Positions 1-64,000 are shown, numbered from the stretch's first letter. The stretch is DNA of 64,000 bases from Hyphochytrium catenoides (GCA_900088475.1 FLMG01001379.1:1-64000), one strand, 5' to 3'. Numbers and translations: made by a program. Notes: generated by a model not told the origin, from the sequence alone.

Positions 1-849
1 AAGCAAGATGATGGTTGCTGCATCATTGACCACGTCACTCTTGGCCAGCACTCGGCTACGTCGTAACTCTTGTTCTTCCATTCTCTTCCTGCTCCTTTTG
101 ATGCACTTCAAAGCGCTTGACCGCTCGACCTCGTGGCCCTGATCCTCTCCTTGAGTTACGACGAGGTGCTGGTCACCGATTGGTGACGAGGGCAGTCTTC
201 TTGACCTGTGTAACAATGGAGAGCAGGCTGTCTTCGCTGCTCCTATCACTCCATAACAGACAGCTGCAGGTTGCCGCTATTAAATTTGAAGGCTGCCTTG
301 TTCCCTGGGTTACCTCACCTATATTACTGTCAGTGCTCCCGATCCTGTTCCCTCATTTGTTTAAGTCTTCGCGGTACCGTCCACAGGTGATGCCTTCTCA
401 CTATAATTTAGTGTACCTTCACTCCCCACTCTGTCTCTTTGCTCCGGTGAGCCGACGTCTTCATAGGTGGGTCTTCCCGTGATCTAAGAGCCCTTCTTGC
501 GTTTGCAATCCCTTGTCGTGGTGGAGTTTCCACGCAGTCGATTGCGTCGTCCTTGATGGCTCCTTAGACCATGTTTCCAAGCTGATCTGACACTCAAGGG
601 CGACTGGCCAGAAATTTCTTAAGGTTATGTAGTTCTAGTTCGCTGTTTGCTGTCCCACTACTTCTTACCATTGTGATCCTCCTCTGTCCCAACGAAAGCT
701 AATAACATCCCGGTCTCGCCAGCTCTTCTGTGTACTCGTACTAGCGTTTTCTCTTATCTTCCTACCTTGACCTTGGTGCCTGTTGAAGGTAACTGGATTC
801 TGATGCCATTGTCTGTGTCCTTTGGCCTGAGACTTAACGACCAGCAGTG

Positions 850-2200
850 CGTACCTTTGTCCAAGAGATGGTGCAGCACAAGGCATGCAAGGGACAGACA
901 GGACGGAAAGAGGTGGAGGAGCAGACCACTGGCGCTGCTACAAGGAGAAAGAGCACCCTGTCGCACAAAGGCGAAGCGTCATGCCATGGAGGATCATGGC
1001 CACTCTACCCAGCGCTTTCCTTCTATCTCTATTCATCCCCTCTGTCTCCGCCTTTGTCAAACGCTTGTCCTCGCTCCTTCAACTGCATCCTTTCTCCTTT
1101 ACCTCTCTTCCCCAAACTTCCAATCTCCCTTTCTCTCTTTCTCCCTGACGATGACGCATCTCCCTTCTTCTCCTGCTGAGAGTCCGCCGTGCCGACGGCC
1201 CCAAGAAGAAGCTATTACTACTGTGAGAAGTAGAGTTCTATGATGACTGCAGCTCAAGCCCATTCCCAAGCCCTGTCCAAAGTTAAGGCTAGAGGCCAAT
1301 GCATCTTCAAGGACATCTACGAGGGCACCAGCTTCCCTCCAGAATTGGAGGAGATTAACTTTGGGCTCTCCCATATCTTACATAGTTAAGATAGGGTGGC
1401 TTTCTTCGCAGAGAAGGATATCTTGGGCTCCTCAATCCATAAACTCGGTAGAGAGCTAAATTCGGTGACGTCTTTCAATCAGTAGTGGACGAGGAGGTGT
1501 AAGATCGGGTCCTATGAGAAGGATGCACTGACAACTGTCCGTCTTTGTAGGTTGTTATTGGAGACAATAATGATCACGGGCGGAATACTCTTAGGAACAG
1601 GAGCCTTCTTCAACTGTTGAATCACCACTCCTCTCACTTCAATGCTCAAAATTCCTGGCATTGCAAGATTGAAAGCTTCCCCTTCAAGACATGAGGTAGT
1701 GAAACTATAACGATGCAAAATCTTCACTGGATTGAAATGTTTCCAATGCGAAACGACATATTTATCTTGCGCCATCATTCCGCAACTACTCTGTAAGATC
1801 TCCCTAGGTAGAACTAGGGCTCATTGGGCCAGAGGCTGGCGAACAAGGTTGCACCGCAGCACACAGCATTCTTCTTTATCTCTTCAGCCTTGTTCTGCTG
1901 CCATGTCTCCTTCGGAAGCGCTTGTCTCACTCGGTCACCCTGCACTATTATTGGCCCTGTGGCAAGTGGAACGGCTGCTATCCAATGTTACATCTCTCCA
2001 TCATAGCATCATCAGATGGTGCCCTGTCCTCTAAAGATACCTCCCTCCCTCCTGTGCCGTCTTTCTCCTGCAAAGAGGGCTGACGATGATGGAGGAGTTC
2101 TGATTGTTGTGTCTGCTATGTGTGCAATTCTGTGACGGTAAGGCTTTGCAAGTTCTACAGAGTCAAAAGGGTGAGACTGCCAAAGAAATAACATCGAGGA
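850..2200 (-). mobile_element. Possible highly degenerate non-LTR retrotransposon (LINE) remnant
   Basis: Stop-interrupted minus-strand frames give motif-like fragments: FQSCNARNF ... DHYCLQ* near 1560-1690 (like APE endonuclease SWNVRG / DIICLQE) and FRPVCPLHAL near 880-910 (like RT YRPISLL). There is no intact ORF and the spacing is shorter than in a full LINE. Confidence 0.2.
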
Positions 2201-3183
2201 ATTTGGTACAGATAACCTTTTATAAACCTAGCGTACCTCTATCTTTGTTCGAAGCACCAGAATCCATCAGGAAGTAGCCTTGAAGCGAACCTCATCTGTC
2301 TCTCGTCTTCCAACACTCCTTTCGCTTGTCCTCCTCCGTCCCTTTCGTTTCCTTGGTCGCACTCTAACTCCCGCTAGCCTCTATAATCCCCTTTCTCAAC
2401 TCAGCCTACCCTACACGCACTTACAAGCTTCCTTGAAAGGTCATTGTCCTCGCAGTCGCCCAGTCTCTCCCTTTTGATATGTCTTCTTCTGCTTTCGATA
2501 TCTTTCTCTGATTATCATGGAGTCCCTCTTTCTTTCCCTCTTGATCTGTGGCATGACCAGCTGGTGCCCTCGGCACGTCAACTATGTGGCGATAAGCTTA
2601 CATGTTATCTCTCATGCTTTTCCTTGTACCTATGACTACAATTTGATTTGTCTTGCTATCTTCTCCTGTCTCGCTATACTATCGAGGATAACATCCTCTG
2701 ACGTCTTTAGCGTTTATTTATCATGGCGTGAAGCAGCCTTGGTGAATAGCTGTAGTTGGGACATCTGAGGCTGACGAGTCATCAGTCATCTAGCCAGCCA
2801 TCCCCTTTCATTCCTTTGCATGTCACTCATCGTACACAGACATCATCGGCTAGCACTCTCTACGTGCTCTTTCTTTCTCAACATGCCCTGGGGTTCTGAA
2901 GATTTTATCCTGTCATCCTCGGTGATCTCCAGATTCCGATGACGCGTCGTCGTCTATGTATTCTGATCCCTCCTGGTCCCATCCTTTCTTCTCGACGTCA
3001 TGCGGGCATCGAGCGGCCGTGAAGCCAGGGACTCGGGCTGAAGGGAGTCCTTGTGCTCAGTTCCCAGCGTTCAGGTTTCTCATAAATCAATTTCCCCAGT
3101 GGAATTAACTCCAGGCAGCTTTTTCCGACCTGGCATAAGAGAGACTCAGCGTTCTCAAAGCCCAAGCGAACCTAGAAGGTAGA

Positions 3184-4806
3184 ATGATCCATCCAGTGCG
3201 TCATCAACGGCATTATTCAGCCTTCTTGGGCATATTGCTCTGGAGCTACGCCGCACTTGCCCTAAACCAAGGCGTCACCTATGCAGAAGAGTTGGGCGAG
3301 GACATCCGAAGACTAGAACCAACTCGCTTCCGTAATGTGAAGATCCCTGCTACGAACAATGTCTTTCTTGATGGCAACGTGATCGAACCTCGCTTTGGTA
3401 CCAAGAACCCTGCAATTGTCTTTATCAGTAGCTGGGGACTTAACGACAAGGAGTACCTCGCCCAAGCCGCCAAGCTGGCAGATGACGGCTATACTGTTCT
3501 TTCATACACTGCAAGAGGCTTCTGGGGCTCTGGGGATGCAATCGACACAGGGGGCCCTCTAGACATCGCTGACGCTACCTCTGCCATTGACTGGCTTTTG
3601 AAGAACACCCAGGCAGATCCTGACCGCATTGGCTTTGCTGGGGTATCGTATGGTGCAGGAATCAGCCTTATCGCATCTGCTTTTGACAAGAGGATCAAGG
3701 CCGTAGCTGCCCTCAGTGGCTGGACCGACCTTGTTGAGTCTCTCTATGGAGAAGGAACTCGCAGACCTCAGGCGGCATTCCTTCTACAGGCCGTAGGAGC
3801 GGTGGTCGGGAAGCTAAGCCCAGGACTTCGGGAAACGCTGGATAACTACTTCGGCAACAAGAACGTCGACAAAGTTATTGCCTATGGTAAAGTTCGTTCT
3901 GCCGCGACCTACATCGACGCCATCAACCGCAACAAACCTGCCATCTTTCTCTCTAACTCCTTTGGGGACAGTCTCTTCCCGCCGAACCAGTTGGTGGAAT
4001 TTTTCCAGAAATATGACGGACCCAAGCGTCTGGAGTTCGCTCCTGGTGACCATATCGTGGTCGAAGCGACCGGGCTTATCGGTCTGCCAAATCAAGTATG
4101 GACCAATACTATCAGGTGGCTTGACCGCTATGTTGCTGGCAAGCTAAATGGCATTGAGAAGGAAGGCCCGATCTTTCTTCGAACGATCAGTGGAGAAAAG
4201 GCTGATTTTTATGCTACATGGGGCGACGTGGCCCCTTCCACTGCCCGCCTTGGACTTCAAGATATCAACCTGCTGACGGGTACTGGGAAAATGGGAGGCT
4301 CTCCAAGCAAGGGTTGGACGCAACAGATTCTGACAGGCATTGGCACAACCGCAGACGGTGGTGTTGCCCTTCTTACCAACGGCCTCGCAGCGCTTATCAA
4401 AGTCTATCCAATGCTCTGGCTGCCTTCTGTCGATAGACTCCGTGGCGCTGTGTGGGTGACTGACGAATTTAGTTCTGAACAGCGAATCAGAGGAATTAGC
4501 ACCCTCCACCTGACTATCCGGCCGTCCAAGCCAACTGGCACTATTGTCGCGTACATGCTCGATGTCGACAATGGAACAGGCAAATTGTTCAATTTCATCC
4601 CTTATTCCTGGAAGGGAGCTACTCCAGGCAAGGATCTCAGCATTGACGTTCGATTCTCTGCCACGGCGTATGACCTCCCTCGCGGCCGCCGCCTTGCACT
4701 TATTGTTGACTCAAAGGATTCCCTCTTCTCGGATGAGAATGGCTTTAATGACGCCATCATCATTGCTGGCGAGTCCTGGCTTGACCTCTCTCTCAACAAC
4801 AAGTAG
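3184..4806 (+). CDS. Secreted CocE/NonD-family (peptidase S15-like) alpha/beta hydrolase, intronless
   Basis: 540-aa single ORF with a hydrophobic N-terminal signal (SAFLGILLWSYAALA), GYTVLSYTARGFWGSG, nucleophile elbow RIGFAGVSYGAG, candidate catalytic Asp (GDSLF) and His (PGDH), and a C-terminal beta-rich domain with TAYDLPRGRRLALIV. Confidence 0.9.
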   Translation: MIHPVRHQRHYSAFLGILLWSYAALALNQGVTYAEELGEDIRRLEPTRFRNVKIPATNNVFLDGNVIEPRFGTKNPAIVFISSWGLNDKEYLAQAAKLADDGYTVLSYTARGFWGSGDAIDTGGPLDIADATSAIDWLLKNTQADPDRIGFAGVSYGAGISLIASAFDKRIKAVAALSGWTDLVESLYGEGTRRPQAAFLLQAVGAVVGKLSPGLRETLDNYFGNKNVDKVIAYGKVRSAATYIDAINRNKPAIFLSNSFGDSLFPPNQLVEFFQKYDGPKRLEFAPGDHIVVEATGLIGLPNQVWTNTIRWLDRYVAGKLNGIEKEGPIFLRTISGEKADFYATWGDVAPSTARLGLQDINLLTGTGKMGGSPSKGWTQQILTGIGTTADGGVALLTNGLAALIKVYPMLWLPSVDRLRGAVWVTDEFSSEQRIRGISTLHLTIRPSKPTGTIVAYMLDVDNGTGKLFNFIPYSWKGATPGKDLSIDVRFSATAYDLPRGRRLALIVDSKDSLFSDENGFNDAIIIAGESWLDLSLNNK

Positions 4807-5650
4807 AGAGGAAAGGTCGATGCACTGCGCCATTTTTGGTCCTCTTTGTCCCTAGCAGTCCGTATGAGCCGTCCCAATCTCGTAGACTTCAGTCGTTGGA
4901 GAATTTGTCAAGTTTGTGCGCCACTTGTTTGATGTGGCCATAACTAGCTAATAACATGATATCTTTGAAGGAACTCTTCTGTATCGACATGGCAGCAAAG
5001 GCCCGTAGTTTATGGCTCACTATTCTAAAGCTTTAAACCTTCCGTCTGATGATCCTCCGCCAACAATAGCTCTCCGTCATCTCATCAGTCGGTCGCATCT
5101 TCCTCATAACCTTTCGTAGATTTTTCGTAGAGCGGCTGTTACCAATCAGAGGCGTATGTAGCTTCAGCAGTAATCACAAGCCAGGTGTGAGGAGTTATCA
5201 TGTTATTGATTTTTCTCTGTAAGCATGGATTCCCTATGGAACCATTTGTAGAGCCTGACGTGGGGGTGGGCAGGCGGCAACAGACGTGACCCTTCCAAGT
5301 CTCTCTCGTCCCACCCACGCACTCAGAACATCAACAGGGACCCCTGTCTCCCCTGTCTCCCCGCACCTTAAATAACAAAGAAGCCCCCCTTCTCTCTCCT
5401 CGTTCTGGTCCCAGCCAGGATCTTTCGATGATCGCTTGAAGGCCCTGAATGAGGTTGAAGTCAGTCTTTCAGCTGCTGCTAGGAAAAGTACCTCCTCCCT
5501 CTCCCTTCCCATTGATCTCACATCCTCTTGTGCTGCAGCCACGCTAGTCACTCGTGCACTGGCACTCTCGGAAGCACTACTCGGAAGCACTACATCGTGT
5601 ACCAACACCCACCACGAAATACCTCTGCCCACGTAAATCCGACCAGAAGG

Positions 5651-8138
5651 ATGCCGCGTGACGAGGCTTACCGCCAACTTGAGGAGTTCAGGAAGCTCCA
5701 GCCGGTAAGTGAGATTAGACACCTCTCAGCGTTTCGAAGCAAATGAACTGATTAGTTCTTGATGCATCCTAGAATCCTCCCCCTGCCACAACGAGCAATG
5801 GCGCTCCGGTTGAGGTCAATGGCCTTACAGCTTCCCGCACCGCTGGGGAGCAGGGTCCCATTGTGCTTCAGGTACTTGCCGAGAAGGCTATCTAATCTGC
5901 ACAAGTTCTGGTTGCTGATCTCCCTTCTCTTGCTTGATGATGTAAAGGACTTCGCACTGCTTGACCATATGGCACACTTCGACCGTGAGAGGATCCCAGA
6001 GCGTGTTGTTCATGCCAAGGGAGCCGGCGCCTTTGGCTACTTTGAGACCACAACCACCAATGCTTCCAAGTACTGTCGTGCCAAACTCTTTTCCCACGTG
6101 GGAAAGCGCACTCCAGTCGCCGTGAGATTTTCTACGGTCGGTGGGGAGAGTGGTAGCGCTGACACTGCTCGTGATCCTCGTGGGTTTGCCATCAAGTTCT
6201 ACACAGAGGAGGTAAGCTTGAGTTGTAGTTCCGGCGATATGTTTGATTCTCACCTGAATGCAATGGTTGCATTACAGGGTAACTGGGACCTTGTTGGGAA
6301 CAATACCCCCATTTTCTTCATTAGGGACCCTATCCTCTTCCCGAGGTAAGTCTTAGGCTCCTGAGCACATCACATCGAAGAAAGCTTTCGTTCACACACC
6401 CTCCTTCCAGCTTCATCCACACCCAAAAGCGTAACCCGCGGACGCACCTTAAGGACCCGGATATGTTCTGGGATTTCATTTCTCTGCGACCGGAGACGAC
6501 TCATCAAGTGAGCTTCCTCTTCTCGGACAGGGGAACTCCAGATGGGTACCGACATATGAACGGGTATGGCAGCCATACGTTCAAGAACGTTAACGCCAAT
6601 GGAGAGTATTGCTGGGTCAAATACCACTTCAAGACCGACCAGGGTATCCGCAACCTGATGGTAGGTGGGCAGTAAATTGATACGATAGACTATCATGAAG
6701 CCGGATGGAGAAGAGCTGCAGACAGTACGGAGCTATGCCGCTAAACTCTTTGCCCCCAATGACTGAGGCAGTTGGCATGCGGTGCTTGTATAGGAGAATG
6801 GGAGATAGGAGAATTCCCAAAATATAGACAGCAGCTGTGGTCCTGGCCGAGCTCTGACCATTGACATCCTAGATCGAAGAAGCAGAGAAGTTGGCGGGAG
6901 AGAATCCAGACTATGCCACTCAGGATTTGTACACGGCCATTCAAAGAGGAGAATTCCCCTCTTGGACTGTGTACATGCAGGTCATGACTCCGGAGCAGGC
7001 CAACAACTGCAGTTTCAATCCCTTCGACCTTACCAAGGTCTGGCCTCATAGCCAGTATCCTCTCATTGAGATCGGAAGGATGGTGCTCAACAAAAATCCC
7101 ATGAACTACTTCGCTGAGGTGGAGCAGATTGCCTTCTCACCGTCACATATGGTACCTGGAGTAGAGCCCTCCCCTGACAAGATGTTGCAGGTGCGGCCAC
7201 AGCACAGTCGGACTTATTCTTATAGGCGGCATAGCTGACTTTTTCTTCTTTTGTTTACCCACACTATCCAGGCGCGCCTCTTCTCGTATCCTGACACTCA
7301 TCGGCATCGCCTGGGCACCAACTACCAACAGATCCCGGTGAACCGTCCTTTGGTACCGGTCAGCAACTATCAGATGGACGGACCTATGGCCATCAATGTA
7401 CATAATGGGGCCCCGAACTATTTCCCAAACAGCTTCAGCGGCCCGGTAGAGGTGCCCGCTGCTGCTGAACACAGATTCAAGGTAACCTTTAGCGTTTAGC
7501 GATACCGGCGACACTGGAGCTACTGCTGTCATGTCGCTGTTCTCCCATGCTATGCTACGTGTGCTCTCCTTTCATTGCTGTTCTCTGGTAGAGTTCTCCT
7601 CGGACGTTGAAATGTTGATCCTAGTGCTTTTTTTCTTTCTTTTAGTTTTCTTGGGATGGGGGTTGGGGGGAGCGGTGGACGGGAGTTGTATCAAGCTGGC
7701 TTCAGACATATCCTTCTCTAGCTAAATGAGTGGCGTCTCACACGGTTCTTGTTCCTCTGTAGGTTTCAGGCGAGGTCGCCAAGTTCTCAACGAAGGATGA
7801 CGACAACTACTCGCAAGTGGGTGTCTTCTATAGAAAGGTGCTCAATGAGCAGGAGAGGACTCGTCTTGTAGACCACATCGCCGGAAGCCTGGTTAACGCG
7901 CAAGAGTTTATCCAGAAGAGAGTCGTAAGGAATTATCATGTTTCACTTCGCCGTCCCAACCATGCTGACTAAATGCCCCCATTATATGCAGATTGCGAAC
8001 TTTGCTCTTGCGGATGCTGATTATGGACGGCGTATCGCAGACAGGATCAAGGACATCGCGAACACCAAGCCTACTCACAAAGCAATCAAAAAGACCGCGC
8101 CTCTTAATCCTCCCCGACAAGTGAAAGCTGCACTTTAA
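5651..8138 (+). CDS. CAT: Monofunctional heme catalase (small-subunit, clade 3-like), multi-exon
   Basis: Spliced exons give [17 protein letters not shown] (distal His), [56 protein letters not shown] and [15 protein letters not shown] (proximal Tyr). ATG at 5651, first intron gtaagt at 5705, ends QVKAAL*. Confidence 0.97.
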
Positions 8139-8464
8139 AGCTCGTTGGCTTCAACAGCCGGTTTAGAGGAAGAGGGATAAGCAGGTTGAAGGCGACAAGA
8201 CATCGGCATTTTAACAATATAATGAGTTAACGTGACTCTTACTATTCCTTGATACTTCTTAATCTATATTGTCTCACATCCTGAACAAAATGCCGCTTGC
8301 CACGTGCCTTGCCTCTCCAGTTTCCGTCAAGTCTACGGTTATTCAAAGTTCGACGCTCGACGGTAGCATCCCTACTCACACATCCGCCAAAATTGAGAGA
8401 ACGGTCTCTGCAAAATGACCCGAGATCCGTTAAAAGTCTTAAATTCCAAATTTGTTTATGTCTC

Positions 8465-10668
8465 TTATGTTTCATAAACTCCCCGTGCAGCGTCTCGGTT
8501 ATCCCTGAGCGTTCTCAGGCCTTTGCTTCGCTGCTTTCTGGCGCTTGAACTCTTAGCATTGTGTACTTTCTTCTCCCGCTCAGCAGAGTAATGCTCAGCC
8601 GTCACCATGTTGTCCTCACTGACGAGGATATCTTGGATCAGCGGGTTATTTACAAAGTGTTCCTGAAAGGCTCCCTGCAGAACACTCTTCAGCGCGTTGT
8701 ACTGCTTCACTTCTGCCCACTTGTGGAGGATCACGTTCAGGCCTCGCATTTGTATGTCTACCGTGGGCGCAATGTTGTCTGTCAAGGTTTTTGCAATGAC
8801 CCGGCAAGCGGCCCTGAGATTCTTCTTTCCCTTCTTTGAAACCTTCTTACTGCTTTCTTGAGAAAGCTCCTTGATTTTATAAGTCATATGTTAGATGTGA
8901 ATAGGCTGGATGGTGGCAAGGCAGAAGTTGTTACGAGAATGGTGCTTAACGGAGAACGTGACATCACAGCTGCTCCACTATCCTGGGCCCGAAAGCCCTG
9001 AAAACAGTGTGACACAGACAAACTGCAGTGCGATGCAAGAAAAGACAGGGACTAGGAAGACTGACTCACCTGAATTCTATCAAGGACACCCCCAAAGGGC
9101 GATTCTGGCGGCTCATCAAAAATGCTCCAATGCTCGTCCAGTTCATGCATCATCTCAGCTGCAGGGCACAAACAGAAGCAAGCATATCTTTCAGCCCAAC
9201 ATCAAACCTAAGAAACCCTTAGCGGCGGCTAACCGAGAATAGACTATACAAAACACAAGAGCTCGTGAGTAAACGGTTGATGTCTTACCGATAAGGGCAA
9301 AGTTTTCTCCACACGAGATCCGAAGATCGATGTTGGGATGGTCCAGCACAGTCTTCATGGCTAGTAGCTGACTGCCAAAATCTTCTTCGGAGTCCATGGC
9401 ATTTTCGACCACTCTTTCGGAAGCAAGAGAAGTGATCAGTAGACCCCACATCTCCAACGCAGTGAAGGCAGACTCCTCCGCAGCCTTTTTGAACAGAGGG
9501 GTTAGCCGTGAGTAAGCTTTGTTTCATCTAACTTTGCTATAACATCTGCCGTACGTTTGGTAGTCTGAACGAGAATAATTTTTCACAGAGAGACAGGACT
9601 TCCGTAGTATCTTGGTCGTCGGTAGAGCACACGAAGCACCCGACGGCGAGGGCCTCTAAAGCAGCCGCGCGCACCGCATCAGCCTTCGCGGTTTGGATTG
9701 TCTTCATAAGAGTAGGTTGGATGTCTAGGAAACCGTAGGCCGTTAGAACGAGACCGCTAGTGTAAATGTGAGCTTAAAGAATAAGAGACAGACGAAGGGA
9801 CGCGAAGAAGAGGAGACGCTTTATATGCTAAGGCTATCCATCCACCCGGTCCATTAGGCGCTTACCCTGATAGTAGTTGTCCTCATCTGCTCCAAGAGTG
9901 ACGCACATCAACGCAAGTGCCCTACAGGCCAGTACGCACTCTCCGGGGGTGTTTTTCTTTCTTAGAACATTAAGAATCTCCGAAGTGAGCTCCCCTGATG
10001 TACGTAGAGCCTTAGTTAGCGTTACGTTGACCAACGGTAGAGCATTTTCAGTCTGATAACCTACCTCTCATGGAAAATGCGAGCTCCGAGCAGACCTTGG
10101 ACGACAAAGTCTCATTTATCTGCACGAATCAGTTGAGGGATTAGCTAGTGTCAGCGAAAGAGGTCCAAAATATGCCGAAGAGCGTAAGGCAGGACTATCG
10201 ATAGACCAAAAAGTAACCTTAATCAGTGCAGATGATAGCTAGCGGTGAAAGCAGACAGCGGATAGTGACTGTGTTACCAGCTCAAGAGCATCGACCCGTA
10301 GGTTAGCCTTCTTTTCTGTGATTAGCTCCATGGAATGGTCCAACTTATTCTTGGCGTCTTCGTAGTCTGTTTCTGACTGCAGCAGCCCAGAGTTACCGAG
10401 AACATTGTCAATATTAGTGGTTCTCTAGGGAAGTTGAATGAAGGCAGAGCCTTACCATACTGCTAGTATATGACTTCTTCTGGTGTGATCTGGAAGGCAT
10501 TACTATTTGCTCCTCGAAGTCCGGATTTGTCCCCAAATCACGGTCATTTAGAGGCTCTTCGGAATCGGAGTCGTCCAGTTCCAGACTCCACCTTAGTAGC
10601 GATCTCCCGCTTTCTGAAAGCTTGCGCCGGTATGCCAGCCTTCTTGTCTCTTCCTCTTGCAGCGACAT
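8465..10668 (-). CDS. IFRD: Interferon-related developmental regulator (IFRD1/2) family protein, multi-exon
   Basis: Exons translate to NKLDHSMELITEKKANLR, LACRALALMCVTLG, WGLLITSL, VLDHPNIDLRISCGENFAL and the C-terminal ELSQESSKKVSKKGKKNLRAACR...WAEVKQYNALKSVLQGAFQEHFVNNPLIQDIL...KSSSARKQRSK, matching the IFRD and IFRD_C patterns. Confidence 0.85.
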
Positions 10669-10718
10669 GTTTACACTAAAGATTCTAGGCTGAGAAAGTC
10701 CTTATCTATTCTAGATGT

Positions 10719-11043
10719 GTTGACCTGCAACCTCTTCAGCAGTTGGCAAATGACAAAGTGACTAACGCTTCGGTCGGGCCCAACACTCTTGTCGAAGCTT
10801 GTCGAACAGAGGTCAATTATCCCTCTTCTTTGACCTTCGGTGACTAAAGAGGCGCGAATAGCGTTGTGGACTTCTGCAGATACCGTTGACCTGCAGCCTC
10901 TTCAGCAGTTGGCAGTTGTCGTGTGACCAACGCCTCGGTCGGGCCCAACACTCCTGTCGAAGCTTGTCGAACAGAGGTCAATTATCCCTCTTCTATGACC
11001 TTCGGTGACCGACGAGGAGCGAATAGCGTTGTGGACTTCAGCA
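10719..11043. repeat. Two-copy tandem duplication, period about 166 bp
   Basis: gttgacctgca(a/g)cctcttcagcagttggca ... gcgaatagcgttgtggacttc starts at 10719 and again at 10885, with scattered substitutions and one indel. Confidence 0.97.
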
Positions 11044-11783
11044 ATCACCAGAAACCAGCAAGACACTCTCCGTACTAAACTTTCCGATGGCCGTCAATAG
11101 GCCTCGCTATGACTTTGTCTTTCTCGGATGAAGACTGAAAGGAAGGATGGGATGAGTCCAGAGCAGCGGCGAGGACGACAACGAAGTGCGAATAGTCTGC
11201 AGTTCGCTCTTCGCCTCACATCATTGCCCTTTCGTGCTTCCTCTGCTCTCTGTCACCCCACCGACGGAGCGCCGCTGACTTGTCAAATTTGGCTTTCTAA
11301 ATCCCCGCCTTGCCACCTATCCTACATAACCTAACTTAAACCTTAGCCGCTATGACCATTATAATTGCGCCTTTTCCTCCACTAAAACTCGTTCAAATTC
11401 CGCCTTGAAACCAGGTTGTTGTACAAGTACATATTTTAGTCCGTACTCGCCATTTTACAGGTTGAAAATTCAGAATTGTACCAAGTAAGGCAAAATATAC
11501 GAATTCGGATGGCATCAGGATGGATGGGCGAGACTCCCACGAGCTCATACAGTACTTGGTCTTATTATTGCAGGCCTACCCATTGCTGGCGACTTGCCGT
11601 TAGCAGCACTTTTATTGCCGATTGTGGTTCGGAGATGCTGCTGGTGGAGATCGACTTGAGGATGACAGAAAGATGCCAGGGAACTGTAGCCGCTATGGCA
11701 GAGATATTTCCAAGTGGGTTCGCATCGGTCAGCACTGTATAAAGCCCAGGAGATGAGGATATATTGAACGCACTGGGCAGATC

Positions 11784-14028
11784 ATGTTGACCTTAAGGGC
11801 TGCGCGCCGCATGGCGCAGGTAAGTTGATGACCCTATGTCAAACGGTACAAAGCACCTCCTAAATAAGGAGTCATAGGTGGCAGCAGCTGCTCGGTCTCC
11901 ATCAAGATACCAAGGGAAAAATGCATCTGCTCCTTCTGCTTTGATGGCGATTAGAAGCTCCCAGAGGTGTGCATACAGCGGTTTGCAGTTGCCGTCTGCT
12001 GTTCTGAGTCATTCTTCACTGACCAGGAGAATTCACGCAACTCGGACCTTGTGTGGTGACGAGGAGGACTTCAACCAAAATGTCTCTCAGAGCCTACTTG
12101 AAGAACCTGACCAGTCAAGCAGCTCCAGAGACCTGTCCATGAGCTTAACAGAATCTCTTAGGCTTTCGCTGTCATCGATGACTGATGGAGACATTTACTC
12201 AGATCAAAGTATCCCAGCTTTTCAACAGGAGGAAGAGCCAGATTACGCTGACGAGGAAGAGGAGAATATTCCTTGGTGGGAGTCGATGGTACTAAGAGAT
12301 CCATATGGACGAAAGTCAATAACCACGACTCCCATAACTGAGGTAGGCCTTGTGTCAGATTGCATTTGGAGGAAGCTGTGAGTCTAAACGATCTACCAGC
12401 ACGAGGAGAGGGATATAAATAGAGTTTACATGCTGAGACCGGAGGAACTGTCCCGAAACTTCACAGAAGGGTAAGTGATTTGAGCCACATACAGCACAGT
12501 AAGCAGCACCTAAGTGCTTCTATTTCTAAAGAGTGGCTGGTGGACTGGACAAGGAGTTTGTTCGCCATAGTACTCGAGGCATTCTCGTCCGAAGGCAAGG
12601 TTTGGAGATGGTCGACAAGCTTCGACGTACGTGCCCCTCCTAAATGGGTGAAGAAACTTTAAGGGAAGCCTTACCCTCTTTTGTTTTAATGGATAGAGTT
12701 TGCTGCAACCGGAAGGTCCATAAAGCAAGTACAAATTCTAGATGGTGTCCGAGGATGTGGAAAAAGGTTAGTCGCTCCGTCCCTATAAGGCTGTGAACAT
12801 GAAAGGCGACTCACTCGCTTTTGTAGCGCTTTAATGACCTACGTGGTGCATTATGCAAGAGAGAGCGGATGGCTGGTTCTGTTCATCCCTAGACTTAGTG
12901 ATATTATCAGTAGTGCCAAGGTCGTGCAGCCGTGTCAAGGAATTGAGCACATGTTTCAAACGGATTTTCCACACTCAGTCTCAGTCGTCCTTAGAGAGGT
13001 ATGAGTGCCACGCGTTACTTCCATACCCGGCGACGGAGATTGTCTAAGGCTCTTCTATCGAAGTTCGTAGACCAGCATGCCCAACAGCTGGAGAATATCC
13101 CCTTGAAGACCCCGATTGCTGATTTAGCTTGCAAGGCGCGTGTTCTTCAGGTTCGTCTTGACAGTACGTGTGAATCTAAACCCGAGTTTAGGCTAAAACG
13201 CTTACTTCCTGCAGAAAGAAGGGATGAACCTCCTCGATCTGTGCCACGTAGGCATAGACTACCCGAACTTTGCCACGGCCACGTACTCCGACTTGCGAAG
13301 AGAGCTCTCCCTAGTTGACGAGTACGATCTTTCCTTCTCCCCAGTTGCCGTCATCTTCTTATCTTCACTGACTCTTGCAAATGCAGGTTTCCCGTTCTCA
13401 TTGCCGTAGACGACTACAATATGCTCTTCCAGAAGCCCCGCATTTTCTATGAGTTCGAGTCAATTGATGTGACGAATCATGCATTTTATAATGCTGTCGC
13501 CGACGTACTCCCGCTCGATGAGTAAGTGGCAAAGTTCTAGGGGAAGCCGTTATCGATGCTTAGTTTATGTGTCCTTTTTGCCACCTTAGAGGGTCTATAA
13601 GGGCTAGGCTAAGGCCAGAGAGAAAGCTGAAGAACGGGACGATTCTCCTAGCCACCACCGCAAAGTATCCAGAAAGCTCGAGGATGCAAGAGAAGGTCAA
13701 TTTGCAGCGACTATGTTCATCTGTTCATTGATAACCTGGCTTATTTGACACGAACCCTGTCACTTCCCTTCTACAGATGAATTGTGGATCCCTGCTTAGG
13801 AAGGTCAGTCCTTATAACAAAGAGGAGATGCTCAGCATCATGAAGTTTTACAAGAGGCTAGGACTCCTTCCGTATGGTAAGAATGACCATTGATAGTCAG
13901 ACTCCATTGAAGCTCAGATCCTCATGTCAATGTTAGACGCACTGGATGACGAGGTCTCTTTCTGGAATATGAAGAGTCTGGTCGATTCTAACCCAGAGAA
14001 ACTACGCCAACATTGTGAGGCTCTGTAA
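11784..14028 (+). CDS. DAP3: Mitochondrial small ribosomal subunit protein mS29 / DAP3, multi-exon
   Basis: Arg/Ala/Ser-rich presequence MLTLRAARRMAQ|VAAAARSPSRY (intron 11820-11877), P-loop ILDGVRGCGKS followed by YVVHYARESGWLV, Walker-B-like PVLIAVDDYN, and C-terminal PYNKEEMLSIMKFY...DSNPEKLRQHCEAL*. Confidence 0.85.
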
Positions 14029-14194
14029 CGCCAGTGAATATGCTTTTTGTTGTTGTCACACACAACCATTGAGCCAAAAAACTGTTCTGGATCTTCGCCA
14101 AGGTTCTCAATTGTGGCCAGATAATCGGATAACACAGGGTAAACAGTGGGGTAGGAGCTTCTAGTGTTAGTTACATCTAGGGCTGCCTGATGGG

Positions 14195-15197
14195 CTAAAT
14201 GCTCTTGTCCATCTGTGACTTCCACACCCCGTAATGAGACGTTTTCTTCCACAAGTAATAAAAGTCAATCACCTCTTTCGTGCTCTTTGTCCTAACAAAC
14301 TTCTGGATGGTATGGAATTGCTTCCCATAAATACAGATTGCCGACTCGAACACTGCCACCTCATAGGGTGACCAGTAGTCTGAAAGAACGTCATTGGCGA
14401 GAAATCTTCTTTAGCTCAGTCAGTACTTGGGATCGGGAAAAGAGCTCGCTTCATCCTTACCGAAGATCATAGGTCTTCTTACTGGAGACATTAGCATGCC
14501 CAAAGTCGTGAGCTTCTGGAGCGGGACAAGCCCATTTTTCTACCGACATATAATGAGTCAGAGGACGAAGAGAGGGACCAAAAGGGTCAAAGAGTTGATC
14601 AATAGCAGAATGCAAGAGCTGACCCACCATTAAATATTCGGCTCTGTTCGCCGTGTCTGGCATAGTGCTGAACGCACCATCATGGTAGTACATGTCACTA
14701 ACTACATCTAGATATGAATCTAAGAGCCTTGTTACTGTGCCTTTTTTGTCGGAGGCCTTTCCCTTTTTATAGGTGGCTCCAGGTCTGGGGGAAAGAGGCG
14801 CTCCTCTTGGCACTTTGGGAGATGCCTCGTCTAACGCTAGTAGGAAGATGAAAAGTCGTGATTAGCCTGAGCATTTGCATGGAAGTATTGTGGACGTTGG
14901 CCTCTTACGTCTGCCATGGTGATACTTGTCATCTTCGACCTGAGGTACAGTGACCCTGACGTAAAAATGTTCTTTACCCTGCTGTGATCCGCCAGGCAGG
15001 ATGCGTAATAAGTACTCACCTAAGCCTTTTGGTCTCCTTCTTGGTGTCTGGGGCTTGACTTTCGGCCTTCACACTCTCCAGCTTCACATGATCGTTTGTA
15101 TCGCTATCATGGCAGGTCTCATCACTAGATCCGCCATGGGAGGTCAACATCAAAGAGCTGCTTACCGCTGTCGCTTGCCAACAAGCGAGTTCTCCAT
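14195..15197 (-). CDS. SANT/Myb-like domain protein (MIER/RERE/MTA-type SANT), multi-exon
   Basis: The last exon, in a frame not shown in the ORF track, reads YWSPYEVAVFESAICIYGKQFHTIQKFVRTKSTKEVIDFYYLWKKTSHYGVWK, a typical corepressor-type SANT. Upstream exons are flanked by GT/AG. The start codon is tentative. Confidence 0.75.
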
Positions 15198-16644
15198 GCT
15201 AAGAGCATAAACTACCCCTCCTTGCGAAAAGGTAGATGAAGCCTATCTACGCTTCATACCAGACACTTACTCCATTGTCAAGCCTGCTTCAAGAAGTATT
15301 ATCAGCTTGCGTGCCGTAAATTCCGTCTCTGCTGAGGGCTGTGTGCTTTACGGTCTCAGTCGTTTAAGCAAGCGCACAGCTTTGGTCGAGTCCCCACGAT
15401 CCGTTATCACTTATCAATTGCACTTTCACCTCCTGACCGAGTATACTGCCAAAGAATTATATTTTAAGCTGTTGTCACACCAGCATCAATTGTCGCGGCA
15501 CAAAGCTGCATCTTTCTGGCGAAAAGGACTACTGTACTCCTTTTAGCACCCCAAAGGTGCTCAGTGCAGATTCTTTTGTTGGAGACAACCAAGAAGAGCC
15601 TGATTCGAACGCAGCATGTCTCGAATAATGTGGACTCTATCTGAAACAGCCCCGTACAAACTACAAATAGTAAACCCGAACCAAGATTTGAACTTGGAAC
15701 AGCAGAGGTGGTGGATGAACAGAATGGAGAGTACATCGCAATCTCTGTAAACACAGCACCTGCCGTCTTATGAGTTTTTTTAGCTCGCCTGTTCTACTTT
15801 TTCTATTCCAGAGACTCAGTGAGTCGTCATCACGTAAGCCTTCATAGAGCTATTCGTTTCTGCGCCAAAGACACGACTTCTAAAAATCGGTCTCTTGCAT
15901 GGCCATCACGAGCTTTAGACTGCCGAGGACCACCAAGCTAAGGTCACAGCATAACTTTCAGCTTCAAAGTCTCACCTCCCTGCCGCAGTAGCGTTACTAT
16001 GACTAATAAGCATACGATAACTGCTGCTGACGTGGGAAGGAGCTGCTCTTTCTCCTGTAGTGGTTCTAACTCTGTGCACCCTTTCTGGACAGTCGACGAT
16101 GATAAAATGGCAGTGACTTGAACAAGAAAAGCTTGGCGGAATTCTTCCGAAAGTAGAAAAATGGCACGCGAGAATGGGCCAGAGCCATTTTGAAATCAAA
16201 GAGCTTCATATTCTGTTTAAGAATTGAAAGTTGGGCTGCATTCCGTAGGGGTTTGCTGAGCTGCCTGTCTTTTGTGTGAAGCGGAAGACCTAAACAGACT
16301 AACGCTGCCCAATACTTCTAGCTTTGGGCCCGGTGCGCCTTCCTTCCTTTCGCTCATAATCCAATTTAATTCGTTGATAACACCATCTTACTTTGAAGCT
16401 CGCGTAATTGCTCAACTCAACTCCGCATTGGGGAGAAGAGGTCCTGATTCTGCTGAGGAGTTCTGACGGTCTATCTTGTTGTTCTGTCTTTGGTGCTTAG
16501 CAAGCTGTCTCTGCGAAAGGAAAGCTTGCTTATACACTTGACGTTGCTTTCTGGTTTGCACTCTTACCAACTGTTGTGCTAAGGGTTGCGGTAGGCCAAG
16601 TGTAATCTTTATGAGACGAGTATAAATGGAACAAGCAGTTTGAG

Positions 16645-17703
16645 ATGGAGCATAACAGCTCCCCTCTACAACCTCCTAAAGCCAGAGAGGAACTTCTCCA
16701 ATTGCTGAAAGAAAGTATTGAGTTCCTCATCTGCAAGTATCGAGAGCTTGAGAATCGGACCAATGGGACACATGCAACCGCCAGGAATCACAAAGTTTCG
16801 GCGAAACCCTCAGAGTTGTGTCTAGAATCTGACTACCTGAAGTTAGAAGATGCAGTTCGAGAAGAGGCCGAGCACGCGATGCGCATCATCGAAGATTATC
16901 AGCGTCGGACAGCAGATGTCTCGAGAAGGAGGGCAACCCTCCTTCAGTTCGTAGACATGAGAAAGGCTGAGCTTCAACAACTTAATTACAGCTACGAGCA
17001 GGAAGAAGGGAGAAAGAATACCCTAATAGAAGCTGTGGAAGTACGAAGAGCTAATCTCAAAACCCTGGCAACCCGCAACTCCATGCTGGTAAAAAGTATT
17101 ACCACATTGGAGGCAAACTACTCCCGAATGAAGCAAATGTGCTCCGACGGTGCCACTTGTTACAAGGAAGCTCAAAAAATTCAACAAGCCATGTTGGTAT
17201 CTGCTGCCTCGTTCTGCGAAGAAGTAAGAATTGCCCTTCGGGTTACAGAGACCATGCAAGCAGCGCTTGTGAATACGTTGGCAAAGGCCGATGAGATCCA
17301 GCATGAAAGGAGACTCATCCAAAGGCAGTCCAGGGAGCTAAGAATAAGAGAAGCCGATCAGAAGCGGGCGCTGGAAACGGAAGCGCAAGATCTAATTCAG
17401 AAGCGGAACAAACTGGAACGTGAGCTCAGATTGCTGTCCCAGCGCAACATCAGCATAGAAGCGTCCCTTCAAGAGTGCACTCAGGAAGCAGAAGAGCTTC
17501 TAAAAGAGCACAAGCTACTCTCAATGCGCATAGCCTTCGAGCAGTTACGGCGCTTCCAAAATAAACGAGCGAACAAGACTCTATCTGCGCACTTGAAAGG
17601 TTTGCGGCTTATAGAGGAGTCCAAGGACAGCCGGGCTTCGGAAGTCAGGAATGCAGCCCCAAACGGGTTAGACCCCTTTCTTGACGATCTGAACCCATGG
17701 TAA
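16645..17703 (+). CDS. Hypothetical coiled-coil protein, intronless
   Basis: 352-aa ORF rich in E/K/R/Q/L with heptad-like character and no recognisable catalytic motif. Confidence 0.65.
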   Translation: MEHNSSPLQPPKAREELLQLLKESIEFLICKYRELENRTNGTHATARNHKVSAKPSELCLESDYLKLEDAVREEAEHAMRIIEDYQRRTADVSRRRATLLQFVDMRKAELQQLNYSYEQEEGRKNTLIEAVEVRRANLKTLATRNSMLVKSITTLEANYSRMKQMCSDGATCYKEAQKIQQAMLVSAASFCEEVRIALRVTETMQAALVNTLAKADEIQHERRLIQRQSRELRIREADQKRALETEAQDLIQKRNKLERELRLLSQRNISIEASLQECTQEAEELLKEHKLLSMRIAFEQLRRFQNKRANKTLSAHLKGLRLIEESKDSRASEVRNAAPNGLDPFLDDLNPW

Positions 17704-17729
17704 AGATCAATGGAGTAATGACTATAACG

Positions 17730-20700
17730 CTACTGAAAAGAGCTGCTGCTGGAGCTTTTTCCACGCTGTAGCACCGACAGAACAGATTTTGGGTACAATG
17801 AGCCCCTCCTTTTGGTCCGCGGATTAGATGGACTGCGCCTCATTCCCAGTCCTGCCAAAAGGTCAGGCGTACTAGGTTTATCTTGTCTGGAAGACTTTGA
17901 CTGGGAGTAGCGCAAAGCGCCCTTCACCCCTTTCACTACCCGGGAGCTCTTGAGAATCCGTATACTCCGACGAAGCCCAGCGCTGCCACTGGGTTTGGAC
18001 TTTGTAGAGAATGAGAACACGAGCCGATTATCTTCCTGGTCGCATTCCGACAGCCAGTTGGTAACCTGCTCAGAAGATGGCTCCAATGCTCTTCGCTGCG
18101 AAATAGAGACTTAACACGAGAACTCTTATCTCTCTTCCTGCCTCCAACTCCAACCTCACCAGTTGCCCGCGCTGAAACGTACCTGTGTTTTATCGATGTC
18201 CGATCTCAAGGAGAGAAGGGCCCCTAGCGCAAGCTTGGAGTCTCTTCCAAAGTACTCGACCATCTACACAGAACGTCTAATTGGTAACAGTTGTGATCTG
18301 CAACATAACGTTGTCCGCTTACCTCAGGGAACACTGCCGACGGATCCCTCTGTGAGAAGAACCTGGAGACGAGCAAAATAGGCTCCAACGCCCTCAGCAC
18401 CTTGACTGGCAGCTCTGGCTCCACCTCTCTGAGATCATCCAGATACTTGATCGTGTATTCCTTGAGCGCGGCGTGGTCGCGAGATATTTGAGCCGCTACT
18501 AACGTCATCTCTTCACTTCGGAAGCGTATTGGGAGAATTTCGCCACTACCATCTAGGGAAAAGCTTCACGCGTAAGAAGGGGCTACTTAGTGAGAACTCA
18601 AAGACGACTGAAAGACTTACCCGCTACAACCTTGGGGATCTCGACTTGTGCGCCTTCAACTAATCGCTCGATGTAGCTGCAGACAAGTCTGTCAATGCAG
18701 GCGGCCACCACTAGTGCGAAAGAAGATCTGGAGGCTATCCAAGTTTTGAAGTCCGCCAGATAATCGTCGAACGTGGCAAGTACGGTAGTCAAAGGTGATA
18801 GACTGCCGGACAGCCACCGCGGGCAGAACAGCAATCCTAAAGGCCGCTTTATATCCTGCCAAATGGGCCGATTAGCTCAATGGCAGTAGTCCCTTGCTTA
18901 GTCCTTGTCTATTACAACCAAGTTTCCTATCCTTACTGCCTGCCTAAAGTCAACTCTTCTATGCTGTCTGTTCCGTCACTGAGCCACCATCCATTGCAGT
19001 TCACTCCCATCTTTCTATTCAGCCGCATCACTTAGTCCTCAGAAGCTTCTGTTCAGGTCCTTTTGACAAATAGGTCTTGTTGCTAGTTGTTGCTCTTATC
19101 TGTCCCCTTACCTCATAGATGGCTGAGACTATCACATTAACAGCAGCTGCTGTAGCTCCGTCCGGGGTCTGAAATCGCTCAATCAAATATTGTTCCAGCT
19201 CAGCCACACTGGGCTCGTCCATAGCGTCCCGACAGAGGTTTAGAATTTCGGTGGAACGCGTTCGAACTCCATCGTTGTCATTCACAATACTGCAGAGTAT
19301 TTCTAGCGCCCCAGCTCTGTCCTCTGCATTTTCACTGCTTAGCTGCTCACGAAGTGCGTCGCAGCTTCTTCACTCATGTCAAAAACCCATACCTTGCGTT
19401 GCTGCTGCTTGAACCTGCTCCAGGTGCCACTCTTGACGAGTCTCAAAGATTGTAAAGAAGAGCTTTGCAATGGGAAGCAGTCGTGGTCCGCGCAACCGGT
19501 TTTTGAGGTTTATGAGTTCCTTCATGATGTAGCTAACCATATCATCCACGGCCTAAGCAGGGATGTGAGCTAATATCTTCCCTTATCCTCGGGAGCAGAA
19601 AGCAGCTCACCATAGTATGAAAGTACCCTTGAGGTGACTTCAAAATCTGGTATGATTGTCGGATAACTGCATGAAAAGCGGGGCAGTGGCATATAAATAA
19701 CCATAGTGCAGAACGATTAAGGAAACCTTAGATAAGGCCTAGCACGTTGTAAAAAGCACACGGCTCGTTCTCCACCTGCATTCGACCAAGTCCGAAGCTG
19801 CAAAAAAAGACTCATTAGACTACGAGCCGGCAAGAATACGGTCTGAAAGCGCACGCACTTGGGTCCTGATAAGTTCCATGTAGGCATTAGTAAGGAGTAC
19901 ATCCGTCTCGCTGAAGGTCTTCTGTAGAAAAGGCATGTAGTCAAGTCCCGAAGCTTGCTCCATTGACTCGTCCAACCATTGGACAGACCGAAAAATGTCT
20001 CTGAGCGCCATCCCTTCCACCCTGGTCCTCACTAGCTTCATCTGCTTCTGCATGGTCTTCAAGATCTCGGACTCGAAAGCATCGTAGATGCGATAGTCCG
20101 AAGGAAAAAGATAAACCAAAAAGTTTTTGACTGTTGCCATTCCCTCAAGGAGGCAGGGGATAGACGCAGGGGCCTCTTTATCAGCAGAGCCGCCGTTAGA
20201 TTTGTCTGCCGCACCCAATAACAGGTCGGTATTCGCTTTGCAATGTGCCTTTATGGATGCCTCCACCTCAAATTGGCATCTTGCGCCCAGGTTGTCGAAT
20301 CGCTCAAAGCCATCACTGGTTGTGCAGAAGAGCTCCCGAACTGCTGAATATATCGTCTGCCCGTATTTTGAAGCCACCATTAGTGGTTTTTGGAGGTCGT
20401 GCATCGTTAGCCTGTCGTCTGAACTCAGGCTTGCCCGGTACCAACCAACCAGACACCCTCCCCTTTACCGAAGCCATCTTCCTGCTTTTTGTTTGTCTCC
20501 ATGATCTTACCTATTGCCCGTGCGCCAACCCGCTACCACTCTATTGGCGGTCGTATAGTGGTGAACATAGGCACGATAGATAGACGTCACGCACCTTAGA
20601 GTCCCTATCAGCCGCCTCTTCAGGTTCTGGGTCCATCTTTAGAATATACTCCACGCACTCAGTAAGGAGAGCTGGATTCTCTTCAGCATAGTGCAGAGAG

Positions 20701-22703
20701 TTCTTGAGAATACTCCAGAACTTTTCAGCAACTAAGTGCCCCAAGGCGTCGACACACTCAAAGTGCTGCCCAACCATGTCTACAGCTACGTTGGGGACGG
20801 CTCCAACTGAGCACGTTTTCGAAGCCATAACGTAAGGAAGTCAATTAACAGCAACCAAGATGAGTGCAGAAGCCCGAACCCACCTTCTGAGGCTGAACTT
20901 TCTTCGCTTGTCGCCTCTGTCAGTCGTCGAAGAAGGGCATCCCTATTGACACAGGGCTTGAGAGATAAAAGACAGGTAACTCATGACGGATGGCCAAAGG
21001 TAATTTACCTCCATAGGATGAGCCTCTCCCATTCCGCCTCTATGGAACTCCACTGAGAGATATCAGCATTCAATGTGCTCTCTAACCGCTTAACTTCTCC
21101 CGGGATTCTCAATAACTGCAGGGCTGGCTCCCAGTGCGTCGCTACGGCAGCCCTTTCCGTCCGTCTTAAATCGTCTTGAAGAGCAACGACCTATTGCATG
21201 GCCAAAAGAGTCGATCTAAGGAGTAGGGAACATAATGAAGCAGTAGTCACCATGGCGAGACCGTACAGTTTCCTGAAGCTGGACAATTTTAGCATCTCGC
21301 TCTAGAACTCTGGCGGTTGATAGCTTCAGTTGTATCAGGAGATCTAGTACTTCTTCCTCCAGCTCTGTGATTTTGTCCTCGGGTTGCTTCGACTCTTCAG
21401 TCAAAGACTCCTTACTCTCACTGGACAAAGGAAACGTGAGCCCGCCATCCTAAGCTTAAACACAATGCTGTCTACTACCGGGTTCTCTCCTACCTATTCG
21501 TGGTATTGGAGGGCTCTGGCTCAGTCACCAAAGTTTCTAGGTCACCTAATAAAAAAGGGCAGTAAGAGGAGATGGCGGTTGCAGTAAAGGATGCACCACT
21601 GCCAGGCCGCAAAAGAGACAAGAGGATATACCGCATCCAGTCTTACCTGTCTTACCAGAGGTAGTGCGATGGAGAGGAGCAGACGTCTGGCGATGGTTAT
21701 TCCCATCAGCCTATGGAAGGAATTAGGAAAGGTGCCGGCCAGAACGAGAAAAAGGTAAGCTCCGAAAAGTCATTGCCAACCGGACACAGAGCAGAATCTT
21801 GATTACCTCGCGCCGGTCTCCTAGTTCGCTTTCACTCTCAATTACCTTAACTCGCTGAGATAGAGTTGGAATGAAGATTCTTGCTTCCTGAGTAAGAGGT
21901 TCTCCGCTTGATGTGCCACTGTGTCCCCTTCTTGGAGATTTAGGACTTTCTTTGTCTAGAATCTCAAGGCCATCTTCCAATAAAGGCACTGCTGGGGCCG
22001 AAGTAGCTGAGCTCCAAGCAGAGTAGGTTGCTAAGTCTTCCGGTATAGCGCTTAGATCCAACTCCTCCCCTTCTGACTCGTCAGAACCTTCAATTCGGAA
22101 AGTTCCTCGAGAGACAAGAGGGCTATTGCTGCTGCTTTTGCCTTTCTCCTTTGCTTCTTTCTTGCTCCTTCCGTTTATAGGATGGAGCACGGGCTGTTGC
22201 ATAAAGGTAAAGGCCGACGTTACCTCTTGGTCCTCTTCAGCACTTGCATGTTGAGGTAGCTCTGTGGTTGAAGTGCGAAGGAAGCCAGGAGCCAAGCTAG
22301 GAGAAGACTCTTCTGTGTTATTATGGCGCAAGAGCTCATTCTCAGTTCGAAACTGGTTTAGCGTGAGCTTCAGCCGCTCAATTTCCTCTTCAAGGGCTGC
22401 CTTTTCCATTCGAATGATCTTGTTTCGCAGCTGCACTTCATCCTGGCCAGTAGGAAACAAGATAGTAGTAGAGACAAAGGCGGATTTAATTCGCCGCCAA
22501 ACTGAGCTCTGGCGCTCTGTATCTGGTTAGTCTAGGGCGCTTACCAGCATGTTATTGAGGTGAGCATTCAACACTCTTAAGGTTTTCGACTCCTCCTCGA
22601 CCGTGGCGCCCGGTGATCCAGCCGACTGGCTTGCGGCTGATGGTAGGCCTCGCCTGCCCGCTGTTCCTAACGAGCGGCTGCCCTTCAGAGCCCTTTTCTT
22701 CAT
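17730..22703 (-). CDS. SEC6: Exocyst complex component Sec6/EXOC3-like protein with long coiled-coil/disordered N-terminus, multi-exon
   Basis: Exons give LLRIPGEVKRLE, VDALGHLVAEKFWSILKNSLHYAEENPALLTECVEYILKMD, LTTVLATFDDYLADFKTWI...LVCSYIERL and VAAQISRDHAALKEY, matching Sec6 helical-rod patterns. The start at 22703 (MKKRALKG) and continuity of the N-terminal exons are inferred. Confidence 0.7.
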
Positions 22704-22987
22704 CGTCCCTGTCGCTAAGCTTTAAGCCCTACAGACTCTCAGCTGAAGATGCGAAAGGGAAAGAGCCTGTACCCCCTTGCCACACCACGCCTATAGGCGA
22801 AGAAAACCTCATCTCCTTGTCCAGCGGCTTGATGAAAGTAGCAGACAGTGGTTTCCTGTATGAGGTAGACTTCCCGGCAACCCAGAGACGTGGAATCAGC
22901 TCTCTCCCGCTCTCATTGCCTGCCATAGGGGCAGTGATCTTCTTGCTTGTGGCCTATCATGCCTGTCTTCTTCTGAGAGTTTGGGAT

Positions 22988-23015
22988 GCTGCTGCTGCTG
23001 CTGCTGTTGCTGCTG
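22988..23015. repeat. (GCT)n trinucleotide microsatellite
   Basis: gctgctgctgctgctgctgttgctgctg read directly. It lies upstream of the putative Sec6 start. Confidence 0.9.
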
Positions 23016-23437
23016 TCTCTGAGCGGGGCATCTGTGACACTTTGGATGAACTGATGATGGGATGATTGATATGCCTTTGATGGGATAATGGGCGAGTATT
23101 ACTACTGCTGACAGCTGGGGATATGCACGTTGACGGGGCACTCTCGTGCCTATTATTTACCAATGTGAACGTGAGCGAGGAGCGACAGAGACACAACTGA
23201 CGGGGAGACAGAGTGTGAAAGAGATGGACGGAAGTGGAAGGAAAGAGGAGAAATATGAAAAATTAGGTTGTTAAGTGATGAAAAAGAGACGACATGAGAT
23301 ATTCCGGTATGAGAGACAGAGAAGCAAAGAGGGAAGGAAAGAATGAGCAAAGTGCATGAGAAAGAGCGACTGAGAGAGACAGATAAAGGGCAGGTGGAAG
23401 GGAAGAGACCGCGGAACCAAAAGAAAGCAGAAAAAAA

Positions 23438-23453
23438 AGAGAGAGAGAGAGAC

Positions 23454-23496
<43 letters not shown>

Positions 23497-23520
23497 GAGA
23501 AAGAGAGGAAGGAGAGAGAA
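23438..23520. repeat. (GA)n microsatellite
   Basis: Long interrupted gagagaga tract read directly. Confidence 0.95.
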
Positions 23521-23740
23521 GAGGTGAAGGAGGAAGGACACTGATTCTGATGATGCGAATCCTCGTCATTCCTAGTTGTTCATTTTCCTTCGGGTAATTC
23601 TATGGGTCCTCCCCTCTCCCTCAATCCTATAAAAGGCACATCCTCATCAGCAGCCCACGAAAGGCAGTCGGTGCTCTCCCATCGCTGGTGCATTCTGATC
23701 CCTCTCTGCCGCTCCATCGTCCCAGCGAGTGCGAAGGCAC

Positions 23741-24909
23741 ATGACTCCAACAGCTCCTAGCGCTGAAAGGCAGGTAGTCCCCTATGGACCGCTGAAGCTG
23801 AGGGCTAAGATAGTAAAGGGTAAGTGTGGACTTTATAAGTCGCTTCTTTCTCTCTCTCTCCCTCTCGCTCTCTCTCTCTCTCTGTCTCACTCTGCCTCTC
23901 TCCTCTCTCTGTTCTTGACCGTCACCGTCGCCGTTGTCAGTAGTGAGAGCTCAGTCTCTTAGCTCCTGTGCTCGTTGCTTTGATCCTCCTGTCCGAGTCT
24001 TCGTTCTATGAGAGCCCCTACTTTTATCGCTGTTAAAGAGTCTCACTGGTCCGCTCCCTGCTGCGGCTATTACAGGCTTCCAGCGGGGAAGTTCGGAACT
24101 TGGCTATCCCACGGCCAACCTTTCCCCTGAGGACTTGGGAGATGAAGTATTTTCATCTCTAGAGCCTGGTGTGTACACTGGCTGGGCTTCTCTGTCGGGC
24201 AAGTACAAGGAGGGCGGTCCATACATGGCTGCGGTCAGCATAGGCTGGAATCCAGTGTATAACAACAAGGTGAGCCATGGATTGGGGAGATGGGCATAGG
24301 AAAGACGATGAAAGCTTGAAGGCGGTAGAATCGAGGAGAAGAGAGGAGCGGCAAAGGGAAATAGATAGAAAACAGGCTAATCTAAAAGATGACCATTGAG
24401 ATGGGAATGCGACAGGATAAGTAGTGCCTCCCTGGATGCGTGCTCTTAAGAACCCCGCCAGAGAGGGAAGAGAGTTAGAGCCAAAGCGAGAGACAGTTGA
24501 TCTGGGAGACAAACTACTTTAGAGTGTGATTGAGGGACAGGTTGCCACCTCTGACGCCTTTGCCCTTGGTGACAATTATCGTCTTGTGCACGCTATAGGA
24601 AAAGACTGTCGAGCCCTATCTTCTTCACAAGTTTGAGGAGAACTTTTACGGAGAGACGATGAAGCTCATCATCTGTGGCTACGTACGGCCAATGTTGAAC
24701 TTCACTTCGCTGCAGGAGCTTATTGACGCTATAGAGGCGGACTGCAGAATCACGCAAGAGACCCTCGACCTGGAGCCGTATAAGGTACCACGGCCAGTTT
24801 TAGTCTTCATGGCTTGCTCTTCAACTAGGGCGTACGTGAAATAAGTAGTCTAACTCTTGTTCTCGTCTTACAGGCTTTGAAGACAGACAGCTTCTTGAGC
24901 TGTTCCTAG
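23741..24909 (+). CDS. RFK: Riboflavin kinase (monofunctional eukaryotic type), 4 exons
   Basis: Spliced: IVKG|FQRGSSELGYPTAN, GVYTGWA, SIGWNPVYNNK|EKTVEPYLLHKFEENFYGE, GYVRPMLNFTSLQELIDAIEAD. The PTAN and catalytic Glu motifs are present. Confidence 0.95.
23846..23910. repeat. (CT)n microsatellite in riboflavin kinase intron 1
   Basis: ctctctct tract read directly. Confidence 0.9.
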
Positions 24910-25300
24910 CGCCCAGCTATGCCTGCGCATGCAGCCTGAACGTGATCTGCCATCCCCATCCTACTGTTTCCTGCATCTAGCTCTCCTGTCTCTTCTAAGG
25001 TCCCTCAGCCTTCCTCTGAAATCGTCTCTTCGTCCTTTCTTCTGATAGGCAGTTGTGTGGGCCTTTTGCCTCAGAACTAGGTGCACCACAGCTATATTTA
25101 GCGACTTAAGTTATTCCCACCATTTGGTCCGATTCTCGCTGCATCTGCTTTGTCAGCTGACAAAGCTCCTGATATTGGCTCCTTCTGAGTCCAGTAGCCC
25201 AAGAAGCTGTCTCTGGAAAGTACAATTCGTAAGGCAGCGTAGGGCACGGTCTTGACCTTAGCTGCATTGGACCCCAAACTTTTTAATCCTCTCCTAATGC

Positions 25301-26412
25301 TTAGCTTCGATCCCAGAGTCTATAGAAGTGAGAAGTAATCGTGGTGACAGCAATAAAGACTAGAGCGGTTGAGAGAAGGAGCTCGGGAACTTTTTGTAGG
25401 GTGGACTTTTTGGTCTGACGCCTTAGAGTAGCCATCTCCACAGCGCTTTGAGCCCACTCTGGGCCATGATTGTGTCCACCAGGCAGTAGTCCTGCCCTAA
25501 GCTTTGCTTGTTCTTCATTTAGACACTCCAACACTCCAAAGAGCACCTAATGCAAGCCGCAGTCAGTCTATAAGGACCTTTCATCCCCTTTCTTTGTCGT
25601 TGCCATGTCCCACGGCTCTCCTTAGCGAGTCTCTCTCGCATCGTAGCCATCCATCGGCGAGAGACTTTCCGCAGGCTCTTCCTGTCTCAGTATCCGCCAT
25701 TGCGCTGTTCTGGTTCCCTGTTCACTTACCGGCACTCCTGTCTCAAGGTTCAGTTTCATGATACCCTGCGTCACTCCCTCAGAGATGTACTCGAAGTGCA
25801 TCGTGTCACCCTTAATGAGGCAGCCCACGCATATCACCGCATCAACTTTCTCCTTCTTGATGACCCTGCTGGCTGTGTAAGGCAGCTCGTAGGCGCCTGG
25901 ACACTGATAGAGAAGGATATCCTAGAGCGATAGAGCAAGACGAAAGTTCTGAGTATAGGGAAGAAGCTGGTGGAAGACTAAAGGGTAAATGTCACTGGCA
26001 AGATGACGCGTGAAGAGCAGCTGAAGAGACTGAGACGAAGTTCAGCAAGCGAGAACTAATAGAGAAGCAGGAATACGTGCAGGACTGCGTCCATGAGGGG
26101 TGAGTGGGCTGGGGTGACGTAGTAGATAAGAGTGTCAGCCAACCTTCTCTTTGAGGTTCAACTTCTTGAGCTCCTCTTGAGCACCCGAGACTATCGCCGA
26201 AATGACCGCCTCATTCCATCGAGTGTAGCAGATGGCTTCATGGCGAGATAGATTGGACATTTGAAGTAGATGGAGAGGTTTGTTAGCACGTAGATCACCA
26301 TAAGTCCAGCACTATTGGGACCACGCTGCCTACCGATTCTGAGGCCAGTGCCATCCAGCTCCCGGTCTCTAATCCCTTTCACAGCCTCCGCGGTCTTCTC
26401 GTACGTCGCCAT
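25301..26412 (-). CDS. ribH: 6,7-dimethyl-8-ribityllumazine synthase, 4 exons
   Basis: Spliced: [66 protein letters not shown]|VLFGVL...EQAKLRAG...[14 protein letters not shown]. Confidence 0.96.
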
Positions 26413-26988
26413 GACAGGTATCCCAAGATCTTTACTTCAGTAGGACTGGGGAAGGTTGATGAGGCCGTTGATGAATCTCAGATGAAGCATCAGGAAGAGG
26501 ATTAACGCCTGCTTCCGGTCGCTCATCGAGGATGCACAGTTCTAAGATCTTCGTCTTCAATCGGCAGCAGATCTAGATAGAGACGATCACGATCAAGAAG
26601 CTTGCATTATCGGTTAGCAGCTTTTCGGGGCGTTACCGGGTGGTGGACGAACTTTCAATGGCTTGAAGCCATGGATAAGAAGCTCTTTATTCTAGGATCT
26701 CCTTGACAGTATCTGTGCTGCATCCGCTCATCAGCGACTGGTGAAGCACCATCTAGAGCTTCATCAATCGCCTCAGACATGAGTGGAGGGTCTCTCCGCA
26801 ATATCCTAGTAGCCCCTTCTTCTGGTTTTGATCTTTAGATACTATGGCGCATCGCTGCCCTTTGTAGGAGCCCGAGGTCGTCCTAGCGCATTGATCTTGG
26901 CCTCCGAGACGAGAGAGCCTCATCGTTATCGAGGCCTGGCTTAAAGAGGTGGTTTTCTGAAAACTCTTAACCTTTCACCGCGTGAGAT

Positions 26989-28407
26989 ATGGTGCCAACC
27001 AGTGAGAGGGTCTTCTTCTTCACGACTGGGTTTGCCGCTGCCCTGGGTCTTCTAGCAGTCCAACACTTCCTGCTGCAACATCTAGCAAAGGGGAGGAAGT
27101 CGGCGGATGACAAGCACAAGCAGTGGGCGGATGCCAGTTCTCCCAAGAGTTCAGGCTCCTTGTCGACGCCCGGCAGTCCCACATCCTCATCTGTTATTGG
27201 TGTAAGAGACCCCGCACATTTGGAGCACTGTCAGGTGAGTGGAGCTGCCAGTCATAGTGCATAGTGAAGGCTGCCCTTCGACGAATGAAGAACCTTCTCT
27301 TCTTGCATTTGGTTAAAGAAGCTATCCCCTTGCTCCGATATATCAGAACAGATGTCTGGCACGACTACCTCTTTGTCGGCCGCCGATCAGGCTGTTTGAT
27401 GCTGGTGCTTTGACGCTACTTTGTGACGATGCTAATATCTGTTGTTGAGGTTGAGTTTTCCTCCGTTCTCCTCTATGTGAGCCTGGTACTCTTCGTGCTG
27501 CCGCCTGTCTCCCGCTAGCGCGCTCACGGATCTCTCCCACAATCAGGAGGTCATCAACTCTAGGAAGGCTAGCGTCCACGATAGTGAAGATAGTCCTATA
27601 ATTATTGCGGTAGCAGGAGGCACGGGATCGGGCAAAACGACGCTAAGCCGTGCAATTGTAGAACGATTCGGAGAGGAAGATGTGACGTACATCAACCACG
27701 ACTTCTACTATAAGGACCTCAGTCATCTAACCCTTGAGCAAAGAGCTAAGGTATCACTTTATGAATCTTTCTTTCAGCGCTATTCGCACACGAGCGCTCT
27801 GTGGCTTTTACTCGTGGGATGGGCCATGTCCATTGTCTAACTTCAGATGCCGCAGCACAACTTCGATCATCCTGAGGCTCTGGACACCGATCTCTTGATC
27901 TCGCATCTGAAGCTATTAAGAGAAGGGAACACAGTGCTCATTCCTCAGTATAACTTCAAGACCCATTCCAGAGAGGAGAGAACAGTTCCGACAAAATCCA
28001 AGAAAGTAATCTTACTGGAAGGGATCCTCATCTTTGCCGGTATGTATGCGTTTGGACTTGTCGTTCAAATCTGCCGAGAAGGCCGACATCAGCACGAGGG
28101 CTGTTGCTAAGCATCTCTTTCTATCGATCCAGATCCACAATTAGTGGAGCTGCTAGATGTGAAGATTTTTGTGGATACACCTGCAGACATACGCTTCATT
28201 CGAAGACTGAGAAGAGATATATCCGAGCGCGGAAGGACGGTTGAAAGCGTAGTAGGGCAATATAACACAACCGTTAGGCCTATGCACTTGACATTCGTTG
28301 AGCCGTCGAAGCAGCTCGCTGACATCATTATCCCGTTTGGGCTGAACCGTATTGCTCTAGATATGGTAGTGTCACGGCTGCGAGCTTACGTGGCGAACTC
28401 CTGCTAG
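26989..28407 (+). CDS. udk: Uridine kinase with N-terminal hydrophobic anchor, multi-exon
   Basis: [15 protein letters not shown]-loop, [76 protein letters not shown]. Confidence 0.95.
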
Positions 28408-29039
28408 TTCTCTCGGTTTTATGAGGCTGATCCATGTTATGCAATTATAATAGAGCAGTTTTCTTAATGCTGAGCTTTCAGACGCACGAATCAGGCTGTC
28501 CGTATACACGCAGCAAGAGACCATGATGACTGCTAAAGGCACTTCGACAGCGTGGCCTGAAAAAGTGAAAGTTTGTCATGACCTTCTGACCCGCGGATTA
28601 CTCCGATCCTAATATTTCAGCTGAAGGAGTCTCCACTGCCTGCCTACATAGAAACTCAACCTGGTACAAGGCTGTCAAAGAGGTAACGGAAGGAAGCGCA
28701 GAGAAAAAAGACACAGAATCCAGCATCTCTTTTCCATATTACTGGCACATGCACAGCGTCCCTTGACATGCGCCCTAGTGGTGTCGCAAAATGTCTTACG
28801 CTGCGAGGCGGACTTTCGTGAGCTTACCACTAGTCCTTCCCATGGACAATCAAGAACGAGGCCACGATAAAGATAGCCTTATTGCACATTGACGTAGATT
28901 CCACGGCCATTCCTGGTCCTAGTACCCATCCGCCTCATGGTCACCGCTTAGACTAGAGGTCTCCCTAGCTAGCTAAAGGATGTCAGGAAACAGTTGTCTT
29001 TGGCTATTCCTGTGATCCTTGTTCGAGAAAGCCCCACGA

Positions 29040-29260
29040 TGCGATACCATTAGACATAGGACTAATTCATCAACAAAGACGTCAGGAGTTCAAGAAGTCC
29101 ATGGTTACAGAAGCAAGTGGCTATGTCTTCTCCCGCAAAGATATCGATCTTGTGGCAGCCTCCTAGGCCTTTATTTGCATAGATCGCGCTACTGCTGCCA
29201 GCATCCTGACACTACTTCCTGCAAATGTGACTCTCCTTCCAACATGGCACAGGGGCCCTG
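29040..29260 (-). mobile_element. Possible degenerate Ty3/gypsy integrase fragment
   Basis: A stop-interrupted frame reads LCHVGRRVTF ... PLASVTMDFL ... SPMSNG, resembling the GHxG..T and P..V.MDFI..LP.S.G motifs. It lies in a ~2 kb gene-free gap. Confidence 0.2.
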
Positions 29261-30484
29261 CCATCGAATCCTTGATGTGTCTTTAGAACCGAACTGTATC
29301 CTACAGTAGTCCCCTCCAACTCTCTCGTGTAATATAAGACTTCGTGTACTCGTAACAGATTGAACAGCCCTTCAGTCTTTTCCTGGCCTTGCTGTCTGCG
29401 TGCCTCATAGAGTCATCAGACTGTAGGAACAGCCACCGAACGGTACGAGTTACATCGACGTCGCCGCGGTGGGCACCCAATAATGGCGTGTTTCCCAAAG
29501 TTATCTTCCCCCCTTTGTCCATACAGAGTCAGCATTGGACAGCCAGCCCGCTAGTCATATCCCAGCCAATGGGAGGCGAGATCCAGGACAAGCAGCCAAT
29601 CGGAGGGAAAAGGGTTGTACTTTGCCCTTGCCAGTTCTGGTGCCTCATCACCACGTGAAACCTTCACAGAATCATTGAAAGAAACTTACCCTTTAACACC
29701 ACAGTTACAACATCAGTCCGGAAAGATTCAGCCATATCATAGCTTTCACTCTCGAGGGCGGACAGCATTGCATAAGAACGGACCCAAACAGCCCCAACTG
29801 CCCACTGCCATGGAACCAACAAGGAGCCAACAAACTTTGTCCTCTGAAGCCCGTTATAATCCTAGACCCGCAACGAACCAGCACTTAAGGAAAGGGGATG
29901 ATCGGTTATGGTTTTATAATGGCCGATAGATATCGAAGAGGTTCTTTTGTTCTATAGTCTTAGACGAACCTTAGGTAAACTTAGGTAATTTAGATAGTCC
30001 AAAGAATAAAAGCGCGGGTTACGGAAAGCTCTGATCACCCCCTCCAAAGTGTGTGAGAGGAGGGGACAGCTTCACGTCTCTACTTTTGTATGATAGTTCT
30101 ATCTCGATAATAATAAGAGCCGGACTCTACCACAAGCATGAAGAAGAGTTTCCAGAGTTCAAGAGAAAGACAGAGCTTATGAGACCCGCTGTATCTCTTC
30201 TGGCGCCGAACATCATCAGCCAGATTTCCCGACATTGCCCGCAAAGACCCCGACCCTCCTCACACTCATCGTTTGAGCTCAAGCGGCAAGGTGGGCGGAG
30301 CTCCAGGTTCCTGAGTTCGTTCATTCTGGCCATGCCATAACCTCCTTCTCCTGCGCCGTGCACCATCAGTCTCCACTCTTGGGGCATTGTGCAGACTCAG
30401 CAGCATATGAGCTGGCCAATCGTCAGTGTTTAAGCTAGGGTGAGCCACATACGGTAGGCTCAAGACTGAGAAATAACTCCCAAA

Positions 30485-32098
30485 ATGAGGCTCTACGCAA
30501 CAGGCATCCTAGCCGCGGTTCTCCTTTCTTTTCCTCAGGCGGAGTGCCAGGACTTTCCTCTGCGACTATTCGGTATTGGTGACTGGGGCAACACGCAACC
30601 GGAGACAGGAGCAGACAAAGATGCACAGCGGAGAGTGGCAGAAGCAATGGCAAAGTATGGAGCTTCGGTGCGCCCTGTCGCGGTGGCAACCCATGGGGAC
30701 AACTTTTACTGGGGCGGGCTGGCAAATCCTAACCATGAGAAGTTTCAAGAGGCGTTCGAGAACGTCTACACCGGAGATTCGTTGAAAGATGTTCCATTTC
30801 TGTTGACTTTAGGAAACCATGACATAGGAGGCAATGCCTACTTATGCGGCAAGGATCCGGGAACTAGTGCACAACACGACAAGTGGCATGTACCATGCAA
30901 CAGTAAGCAGGAAGCGATAGATGCAACACGCATGTATTACCAGGCATCTCAGAGCTACAGTTCTCAGAAGAAAGGCTCTGGAAGGCTTACCTTTGATGGA
31001 GCTTACTATATGCGGGCGTTTAAGGTGGGCTCGCTCAGTGTGGAAGTCTATATTGTGGATACCAATGTAGTCGATAGTGGACATATTTGCTGCCAGAAGG
31101 ACGGCTACGGACAATGTGCGGACCGCATGGGCGGTGTCCCTAGAGAAACCTTTGATGGGTGTATGGAAGTCTTACGACAATCCTTCAGCGAGAGCATGGC
31201 AAAACTCGGGCAGGATTTGGACAAGTCAACGGCAACTTGGAAGGTTGTGAGCACCCACTACTGTCCCACAAGACATATTGGAGGGCCCGAACTCCAGAGC
31301 ATTGTCAGCACGGTGAAGGACAGGGTACATGTATGGATGTGTGGGCACACCCACACAACGGTTCATGACTATATGAGCGTACCGAAACTGCACGTTCTCA
31401 TGAATGGTGCTGGAGGTGGGATTGTTCTTGATGGTCCTTCTTCTCTGGGGGAATCTGGCGAAGTCAGTACGGTCTGGGCCCCTCCTCGATCAGCCTATGC
31501 GTTCACGGATCTTCAGATGTCTGCAGAGTGGATGAAGATTAGCTTCGTCACCTATGACACGACTGTTACTGGGGGAAAAGAGGTAATGGCGTGCAGGGCC
31601 ATTCCGGTCAAACCAGGACCAGCAGTGGAATGCGACACCCTGCCGTCCCAAGCCCCCGCGGTCGAGCAGCCCCCCGTTGGTGACAAAGCTGCTAATCAGT
31701 CCTCAGAGGGCAGTGCCCAAGAGCCAGGCGGCACTCAAGGCGACTCTTCGCCTACGGCTTTGCTCTTGCCTACCACGACTTCTTCCTCAGTTGACAACGT
31801 AGTACAGCAGGGGAGTATCATTGGTAGTGACTCTGGTGATCCCACTGCTGTCAATGAGGCAGCCGCGTCGGGAGCGAGTCGGAACAGCACTACCGTGATG
31901 CTCTCAGTGGTAATGTCCTTAGCAGGTGTGGGAGCAATTGTGGTAGGCGCCGCGATGTGGTATAGACGACGACGGAACACTAGGTGGAGAGCTAGCGAGC
32001 TGCAAGAATCTATGGTCTACGATCCTAGGAGCAGAACGCCTAGAGAATCTTCAGTAGTGTTTGACTCGCGAAGAGGCACCACTCTACTGCGACTATAG
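30485..32098 (+). CDS. Calcineurin-like metallophosphoesterase (TRAP/purple acid phosphatase type), type I membrane protein, intronless
   Basis: Signal peptide; metal motifs GDWG, GDNFY, GNHD, STH and GHTH; Ser/Thr/Pro/Gly stalk; TM VMLSVVMSLAGVGAIVVGAAMWY followed by RRRR. Confidence 0.92.
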   Translation: MRLYATGILAAVLLSFPQAECQDFPLRLFGIGDWGNTQPETGADKDAQRRVAEAMAKYGASVRPVAVATHGDNFYWGGLANPNHEKFQEAFENVYTGDSLKDVPFLLTLGNHDIGGNAYLCGKDPGTSAQHDKWHVPCNSKQEAIDATRMYYQASQSYSSQKKGSGRLTFDGAYYMRAFKVGSLSVEVYIVDTNVVDSGHICCQKDGYGQCADRMGGVPRETFDGCMEVLRQSFSESMAKLGQDLDKSTATWKVVSTHYCPTRHIGGPELQSIVSTVKDRVHVWMCGHTHTTVHDYMSVPKLHVLMNGAGGGIVLDGPSSLGESGEVSTVWAPPRSAYAFTDLQMSAEWMKISFVTYDTTVTGGKEVMACRAIPVKPGPAVECDTLPSQAPAVEQPPVGDKAANQSSEGSAQEPGGTQGDSSPTALLLPTTTSSSVDNVVQQGSIIGSDSGDPTAVNEAAASGASRNSTTVMLSVVMSLAGVGAIVVGAAMWYRRRRNTRWRASELQESMVYDPRSRTPRESSVVFDSRRGTTLLRL

Positions 32099-33430
32099 AA
32101 GCGACGATAGTAACGGTCGCTAGTTGACTCGTGTGTTAACAATTCGTATTTATTGGGGCTCGCCCTGTGATATGCTCGTTCATCTTGACTAGTCGCGTGC
32201 TGTTCGTGGCTCTTGCGTTAACTATCGATAATTGGGAAAAGTATTAGTTCATCAACTCATGTGGCCAGCCGTTCTTTCTTTTCTTTCCCTAGGACAGGAG
32301 CTCTTGACCCCGAAGCTGTACCCACAGCCACTGACGTTTAGCGCAGAGAGCGCCACTTTGCCTAGTGACAGTGTCCTCAGTAGTGCAATCATTGGATAGA
32401 GTAGGCCTTAGAGGTTGTCATGGGTCCCTAATTACACCTTTTCCGTCGCCAGATGACAGGTGAATCGGTCTTTCCCTCTCTCTTCAGACACTCACCCAAG
32501 ATGACCCTTTACTGATTAGTTCTATGCCGAAAGTCTGCTAGCTAGCTGCAAGCCTCAACAATGCATGACCGAGCGAAGCCTGTTGGGTCCTCTACTACTG
32601 GAACTTCCTAGCAAAGTCTCATGATGCTGCAGGATATCTATAGGAGAGCAGGGTGGAACGGGGTTGGGGGAGGAAGGGGAAAGGAAAATCTTTCCCCTCG
32701 GTCAAGCAAAGTCTGATGGGGAGCTGATTTTCCCTGATACCCCAGTTTGGCATATATGTCAAAATCGGGCTCTTTGATCTCTATGTTTCTGAACCCATCA
32801 TCCTATCGAAAGGGTGTCTTGGGAAATAAATGTCACATTCGACTTTGTTCCTTTGACGACCTGACGATCTTATTCCACCACTCTTTCCCCCATCTCTCTC
32901 GGACTCTTCCTCACCTTTGGCCCGTCCTTTCCTCTGCTTCTAGGATACGTCTTCTGCCTCTGTCTCTCTGCTCATGTCATCGTCTCCTGTCATCATCGAA
33001 ACCCAATCAGCATCCCAGACCAGCCTCGCTCCTCCCTCCTCCCACCACTGAGCAGGCGTCTCCCTCGCTCTCTCCTCCTCTCTGTTCTATGAGGATCGAA
33101 AAGCTTCTTCACTCTTCCTCTTAGCGCGTCGTGCAGGGTGACGTGTTCAAGCCCCCGCTCTCCAAACTCCTTCCTCCTCAGCAGCTGCCGTTATAACAGC
33201 GCAATACCTTGATCTGCTGGTCATTCTAGGGTACATACCGGCGCTGGATTGACCAGATAGTCTCTCTTTGACCCAAGTCATCAGCCCTGATAGGATCACA
33301 TCGTTTCCTTCGTTTTGACGAGATCTGGTCGTCCAGACCTCATTTGTGAATTTGACTCTTAGTCTTCAAGACCGATACAGACGCCAACGCATCTACTTAC
33401 CGATCTTCGCCGCTCAATAGGACAAGGAGC

Positions 33431-34576
33431 ATGGTAGAGACAAGGCATAACCCAGTAGCTCCGGAGCTTGGATCTCTCCGGACGGTGGACATGTTCACTG
33501 CCATACAGATTAGGGGCTTGACCATCCGGAACCGGATCATGTTGAGCCCAATGTGCATGTACCATTGTGAAAACAAGGACGGAGTTGCATCTGACTTCCA
33601 CGTCATGCACTACGGAACAAGGGCGCTGGGAGGGACTGGCATTGTATGCGTAGAGGCAACCGCAGTGGAACCAAAGGGCCGAATTTCTCCTCAAGATCTA
33701 GGGATTTGGGGTGACGAGCATGTAGAGCCTCTTAAGCGGGTCACTAGCATTATCAAGGAGAATGGCGCTGTCCCAGCCATTCAGCTAGCTCATGCAGGAA
33801 GAAAAGCAGCAACTTATAGGCCCTGGGGCGTAGGTACTAAGAGAGGGGCTATTCCTGAGGACGAGAGCTGGGAACTTGATGCTCCAAGTTCTATCGCATG
33901 GGGCACGCACTATCCTACCCCTCGTGAGCTAACTGTGGACGAGATCAAGGAGAAGGTCAATCTCTTCAAGCAAGCTGCAGAGAGAGCCCTAGCCGCCGGG
34001 TTCCAGATTATTGAGATTCATGGGGCCCACGGCTATCTCATCCACGAGTTCCTTTCGCCTGTCACCAACAAGCGGACGGACAGCTATGGCGGGAGCTTCG
34101 AGAATCGTATAAGCTTTCTCTTGGAAGTCGTGGATGCCGTTAGGAGTGTATGGCCCGAAGATCTTCCTGTGTTCCTCCGTATTTCAGCTGATGATTGGCA
34201 TGAGAGTGGCTGGACGCCAGAAGACTCTGCTCGTCTAGCCCAAGTGGTAAGGGAACACGGCGTGGACCTTGTCGATTGCTCCGCAGGAGCTATCTCAAAC
34301 GACGTCAAGTACCCAGCATCTCTCGGTCAGCAAGGCTATCAAATTTACCTCGCTGAGAAGGTGAAGAAGGAAGGCGGCGGTGTGCTTTCAGGCGCCGTAG
34401 GAGGCATCAAGGAGCCTGCATTTGCCGACAGCATTATAAAGGAGGGTAAAGCTGACATCGTGATTATTGGGCGGCAAATGCTTGCAGACCCATTCTGGCC
34501 TAATCATGCAGCTGTGGAGCTGAAGCAGAGAGAGCGGTTAGACTATGCCCCAGTCTACAGATGGGCGATCAAGTAA
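33431..34576 (+). CDS. NADH:flavin oxidoreductase / Old Yellow Enzyme, YqjM (NamA)-like, intronless
   Basis: RNRIMLSPMCMY, EATAVEPKGRISPQDLGIW, IQLAHAGRKA, EIHGAHGYLIHEFLSPVTNKRTDSYGGSFENR, GRQMLADPFWP. Confidence 0.95.
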   Translation: MVETRHNPVAPELGSLRTVDMFTAIQIRGLTIRNRIMLSPMCMYHCENKDGVASDFHVMHYGTRALGGTGIVCVEATAVEPKGRISPQDLGIWGDEHVEPLKRVTSIIKENGAVPAIQLAHAGRKAATYRPWGVGTKRGAIPEDESWELDAPSSIAWGTHYPTPRELTVDEIKEKVNLFKQAAERALAAGFQIIEIHGAHGYLIHEFLSPVTNKRTDSYGGSFENRISFLLEVVDAVRSVWPEDLPVFLRISADDWHESGWTPEDSARLAQVVREHGVDLVDCSAGAISNDVKYPASLGQQGYQIYLAEKVKKEGGGVLSGAVGGIKEPAFADSIIKEGKADIVIIGRQMLADPFWPNHAAVELKQRERLDYAPVYRWAIK

Positions 34577-35661
34577 GGGAGATGGTGGGAAGGAGACAGA
34601 AGGAATATACTATTTAAAGCTTTTAACTCAACCTCTAATTAACACACATATTTGAAAGGATTGCTCTGTATGAAGTCTGTCAAATGCACCTTGTACAGAG
34701 TCGGGAGCGCCATCCATCATATCTTCAAAGGATGAGGTGCTGCATCTAGTGCCGTGAGCAGGTATCCAATGTGAAGAAGAAGCCATGACGGGAGGGGTTT
34801 GAGGGACAAACAGACTGCCGTTGGCTCCATCTACCAGGATGGGTCTCGTCCAAAGCGGCACTGCGACGACAGATCATAATCTCCAGAGATCCATCATCCA
34901 TCACCTCCAACATGCATGAACTTTGGCTGAAATGTTTCCATCGTCGGGACCTAGCTGTACACAGTGAAGAGGGCTTGAAAGAATGAGATGATACTTTCTT
35001 GATGAAAGCTTCATGGCCAGTCTAACCTTCATTCACATCATCGAAAGGACACGCACGGCCACGCCATCATTAGAGACCTAGCAGGCCAGCAGATAAGGAG
35101 CGCTTCCGTACGAGAACATGCAAGCAATGTCACACCGATAGGAGAGAAGCTGAACCGCCAGTGAGAAGTCGAGAGCAGACCCGATGGATGAGAGATAGAA
35201 ATAGTCAGGATGTTAAGAGCTTGATAGCTGCAGCTACACTCAGTCAACGTCAAGTAAGTCACAGCAGATACTGCTGGAAATGGTGACTATGGCCCCAGAT
35301 GACACCATTGTACTAGAGCAACACTAGACGAACAAAGGCGATGAGGCTAGGTTTGGGTCATCCTACTATCGGAGGACTAAGTTGACCTTCCGGGAGCGGG
35401 AAAGCGCCAGCCTCGCGGCCAGAGGGTCCCTACGAGGAGAGTAAAAGCCAGACCCCCAATAAAGATGACAGTAGCACAAGTTCTCCTCTTCCTACTATCG
35501 ATTCAGACTTATGGAAAGTTTACGGTGGCAACCCGTGCAGGTGACGATATGCTGCTTCCTTGACTGACCCGATGCAGGCCTTTAACCATAACCCGCTCAT
35601 GCACCCCTGCGCCTATAACTTGACACTCCTGCTGTCTACCCTCGGTGTCTGCGACTCCCAG

Positions 35662-38600
35662 CTTGGTTGGAGGCTTCCGATAACTGTACGCAAGCCTGCT
35701 TTCAATATTGTGCTTGTCCATTGGGCATAAATAAGGTGCAGAGCTTACACACAATAGCTGCTGCATGATAGCGTGTTGATGGGTTTGAATGACGCTCTTC
35801 CAGGTACCTTGTAGCGGGAATGGGAACTGTATCGAGGGTGTCTGCCAGTGCTTCGGTGGATTTGAATCGTCTGATCCTACTCAAGCAAACTGCGATGTTT
35901 GTAAGTGGAAGGAGTGTGCCAGTTCCCTCTGCCAACCTGGATCTTCAGACATCAAGTGCTACCTGATCCGCTTCTGTCCCTCCTTGCCTAAGTCTTATAA
36001 GGTTGATTGTCTTTTCCCTCCTCGCCTGTCAATCCAGTAGTCTAGTAGCTTCTCTCCTTTGATGCAGTAGCTCTCCTCAGCTAAGCCTCCCTAGACCCTG
36101 GTATGTTAAGTTAACAGCACTTTCTTAACATCTGCAGTGGTTCTTGGCATAAGCAGCTACCCGTACCTCATAGCTACCACTGCAGCAGCCATCACTCTCA
36201 TCATTACCATCCCGTCCTCGCTCATGGTTTTCCTACTGCGGCGGAAGAAGTCAATCATTGAGATGAGGCCAATTCTTTCCCAGCTGATCAATGGTGGCGT
36301 GGTTCTAGGAATGAGCGCTCTTCTATATGCCCTGAATAATGAATCTTCCAACGCGGATTGTGCTGCCATCTGGGCCGTACTGGACTACTCCTTCGTCATT
36401 ACGTATGGGACGCTTCTCCTCAAGGTACACCGCATCTCATTCTACGATGTGCGGGACACACTCAGGTTTGGCGCTTAGTGGCATGTCTTGTGGTTGCAGA
36501 TGTTGAGTATCTCTCGGACTGTGACATCCAAGAACTCCATTGCATTGGACGACCGATGGGTTATGAAGGGCCTACTAGCCCTCCTCCTCATCAACACAGC
36601 TGTACTTGGTATTGTGTATGGTAAAATGACCCTCGTCTATCTCAGAACTCATCCCTTGATCGCCTGACTACTTCTTCCTCCTTTTCCGATATGGAAAAGG
36701 GGTTCAGGGCGTGGACACTTTCAGTGACAGTCAGACAGCGAGTCAGCTTAGCCGGGAGGAGGGAATCACTGCTATGGTAAGGAACCTTGGTCAGCGGTAA
36801 CTAGATGGCTTAAGCATTCATGTCTTTGGAAATACGCCAAGAACTTTCAGTCCTGTTGCCCGACTTGGGTTGGGGCTCTAGTCTGTGCCAGTCGCCCAGT
36901 TCTATCTCTTGACAACTGAGAGTAGAACCTTGAAGTTTTATAGCACGTCTTCTCCACAATTGCCTGACTTTCTCGGACCGCCACAGGGCCCGGACCAGTC
37001 TGATGAATATTTAATCTTGCTGTGCTTCTGATTGGTACAGACATATCGCGGCTGTGTCTTGAGAGACTATGGCCTCATTCTCTCCATAATCATAACTAAG
37101 GCCCTCCTTGTCCTTGGAACTTTCATCATCAGCTTCAGGTCCAGAAGGGCCCCGGAGCCCCATGGAGGTATGCAGATTGTTATTGGGATATTCATATTCC
37201 GGCCGTTATTGTCTCGCCTTACATTCCCCATTCTTACCTCTCTCTTCCAGCGGAGAGTCGGGCCATTCTCTTCGCCATCTTCACTTCGGGTTGCGGTTGG
37301 GGTGTGGCCGGGCTACTCCTACTTCCCAATCTTCAGGTCCCTGGCGTAAATTATCAGTATATGTGTGTCTCCATAGGCATGGCGCTTTCCTTCGTAAGTA
37401 TTCACTACTAACTGGTCGTTCCCTACTTTCGGCTAGTCAATGGTTGTAACATCTCACTTTACTGCTCAATATCCTTAACATGGTCTCATCGCCGACCATC
37501 CCTCTCTCACTGAACTGCTCTCGTGTCCAGAGTATCTGTGTTCTATCTTCGGTGGGTCCTGCAATGCGTAACCATTTCTATAGCAGCCGCTCACGGTTTC
37601 TGGTAAGTGGCTTGTCCTCGATAACACTAAGCCTTCACCCCCAGGATCCTCATTATGCTCACCAATATCACCCCATTGCCTCTCTGTGGCTTATTGCCCA
37701 CAGATTGCTCCAGTCCATTTTTTGAGCCTATCAGCTAAAGGAGACGGGCTTAATGTGCAGGACCCTGGCAGCGTTAATGACCTGCTTATAAAGACCGACT
37801 GGTCAGGTAAGTTGAGGAACAATGTGGCCGATAGAGCGACAAAGGAACTTCATCCACACCCTCATTCGGCGGGGCAGAGCGCAGCGTGCATCCCATCTAA
37901 AGTAGGGCGAGAAAAGAAGGCTGGTTACCAGGCAGATAACAGGGAACATAAGACATTGACAGTCTTTCCTTAGACTTCAATAAGGTGGAAAGACTACACC
38001 AGCAGTTGGAGACATTGGGCTACCCGCTCACATCGTTGCCAGAGCTTCTTCTTTTCCTCCTGTCCGGGGACATCAAGATAAATAAAATGAGAGCCTATGC
38101 GGTGCGCTGTCTAAAGGTATTCGGCCCTTGCAGCCTTTCATCGTGTTGCCATGGCAGAAGATCCTTCGTCCTCCACTGTCTTTATCTGATCTTGGGCTCC
38201 CTCATGGTCCGTAATCAATGTCACGCTTAACTGTGTACTCTTTGTTCTCAAGCTTGCGCGATTTATCTCAGCTTTCCACTCGTGAATCTCTTCTTGGCAT
38301 TCTTGGTCGCCCTGCACCGAATGATGTACTCCATGGGCCTCAGTTTGCACCTGCCTTCAGGAGCTGGACAGCACAGACCTGGAGTTCCTACTCCCACAAT
38401 TGGTACAGGCTCTACGTTATGAGCCCCAGCTCAATGATCCTTCTTGTGGCCATTCTGAAACCCGGCATGCCTGCGAGGATGAGAGCCCGCTTGCATCCTT
38501 TTTAATAGCAAGAGCGATAGAAGAGGAGGTGTTCGGCACTGCTTTCCATTGGCAACTAGAAGTAGAGCTTCATGCCGAGATGTTGGTTACCTACAATGTG

Positions 38601-41600
38601 GTACGAGGCAGGAAGAGACTTGTAGAGATGTCGGTCTCCTTTTTCTTCGTCCTATATAGGCTCCTTCGGCTCCCTTTTCCCTTCTTGTTTCAGGCCTGCC
38701 TAGGCTAATATGCATACGAGGAGTCAACGGATTCCGTAGATAGAACCAACACAGCCTGTCCTTCGACTGTTGCTAAGCTAAGCCTGGTTGGCGCCGTAGG
38801 ACGGATTTCTTAAGAAGGTGTCCAGACCGAGTGATGTCATTTACATCTACAAAGGGTAAGTTGACCTGCTGAGGCGAGAGAACGAAGGCAAAATGAGAGA
38901 GCAGCCGGTTCTGAGCAATGGCTGTCGACGGCCATATCCAGGACCAATGCTCGCACTCTTATACCCATATGATTGCCAGGGTTCAAGAAGTATTCATGCG
39001 AGAGCTGAAGGCAAAAAACCCCGAGCTGCTGCAAAAGATTCAAAACCAGCGCAACTTCATGGCCAGGATTCATGAGGCGTGGAACGAGGCTGATGAGGAG
39101 GGAGGGAGCGCCTCCCAGAAGACAACCTATCTGCAAAAGAGTCTGGAAGCAGGGTAAGGATTGGCTAGTAGATTGCCCTCTGAAGTAAAAGAAGGTGGTC
39201 ATCTGGTAAAGTCCATCAATGACCGTAAGAGAAGACAGAGAGGACGGAGAAGAGCGAGGAGGAGTTAAGATAAATGGAAGTAGAGTAGTACGGGGTGAAG
39301 AAACACGTAGTCTCAGGAAGCGCAGGGTTGAAGACATTCAGAAGCAAGGCTAATAGCTTTTTTCTTACGCAAGCGGGAAGTACGAAGACCTTGCACTTCT
39401 GTCACCTGGCACTACCCACCCACTTTACCCTCAAGTGATAGTCAAAGGACTAGATCCTCGTGGCTGCTTTTTTCTGAAGAGCAAGACACGACCCCTTTTG
39501 GTTGACTTTGTCATAGACAAGGAGGCTATGATCAAGCGTGAAGAGGAAAGGATAAGGACCAAGGAAATGGTGGGCTACCTCCTCTCGGTCTCCATGACAG
39601 ACCGCTCCATACTGCAGTGTGTGATACCCCTGTCTCCTAAGCCCTATCACAGACTGCTCCTATTTATTGACTGTTGCCCTGGTAGATCTAGAGTTTAACT
39701 TAGAGCTCTCGACTTTGCAGGAAGAGTTCTACTCTGAAGACGATCAGGTACCCCAAGGAACTAAAAAGATTGCCAGCTACATTCAAAATGGGACCCTTAC
39801 GTCCTACACTTCGCTCATCATTTGGCTAATCCTTTCACCCATGCGCGCCTGTCTGTAGGTCAACGCTAAGAAGTACCGCATCAAAATAAAGAACCTGAAA
39901 GCAGAGCAACTCCTGAACTTTGACTCCAGCAGCCTAAGTGACCCTTTCATCTGTGTCGAGTGTCTAGGCAGAATAAAGGCCACAGAGTAAGACCTCTTGC
40001 GACACGGTCTTTCGCACGCTTAATATTCTTCTATAGACTTCCCTGAGCTTCAAGGCTTTCCTTTTTTCTTGGTTATCTCCTCTGAGCATACGTTGAGTAG
40101 GCTCTGACAGTTGTCTCTTACTTACGTATTAGGACTGTCATGGACTCTCTCTCTCCCCACTGGAAGGAAGAACTAGTTTTCACCGTCGGGCTGCGTCCCG
40201 ATGTCCTGCTCTTCTCCTTGTTTGATGATGATGACTTTGGCAGTGAGAAGAAGGGTGATCATAAACGAAAGAAAGACTTTCTTGGAGAGAATAGTGTTCT
40301 CATTGAGGATGGCTGGTGGTCTATGAGGTTAGTCCTTCCCTAGTTTGCCCCGTTCTCTTTGTGCTCAGATGTGTACGTGTTGCAAGGCATTTTCTGTGGG
40401 CTTGGCAATGCTACTTTGATCTCTGGAGCCGCTGTTCTTCATTAGTGACTCTTATCAAGTCTCTGGTCTTGCAGCAATGCGCTGATCTAAGCTTCTGACG
40501 TGAACAGTCCCGAAGACCAAGAACGCACAGAAAGGACCCTAGAGCTTGAATTGGAGAGAGTGAGGAGAGGAGGAGGTGGAACGGAGAAAATTAAGAGTGG
40601 CAAAGTACACTTTAGTATAATCTGCGAGGAACTCGCGCCTCATTCCCCACAACCGCCATCCTCGTCTCTTCCGCCTGTTCCCGGTGCAGTCGCTCATAAG
40701 TTCACTCCCATCGCACCTAGTGCCCTGGAGAGCAACTACAGAGAAAGAGCGAGACAAGCAGTTGAAGGATTTCTCTCGTCACACTCCTGCCGGCTAATTT
40801 ACAAAGCAGGGGACAATCTTCGCCAAGACGTACTGGCGCTACAACTGATGGGACACTTTGATTTTGTTCTGAAGCAGAGGGGCTTTGACTCGAAGATCAC
40901 AAAGTACGGTTGTCTACCACTAGAGCCCACCCGGGTAAGCTCTTGTCCTCTTTGTTTCTAAACTCTCTAGTGTTTTAGCTGAGCTATAGGTCCTGCCAAT
41001 ATTTGCCTACGGGGTGCTGCCTCTCCTGGTTTCATCGACATTTCCATTATTCTGTCTCCTATACCTTGCAGCAGCCGTTGCCGTGTCCGTCTTGTTGGTC
41101 ATCTTACTCTCATTAAATACTAACCACTCCGCTTAACTGTATCGATTGCTGGGTGTCACATGTCTCGGATCTCCTCAGGGTTTCATTGAAGTTGTCGACG
41201 CTATCCCCATCAGCAGAGCCCTGAGTGATTATAGCTCGCTCTCCTCCTTCCTCAAGAGCAAAGCTGGCGATATAGTCATGCCCAATGGTCTCGTTTCTGA
41301 ACCAGCTTTTCATTTGCATGCCTCGTCTCCCCTTCCAGCTTCGCCGTGAATACTCTCTCCACTGCGCTACGAACTTGATGTTAACACTTAGTGTATCTGG
41401 CCTTCTGTCTAGAAGAATATGCTGCCCCATTCAGCATTCTTCCATGGCCATTAATAGCGTTCGCCATTGCGATCTTTACCTCTCATTCTTCTCGTAGGCA
41501 TTCAGAAGGATATCTACAGCAACTACGTGCATTCCCTTGCGTCTGCCTGTGTACTTTCCTTCGTGCTGGGGGTGGGAGATCGCCATCTGGACAACATCAT

Positions 41601-42347
41601 GATAAGCCCTTGTGGGAAAGTGTTGCATATAGACTTTGGATTTCTCTTTGGGAATGATCCGAAACCATCTCCCCCTCCATTCCGTCTCACACCTGAGATG
41701 GTGGCCGTTCTGGGAGGTCCAAGAAGTAAGGTGAGAGTATAAAACGACGAGGTCACGAAAGTAGGACTTAGAGGAGAATACGCTATGGTGCCAGATAGCG
41801 CAGGGCAACTAAGCGCTAGCAGACGCAAGGGGGGTGGGCCACTAAGCAAGCAGGGCCAGTGAACTGACAGTTTCCCGCTCCTGTGGGTTATCCTCTGCTG
41901 CCAGGAGTTCAAGTTCTTCATACGCCTTTGTCAAGACATCTACATCACCATACGCGGATCACCATCCCTCTATCTGATGATGGTCAATCTTATGAGAGAT
42001 GCAGGCATACCTGACCTACAAGAAAAGCCAGATAGAGTTCTTGCGGAGGTGAGTAAGTCTCTGACATGGCTCATGCCCAATCCTCTCTATCTTTCGGTCC
42101 GTGTAGATGTAAGTAGCTCTCAGTTTTTGAATGTCTGCTCTCGAGCCGAAGGATAAGCGATGTATGAATCTATCATAACCGAGCTTCTCGCTTAATTCAG
42201 CTCCGCGCCAGATTGCTGCTTGGCAAGGACGATAAGAGGGCCCAAAAGTTTATGAAGCGGTTGGTACTGGAGAGTCAACAGCTCAGTACAGCTGTCCGGC
42301 TTAGCGTACAAGAGCTCCTTCACAAGTTTGCCGTCACTTTGTCATAA
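35662..42347 (+). CDS. EGF-like + class C GPCR-like 7TM + Vps34-like PI3-kinase fusion with inserted C2 domain, multi-exon; 5' end undefined
   Basis: Exons give CPLGINK|VPCSGNGNCIEGVCQCFGGF (EGF). 7TM motifs: DCAAIWAVLDYSFVITYGTLLLK, ESRAILFAIF, SVGPAMR. PIK helical domain: MRAYAVRCL, LPQLVQALRYE, LASFLIARA, FHWQLEVE. Kinase: HPLYPQVIVKGLDPRGCFFLKSKTRP, IYKAGDNLRQD, GVGDRHLDN, HIDFGFLFGNDPKP, EMVAVLGG. Stop at 42345-42347. Confidence 0.85.
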
Positions 42348-42514
42348 ATTTGTTCACACTGAACGGAAAGACGAGTAGGTGGCTACGGGGTGCCTTTAAA
42401 GTAACGAGCTTCTTGTCCAATTGGCAAAGGCGCCGCTTAGTTCTCTATGCATTTAGCAGGGCTGTAGAAAGGCAGTCGTGAAGGAAGTCTTCACAGATAA
42501 CGTCCTTAAGATGT

Positions 42515-45500
42515 CTATAGCCACTGCATTGCTTTGAAGGAGTAGTGAGTACTAAAACAGAAAGACATCGCCAGGAGCCACCAATACAGGTAGCCGTATC
42601 GCTCCCGTAGCTCCGGCATAATATCGAAGTTCATCCCATACACACCAGTCAAGAACTGCGCTGGCAAGAAAACAGCAAACACAATGATTGCAATCTTCAT
42701 CCTCTTCTCAATGCGTGCCTCCTATATTCAGATCAATGTGCAAAGCGGACAAGAGAGTGAGTTTGGTCACTGCATCTGATCGTCGCTAGTAAGATGCATT
42801 CACCCTACCTGCATCTTGTAGAAAGCATAGGTTAATTTACGGCATTGAGAGATAAAAGTGTCCACAAGTTCAACGGCCTGAGAGGAAAGCGATTAGTCAA
42901 GACCAAACCGCTTCCAAAAGAAACGCCGTCTGCACTGCAATTAGCAAGGACATCAGCAGCAGTGGAGGGTACAAAGGTGAATCGACGGGAAAGCCTTGGA
43001 GTGAACAAAGGTGACGAAAACTAAGAGCCATAGGTTATTGGGTAAAGAACATCAAACAAGGATCGCCAAAAGTGCTGGTAGAGATAAGAGGCGCATACAT
43101 CGCTGGCATCATCTCTCGTATCTCTTAAGTAGAAGACAGTGTTGGTATCTATGGCAGATGCTGCGATGAACTGATTGATGACATCAAGGTAGGGAAAGAG
43201 AATGCGACGAAGCTTGGCCAGTTGACCGCTGTGACAGAAGATGCATTAGTGACACTTTCCATGTATTGTAGATGCCATCTGGCGCAGTAAGCATCTCCAT
43301 TCCCACAATGACATTCTAGAGTAACCTTTGAGCGAGATTCGCTGCTTACCTAAGCCTATGTATTCGCGAAATCTGGAATTGGTGGCGTTCAATGTTCATC
43401 TCGTGCTCAAGTATCTCAAGCTGCGTCTGAAAGGCCTCGACAACTGCCTATCATAAGCAGGAAGGAAGAGCAGCGCTTAGTGAACTCTTTCGCAAGCGCT
43501 ATGATGTGTTGAGAAGGTGGCCCAGCGAGGTGACCATGCAGATATTGAGAGGCTAGGTGACAGTAGGCTAATGTATAAGGAATTTAGGAATTAGGCGCGC
43601 AAGGTGACAAATAGTCACCACACAGAGCCAAGACCGGCGACTTTTGGGAGAGCCTGGTGAGACTCAAGGAAGAGGGTTGCTAAGTTAGAATCAGGTCAGG
43701 AGACTCACCTTTGCCTCTCTAACCAGTTGATTTAGTATCTCATACGTTAGGAAGACTGCTCCTCCTGTCCTAAGCCGCGAAAGGCGATGGTTCATCTTCG
43801 CCACAATACCGCTCCACAAATGAGGAGGGCATTGGTCTAATATGGTCAACACTGTGCAGTCTTCGACTACCAGGATGTTGACCTATGCCACAATGCTAGT
43901 TAATGCAGAGTATCCGAATGAAGGGCAATTTGATATCATTCACTCACGACCAGGAATCACGACGAAGGACCATAGGTTGAAAGCCATTCATTGCAATGAA
44001 TATGAGGGTAACATGAAACGGCAAGACCATCACACTTTGAGGTTATCTATGGATGTAATCAGGAACAGTGACACGGACATCTAATAACTCAGTCACGAGG
44101 AGGGAAAGGGGAAGAAAGAAGGGGATGTGGTATCTTCATCTTAAAACCCACCTGACCAAGCTTCAATTGCGTAAGATCGTCCATTGCAGGAATTGAGGGG
44201 GCAATTGAGGAGAGACTGTTTCCCTCGCTGTTCATAGAAAGGCGCTCCTCCAACTCTTCTAAAGCCTGATCTTTACGTTTGAGCTCCCTTATCGTTAATG
44301 CCTCCTCCACCTCCTCACTTTCTCCAAGAAGATGCAGCTGTTCCTCGGGGCCTCCAACCGATCTCCTCGACGCTGAGCTGCAACAACACGTTAAGCTCTA
44401 TTCAGCAGAGCTGATGAGAAGAAGGCACTACAAAGAAGGCTCTATTCTCCCACCGTAACCAAGCCTTGCTCTGTAAGCGCATAAGACGGCGTATAGCGTC
44501 GTTCCACTGCCCCGACCGTCTACCTCCTTGGACCTTAGGACTGCCAGCTAAGGTTCCGTATCTAAGGAGGAATTGGTGAGTAACGGTATCAGACAGATAT
44601 GGAGCCTGAAGCAAAAGGAAGCTTCGTCATTGCAAAGTTTATAGTTTGCCTCTACCTGGAAGTATGCCGATGAAGGGCTTGGGGAGACGAGATATTGTGA
44701 GGACTGCTGCCAGTGCTGGAGACTCCTAGTGCGGCGCCTCTCTTGTCCGGTCCGGAGATATTGTTGAATTTCGTGGTGGTCCAGCCGTACCATATTCTAG
44801 ATGGTTTGGCCAGCAGGTTTCCCCCATCAATCTCATCATGATGGAAGGAGCCGTCATCTTCGTCTCCGTCTTCGACGTTCCCCTGCCCTAGTTGAACGAC
44901 CGGTAGCACAATAAACAAATGATGCTCGTGCTGCTCAATCTTCGGTCGTTGACCTAGGTGAGGAAGCAACAGAAGTCAATACGTATCGAAGATTACAAAT
45001 AAGCACATAACGAGCACAAGAGCCTTCAGCTAACAGAGAAAGAGGGAGGAGGGGAAGACATTTTTTTGCGCAAGCAGACAGCTAGGTTCCTGATGGACGG
45101 TTATTAGTAACACTAACCAAAGTGAAGAATGTCTTCAACTGCCAGGGGATGCAGCCTGTGCTTCACTGCTAGCCGCTTAAGAGCCAACTCGTTAACTCCA
45201 CGTAGATTGACCCACCGAACAGTTGCCCAGGGGGGTAGGTTTGAATAGGTAAACCCTTCGAAGTCCTTGACGTGAAACAGAGAGCGCACCCTAAAAGAAA
45301 ATGTTAAATCGCTGTCAAGAGGAGAATGTTATCGAATAGGCCCTCAACGAAATGCAGAGGACAACCACTAGCAGGCAGCTAAAAAAAGCATTCAGGAGTG
45401 CGCATCTGTTCTACAACATACAGTCTAGCCACGTGAAAATGACCAATTCAGCTTACCTTGATGGAGAATAGTCATGGACATCGAGTTCAACCGTGTCCTT

Positions 45501-47814
45501 TCTGAATGCTGAACCCTCAATAGATCTAACAGTGCTCGGGGAAAAGAGGTCTGCTAGCTTTATACGGAGTACCATAGATTCGAACTCTTCAAAGGTGACC
45601 CCGCCACTGTGGTCGCTATCCACCTATAGATGGGACCTTGAGCGGAGACTGGACTATCTATCCCTCTAATAGCGTTATTGTAGACCAAAAGAACGTTACT
45701 AGAGTAAGCAGAGGAACAAAAAAGAAGAGTCAAGATAAACCACGTCAGGGTGTTTTTAGGTACCCGTTTGAGCAAAGCCCTGAATGACGCTTGGTCCTCG
45801 CACCAGATGCCCAGTTGCTTGAGCCCCTCGTAGAAATCGTCGTAGGAGACCAATCCATCGGCTAATGCAGGGCACAACAGCCATGAATGGTAGGGGAAAG
45901 TTAGAAGACTACCAACCGGGCAGTGGAACGAAGCAAGTTTGTATGCTGGAACTTGAGGGGAGGCAAGACTTAACATTTTCAAGAATCTTACCGTTCAGAT
46001 CAAGTTTGGAAAACAATCTCTGAAGTAGACTTCTGGTAGTGTCGAAGTAGCTGGAGGGAACAGATCAGCGAGGTGTCGTCAATTCATATGCCAACAAATG
46101 CGTACACTACTGGCCACAGCATCTTATCAGCTTGTAACATTCATCTTGAGCTATTATAGAAGCGTGCGCCCTTTCCAGCATGGAACTTACGGGTCTAGAA
46201 GTGAGAGGTCATCACTTATCTCTCGGTGTCTCTCTCCGTCGTCAAATGAGTGACGACGCCTGCTCAGTGGAGAAGCAATGACATTAAAGCCCTGCAGATC
46301 CACATCGCGAGTTTTGATGGAAGGAAATGTCTTTGGGCGAAGTGGGGTGGATCCTAAAGCGAGGGAGATTGAATAAAGTCAGAGTTAGCCCGCATGCCAA
46401 GCCTAAAAAGCGCCGAGCCCAATCAGGGGCAGATGAAGACAAGGCATAGAGAGGGCTAAATGGAATATACAGAGGGAGAAGATGGACGGAAGACACTCTC
46501 GTTCTCCTACCTCTTTCCTCCTTCCCAGAGTTTCGTTCATACTGAGCCAAAGTTTTCTTGGCCGATTCAAGAAAATAGGCTGTAGCGTTGTCAACATCCT
46601 GCGAACTCTTTCCTTCTTCATTCGTGGATGACTCGTCTGCAAAGAACGAGCTCTTTGATCTTTTCTCTCGATTAAGATCAAGATTCAAGCAGCTTAGATC
46701 GATTTTCTCCATCTTTCCCGAGCGCATCTTAGGTGTGCCATGGCCACGATTGCACAGGCTAGGAGCATACCTTTGTTCCTCTGGAGGCAAAACTGACTCC
46801 TGTTCAGAACGTGAGGTACTTTTATTGTCAGTGATGAATTCCAAGCACCCTAAAGAGGTAGCCAGCGGCGGAGAGCAAAAAGGCAGGATGAAGTACTAGT
46901 AATAACGGGACGAGCGACGGCAAGTAGAACCCAGCTAGTGGTATGGGTTTAGAAGTAATCCTAACTCGAGCTCTTACCTCCTCCTCCTGTCCCGGCTTTT
47001 GATTGCTTCCCCAGAGCCAGTTTGTCATGCGATCCCCGATTGACCCAGTGCGATAAAATGTGTAGGATTGTCTCTTGACTAGCAAAGGAGTGGTCTCGTA
47101 CGAGTCTTTCGCCTGGATATGTTCAATTGCATCCTCTCCGTCCTTGGCGTCTGCTCTTGAGGCTCTTCTTCCAAAAGCCAGCTGCGTGACGGCTGGATTG
47201 CTAACAAAATCTCCATCGTTTTCTCCTTGTCTAAATTTATGCTCTGGCAGAACCGCAGTGGTGGTAATGTTCTGGTTGGCCTCTGGTCTTGAGCTCCGTC
47301 TGCCGAAAGGTAGCTGGGCAACCGCGGGGTTGATGGAGGTCTGTACATCTAGATCGCCTTGCTTGTCGGGACCAGTGACAACGTGAGACGCTCCGTCACT
47401 ATGCTGAGAGCCAACTTTAGCCTCGGGCCGGGACCTCCTCCTGGAGAAGGGAAGTTGAGCGACGGCTGGACTGATAGCCTTCTGACCGCTGCTCTCCCTC
47501 TGCCTCTCGGGTGGTGGCCCTACCGCAATAAGTCCACTTGGCTTGTGGTTACTTGTCTGCCCTGACTCTTCAGGGCGAGATCTGGATCGTGTAAAAGGGA
47601 TTTGCGCTACTGCTGGGCTTATGTTACGGGAGCGCTGCTCTCCAGAAAGACTATTACCTTCTTCAAAATTTCCTTCCAGGTCTTTTGAGCGGACATGCTT
47701 CTTGGCCTCAGCCGTCGGTGAGCTTGAGGAGGAACCAGGATGGGACCCTTGTCTGACGGGATCTGTGCTCAGTGGGAACTGGGGTGCTTCCCGAGATGAA
47801 CTATTGCTTTCCAT
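42515..47814 (-). CDS. CorA-family Mg2+ transporter with N-terminal repeats and an EF-hand pair, multi-exon
   Basis: VRWVNLRGVN, HRLHPLAVEDILH, QRPKIEQHEHHLFIVL, and C-terminal FLPAQFLTGVYGMNFDIMPEL...GYLYWW (GMN signature). EF loops are DLNADGLVSYDD and DSDHSGGVTFEE. Confidence 0.9.
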
Positions 47815-49424
47815 TGGGGCTCGTGCAGATCGAGCTTCTCCCTAGGCGATGTTCAGTGTCTCCATGCAATCTTCGCCATGGTGCCAATCACTTGAGCCCC
47901 ACACTTCCACAAAGCGTTTCCCTTGACTCTACTGTTCGACTTGTACCTGATGTCGTCGCCCGCGTGAAGACTAGACAGCCCCTACTACCTATAGGGAACG
48001 AGTTCCATCTGAGACCGCGACTCAGAAGGTGAGGTCCTCAACCCGTGCGCCGCATGGTCAGCTTCTCTCTATGAACAACTCCTCTTACTATAAAGAACGA
48101 CGTGCACCATATGAGCGAAGCAGCAGCAATGTTCTTCTGTCTATCATTTTATTGTTAAAGATCTGATCTGGTTAACACTGTGACGAAAAGAAGCGTTTTT
48201 AAGGTAACCTTATACATGGTTTACATAAGTAGTAAGGGTAAAGGCCTTTATTTTACTGTACGGGCGGCATTGCATGACCTGCTGACACGGACCAGATATC
48301 TTCGTATAGTTTCGGTCAGTGAAGCCGTGAAGCTGGCTGATCTTTTGACCATCATCAAGTTACAGAGGGAGCATACAGTCAAGGAGGACATAGAACAGCT
48401 AGAACAATCGTGCCATCTTTTTATAGGAGTTCATGAGAGGGAGGCGCACATCATCAGTCATATAGTGTGACATAGCTATTATATGTCGGTACCGCTAATT
48501 ATAATCTGTCGATATTATAGTATCACCTCACGCCACAATCTCACTTTCTAGCAGCAGCAAGCCTAGCAGTACAAGCCGTAAGGCCCCGCTTTAGCCTTGC
48601 AGTAGTAGGTTGAAGCACGTTACTACCTTATTATGACAGAGGACCTGAGATCAAGGTTTGGAAGGATAAATCACAATCTACTTTCATAAATAACATCCGC
48701 GTCGCATTGACGATGCTTATCTTTATTTCTCATAATACTGATTATAAGGGCTGCTTACTAGCATTCAATGCATCTTCAGACGATTGCAGATTCTCTTGTC
48801 CTTAATATTTTCCTCCTTCCTTCGTCTTCTTCAGATGAGCTGATTGGCGCGTATTCACCCATATACGATGAGTGCTGTTGTCTACGTCTCTTTTTCCTTT
48901 ATTCAGCGCGGAGTGATATTGCCCCTCCTCCTGCTGCCTTGTTGAATCACTTCCTTCCTGACAAGAACCACCGTTGGTCCCCGAGTGCTCCCTCTTGTGT
49001 CAAATTATTTCTTTCTTTCTTTTTCCCGCATTTCTTCCTCTTCTTGCACCGTCTTTTCCCACTTCTTTTGGGTGGTGAAGGCCAGCAGTTGCTGTTGACG
49101 GTGGCGTAACTCACATAATTCCCCTCCTTCCATCAAGAAATCTTCCAGGAAGAGGGTTGGTTGAGATGAAGAGTCATAGAGCCGGCGGACATGATTCTCC
49201 TTGCTCTTGAAGAACTGCAAGATAACTACGGGCGTCTTTGAAAGCCATGGTCACGTGAGAAGCCACCTATAATTGTATCTACCATAGCTCATGTTGCCTA
49301 CAACAAACTAATTAAAAATCTACAGGCTAAGTTTGTTACGCATCGCCTCAGGGGCTTAGGGTTGATTCAAGAGCGGATCGGCCACTTTTCGTCACGAGAC
49401 CTTTCAGTATTGAGACCGTCCATA

Positions 49425-50133
49425 CTATCTAGTGATGACGCCTATTATAGTCTTCTTTCTGTCAACACGATGACAGAAGAGAAGCATCTCCTTGTTGTTG
49501 GGGCAGTATGCTTGCAGGTGCCGCAGTATATGTCGCAGCATCATGCGGTTCAACAGCTTCGATGATTTAGCCAGACTCGGAGAACACAGTCTTAGGTAAG
49601 ACGTCGGGTAGGCGTGGTTCCTGAGCATTAGCAGCTTTTTGAGAGGGTCCACGACCCGATCGTACTCTCTGGCTATCGCTGTCATCTTATAGCAGGTACT
49701 GCTAGGCGTCTACAATAGGGACCGGTCCGCTCCTCTCTGATGTTCACACTCTCATCAAACAATATAAAAAATAGTAGTGACCGCATACTCACAGACCTCA
49801 ATCCTTCGGGATACACAAGTTGATGGGTTCGCGCCTTCCAGTCGTGATGATGGTGTATATTGTATCCCTGCTCACCTTATTCCATATAGAAAACTGATGA
49901 CTGATGACGGCAAAGGGTTTGGGGTGACACTGTGGCCTCCTCTCTATCATCAACCGGTAAGGCCATCTGAATGATCTGCAGCACCATTTGACAATGTGGT
50001 CAGCTGTCAAAGATCTTGAGCTGGTTGGCACTTCCTTCCTTGGTCGGCATAATAGCCGGTCAAGACCCAAAACGAAAAAGAGCTTGTCCTCACTACCCTT
50101 GAAAGGAAGCAGAAGCCCGCCACCAGTGTCCAT
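49425..50133 (-). CDS. Hypothetical protein (probably spliced; boundaries uncertain)
   Basis: Two minus-strand ORFs (49798-50133 and 49425-49685) are separated by a gtgagc...tgtag intron-like segment. No family recognised. Confidence 0.3.
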
Positions 50134-50725
50134 CCTCCATACAGTTCCTAGTGCGGTAGGTTCTTAGGAAGGGAAGGGTGGACAGTGGGAGGAAAAACTG
50201 TGTTTCTGACCCCTGGATACAGGCTTGCTAACACTATACGAAAGGTAAGTGGTCTTATAACTGATCAGCTGTCCCGTGTAAGGAGGTAGGTGCGGGGGTT
50301 GACCGAAAGATGCGAATCATCATCCTTCCAATCCATCATCTTGCTGCCTGATGACACTTCATCACTCCGAGAGCTCATGCTACTCTCCTCTCCCAACAGA
50401 TAGAGCTAGCAAGGAGGAGATGACCCCTAGCAGAGAATGGTAAAGTCCATGAAGGCAAGGAAGAGGCGTAGACTTTGCGCTGCCATCATCCTTTCTACAT
50501 CGACGATCAAGGATGAGCTGACCGCAGCATAGAACCACATTGTCCGAGCATGAAGCGAAAGAGATTGTTATCATAGATAGATACGGAGCCGGAGACAGAA
50601 GTCGACCTTTGATCGATTCACAGACCGCGGTCTCTTTTGCCAAAGAACAAAGGGGCAGGAGAGTGACTAACAAAGGAACTGGAGCTGTTCACAGCTTGGA
50701 TTTGTAACTTCGCAAGACTCGAGCC

Positions 50726-52128
50726 ATGGAGAGCGCAGGAATCGACGTCACGGGCGCCGAAGACTGCGAGTCTTTTGAGCTTTGTCAGTCTGATGGCTTC
50801 AGCGAAGTCTTTTATGACACAAGAAACACAACGGTGACACCACTCTTTGAAGCTGGCAGCAGAGAAGAGGTAGAAAGGAGAGATAGCTTGAGTAAGTGGC
50901 ATTCTATGCTTTAACGGTTCGGTTCCCATCCTTACTATTGTTTGTGTCTTTAGTTAGTAGCACCATTGATAGTGCCAAAGAGGCCCTGGGATCAGCCATG
51001 ACGGATGAGCAGCTGGCTTCGCATGCCTCTAGAGTGAAACAGTTGTTGACGCAGATGCTATCTGGAGACAGATGTGTGAAGTTGGTGGCCACTGTCGTCT
51101 CTGGTCTGTTGATTGCCTCTAGGGCAATGCAGAATATCACCTTCTGCAAGGCAGCTGCCGCAAGTCTAAGACAGTCTGCTACAGTCATCCGGCAGCCCAT
51201 AGTGACTAACACTATGGCGAGATGCTTGGATGTTGCGGCTATAGCATTAGAGAACGAGCAGGTGACTACAAGTCTATCAAATTCATTGGCTCAAACTGCG
51301 GCGACCCTAGAGAATGAGACTGTGGCAGCCACCGTGGAAGTCACTGCGGAATCGTTGGAGAAAGCCTTTGACAAAACAATGAAGATAATGAACCTTGCAC
51401 TTCAGAACGAACGGCTCTCTGAGGTTGCCCACAAGATTTCTACCAATGAAGTGGTCAAGCAATCAGTCACAAAGACTGTTGAGATTATGGAGCAGGCTAT
51501 GGAGACATCTGCTGTGAGGACGACTGTACAAACCGGGAAGTACATAGCGCGCAAGACTCTAAGCAACAGACATGTGCAAACTGTTGGAAAGACTGCATTA
51601 GATGTAGCCTTCAGAGTAGCAGGAGACGAACGAGTCCAGACATTCGCTAGCAAGAATATAGAGTTTGCGGCAACGGCAGCGAGTGCAGTAGTCAACAATC
51701 AAGGCTTTAACAAGGCTTTCCGTCTAGGCTCGGATGTCGCGACGGCTGGAATGAGCGCAGTTGAATCTATCTGGGTCTATGCCTCGGCACCAGCAAGTCT
51801 GGTCCCGGCCTCTTTTCAGAAAAGAACACCTGAAAGACAGCTACTTCTCGACGTGGTTGACGAATGTGGGCTAAGCGGACAATGTAGCGACCTCCATGCA
51901 CTGTTAGCTGAGAGTGAGGCAGCCAGACGCGCTCTCATGACTTTGGCTCTACAAGCAAGAAAGGAACTTGAAAGCGAAAGACATGCCCATGCCCGCACAT
52001 TGGACTATGCCAACGAACTCTCTATAGCTCTTGCAGCAGGAGTTCGGAGACTCAACCCTGACATCCATCTTCACAAGAAGCAGACTGATATTGCTTTGGA
52101 TGGTCGTCTGTTTGCCCCTGTTCACTAA
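50726..52128 (+). CDS. Hypothetical Ala/Thr/Val-rich helical protein, 2 exons
   Basis: Exon 1 MESAGID...RRDSL is followed by gtaagt, then the long ORF 50896-52128 with amphipathic helical pseudo-repeats and a C-terminal coiled coil. Confidence 0.65.
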
Positions 52129-53210
52129 GTGGCTTCTACTCCTATTCTCAGGGCTCCCTTGCAAATGGTTTCTGTGAGAAGAGCTTCAAGGTCAAAGCCC
52201 GCTCTAAGCTATTGCGACGGGCCTTGGCGCTTTGCGTCGAGCAACGTAATCTTTAGCACATGTAAATAGAAGATTTCCATCGCTCTACAGCTTAGTACTC
52301 CATCTAATAGCAGTCATTGCATGTTGTTCTCTTTTCAATCTCACTCGATCTATAGCGTTAGCTGGCTAAGATGAATCTTCATGGCTAGAGCCCTCACGAC
52401 CTAATTGATGATAAACAGGACCAGAGACGTCACCAGGCTAACTAACTAGACAATAATCCTTAGCTGTCCGGGCGACCAGTTCGGTGCTGTAACCTTGGCC
52501 AGCCCTTCGTTACGATGGCCCTCAGGGTTGGCTGCTAGCGTTCGCAGGATTACCTCTTCGTGCTGGTCTGAGCACCTTGAGAAACTAAATCACGCGGGCC
52601 TGAACCTGGAGATACCGTCGTCCTTCAATGCCGCTGGCGGATCTCGTTGTTGGTTGCGGCTGATGAGCCGATGAGTAGCAAAAAACCTTTCTGCCTTCTT
52701 CTCGTCCAAATGATGCGAATGTCCCTTCCAAGCGTCATCACTCCCTGACTTGGAACATCAGTTAGACTTACTCGACTTGGAGACTATGACCACTTCGACC
52801 GTTACCGGCATTTCCTCATAAATATACCACAACGGACACTCGCATCAACGCGAACATCAACCAAGCTCATGATGTGCCGTCGCCTAGGGCTTTCTGCTTC
52901 TTACGACTTGCCCACTCTGCTCTGTGCTCGACGGCAGTGAGCTCAACAAGTGGCATTCCTAGTCTTCTTTTAGGCGCTGGTGTGTGGCGTGGTTCACATA
53001 GTGATTGGTTGACTGACAATGGTTGCCTGGATCGGGCTCAGGACATCAAGCGCCAGATGGAAGCTCGCAGATCGTACCTACGATAGAGTCCAAAGGAGGA
53101 AGCGGCCATAAGAGGTTCGCTTTTAACATAGACAGCTGCCCATCGCCGAGGATGGACGACAGCAGCTCTCCCCACTATTGTCCTTCCACCAGTGCCTAGA
53201 TAAGGGCAGA

Positions 53211-56200
53211 ATGGAGCCATCACCTGGGGGAGACATGCCCGATCTGGTGACTGAAGGGAGTGAAGGCAGGTCATCCACTCGGGGCGACTCAGACGCGACC
53301 GAGGCGGGGAGGGCTGGAAGGGGGATCTCGAAGGCCCAGGAACATCTTGACCACTGCCTTGCGGACTTCGTCGCATCGTGTAGCGATTATTACACCTTGC
53401 TGCATCAGCGAACCTCTTCAAGGGCTGGGTCAAAGTCCTTTGTCGACGTCGTGAGAACCAAGCTTCTGACCCTTTATGATGCCGTCACCCACGTGTGGCA
53501 GAGTGAGGTAAGCACCATTTTCGGAACCTCCTTGCGGCAGTATTATTAACAGGCGGAGTCTTCTCCTGGTAGGACGACAATTGCTGCAGGAGCATCTTTG
53601 AGCAGAAGCTTCAGGACAGGCCTCTAGACACCATTCTTGGCATCCTTCTAACTACCTCATCTTTAGAGAAACCTTTGCATACACCCGTAAGTTCATAACG
53701 ATACAAGCAAGATAATCTCTGACTTTTGGATCTTCAGGCGCTGCATCTGCTCTCTGGGCTCGGGTATCACCCCTCCGTTAAGCTAATGCTGGCCCAGAAT
53801 GTCTCAGTTTGGCAGTCGATCTTCAAGTTTCTAGCCAACGAGATAAATGATGCGTCCGCCTCCCAGATGGAGGTGGAAGCGTTTACCCTGATCAATGACC
53901 TGCTTGGTATCAAAGATGGACCGAACAAACTTATCTCCTGCTTTCGTTCGTTTCCTGAGGTCTTTCAGTATTGTGTGCGACAGTCAACGTCTCAAAATCC
54001 AATTGTCAAGGCTGCAGTTAGTTGCATGCTGGAGAAGCTCGTTAACGACCCGGATGATGTAATCAGAAGTGGGAATGAGGTTTTACTGCTAGGTTTGGAA
54101 GTTTCCCAATTGATATCCATGGTGCAATGTGCTGTGCCCTTGGCCTGCTCTCGTGCCCTGGACGCCCTGAGTATCTTGCTCGATAGGGGTAAGGAGCAAT
54201 TTCTGATGGGTGCTCGGCCCGCCAGGAGCTAACCTCTCAATTGTTAGGGCTTTTAAATGGTTCAAAGAGTATTGAAGCGCCAGTTCATTGGGGTTATCTT
54301 CTGTGTTCTTCAGTCGCATCCCGCCATTCCTGGAATAAGCGGCTGTTTGTGATGAATAAGGAGTATTTATTTAGGTGATTACTGGCCCTGTCTCCCACTG
54401 ACTTCTTTGTTGACATCATTTTAGCTACGTGCAACTGCTACTGTTCCCTAACCTCAATTATCTCGATTCAGTGACCCTTGCGTGCCGTAGGTATGGAGAT
54501 GGTACATCTGCGGTGGCGAAAGAGAAATATTACCTCCCAAGCCTCACTCTGAAGATGACCGGTCGGTGATCTTTTAAGCTCTTGTTCCTCTTTCATGGAA
54601 GTCATCTCACTCAATCTTCCATATACTCTGCTCTAATCTACTAGATGGAAATACTACCATCCACCTTTGTCCTGAATTTACGGCGGCCCCAGTCATTGCT
54701 CTTCGCTCTAACGGGGACGACTCTGGCATACTCTCCTGCTGGTATGAAGCGCTGGCAAACGCGATCACTGTTGGAACACCAGATCGGCTTGATCGTGGGC
54801 TCACACAGGGACGCGATATCAAGAGGCCTTCCGGCCCTCCTTATTTTGGAATGGATGATATGAAGTTTGTCTCCCTTTCGGATATTAACCTAGAGGTTTT
54901 GATGGAACAGGTAGCATACGAAGAAGATCTACGGCATTTGCGCCTCGACTAACTGCTACTGACTCCACCTCCCTCTTCTCTCGTGTCTCGCATTTGTCCC
55001 TCCCCCGCTCTCCGCTTCTTTTCGCTTCTCTTACCTTAGCTGGCGAACTTATTGCAAATATCTAGAAGTCCAGCTGTCCTAGAATCAGCCACACGTGTAC
55101 TTTCTATCATATCATCCTCTGGTAGCCAGAGCCATCGCGCAATCCTTCTGGCTTGCAGCATCCCACACCTAGCACTGCACCATGTCCGGTCCCCAAACCA
55201 GAGAGTTCAGGAGTATGCTGCCAGGGCGCTTTCCAATCTTACAGACGAGTACGATCTAGAGCCAGGTAAAGTTGACGGTTTTTTGGGTTGTACGAACTCG
55301 CATCTCTCGTGAGTTCCAAAGCTACGTTATATTTGACTCGAGCGCGTGTTATTCACATTGTCCACCTCACCTGCTGACCTTCTGCCTTAATACATTGCTA
55401 TATAATACTTCTTAGACGGTATGCTTAGCCGACGCCCTATCGTGAATATCGTTTCTAATACAGGCAAGAACAGCAAATCCCATATCGACATCTGCCAGTT
55501 TTTGCTGGCAGCAGGAGCTATTGAAGGCGCCTGGATGGGCCTTCAATCTAGGCGAATTAAAACTGTGCTCTATTCGGCTAGGACCATAGTAAATCTGGAG
55601 TTGTTTCGAGCCAAACACCCCGAAGGACAAGAGCCGAGCTCAAATTCTACACGCACACCGTCCATGTCCTCCTCCCAATCCTTTTACTTTCTGAGGGGCC
55701 TCTTGAGCATAGCAGAGGAACACGCACTGACTGACGATGACGAAGTCGAGGTTGCGGTTGCTGTAGTAGAGCTCCTTCTGATGAAGGCTGCCTTCAGCTC
55801 AGATAAGGAGGTTTGTGCTAAACCAAATTTGAAGTGATACAAAGCTAAATAGCGAAGGGCAGTGTGGGTTGATTATGAAGTCAGGAGCTTGAAGAGAACA
55901 CCAATTTACATAGAAGAAGGGACGGGTAAAGGAAGCGACGGCGACAGAAGGAAAGTAGCTCTGAACGGAAAGCGAGTTATTGCAATGGGCGGAATGGTCT
56001 AGGGAAAACGAAGAGGGTCAAAAGGAATCAGTATCCATTCTTATAGAGCTTTTCCTTCCCGCCACTTTGTGACCATTAGGCTATCGTGAGAGAAGGCGGT
56101 GTGGATTACCTGTTGCATGTCTCCCGGCTGACTCCGCAAAGAAAGTTTCTCGGTGGCCTTCTAGACCTTCCGCTAAAGCGCCTGATTTCCATTCTATGTG

Positions 56201-59200
56201 AAGTTGGCAGTTCTGGTAAGTAAAGAAACTGTCCCGCATGCCCTCTTCCCTTCTTTTTTTTCCTTTTGGGATGCGCTAACGTAATACTCTTACAGCTTCC
56301 GGGAATGTCACTCTATCGCACCTGGAGCTCTTGATGTTTACGAAGCAGGCGGACTTAGTCAAGCTTTCTCTTTCTCTCGCCCTGCAGAAGCTAAGCGCCT
56401 CTTTGCCGTCGTCACTTATTCCCGATGCACAACCCTCACGCTTGTGGATGGACGCCACACCCTCTCTGCTTGACCCGTTATCTCAGCCTGCTGTACCGGA
56501 TGTGAGGAGAGCGATGGCGGATATCCTGCAAGAACTGTCAAAGGATGAAGAAGTGTCACTCAAATGCCCCCTCCCCAACATCGTTAGTCAAATGACTATT
56601 CAAACCTCAATTTCAGGAGGTCCCACACTATCAAGCCCTCAATCGCCTCGTCATCGGCCTAGCTATCTTTCCCGGATCCTACACACCATGGGGGAAGCCT
56701 TACGAAAGGGATATGCCGAATCGAGTACAGATATCCTGTTAAGATCTCTAGATTGCCTTTACCTGTTGTCATATTTTCCTGTCGCCTCGGCAAGGATGCG
56801 CCAGTTAGGTGCTCACTTGAGCCTATGTGAATGTTTGGCTGCACCCATTTCGGTTGTTCTACAACTGAAGGCAGCCAGGATCTATCTTTACCTCCTGCTA
56901 ATGTGTTCCAAGGTTACTGCTCTTGATCCTCAGTTAGAGGTAAGCTAAAGGAGTTAGATCCTGGTGGAGATCCACGTTGCCCTTCCTCGATATTCCCTCA
57001 GACTACTGGTGACTTAGACTAATCCCAAGCCTCAACTTGATGGGACGACTCATTCAACAAATACGCAGACTCTTCATGGCTAAGTCTTCTATGTCATTGC
57101 AGGTGACCCCTCTTCTCCTCTGCCTTCGCCGAACACGAGACCTGGATTGCGAGAAGGAGTCATCTTCTGTGGAACTGATGTTAACACTGTTATCAATCCT
57201 CACACTCTCTTCCCACTCAAATCCCAAACCGGAGTCAGGGCCAATTGGAGACTCCGTGGCGGCTGATATTGAAAACAACCGTCAATCAATCAGTGCTTGT
57301 GGGGGCTTAGCCGTCCTGTCCTCTTGTCTAGGTCATCCTCGGACACTGATCGTCACTCGCGCATGCGAGGCTTTGGCGTCTATCTTTCGTTCAGAGTAAG
57401 CAACAGTTGACGGCTATACCTCAGACAAGGAGAATAAAGGGGAGGGGCATCGAATTGAACAAGTGTTTAGTAAGGCGTATGTACCTCGCGCACTCAGAAC
57501 CCATTAAAGGTGAAGGGTCAGCAAGCAAGGGTACTATTGAGTATAAATCAACTAGGAAGGAACAGCTTATGCTTTGTCCGGTTAGCTGTTATTGATACCC
57601 TTTTCTCATCATCTCCCTTTTCAGGAGTCTAGCGGAGAGATACTTCTACAATAACATGGACGGAGTTACTTGCTTGGCGGGCTGCATGTTTCCCTCGGAC
57701 TTACAAACCGAAAGCTCCTCTTTCTCGTCGGCGTTCTCGACCTCAGACTTGCTTCAGCTTGAGGCCTCCCATACCTTGAAGGAGCTTTGCAAGACGCAGG
57801 CAATCAAAGCGTCACTTCTTCGGCTTACGGTGGGACAAAAGGGGCCCCGACGCATGCTTGTGGAACTCTTGGCAGCCCTTTGTTCTCAGAGGGAGGCATT
57901 GGAGAAAGATGTAAGTGAAGGTTAGGTTTGTTCCCGTTCCGTATAGTTGATATATTAATATCGGCCGTCTCTGGCCCCATCTCAGCTGGAAGCACTTCTG
58001 GAGGCCATGGTGACTGATAACAACGGGGATCTTGACGTAGTCCCTCTAGAGTGCATTCTAGATGTTTCAGCCCTTAAGTCCTTACTTAGGGTCAGAAGTA
58101 AGTTATGATACTAAACTGAAGTGAAGGGGCAGTAATGGCAACCGACGGTTTGCCCCTAGTGAGAACGCGTTGGTTTGCCCCTAGTGAGAACGCCTTCTGC
58201 CCTTGTCTGGTGCAGGGAGATTCGGGTTTTGAAGCGTTCTCTACTAACAGCCAGTTCGTCCTTGCACCATTAGGTCCAATTGTGGTCAGAGCCGGACTGG
58301 CGGTGTTAGCATCAAGAGCGGAAAGAGGATGCCTTCCCGCTATATCCGCACTTCCCTTCCCTTCACTAAAAGCTCGACTGCTGATCCCGCAAACTGGTGT
58401 TGTTGGCATGGTGCGGTCGTGGACTAGAAAGTAGGTGTATAGGCTTCTCACTGTTCACTGTATTTGCTCCTGCGTTGGCGAGCATCTTGTACTCTGCCGC
58501 TTGTATTAATGCAGCTTTGGTCCTTTTCGTCTTTCTCTGGTGTGGTCCACCATCCTCCTGTGCTTGTAGGTTGTTTGTTTTGAGCGAAGAGTATTTATAC
58601 CGATTTGATCTTAAGCCCGAACTCCTCGCGGAGGCTAGGGATAAAACGTGGCTTGGAGGATGCATTGTTAGACTTCAAGAGGTAACAAAACACCTCTCTC
58701 TACTGATGCGCGCTTTTGTCGTAACGTTTTCGGGCTAACTGGTTCTGGATGACCTTTTAACCTCGGCACCGTTGGTGTCACGGTCATATCTGTGGACATG
58801 GGGTGCGCCCCCTATGGTAGCTCAAATGTCTACGTAATAACTTGTCATCCTGTGGAGTGGAAGCTCAAGTGAGATTGAAGGCTAACCATCTATTTCGGCG
58901 TAGGCTCAAGGCCGACGATGTGTAGAGCTGTTGGAAAAGGCTGACACCTCATCGCCAGTGATGGTTTTTACTGCAGAAAGGGGAGAGTCAGGAGACGGGC
59001 AGCTGCTGGATTGGTTCCAGGCTATAGCTAGTATATGCAGCAAGTACGGCAACAGCGATGGTGAGCTGCTACACATTAGTTTGTAACGCCTTATTCTCAT
59101 CTACTCTCACTATGGCGATTGCATTCTGGTTTACCCTGTCTGTCTGCCATGTTTGTGGTCTCAGATCGTCTTTTACGAGAACAGTATGTTCCGCTAACTT

Positions 59201-62200
59201 GCGGTGTTCCTAGGCTCCCCAATTCTCTCTGCCCTAGACGATGGTAGTCGTCACCGCTCCTTCTCCATTGCGTCCTCCTTCTCACAGCTCTCCAAGACCA
59301 GCGGCTTGTCGTCTTCATCACTGCGTCCCACCTTCTCCAGCTCTTCCTCCGCTCGACGCCAGACTTATGGATTAACTGCACATTCAGCTCTCTCGTGGAA
59401 TGAGCTCGAGCCAGAGATATTTTTGCCACAGCTATTGGAGGTATATGTTGCCTGTTTTAAATCTGGCCTTTGCTACTTAGATGGGGTACTTTCGCTTAAT
59501 CCTCTCATGATCATCCCCCATCTGGTCCTCTCGCTATTGTCCCATCGTTCCATTGGATAGAACGTTGCGGCCGTAATGGGCCAACTCGAGTCCTTTGTAT
59601 CGTTTGCTAGTTACGTTTTTCAAGCAATGTAAATAGTGACTTTCCTTTGGCAGCTTATGAGCAGATTTGACGAGGATATCGTCAAAGAACAGCTAGGGCG
59701 CCTTCTTTCTACCTTGGCCGCAAGTCTACATCAGCGAAAACGAGGTTCGAAAAGCGCACAGACTAAGACGGCGAGCTGTTCTCGTCACTTCTTTTATCTT
59801 CTTTTGATCTTGTAGATCGCCATTCTCGACTCCTGTGTTATGTTCCGCTACTTATAATAATCATTTGCAGTCCCATTTCCTACTTTTGGCCTGCCACAAG
59901 GAAAGCTAATCCATGTCCCCTGACTGCATCGCGGACGCAGCTGTACTTTGCTCCCAAGAGTGCTTGCGAGGCTGCATCTCTTTGGTACGCTCGCGGAATC
60001 GTCGATGTGCAACGTATGGCGCGGCCATTCTTTGCAACCTCTTTGAGCCGCCATGTGCTGACACAATGGCAAATTTTTCAGGTAAGTCAGGAGTAGAAGC
60101 TACTGAGAGGGCAGTATTTCGGACTTTTGCGCTACTAAGCTGCATACTCTGGTTTTAACGATACCACTAAGACAGCAAGTCTTCGATAAATCGTGGCAGC
60201 CTCTCATACGCCATGTGTGCCTCTTCATAGATGCTCTCGCAACAGCTGGCATCACACATCGGCTTTCTCTCCTAGTCAAGGTCCGGACACCGGTCTCTAC
60301 ATATTACGCCTTGCGGGCCTTGTGGGCTATATGCCAGGTGAGATGACTCTCCAATCTCCTTGTAGTGCGGTCTCTCGATGGGCTGGCATCGCCTTTTTGG
60401 GCATTTGATGCATTGGGACCTAGCGGCCTGGGCGAGCAAATACAAGCGGCATCTGAGCACTATGTTGCAGTCCTCTTCCCGAAATTCGACCAGGGCTCTG
60501 GTAAGCACTGACGCTGAGTTCCTGAAAGCTGTCATCACTTCGCAATGGACCATCCAGCAACAAGTTGCGATAGGTAAACATTAATTTGATGTTCAGCTAC
60601 ATGTCTGATCAGCTTTTGAGCTTCAATCTGACCCTATTGAGTTATGTTATCACGTATTATTCTATCTCCTGTTCCCTAAGAACTATCAAACTAATGATCC
60701 CTCTTCCTTGTGTGCCATGGTACCCGTGCTCTATAGGGTATCAAGCTGTCGCCCTAATGAGGATAATGGCTTCAGACAGAAATGCCAAGGCATTGTTAGC
60801 GACTAGAGGGGGCCTGGACTACCTTTTACACCTCACTTCCTTCCTATCATCCGAAGCAGTGACCCCAAGTGGCCGACGTTTTTCAATGTTCTCCTTGCTA
60901 GTCTCTGAGAGAAGCAAAGAGAGGGATAAGACTTCGGGCTTTTCTCCACCTTCGCCTTCAACGGAATTAGAGATGTTTGATGTTGATACTCTGAGCGTAG
61001 ACGATCAAGGTGAGGACTCACACTAAGTGGAAAAACGTGTGCAATGGACTCAGCTCGCCTTTGAGATAGCTCAATCGAGGTAGTGGTAGGATAACGTGGG
61101 GGTTGCAGAAGGGCAGCTCACTGTTGAGCTAACGTACATGCTATTATCCGCTTCCGTTATTCCTTTCTAGTCGGAGCAGTGGATGACTTGAACGAACTTA
61201 TACGGAGAGCTGAGTTCACGCTGCGTACCCTCTTTGGGGAGGAGGATGAGGTTGTTGAGCTTCTGCCTCTTCCTCTTATACTAAGACTTTGTGACGCCAA
61301 GGTTGGGGAAGTGGTCGTTCAGGCAACAAGAGCATTAGCGAAGCTGTGTGCATCTGATTCCGTCAGGGAGAGCAACACCGAGAATGAACAAGGAGGTGGA
61401 CCTGGCGGAGATGGAGGATCCTTGCCAGATCAAACGGAAGGGGAGGAAGCTACGGGCCCCACGGACACACCCTTGCCGGAGGAGCTCGAAGAGCCATCAT
61501 CTGAGGAGAAGAGAACTATACGGGAAGAAGCTGCCAAGCAAGGTGATCTATGGCGATTTTTCTGACATGCTCATAATAAGAGCTGCAGTACACCTTGTAA
61601 TCAACGGTCTTTTATCCGATATTGGGCTTTACTACCTAAATCCGTTTCCCGAATGCTTTCCGTGCGAACTCTTGTTGCTCACTGAGACTCTTCGTGTTCC
61701 AGGGTTTCATCGCTTAACAACATTGATTGCCGAATCTCGAACGGGCTGCTTTGGCAAATCTAGTGCTCGGGTTCTGTTCTTCTCCCTTCTCGCCGTCAGA
61801 AATCTCATGAAAGACTCAAAGATACGGGACGAGGTCACAAAGTACGACATGAGGGTGGCAAGACTGCACTACTCTTACCTTGGTTTACCTGCATATACTC
61901 TTACAAACCGGTGGTCGTCTACTGAAAGTGTATCTGTGGGACCAAAATCTTTTCGTTGTGACCTCTGTTAGTGTGAAAGACGTAAGCGTCTAACTTGGTA
62001 TAGTGCGGTGCAGACATCCGTACACTAACACTAGATCCCCTCATGCATTTCCTCATTCTTCCTTGCAGGAACTATGTCTTGGACGCCCTTCGCCAAGTGC
62101 TTGAGGATTCAACTGTGTCCTACTCCACACGTTCAGTAGCTAGTTCTGCGATCACGCTGTGCCTACTGTCTCCTTATAACTTTGACGAAGAGGTGCTTGA

Positions 62201-64000
62201 GCGCCTTCTTGACAAGGCGCTGGGGCTGCTACGGGACGGAGAAATGATTCTTCAAAAAAGGTGGGAACGAATGTGGGCAAGGGTCAGCTAGGCTGGAATG
62301 GAAATTCTCCTCGCATACTTGTTGTGTCTACTCCCATTCTTCGTTGGCCTCATTTCGGTTACCCTTTGCTGCAAGGCCCTTTTCCCTTTTTCACTCAGCT
62401 CATTTGAACGACATGTGTCTATGTCCGAGGTTGCTTTTTATGTACAACTTTCGTTCTTGCCTACCCACCGTACCAGTAAGAGGACACCCTGTGTGTGTCA
62501 TCTTCAAGCATGACTTCCCCTTCCCTGTTTTGGCCCTCCCGGTTACCAGTCTGGGTCTAACAGCTACCTCTTGCCTTCTATTTTCTTTTAGAGTTGTCCC
62601 TCCTCTCCGGATATTTTGTATAAGTTTGGCTGGTTGCCTAGCGCAGCTCTGCCGCTTATCCGAGCGCCACCGACACCAGTTGGTTAGCAGGGATGTCCTA
62701 GAGGTTGTCAACGCATGTTTTGACTTGAAGGACCAGGAGTTATCGGCCGCCTGTTGCAAAGTAAGTCGCTTGTAAAAATACAAATCTGGTAGAACGGATA
62801 CCTGCGCTCTGGTGTGCGATTTATTGCGCGACCACACTTAATAACATCTCGTTGGTGTACCACAGATCTTAGTCTCCCTCTGGGCGTCTTCGCCTTTGAA
62901 GTCACTCATTATCTCGCACTTCTCCTCTGGCCTCGAAAGAATAGTAAGACCTCTGGGATACTTCTCATCGCTTGAGGCTTTCGCATCATAATCGAAAAGT
63001 ACATGTTGTGGTCCGTCCTCTCATTCTCGTCCTCAGCATTTCTGATCTGCCTATCAAGTCATGCTTTTATCCTTCAGCGCCGCTAGCTATCCTATTGATT
63101 TTTCCAGATTGAGGCAAGGGACGCGAGTGTATTGCACTTCCGCTGCCTCTTACTGCTCTGCTTGTAAGCTCACAGTTCGTCTTGCTTGGAGGTTTCGCTC
63201 CTGGGCTCTGACAAGCCACATGTGCTGGTGGCTGCCTGTCGAGTTATCCAAGGATTTTGTTATGACAAGCAGTCTAAGCTTAGGGTGCTTAACATGAATT
63301 TTTTGCTCCCAAAGGTTAGATCTCTTAGCGAGGAGCAGCTACTCTATCATAACAGTCTTTCGTTCCCCATGGTAATGTCATTTTCTAATCCTTGCCCTTT
63401 GCCCTAGCCTTCCCTTCTCCTCGCGTTTCATCCCATGGCCTTTGCTGTTCGATTCGCCTCGCAATTGACATGACGCACATTATCTGATAGTAATGCTTTG
63501 TTTGGCTACGTTTCGGGGCACTTAGAATTCATCTGGACCATCTTCGGATAGCCCACACGGCCTTTCAACATCACCATCCTCCTCCTCGACGTCAGGAGGG
63601 GGTATACTAATTATCTGTGCGGAAAGGCTAGTTCTTCTCTCTACTTTGGAAGACCGAGTTAGGGAAGTGGCCAGCCAAGTGCTGCTGGCGATAGTGTCCG
63701 ACAGTCCAGACTGTAGTGGTAATCTCTTATTTTTTAGTGCCGTAGCATGCCTACCCTCAACGTCTGCTCGCTTCCGGATATTCTGCTCATTCTCATTGAG
63801 TTACCTCGACCTCCACTGATTTTGGTTTCAATACAGCTGAAGAGCTGATTGGAGCCCATTTGACGATCGATCAGCTCCTTATCTTGTCCCGCGCATCGGT
63901 CCCGCTAGTGGTCCGACGCGTGCTTGAAGTGCTGGGCAGGATGGTAGAGAGGGGGGCCATGTCTGGAGCGGCCCTGCTCCCATTTCCGGCAAAACTGGGT
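53211..64000 (+). CDS. Very large armadillo/HEAT-repeat protein with internal PH domain, multi-exon, runs off window
   Basis: Many Leu-rich ARM-like exons: VQEYAARALSNL, GGLAVLSSCL...TRACEALASI, YGAAILCNL, VVVQATRALAKL, VLVAACRVIQGF. A PH-like segment reads KARLLIPQTGVVGMVRSWTR..LFVLSEEYLYRF...GCIVRL...VMVFTAE...LLDWFQAI at ~58360-59040. Confidence 0.7.
58147..58193. repeat. 22-bp direct repeat x2 (period 25) in an intron
   Basis: ggtttgcccctagtgagaacgc at 58147 and 58172. Confidence 0.9.

What the first reader, a model, noticed from the sequence alone, without database searches (positions are those of the whole stretch)
35662..42347. One-component receptor lipid kinase: class C GPCR-like 7TM fused to a Vps34-type PI3-kinase
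Seen: an EGF-like exon pair, then seven hydrophobic segments with class C GPCR hallmarks (C..W...SF..TYG.LLLK in TM3, ES+AI.FAIF at TM6, GP after TM7). After TM7 (...GPAMRNHFYSSRSRFL) a phase-0 gtaagt...cacag intron (37603-37703) joins in frame to IAPVHFLSLSAKGDG...LLIKTDWSD. That runs into the PIK helical domain and a kinase with intact catalytic motifs (K..D.LRQD, DRHLDN, DFG, DPKP.PPP), closest in pattern to class III Vps34. The N-terminal C2 by which Vps34 normally joins its complexes is absent at that position and replaced by the receptor. Known: GPCRs fused to PIP5K-fold PIP kinases exist in Dictyostelium (RpkA) and oomycetes, but that is a different kinase fold. Inference: an extracellular/lumenal ligand could directly switch on PI3P production, bypassing G proteins and the Vps15/Beclin complex. 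I do not know of a characterised example but cannot rule out prior annotation.
Basis: partly seen in the sequence, partly recalled or inferred. Interest (0 to 1): 0.95.

Follow-up and report, generated by a model that had tools for sequence, protein, structure and literature searches.

The report
Receptor fused to Vps34-type lipid kinase
This is one real 23-exon gene that joins a class C GPCR-type seven-helix receptor to a Vps34-derived lipid kinase carrying an inserted C2 domain. It belongs to a small, uncharacterised family that also sits unnoticed in water-mould (Saprolegniales) genomes.

Summary
A 23-exon, all GT-AG, stop-free model (35465-42347, + strand, 1133 aa) encodes these parts in order:
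- a signal peptide
- an 8-Cys EGF-like module
- seven TM helices of class C type
- a short linker
- a truncated PIK helical domain
- a Vps34-type kinase with intact catalytic motifs

The fusion is not a splicing artefact. The model aligns end to end (E 1.8e-142) with relatives in which the same architecture is a single uninterrupted ORF. These relatives are a metagenome protein (P0016) and proteins of Saprolegnia, Achlya, Thraustotheca and Aphanomyces.

In those relatives Pfam 7tm_3 scores 58-97 bits (cut-off 33.5). An AlphaFold model of the 7TM part hits only class C GPCRs in the PDB. The kinases form a 100/100 clade inside Vps34, away from class I.

Exon 1 carries the signal peptide. A genuine C2 domain is inserted in the kinase N-lobe, while the N-terminal Vps34 C2 is indeed absent.

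The family is already in public databases as 'hypothetical protein' or 'phosphatidylinositol 3-kinase'. I found no paper describing it, and it is not among the published GPCR-bigram types. Ligand control and independence from Vps15/Beclin remain inference.

Verdict: a new variant of a known kind, of solid interest.

The parts
35465..35540 (+). Exon 1: ATG and hydrophobic signal peptide (MTVAQVLLFLLSI..). Ends in phase 1.
   Evidence: donor CAG|gtgacg, and the phase matches exon 2. Relatives also start with a signal-peptide-like segment. The assignment is inferred, with no RNA evidence.
35662..35735 (+). Exon 2: first half of the Cys-rich EGF-like ectodomain (..DNCTQACFQYCACPLGINK).
   Evidence: The Cys pattern C-x3-C-x3-C-x-CP-x-G-x-N is conserved across the family.
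35804..35900 (+). Exon 3: second half of the EGF-like module.
   Evidence: Pfam EGF_2 23.2 bits (cut-off 22.1) and EGF_Teneurin 19.5 bits. Aligns with the relatives.
36138..36424 (+). Exon 4: TM1, TM2 and TM3. Includes the TM3 Cys and Trp and the ..GTLLLK end of TM3.
   Evidence: Pfam 7tm_3 27.1 bits, profile positions 7-93 of 251. Hydropathy. 40% identical to P0001.
36500..36620 (+). Exon 5: intracellular loop 2 and TM4.
36700..36776 (+). Exon 6: first part of extracellular loop 2.
37041..37167 (+). Exon 7: the extracellular loop 2 Cys (..YRGCVL..), which is the partner of the TM3 Cys, plus TM5.
   Evidence: The G-C pair is invariant in the relatives.
37251..37393 (+). Exon 8: the acidic residue at the start of TM6 (AESRAILF), the TM6 Trp, and the first part of TM7.
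   Evidence: The TM6 Trp is invariant in the family.
37531..37602 (+). Exon 9: end of TM7 (..SSVGPAM..) and the membrane-proximal tail.
37603..37703 (+). Intron 9 (101 nt, phase 0): the junction between the receptor half and the kinase half.
   Evidence: This is the only in-frame pairing that combines a consensus donor (gtaagt) with a pyrimidine-rich acceptor (..tattgcccacag). Reading through unspliced gives a stop at 37723-37725.
37704..37806 (+). Exon 10: variable linker and then the conserved (I/V)N..L..V.W.D motif that opens the retained part of the helical domain. It has no Met.
   Evidence: The motif aligns with the relatives, where it lies 20-60 residues after TM7 in the same ORF.
37974..38116 (+). 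Exon 11: PIK helical domain.
38361..38600 (+). Exon 12: PIK helical domain core (..LLPQLVQALRYE..).
   Evidence: Pfam PI3Ka 48.1 bits, profile positions 104-159 of 185.
38800..38855 (+). Exon 13: helical domain.
   Evidence: Aligns with P0016 and P0001.
38980..39153 (+). Exon 14: end of the helical domain.
39374..39569 (+). Exon 15: start of the kinase N-lobe (HPLYPQV..., and FLKSKTRPLLVDF, the P-loop-like stretch), then the start of the insert.
39721..39747 (+). Exon 16: a 27-nt micro-exon (9 aa, acidic). This is the least certain exon. Skipping it keeps the frame.
   Evidence: It lies in a region that varies among relatives.
39859..39986 (+). Exon 17: first half of the inserted C2 domain, including loop 1 (D-x5-DPF).
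   Evidence: Pfam C2 12.6 bits, profile positions 2-30. Weak matches to synaptotagmin-7 C2A.
40133..40327 (+). Exon 18: second half of the inserted C2 domain (..LSPHWKEELVF.., acidic loop 3 DDDD).
   Evidence: Pfam C2 22.2 bits (cut-off 22), profile positions 42-84. Matches NEDD4 and Munc13 C2. The equivalent insert of P0016 folds as a C2 domain.
40508..40934 (+). Exon 19: last C2 strand, a low-complexity linker, then the return to the kinase N-lobe with the ATP-binding Lys motif IYKAGDNLRQD.
   Evidence: Pfam PI3_PI4_kinase 29 bits..
41179..41292 (+). Exon 20: kinase hinge region (GFIEVV..). It has a weak donor (CTC|gtttct).
   Evidence: The intron before it (40935-41178) is at the same position as the only intron of the L001 relative.
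41497..41730 (+). Exon 21: catalytic loop GVGDRHLDN, HIDFG, and the Vps34-type activation loop GNDPKPSPPPFRL.
   Evidence: Pfam PI3_PI4_kinase 85.7 bits. PDB search: Vps34 89 bits, p110gamma 55 bits, PI4K 47 bits.
41905..42048 (+). Exon 22: kinase C-lobe helices.
42201..42347 (+). Exon 23: C-terminal helices, including the Vps34-like last helix (..LLHKFAVTLS), and stop TAA at 42345-42347.

Best explanation
**Shown.** One gene (35465-42347, + strand) encodes a 1133-aa membrane protein. The order of parts is:
- signal peptide
- a small 8-Cys EGF-like ectodomain
- a class C GPCR-type seven-helix bundle
- a tether of about 40 residues
- a PIK helical domain lacking its first part
- a Vps34-derived kinase whose N-lobe hairpin (between ..LLVDF and ..RLIYK) carries an inserted C2 domain

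An N-terminus outside plus seven helices puts the kinase in the cytosol. The catalytic Lys, the DRH..N loop, DFG and the Vps34-type activation loop are all intact. The architecture is conserved in Saprolegniales oomycetes and in two unnamed environmental eukaryotes.

**Inferred.** The protein is a self-targeting PI 3-kinase that makes PI3P on the cytosolic face of whichever membrane holds the receptor. The 7TM anchor and the inserted C2 domain would take over the membrane targeting that Vps15, Beclin/Vps30 and Atg14/Vps38 give canonical Vps34. In the window copy the C2 keeps the acidic loop residues typical of Ca2+-dependent C2 domains. Canonical Vps34's hub for those partners, the N-terminal C2, is missing here. 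The state of the receptor half (ligand on the EGF-like or 7TM part, or dimerisation as in class C receptors) would tune kinase access to the membrane. This would make it a one-component sensor and effector, as proposed for GPCR-PIPKs.
For: **Gene model.** 23 exons, all GT-AG, consistent phases, no stop.

**Fusion is real.**
- The model aligns in one HSP over residues 33-1132 with P0016 residues 2-1046 (E 1.8e-142), and full length with P0007, P0004 and P0005.
- P0016 is one intronless ORF on two independent assemblies, L003 and L004. P0001 is one ORF plus one 47-nt intron.
- The exon right after the junction carries a family-conserved motif and has no Met. The first in-frame Met after TM7 lies inside the helical domain.

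**Class C receptor.**
- 7tm_3 scores 58-97 bits in relatives against a cut-off of 33.5.
- The AlphaFold model of P0016 1-345 has pLDDT 76.7, and its top 50 PDB hits are all class C GPCRs.
- The TM3/ECL2 Cys pair, the basic residue at the end of TM3, the acidic residue before TM6 and the TM6 Trp are conserved across the family and the window.

**Vps34 origin.** (89 vs 55 vs 47 bits). In the careful tree the fusion clade has 100/100 support and lies inside Vps34, against a class I outgroup at 100/100.

**C2 insert.**
- Pfam C2 hits on two collinear exons.
- The insert is 160-260 residues in all members, against 66-75 in canonical oomycete Vps34.
- The AlphaFold model of the insert hits only C2 domains, with TM-scores up to 0.77.
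- Acidic loop residues align with synaptotagmin-7 and NEDD4 C2.

**No N-terminal PI3K_C2.** PF00792 is never reported for fusion members but is reported for canonical Vps34.

**Role of the Vps34 C2.** Its role as the hub of complexes I and II is established knowledge (yeast complex II structure, Rostislavleva et al. 2015), recalled and not tested here.
Against: - There is no transcript, protein or activity data for any member, so splicing across 37602/37704 is inferred.
- The window copy is very divergent: end branch 2.65 against a median of 0.36, and 29% identity to its nearest relative. Part of that could be gene-model error, or relaxed constraint.
- On its own the window's 7TM reaches only 27 bits on 7tm_3 (one exon) and finds nothing in the PDB by sequence.
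- The Lys of the class C PK.Y-type motif after TM7 is conserved in relatives but is Ala in the window.
- There is no Venus-flytrap ligand domain, so no ligand can be guessed.
- Vps15 also contacts the helical and kinase domains of Vps34, so independence from Vps15 is not established.
- The Ca2+-ligand residues of the C2 are not conserved in the relatives. Ca2+ control, if real, may be specific to this lineage.
Confidence: 0.6

Rival explanations
1. Anchor only. The seven-helix domain has lost any sensing role and simply fixes a constitutively active Vps34 paralogue to one organelle or the plasma membrane. The EGF-like module serves sorting or adhesion.
For: There is no recognisable ligand-binding domain beyond about 55 Cys-rich residues. 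The window copy has lost the Lys after TM7. The 7TM part evolves fast: 29-40% identity between lineages.
Against: Positions that matter for class C conformational switching, rather than for mere membrane insertion, are conserved across lineages. These are the TM3-ECL2 disulfide pair, the basic/acidic pair at the cytosolic ends of TM3 and TM6, and the TM6 Trp. The eight ectodomain cysteines are also conserved.
Confidence: 0.2
2. Conventional wiring. The receptor half still signals through heterotrimeric G proteins, and the kinase half still needs Vps15-type partners. The fusion only co-localises two steps of a normal pathway.
For: The published GPCR-bigram models include this option (PMC6033456). 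The fold is closest to G-protein-coupled class C receptors. The helical and kinase surfaces that Vps15 touches in canonical complexes are largely retained.
Against: The N-terminal Vps34 C2, which holds the canonical complexes together, is absent in all members, and the start of the helical domain is gone. Nothing here tests G-protein coupling either way.
Confidence: 0.1
3. Two products. The locus yields a 7TM-only protein, through read-through or another acceptor giving a stop just after 37602, and a separate truncated kinase. The in-frame junction would be coincidental.
For: Unspliced read-through stops at 37723-37725. Donor 37603 with the acceptor ending at 37644/37645 shifts the frame into an early stop. 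No RNA data are available.
Against: - That alternative intron would be 43 nt or less, while the 22 introns of the gene are 68-264 nt.
- The kinase half has no start codon before the middle of its helical domain.
- The same order of domains is one uninterrupted ORF in intron-poor relatives.
- The collinear alignment runs through the junction.
Confidence: 0.04
4. A decaying or catalytically inactive copy. The long branch would reflect a pseudogene, or a pseudokinase that only scaffolds.
For: The end branch is 2.65, seven times the median. GDDLRQD is changed to GDNLRQD. One donor is weak (gtttct) and one micro-exon is doubtful.
Against: 3.4 kb of coding sequence spread over 23 exons has no stop or frame break. 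All splice sites are canonical. The catalytic Lys, DRHLDN, DFG and the activation loop are intact, and the catalytic exon is 68% identical to P0016.
Confidence: 0.06

Closest known systems
Uncharacterised oomycete proteins with Pfam 7tm_3 + PI3Ka + PI3_PI4_kinase. Examples: Achlya hypogyna ACHHYP_06618, Thraustotheca clavata THRCLA_04504, Saprolegnia diclina VS20 and S. parasitica SPRG_04299, and entries from Aphanomyces invadans, astaci, euteiches and stellatus. Also metagenome proteins P0016 and P0001.
   Same: The domain order is the same from signal peptide to C-terminal helix, including the C2-type insert at the same N-lobe hairpin. The proteins align collinearly over their full length. 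The kinase clade has 100/100 support. The convergent CorA neighbour is shared with P0016 and P0001, and one intron position is shared with P0001.
   Different: The window copy is the most divergent member (29% identity) and is sister to all the others (96/80). It has 22 introns against 0-1. Its C2 insert looks more canonical, with a Pfam hit at the cut-off and acidic loops. The Lys after TM7 is lost. The window's organism is unknown and is not in the searched collections.
GPCR-PIPKs (Dictyostelium RpkA; oomycete GK/GPCR-PIPK D1-D12) and the other published GPCR-bigrams (INPP, AC, PDE, TKL, AP). Sources: van den Hoogen et al. [quoted passage not shown]
   Same: An N-terminal seven-helix receptor domain and a C-terminal catalytic signalling domain in one polypeptide, here again a phosphoinositide kinase. 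The overlap in lineage is with oomycetes. The open question is the same: direct coupling or G proteins.
   Different: - The kinase fold and product differ: a PI3K/PI4K-family, Vps34-derived kinase, rather than a PIPK-fold kinase making PI(4,5)P2.
- The receptor class differs: 7tm_3 (class C).
- The LR(x)9GI linker motif of GPCR-PIPKs is not seen in the linker read.
- PI3K is not among the published types. Those were mined from Phytophthora infestans, which shows no member in my searches.
Canonical class III PI3K (Vps34 / PIK3C3).
   Same: It is the closest solved relative of the catalytic exon (89 bits). The catalytic and activation-loop motifs are the same, the C-terminal helix is similar, and the core of the helical domain is retained. 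The fusion clade lies inside Vps34 in the tree.
   Different: - There is no N-terminal PI3K_C2 domain.
- The first part of the helical domain is missing.
- A 160-260 residue C2-containing insert sits in the N-lobe.
- The protein is membrane-integral rather than recruited through Vps15/Beclin complexes.
Class C GPCRs without a Venus-flytrap domain (GPR156, GPR158/179, GPRC5 group).
   Same: A class C seven-helix fold with a short or non-VFT ectodomain. GPR156 and GPR158 are among the structural hits.
   Different: These receptors carry no enzymatic C-terminal domain. GPR158 signals through a bound RGS7-Gbeta5 complex rather than a fused enzyme. Sequence identity is only 14-20%.

Membership tests
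Class C GPCR seven-helix domain (Pfam 7tm_3) | Seven transmembrane helices with the N-terminus outside | tested here: met
   Seven hydrophobic segments follow a signal peptide in the spliced product. There are seven helices plus an ECL2 hairpin in the AlphaFold model of relative P0016.
Class C GPCR seven-helix domain (Pfam 7tm_3) | Score at or above Pfam's gathering cut-off (33.5 bits) | tested here: inconclusive
   In the window only single exons could be scanned. Exon 4 gives 27.1 bits over profile positions 7-93, and the other TM exons give nothing alone. Relatives that align collinearly with the window protein score 58.3-96.7 bits over the whole profile.
Class C GPCR seven-helix domain (Pfam 7tm_3) | Fold closest to solved class C receptors | tested here: met
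   Tested on relative P0016, not on the window protein. The top 50 Foldseek hits are all class C (GABA-B, mGlu, CaSR, GPR156, GPR158), with E down to 2.9e-9 and TM-scores of 0.58-0.65 on the query.
Class C GPCR seven-helix domain (Pfam 7tm_3) | TM3-ECL2 disulfide cysteines, a basic residue at the end of TM3, an acidic residue before TM6, and the TM6 Trp. These hallmarks are recalled from the literature. | tested here: met
   All are present in the window and conserved in the family alignments. The Lys of the P-K motif after TM7 is conserved in relatives but is Ala in the window.
Class C GPCR seven-helix domain (Pfam 7tm_3) | Venus-flytrap (ANF_receptor) ligand domain and coupling to G proteins | tested here: not met
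   No ANF_receptor hit appears in any member. The ectodomain is only an EGF-like module of about 55 residues. G-protein coupling cannot be tested with these tools. Some accepted class C receptors also lack the flytrap.
Class III PI3K (Vps34) | PI3K/PI4K catalytic domain with the ATP-binding Lys, the DRH..N catalytic loop and DFG | tested here: met
   Pfam PI3_PI4_kinase 85.7 and 29 bits. The motifs were read directly.
Class III PI3K (Vps34) | Kinase closer to Vps34 than to class I/II PI3K or PI4K | tested here: met
   89 bits against Vps34, 55 against p110gamma, 47 against PI4KA and 45 against PI3K-C2alpha. The tree gives 100/100 against the class I outgroup. No PI4K or class II sequences were included in the tree.
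Class III PI3K (Vps34) | N-terminal PI3K-type C2 domain (PF00792) | tested here: not met
   It is absent from the window model and from all fusion members. Precomputed Pfam lists PF00792 for canonical Vps34 but never for the fusion family.
Class III PI3K (Vps34) | Complete PIK helical domain | tested here: inconclusive
   PI3Ka hits start at profile position 45-104 of 185. The alignment with Lagenidium Vps34 shows the first helices replaced by the linker.
Class III PI3K (Vps34) | Works within Vps15/Beclin complexes, and the product is PI3P only | not testable with these tools
   The activation loop is of Vps34 type, which suggests PI as substrate. Partners and product need biochemistry.
GPCR-bigram (receptor with a fused catalytic domain) | 7TM receptor domain and catalytic domain in one polypeptide | tested here: met
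GPCR-bigram (receptor with a fused catalytic domain) | Belongs to one of the six published types (PIPK, INPP, AC, PDE, TKL, AP) | tested here: not met
   The catalytic domain is PI3_PI4_kinase. The two defining papers do not mention a PI3K type.
C2 domain (PF00168) as the N-lobe insert | Eight-stranded C2 beta-sandwich | tested here: met
   Window exons: C2 22.2 bits (cut-off 22) and 12.6 bits, collinear on the profile. The model of the P0016 insert has a core pLDDT of 80-91, and its top 50 PDB hits are all C2 domains, with TM-scores up to 0.77 on the target.

The most novel reading that the evidence does not exclude
A true one-component lipid-signalling receptor. An extracellular cue acting on the EGF-like or 7TM part, together with Ca2+ acting on the inserted C2, directly gates a Vps34-type kinase. 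PI3P would then be made on demand at the cell surface or at a specialised compartment, without G proteins and without the Vps15/Beclin machinery. This would be a second, independent invention of the receptor-lipid-kinase principle, and a natural example of Vps34 working outside its universal complexes.
Probability: 0.25. Interest if true: 0.85.

Novelty: new variant of a known kind. Interest (0 to 1): 0.62.

Why it matters
Vps34 is the one PI 3-kinase found in all eukaryotes. In every studied case it works only inside Vps15-containing complexes that decide where PI3P is made.

Here evolution has removed the domain that docks Vps34 into those complexes. It has bolted the catalytic core onto a class C receptor and added a membrane-binding C2 domain. 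The result offers three things:
- a natural test of what the catalytic core needs in order to work on a membrane
- a new type of receptor-enzyme fusion alongside the GPCR-PIPKs
- a lineage-restricted signalling protein in Saprolegnia and Aphanomyces, which are pathogens of fish, crayfish and legumes

The family is already deposited for those genomes, so experiments can start from existing strains and sequences.

Tried and rejected
- **Sequence search of the PDB with the 7TM exon:** no hit at all. Class C membership therefore rests on Pfam and on the fold of relatives.
- **Exhaustive HMMER search with the 95-aa 7TM exon:** only two hits. Both were fusions, but sensitivity was low and only one job was allowed, so no profile search of that library could follow.
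- **Two scans of JGI metagenome contigs**, one with the family N-terminal alignment and one with the window exon: nothing was confirmed. One call failed on a busy server.
- **Looking for the window's own genome through its intronless OYE protein:** not on record. No near-identical hit to exon 4 was found either. It is an intron-rich eukaryote, grouped with oomycete-type sequences by the kinase tree and the CorA neighbour.
- **Placement of the fusion clade inside stramenopile Vps34:** this had 98% SH-aLRT support in the quick tree but collapsed to a polytomy in the careful tree. I claim only 'inside Vps34'.
- **P0074, the non-fusion protein most similar to the window kinase:** checked for hidden TM segments and has none. 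Among 127 fetched PI3K-like proteins, only fusion members have four or more hydrophobic segments.
- **Paralogues in the window:** none.
- **First literature search:** wasted by a loose setting.
- **Later literature searches** for 7tm_3 with PI3_PI4_kinase, GPCR-PI3K with oomycete, Vps34 with GPCR domain, and Saprolegnia with PI3K: none returned a relevant paper.
- **Limits on the window protein:** the spliced protein could not be handed to Pfam, structure prediction or the large protein searches as one sequence, because no reference exists for a spliced product. Relatives served as proxies.

Full report
**What is in the sequence.**

Reading 35000-43000 on the + strand, I built a 23-exon model and checked it by script. 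It runs from the ATG at 35465 to TAA at 42345-42347. All 22 introns are GT-AG and 68-264 nt long, the phases agree throughout, and the 3402-nt coding sequence has no stop.

Next comes a module of about 55 residues with eight cysteines (exons 2-3). Seven hydrophobic segments follow (exons 4-9).

After a 101-nt phase-0 intron (37603-37703), the product continues into a PIK helical domain and a PI3K/PI4K-type kinase.

Pfam on single exons:
- 7tm_3: 27.1 bits for exon 4 alone
- EGF_2: 23.2 bits
- PI3Ka: 48.1 bits
- PI3_PI4_kinase: 85.7 and 29 bits
- C2: 22.2 and 12.6 bits on two consecutive exons (39859-39986 and 40133-40327), matching successive parts of the C2 profile

**Is the fusion real?**

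No RNA data can be consulted, so I looked for relatives. An exhaustive HMMER search with the 95-aa TM1-TM3 exon found only two proteins, both about 1000 aa long. Pfam finds 7tm_3 (89.5 and 59.1 bits, cut-off 33.5), PI3Ka and PI3_PI4_kinase in both.

Searches seeded with them gave a family:
- Saprolegnia diclina and S. parasitica
- Achlya hypogyna
- Thraustotheca clavata
- Aphanomyces invadans, A. astaci, A. euteiches and A. stellatus
- two proteins from environmental assemblies, P0016 and P0001

P0016 is a single uninterrupted 1047-codon ORF on two independent contigs. P0001 is one ORF plus a single 47-nt intron.

The window's spliced product aligns with P0016 in one HSP, residues 33-1132 against 2-1046 (E 1.8e-142). 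It also aligns full length with three Saprolegniales members.

The multiple alignment with exon ends marked supports nearly every exon. This includes exon 10, which directly follows the junction. Exon 10 carries a motif conserved across the family, (I/V)N..L..V.W.D, and has no Met. The first in-frame Met after TM7 lies in the middle of the helical domain.

Enumerating all GT/AG pairs around the junction gives 19 in-frame solutions, all of them fusions. Only 37603/37703 combines a consensus donor with a pyrimidine-rich acceptor. I therefore take the fusion as established at the level genomics allows.

**What the receptor half is.**

In full-length relatives, 7tm_3 covers the whole profile at 58-97 bits. 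An AlphaFold model of P0016 residues 1-345 used a 12-row family alignment and reached pLDDT 76.7 and pTM 0.72. It shows a small beta-rich ectodomain, seven helices and a beta-hairpin in extracellular loop 2. Its best 50 PDB matches are all class C receptors: GABA-B, mGlu, CaSR, GPR156 and GPR158.

Several residues that I recall as class C hallmarks are conserved in the window and the family:
- the TM3/ECL2 cysteine pair
- the basic residue ending TM3
- the acidic residue before TM6
- the TM6 Trp

The Lys after TM7 is kept in relatives but is Ala in the window. There is no Venus-flytrap domain. By itself the window's 7TM is not demonstrably 7tm_3: one exon scores below the cut-off and the PDB sequence search finds nothing. 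Its membership rests on collinear homology with proteins that pass.

**What the kinase half is.**

The catalytic exon scores 89 bits against human, fly and yeast Vps34. It scores 55 against p110gamma, 47 against PI4KA and 45 against PI3K-C2alpha.

A careful IQ-TREE analysis of helical plus kinase columns (37 rows, 504 columns) gives three results:
- The ten fusion kinases form one clade with 100/100 support.
- That clade lies inside Vps34, against a class I outgroup at 100/100.
- The window is sister to all other members (96/80).

The position within Vps34 is unresolved. The quick tree's stramenopile placement did not survive. The window row has a very long end branch (2.65).

The catalytic Lys, DRHLDN, DFG and the Vps34-type activation loop are intact. 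GDDLRQD reads GDNLRQD.

The N-terminal PI3K C2 domain (PF00792) is absent from all fusion members but present in canonical Vps34 hits. The PI3Ka match begins only at profile positions 45-104 of 185, so the first helices of the helical domain are missing.

The window has 239 residues between the P-loop-like stretch (FLKSKTRPLLVDF) and the lysine strand (RLIYKAGDNLRQD). Relatives have 160-260 there, and canonical oomycete Vps34 has 66-75.

In the window this insert gives the C2 Pfam hits. In P0016 and P0001 it gives sub-threshold C2 hits. An AlphaFold model of the P0016 insert (core pLDDT 80-91) matches only C2 domains in the PDB: dysferlin, Munc13, otoferlin, E-Syt and cPLA2, with TM-scores up to 0.77 on the target.

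The window's two C2 exons also find synaptotagmin-7, NEDD4 and Munc13 C2 domains weakly. Their acidic loop residues (D-x5-DPF, and a DDDD run) line up with the Ca2+-binding loops of those domains. Those acidic residues are not kept in the relatives.

So the family has lost the Vps34-type C2 at the N-terminus and gained a generic membrane-type C2 inside the kinase N-lobe.

**How it most likely works.**

- Shown: the topology puts the kinase in the cytosol on a tether of about 40 residues, and the catalytic apparatus looks functional.
- Established knowledge, not tested here: canonical Vps34 is held in its complexes mainly through its N-terminal C2, and it reaches membranes through its partners.
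- Inferred: this protein is a self-targeting Vps34. The 7TM anchor and the C2 insert replace the adaptors. It makes PI3P where the receptor resides. The conserved class C switch residues and the conserved ectodomain cysteines argue that the receptor half still changes state and modulates the kinase.

The rivals are listed with their tests in the rival explanations: anchor only, conventional G-protein or Vps15 wiring, separate products, or a decaying copy.

**Comparison with what is known.**

The concept of a GPCR fused to a phosphoinositide kinase is known from RpkA and the oomycete GPCR-PIPKs. 'GPCR-bigrams' with INPP, AC, PDE, TKL and AP domains have been described (PMC5784254, PMC6033456). 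Those were mined from Phytophthora infestans, and neither paper mentions a PI3K type.

My searches found no Peronosporales member. Full-text searches for the domain pair, for GPCR-PI3K in oomycetes, and for Vps34 with a GPCR domain returned nothing relevant.

The proteins themselves are in NCBI and UniProt as 'hypothetical protein', 'Phosphatidylinositol 3-kinase' or 'PIK helical domain-containing protein'. So the architecture is deposited but, as far as I can see, undescribed.

I rate it a new variant of a known kind. It has a different kinase fold, a different receptor class and an unusual internal C2.

**Context and limits.**

The gene is followed by a convergent CorA-type gene (about 42515-45860, minus strand). 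The P0016 and P0001 loci have the same arrangement. The window's intron 19 shares its position with the only intron of the P0001 gene. These links tie the window to the same gene lineage despite 29% identity.

The source organism is not in the searched collections and remains unnamed. Its intron density is unlike sequenced oomycetes (recalled from general knowledge, not tested here).

The window protein could only be analysed exon by exon or through relatives. All functional statements are inference.

Noticed in passing
window 42515-45860, minus strand: A multi-exon CorA-type Mg2+ transporter gene lies convergent to the fusion gene, with the 3' ends about 170 bp apart. Its last exon carries the GMN motif. 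The same gene pair in the same orientation follows the fusion gene in the environmental loci L001, L003 and L004, but not in Thraustotheca (L002).
   Followed up: partly
window 40935-41178 (intron 19); L001 about 6341-6387: The only intron of the L001 relative is 47 nt long (GTAAGC..TTAG). It sits at exactly the same codon boundary as window intron 19: after ..PT(K/R) and before GF.E(F/V)V. This is a shared and presumably old intron position in an otherwise intron-poor relative.
   Followed up: partly
window 3184-4806, 30485-32098, 33431-34576 (all + strand): Three long intronless ORFs have clear enzyme domains: Peptidase_S15/PepX_C, Metallophos, and an Oxidored_FMN old-yellow-enzyme at 277 bits. 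They lie in the same window as a gene with 22 introns. The contrast in gene structure could mean recently acquired genes, possibly of bacterial origin, or simply single-exon genes.
   Followed up: no
window 5759-6349, + strand: An ORF fragment has a strong Catalase hit (184 bits, two stretches). It is probably one exon of a split catalase gene.
   Followed up: no
P0088 (Lagenidium) and P0103 (Plasmopara) canonical Vps34: Canonical oomycete Vps34 proteins already have 66-75 residues at the N-lobe hairpin where the fusion family carries its 160-260-residue C2 insert. By my recollection, animal Vps34 has under 20 there. The site seems to tolerate insertions in this lineage.
   Followed up: partly
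L001 (Logan SRR27418475); L003 (Logan ERR4674102) and L004 (ENA ERZ23491423): The two environmental relatives come from compact, AT-rich (39-41% GC), almost intron-free eukaryotic contigs. The gene order ZW10 - fusion gene - CorA - Rad9 - protein kinase is conserved between them. Their organisms are unnamed.
   Followed up: no
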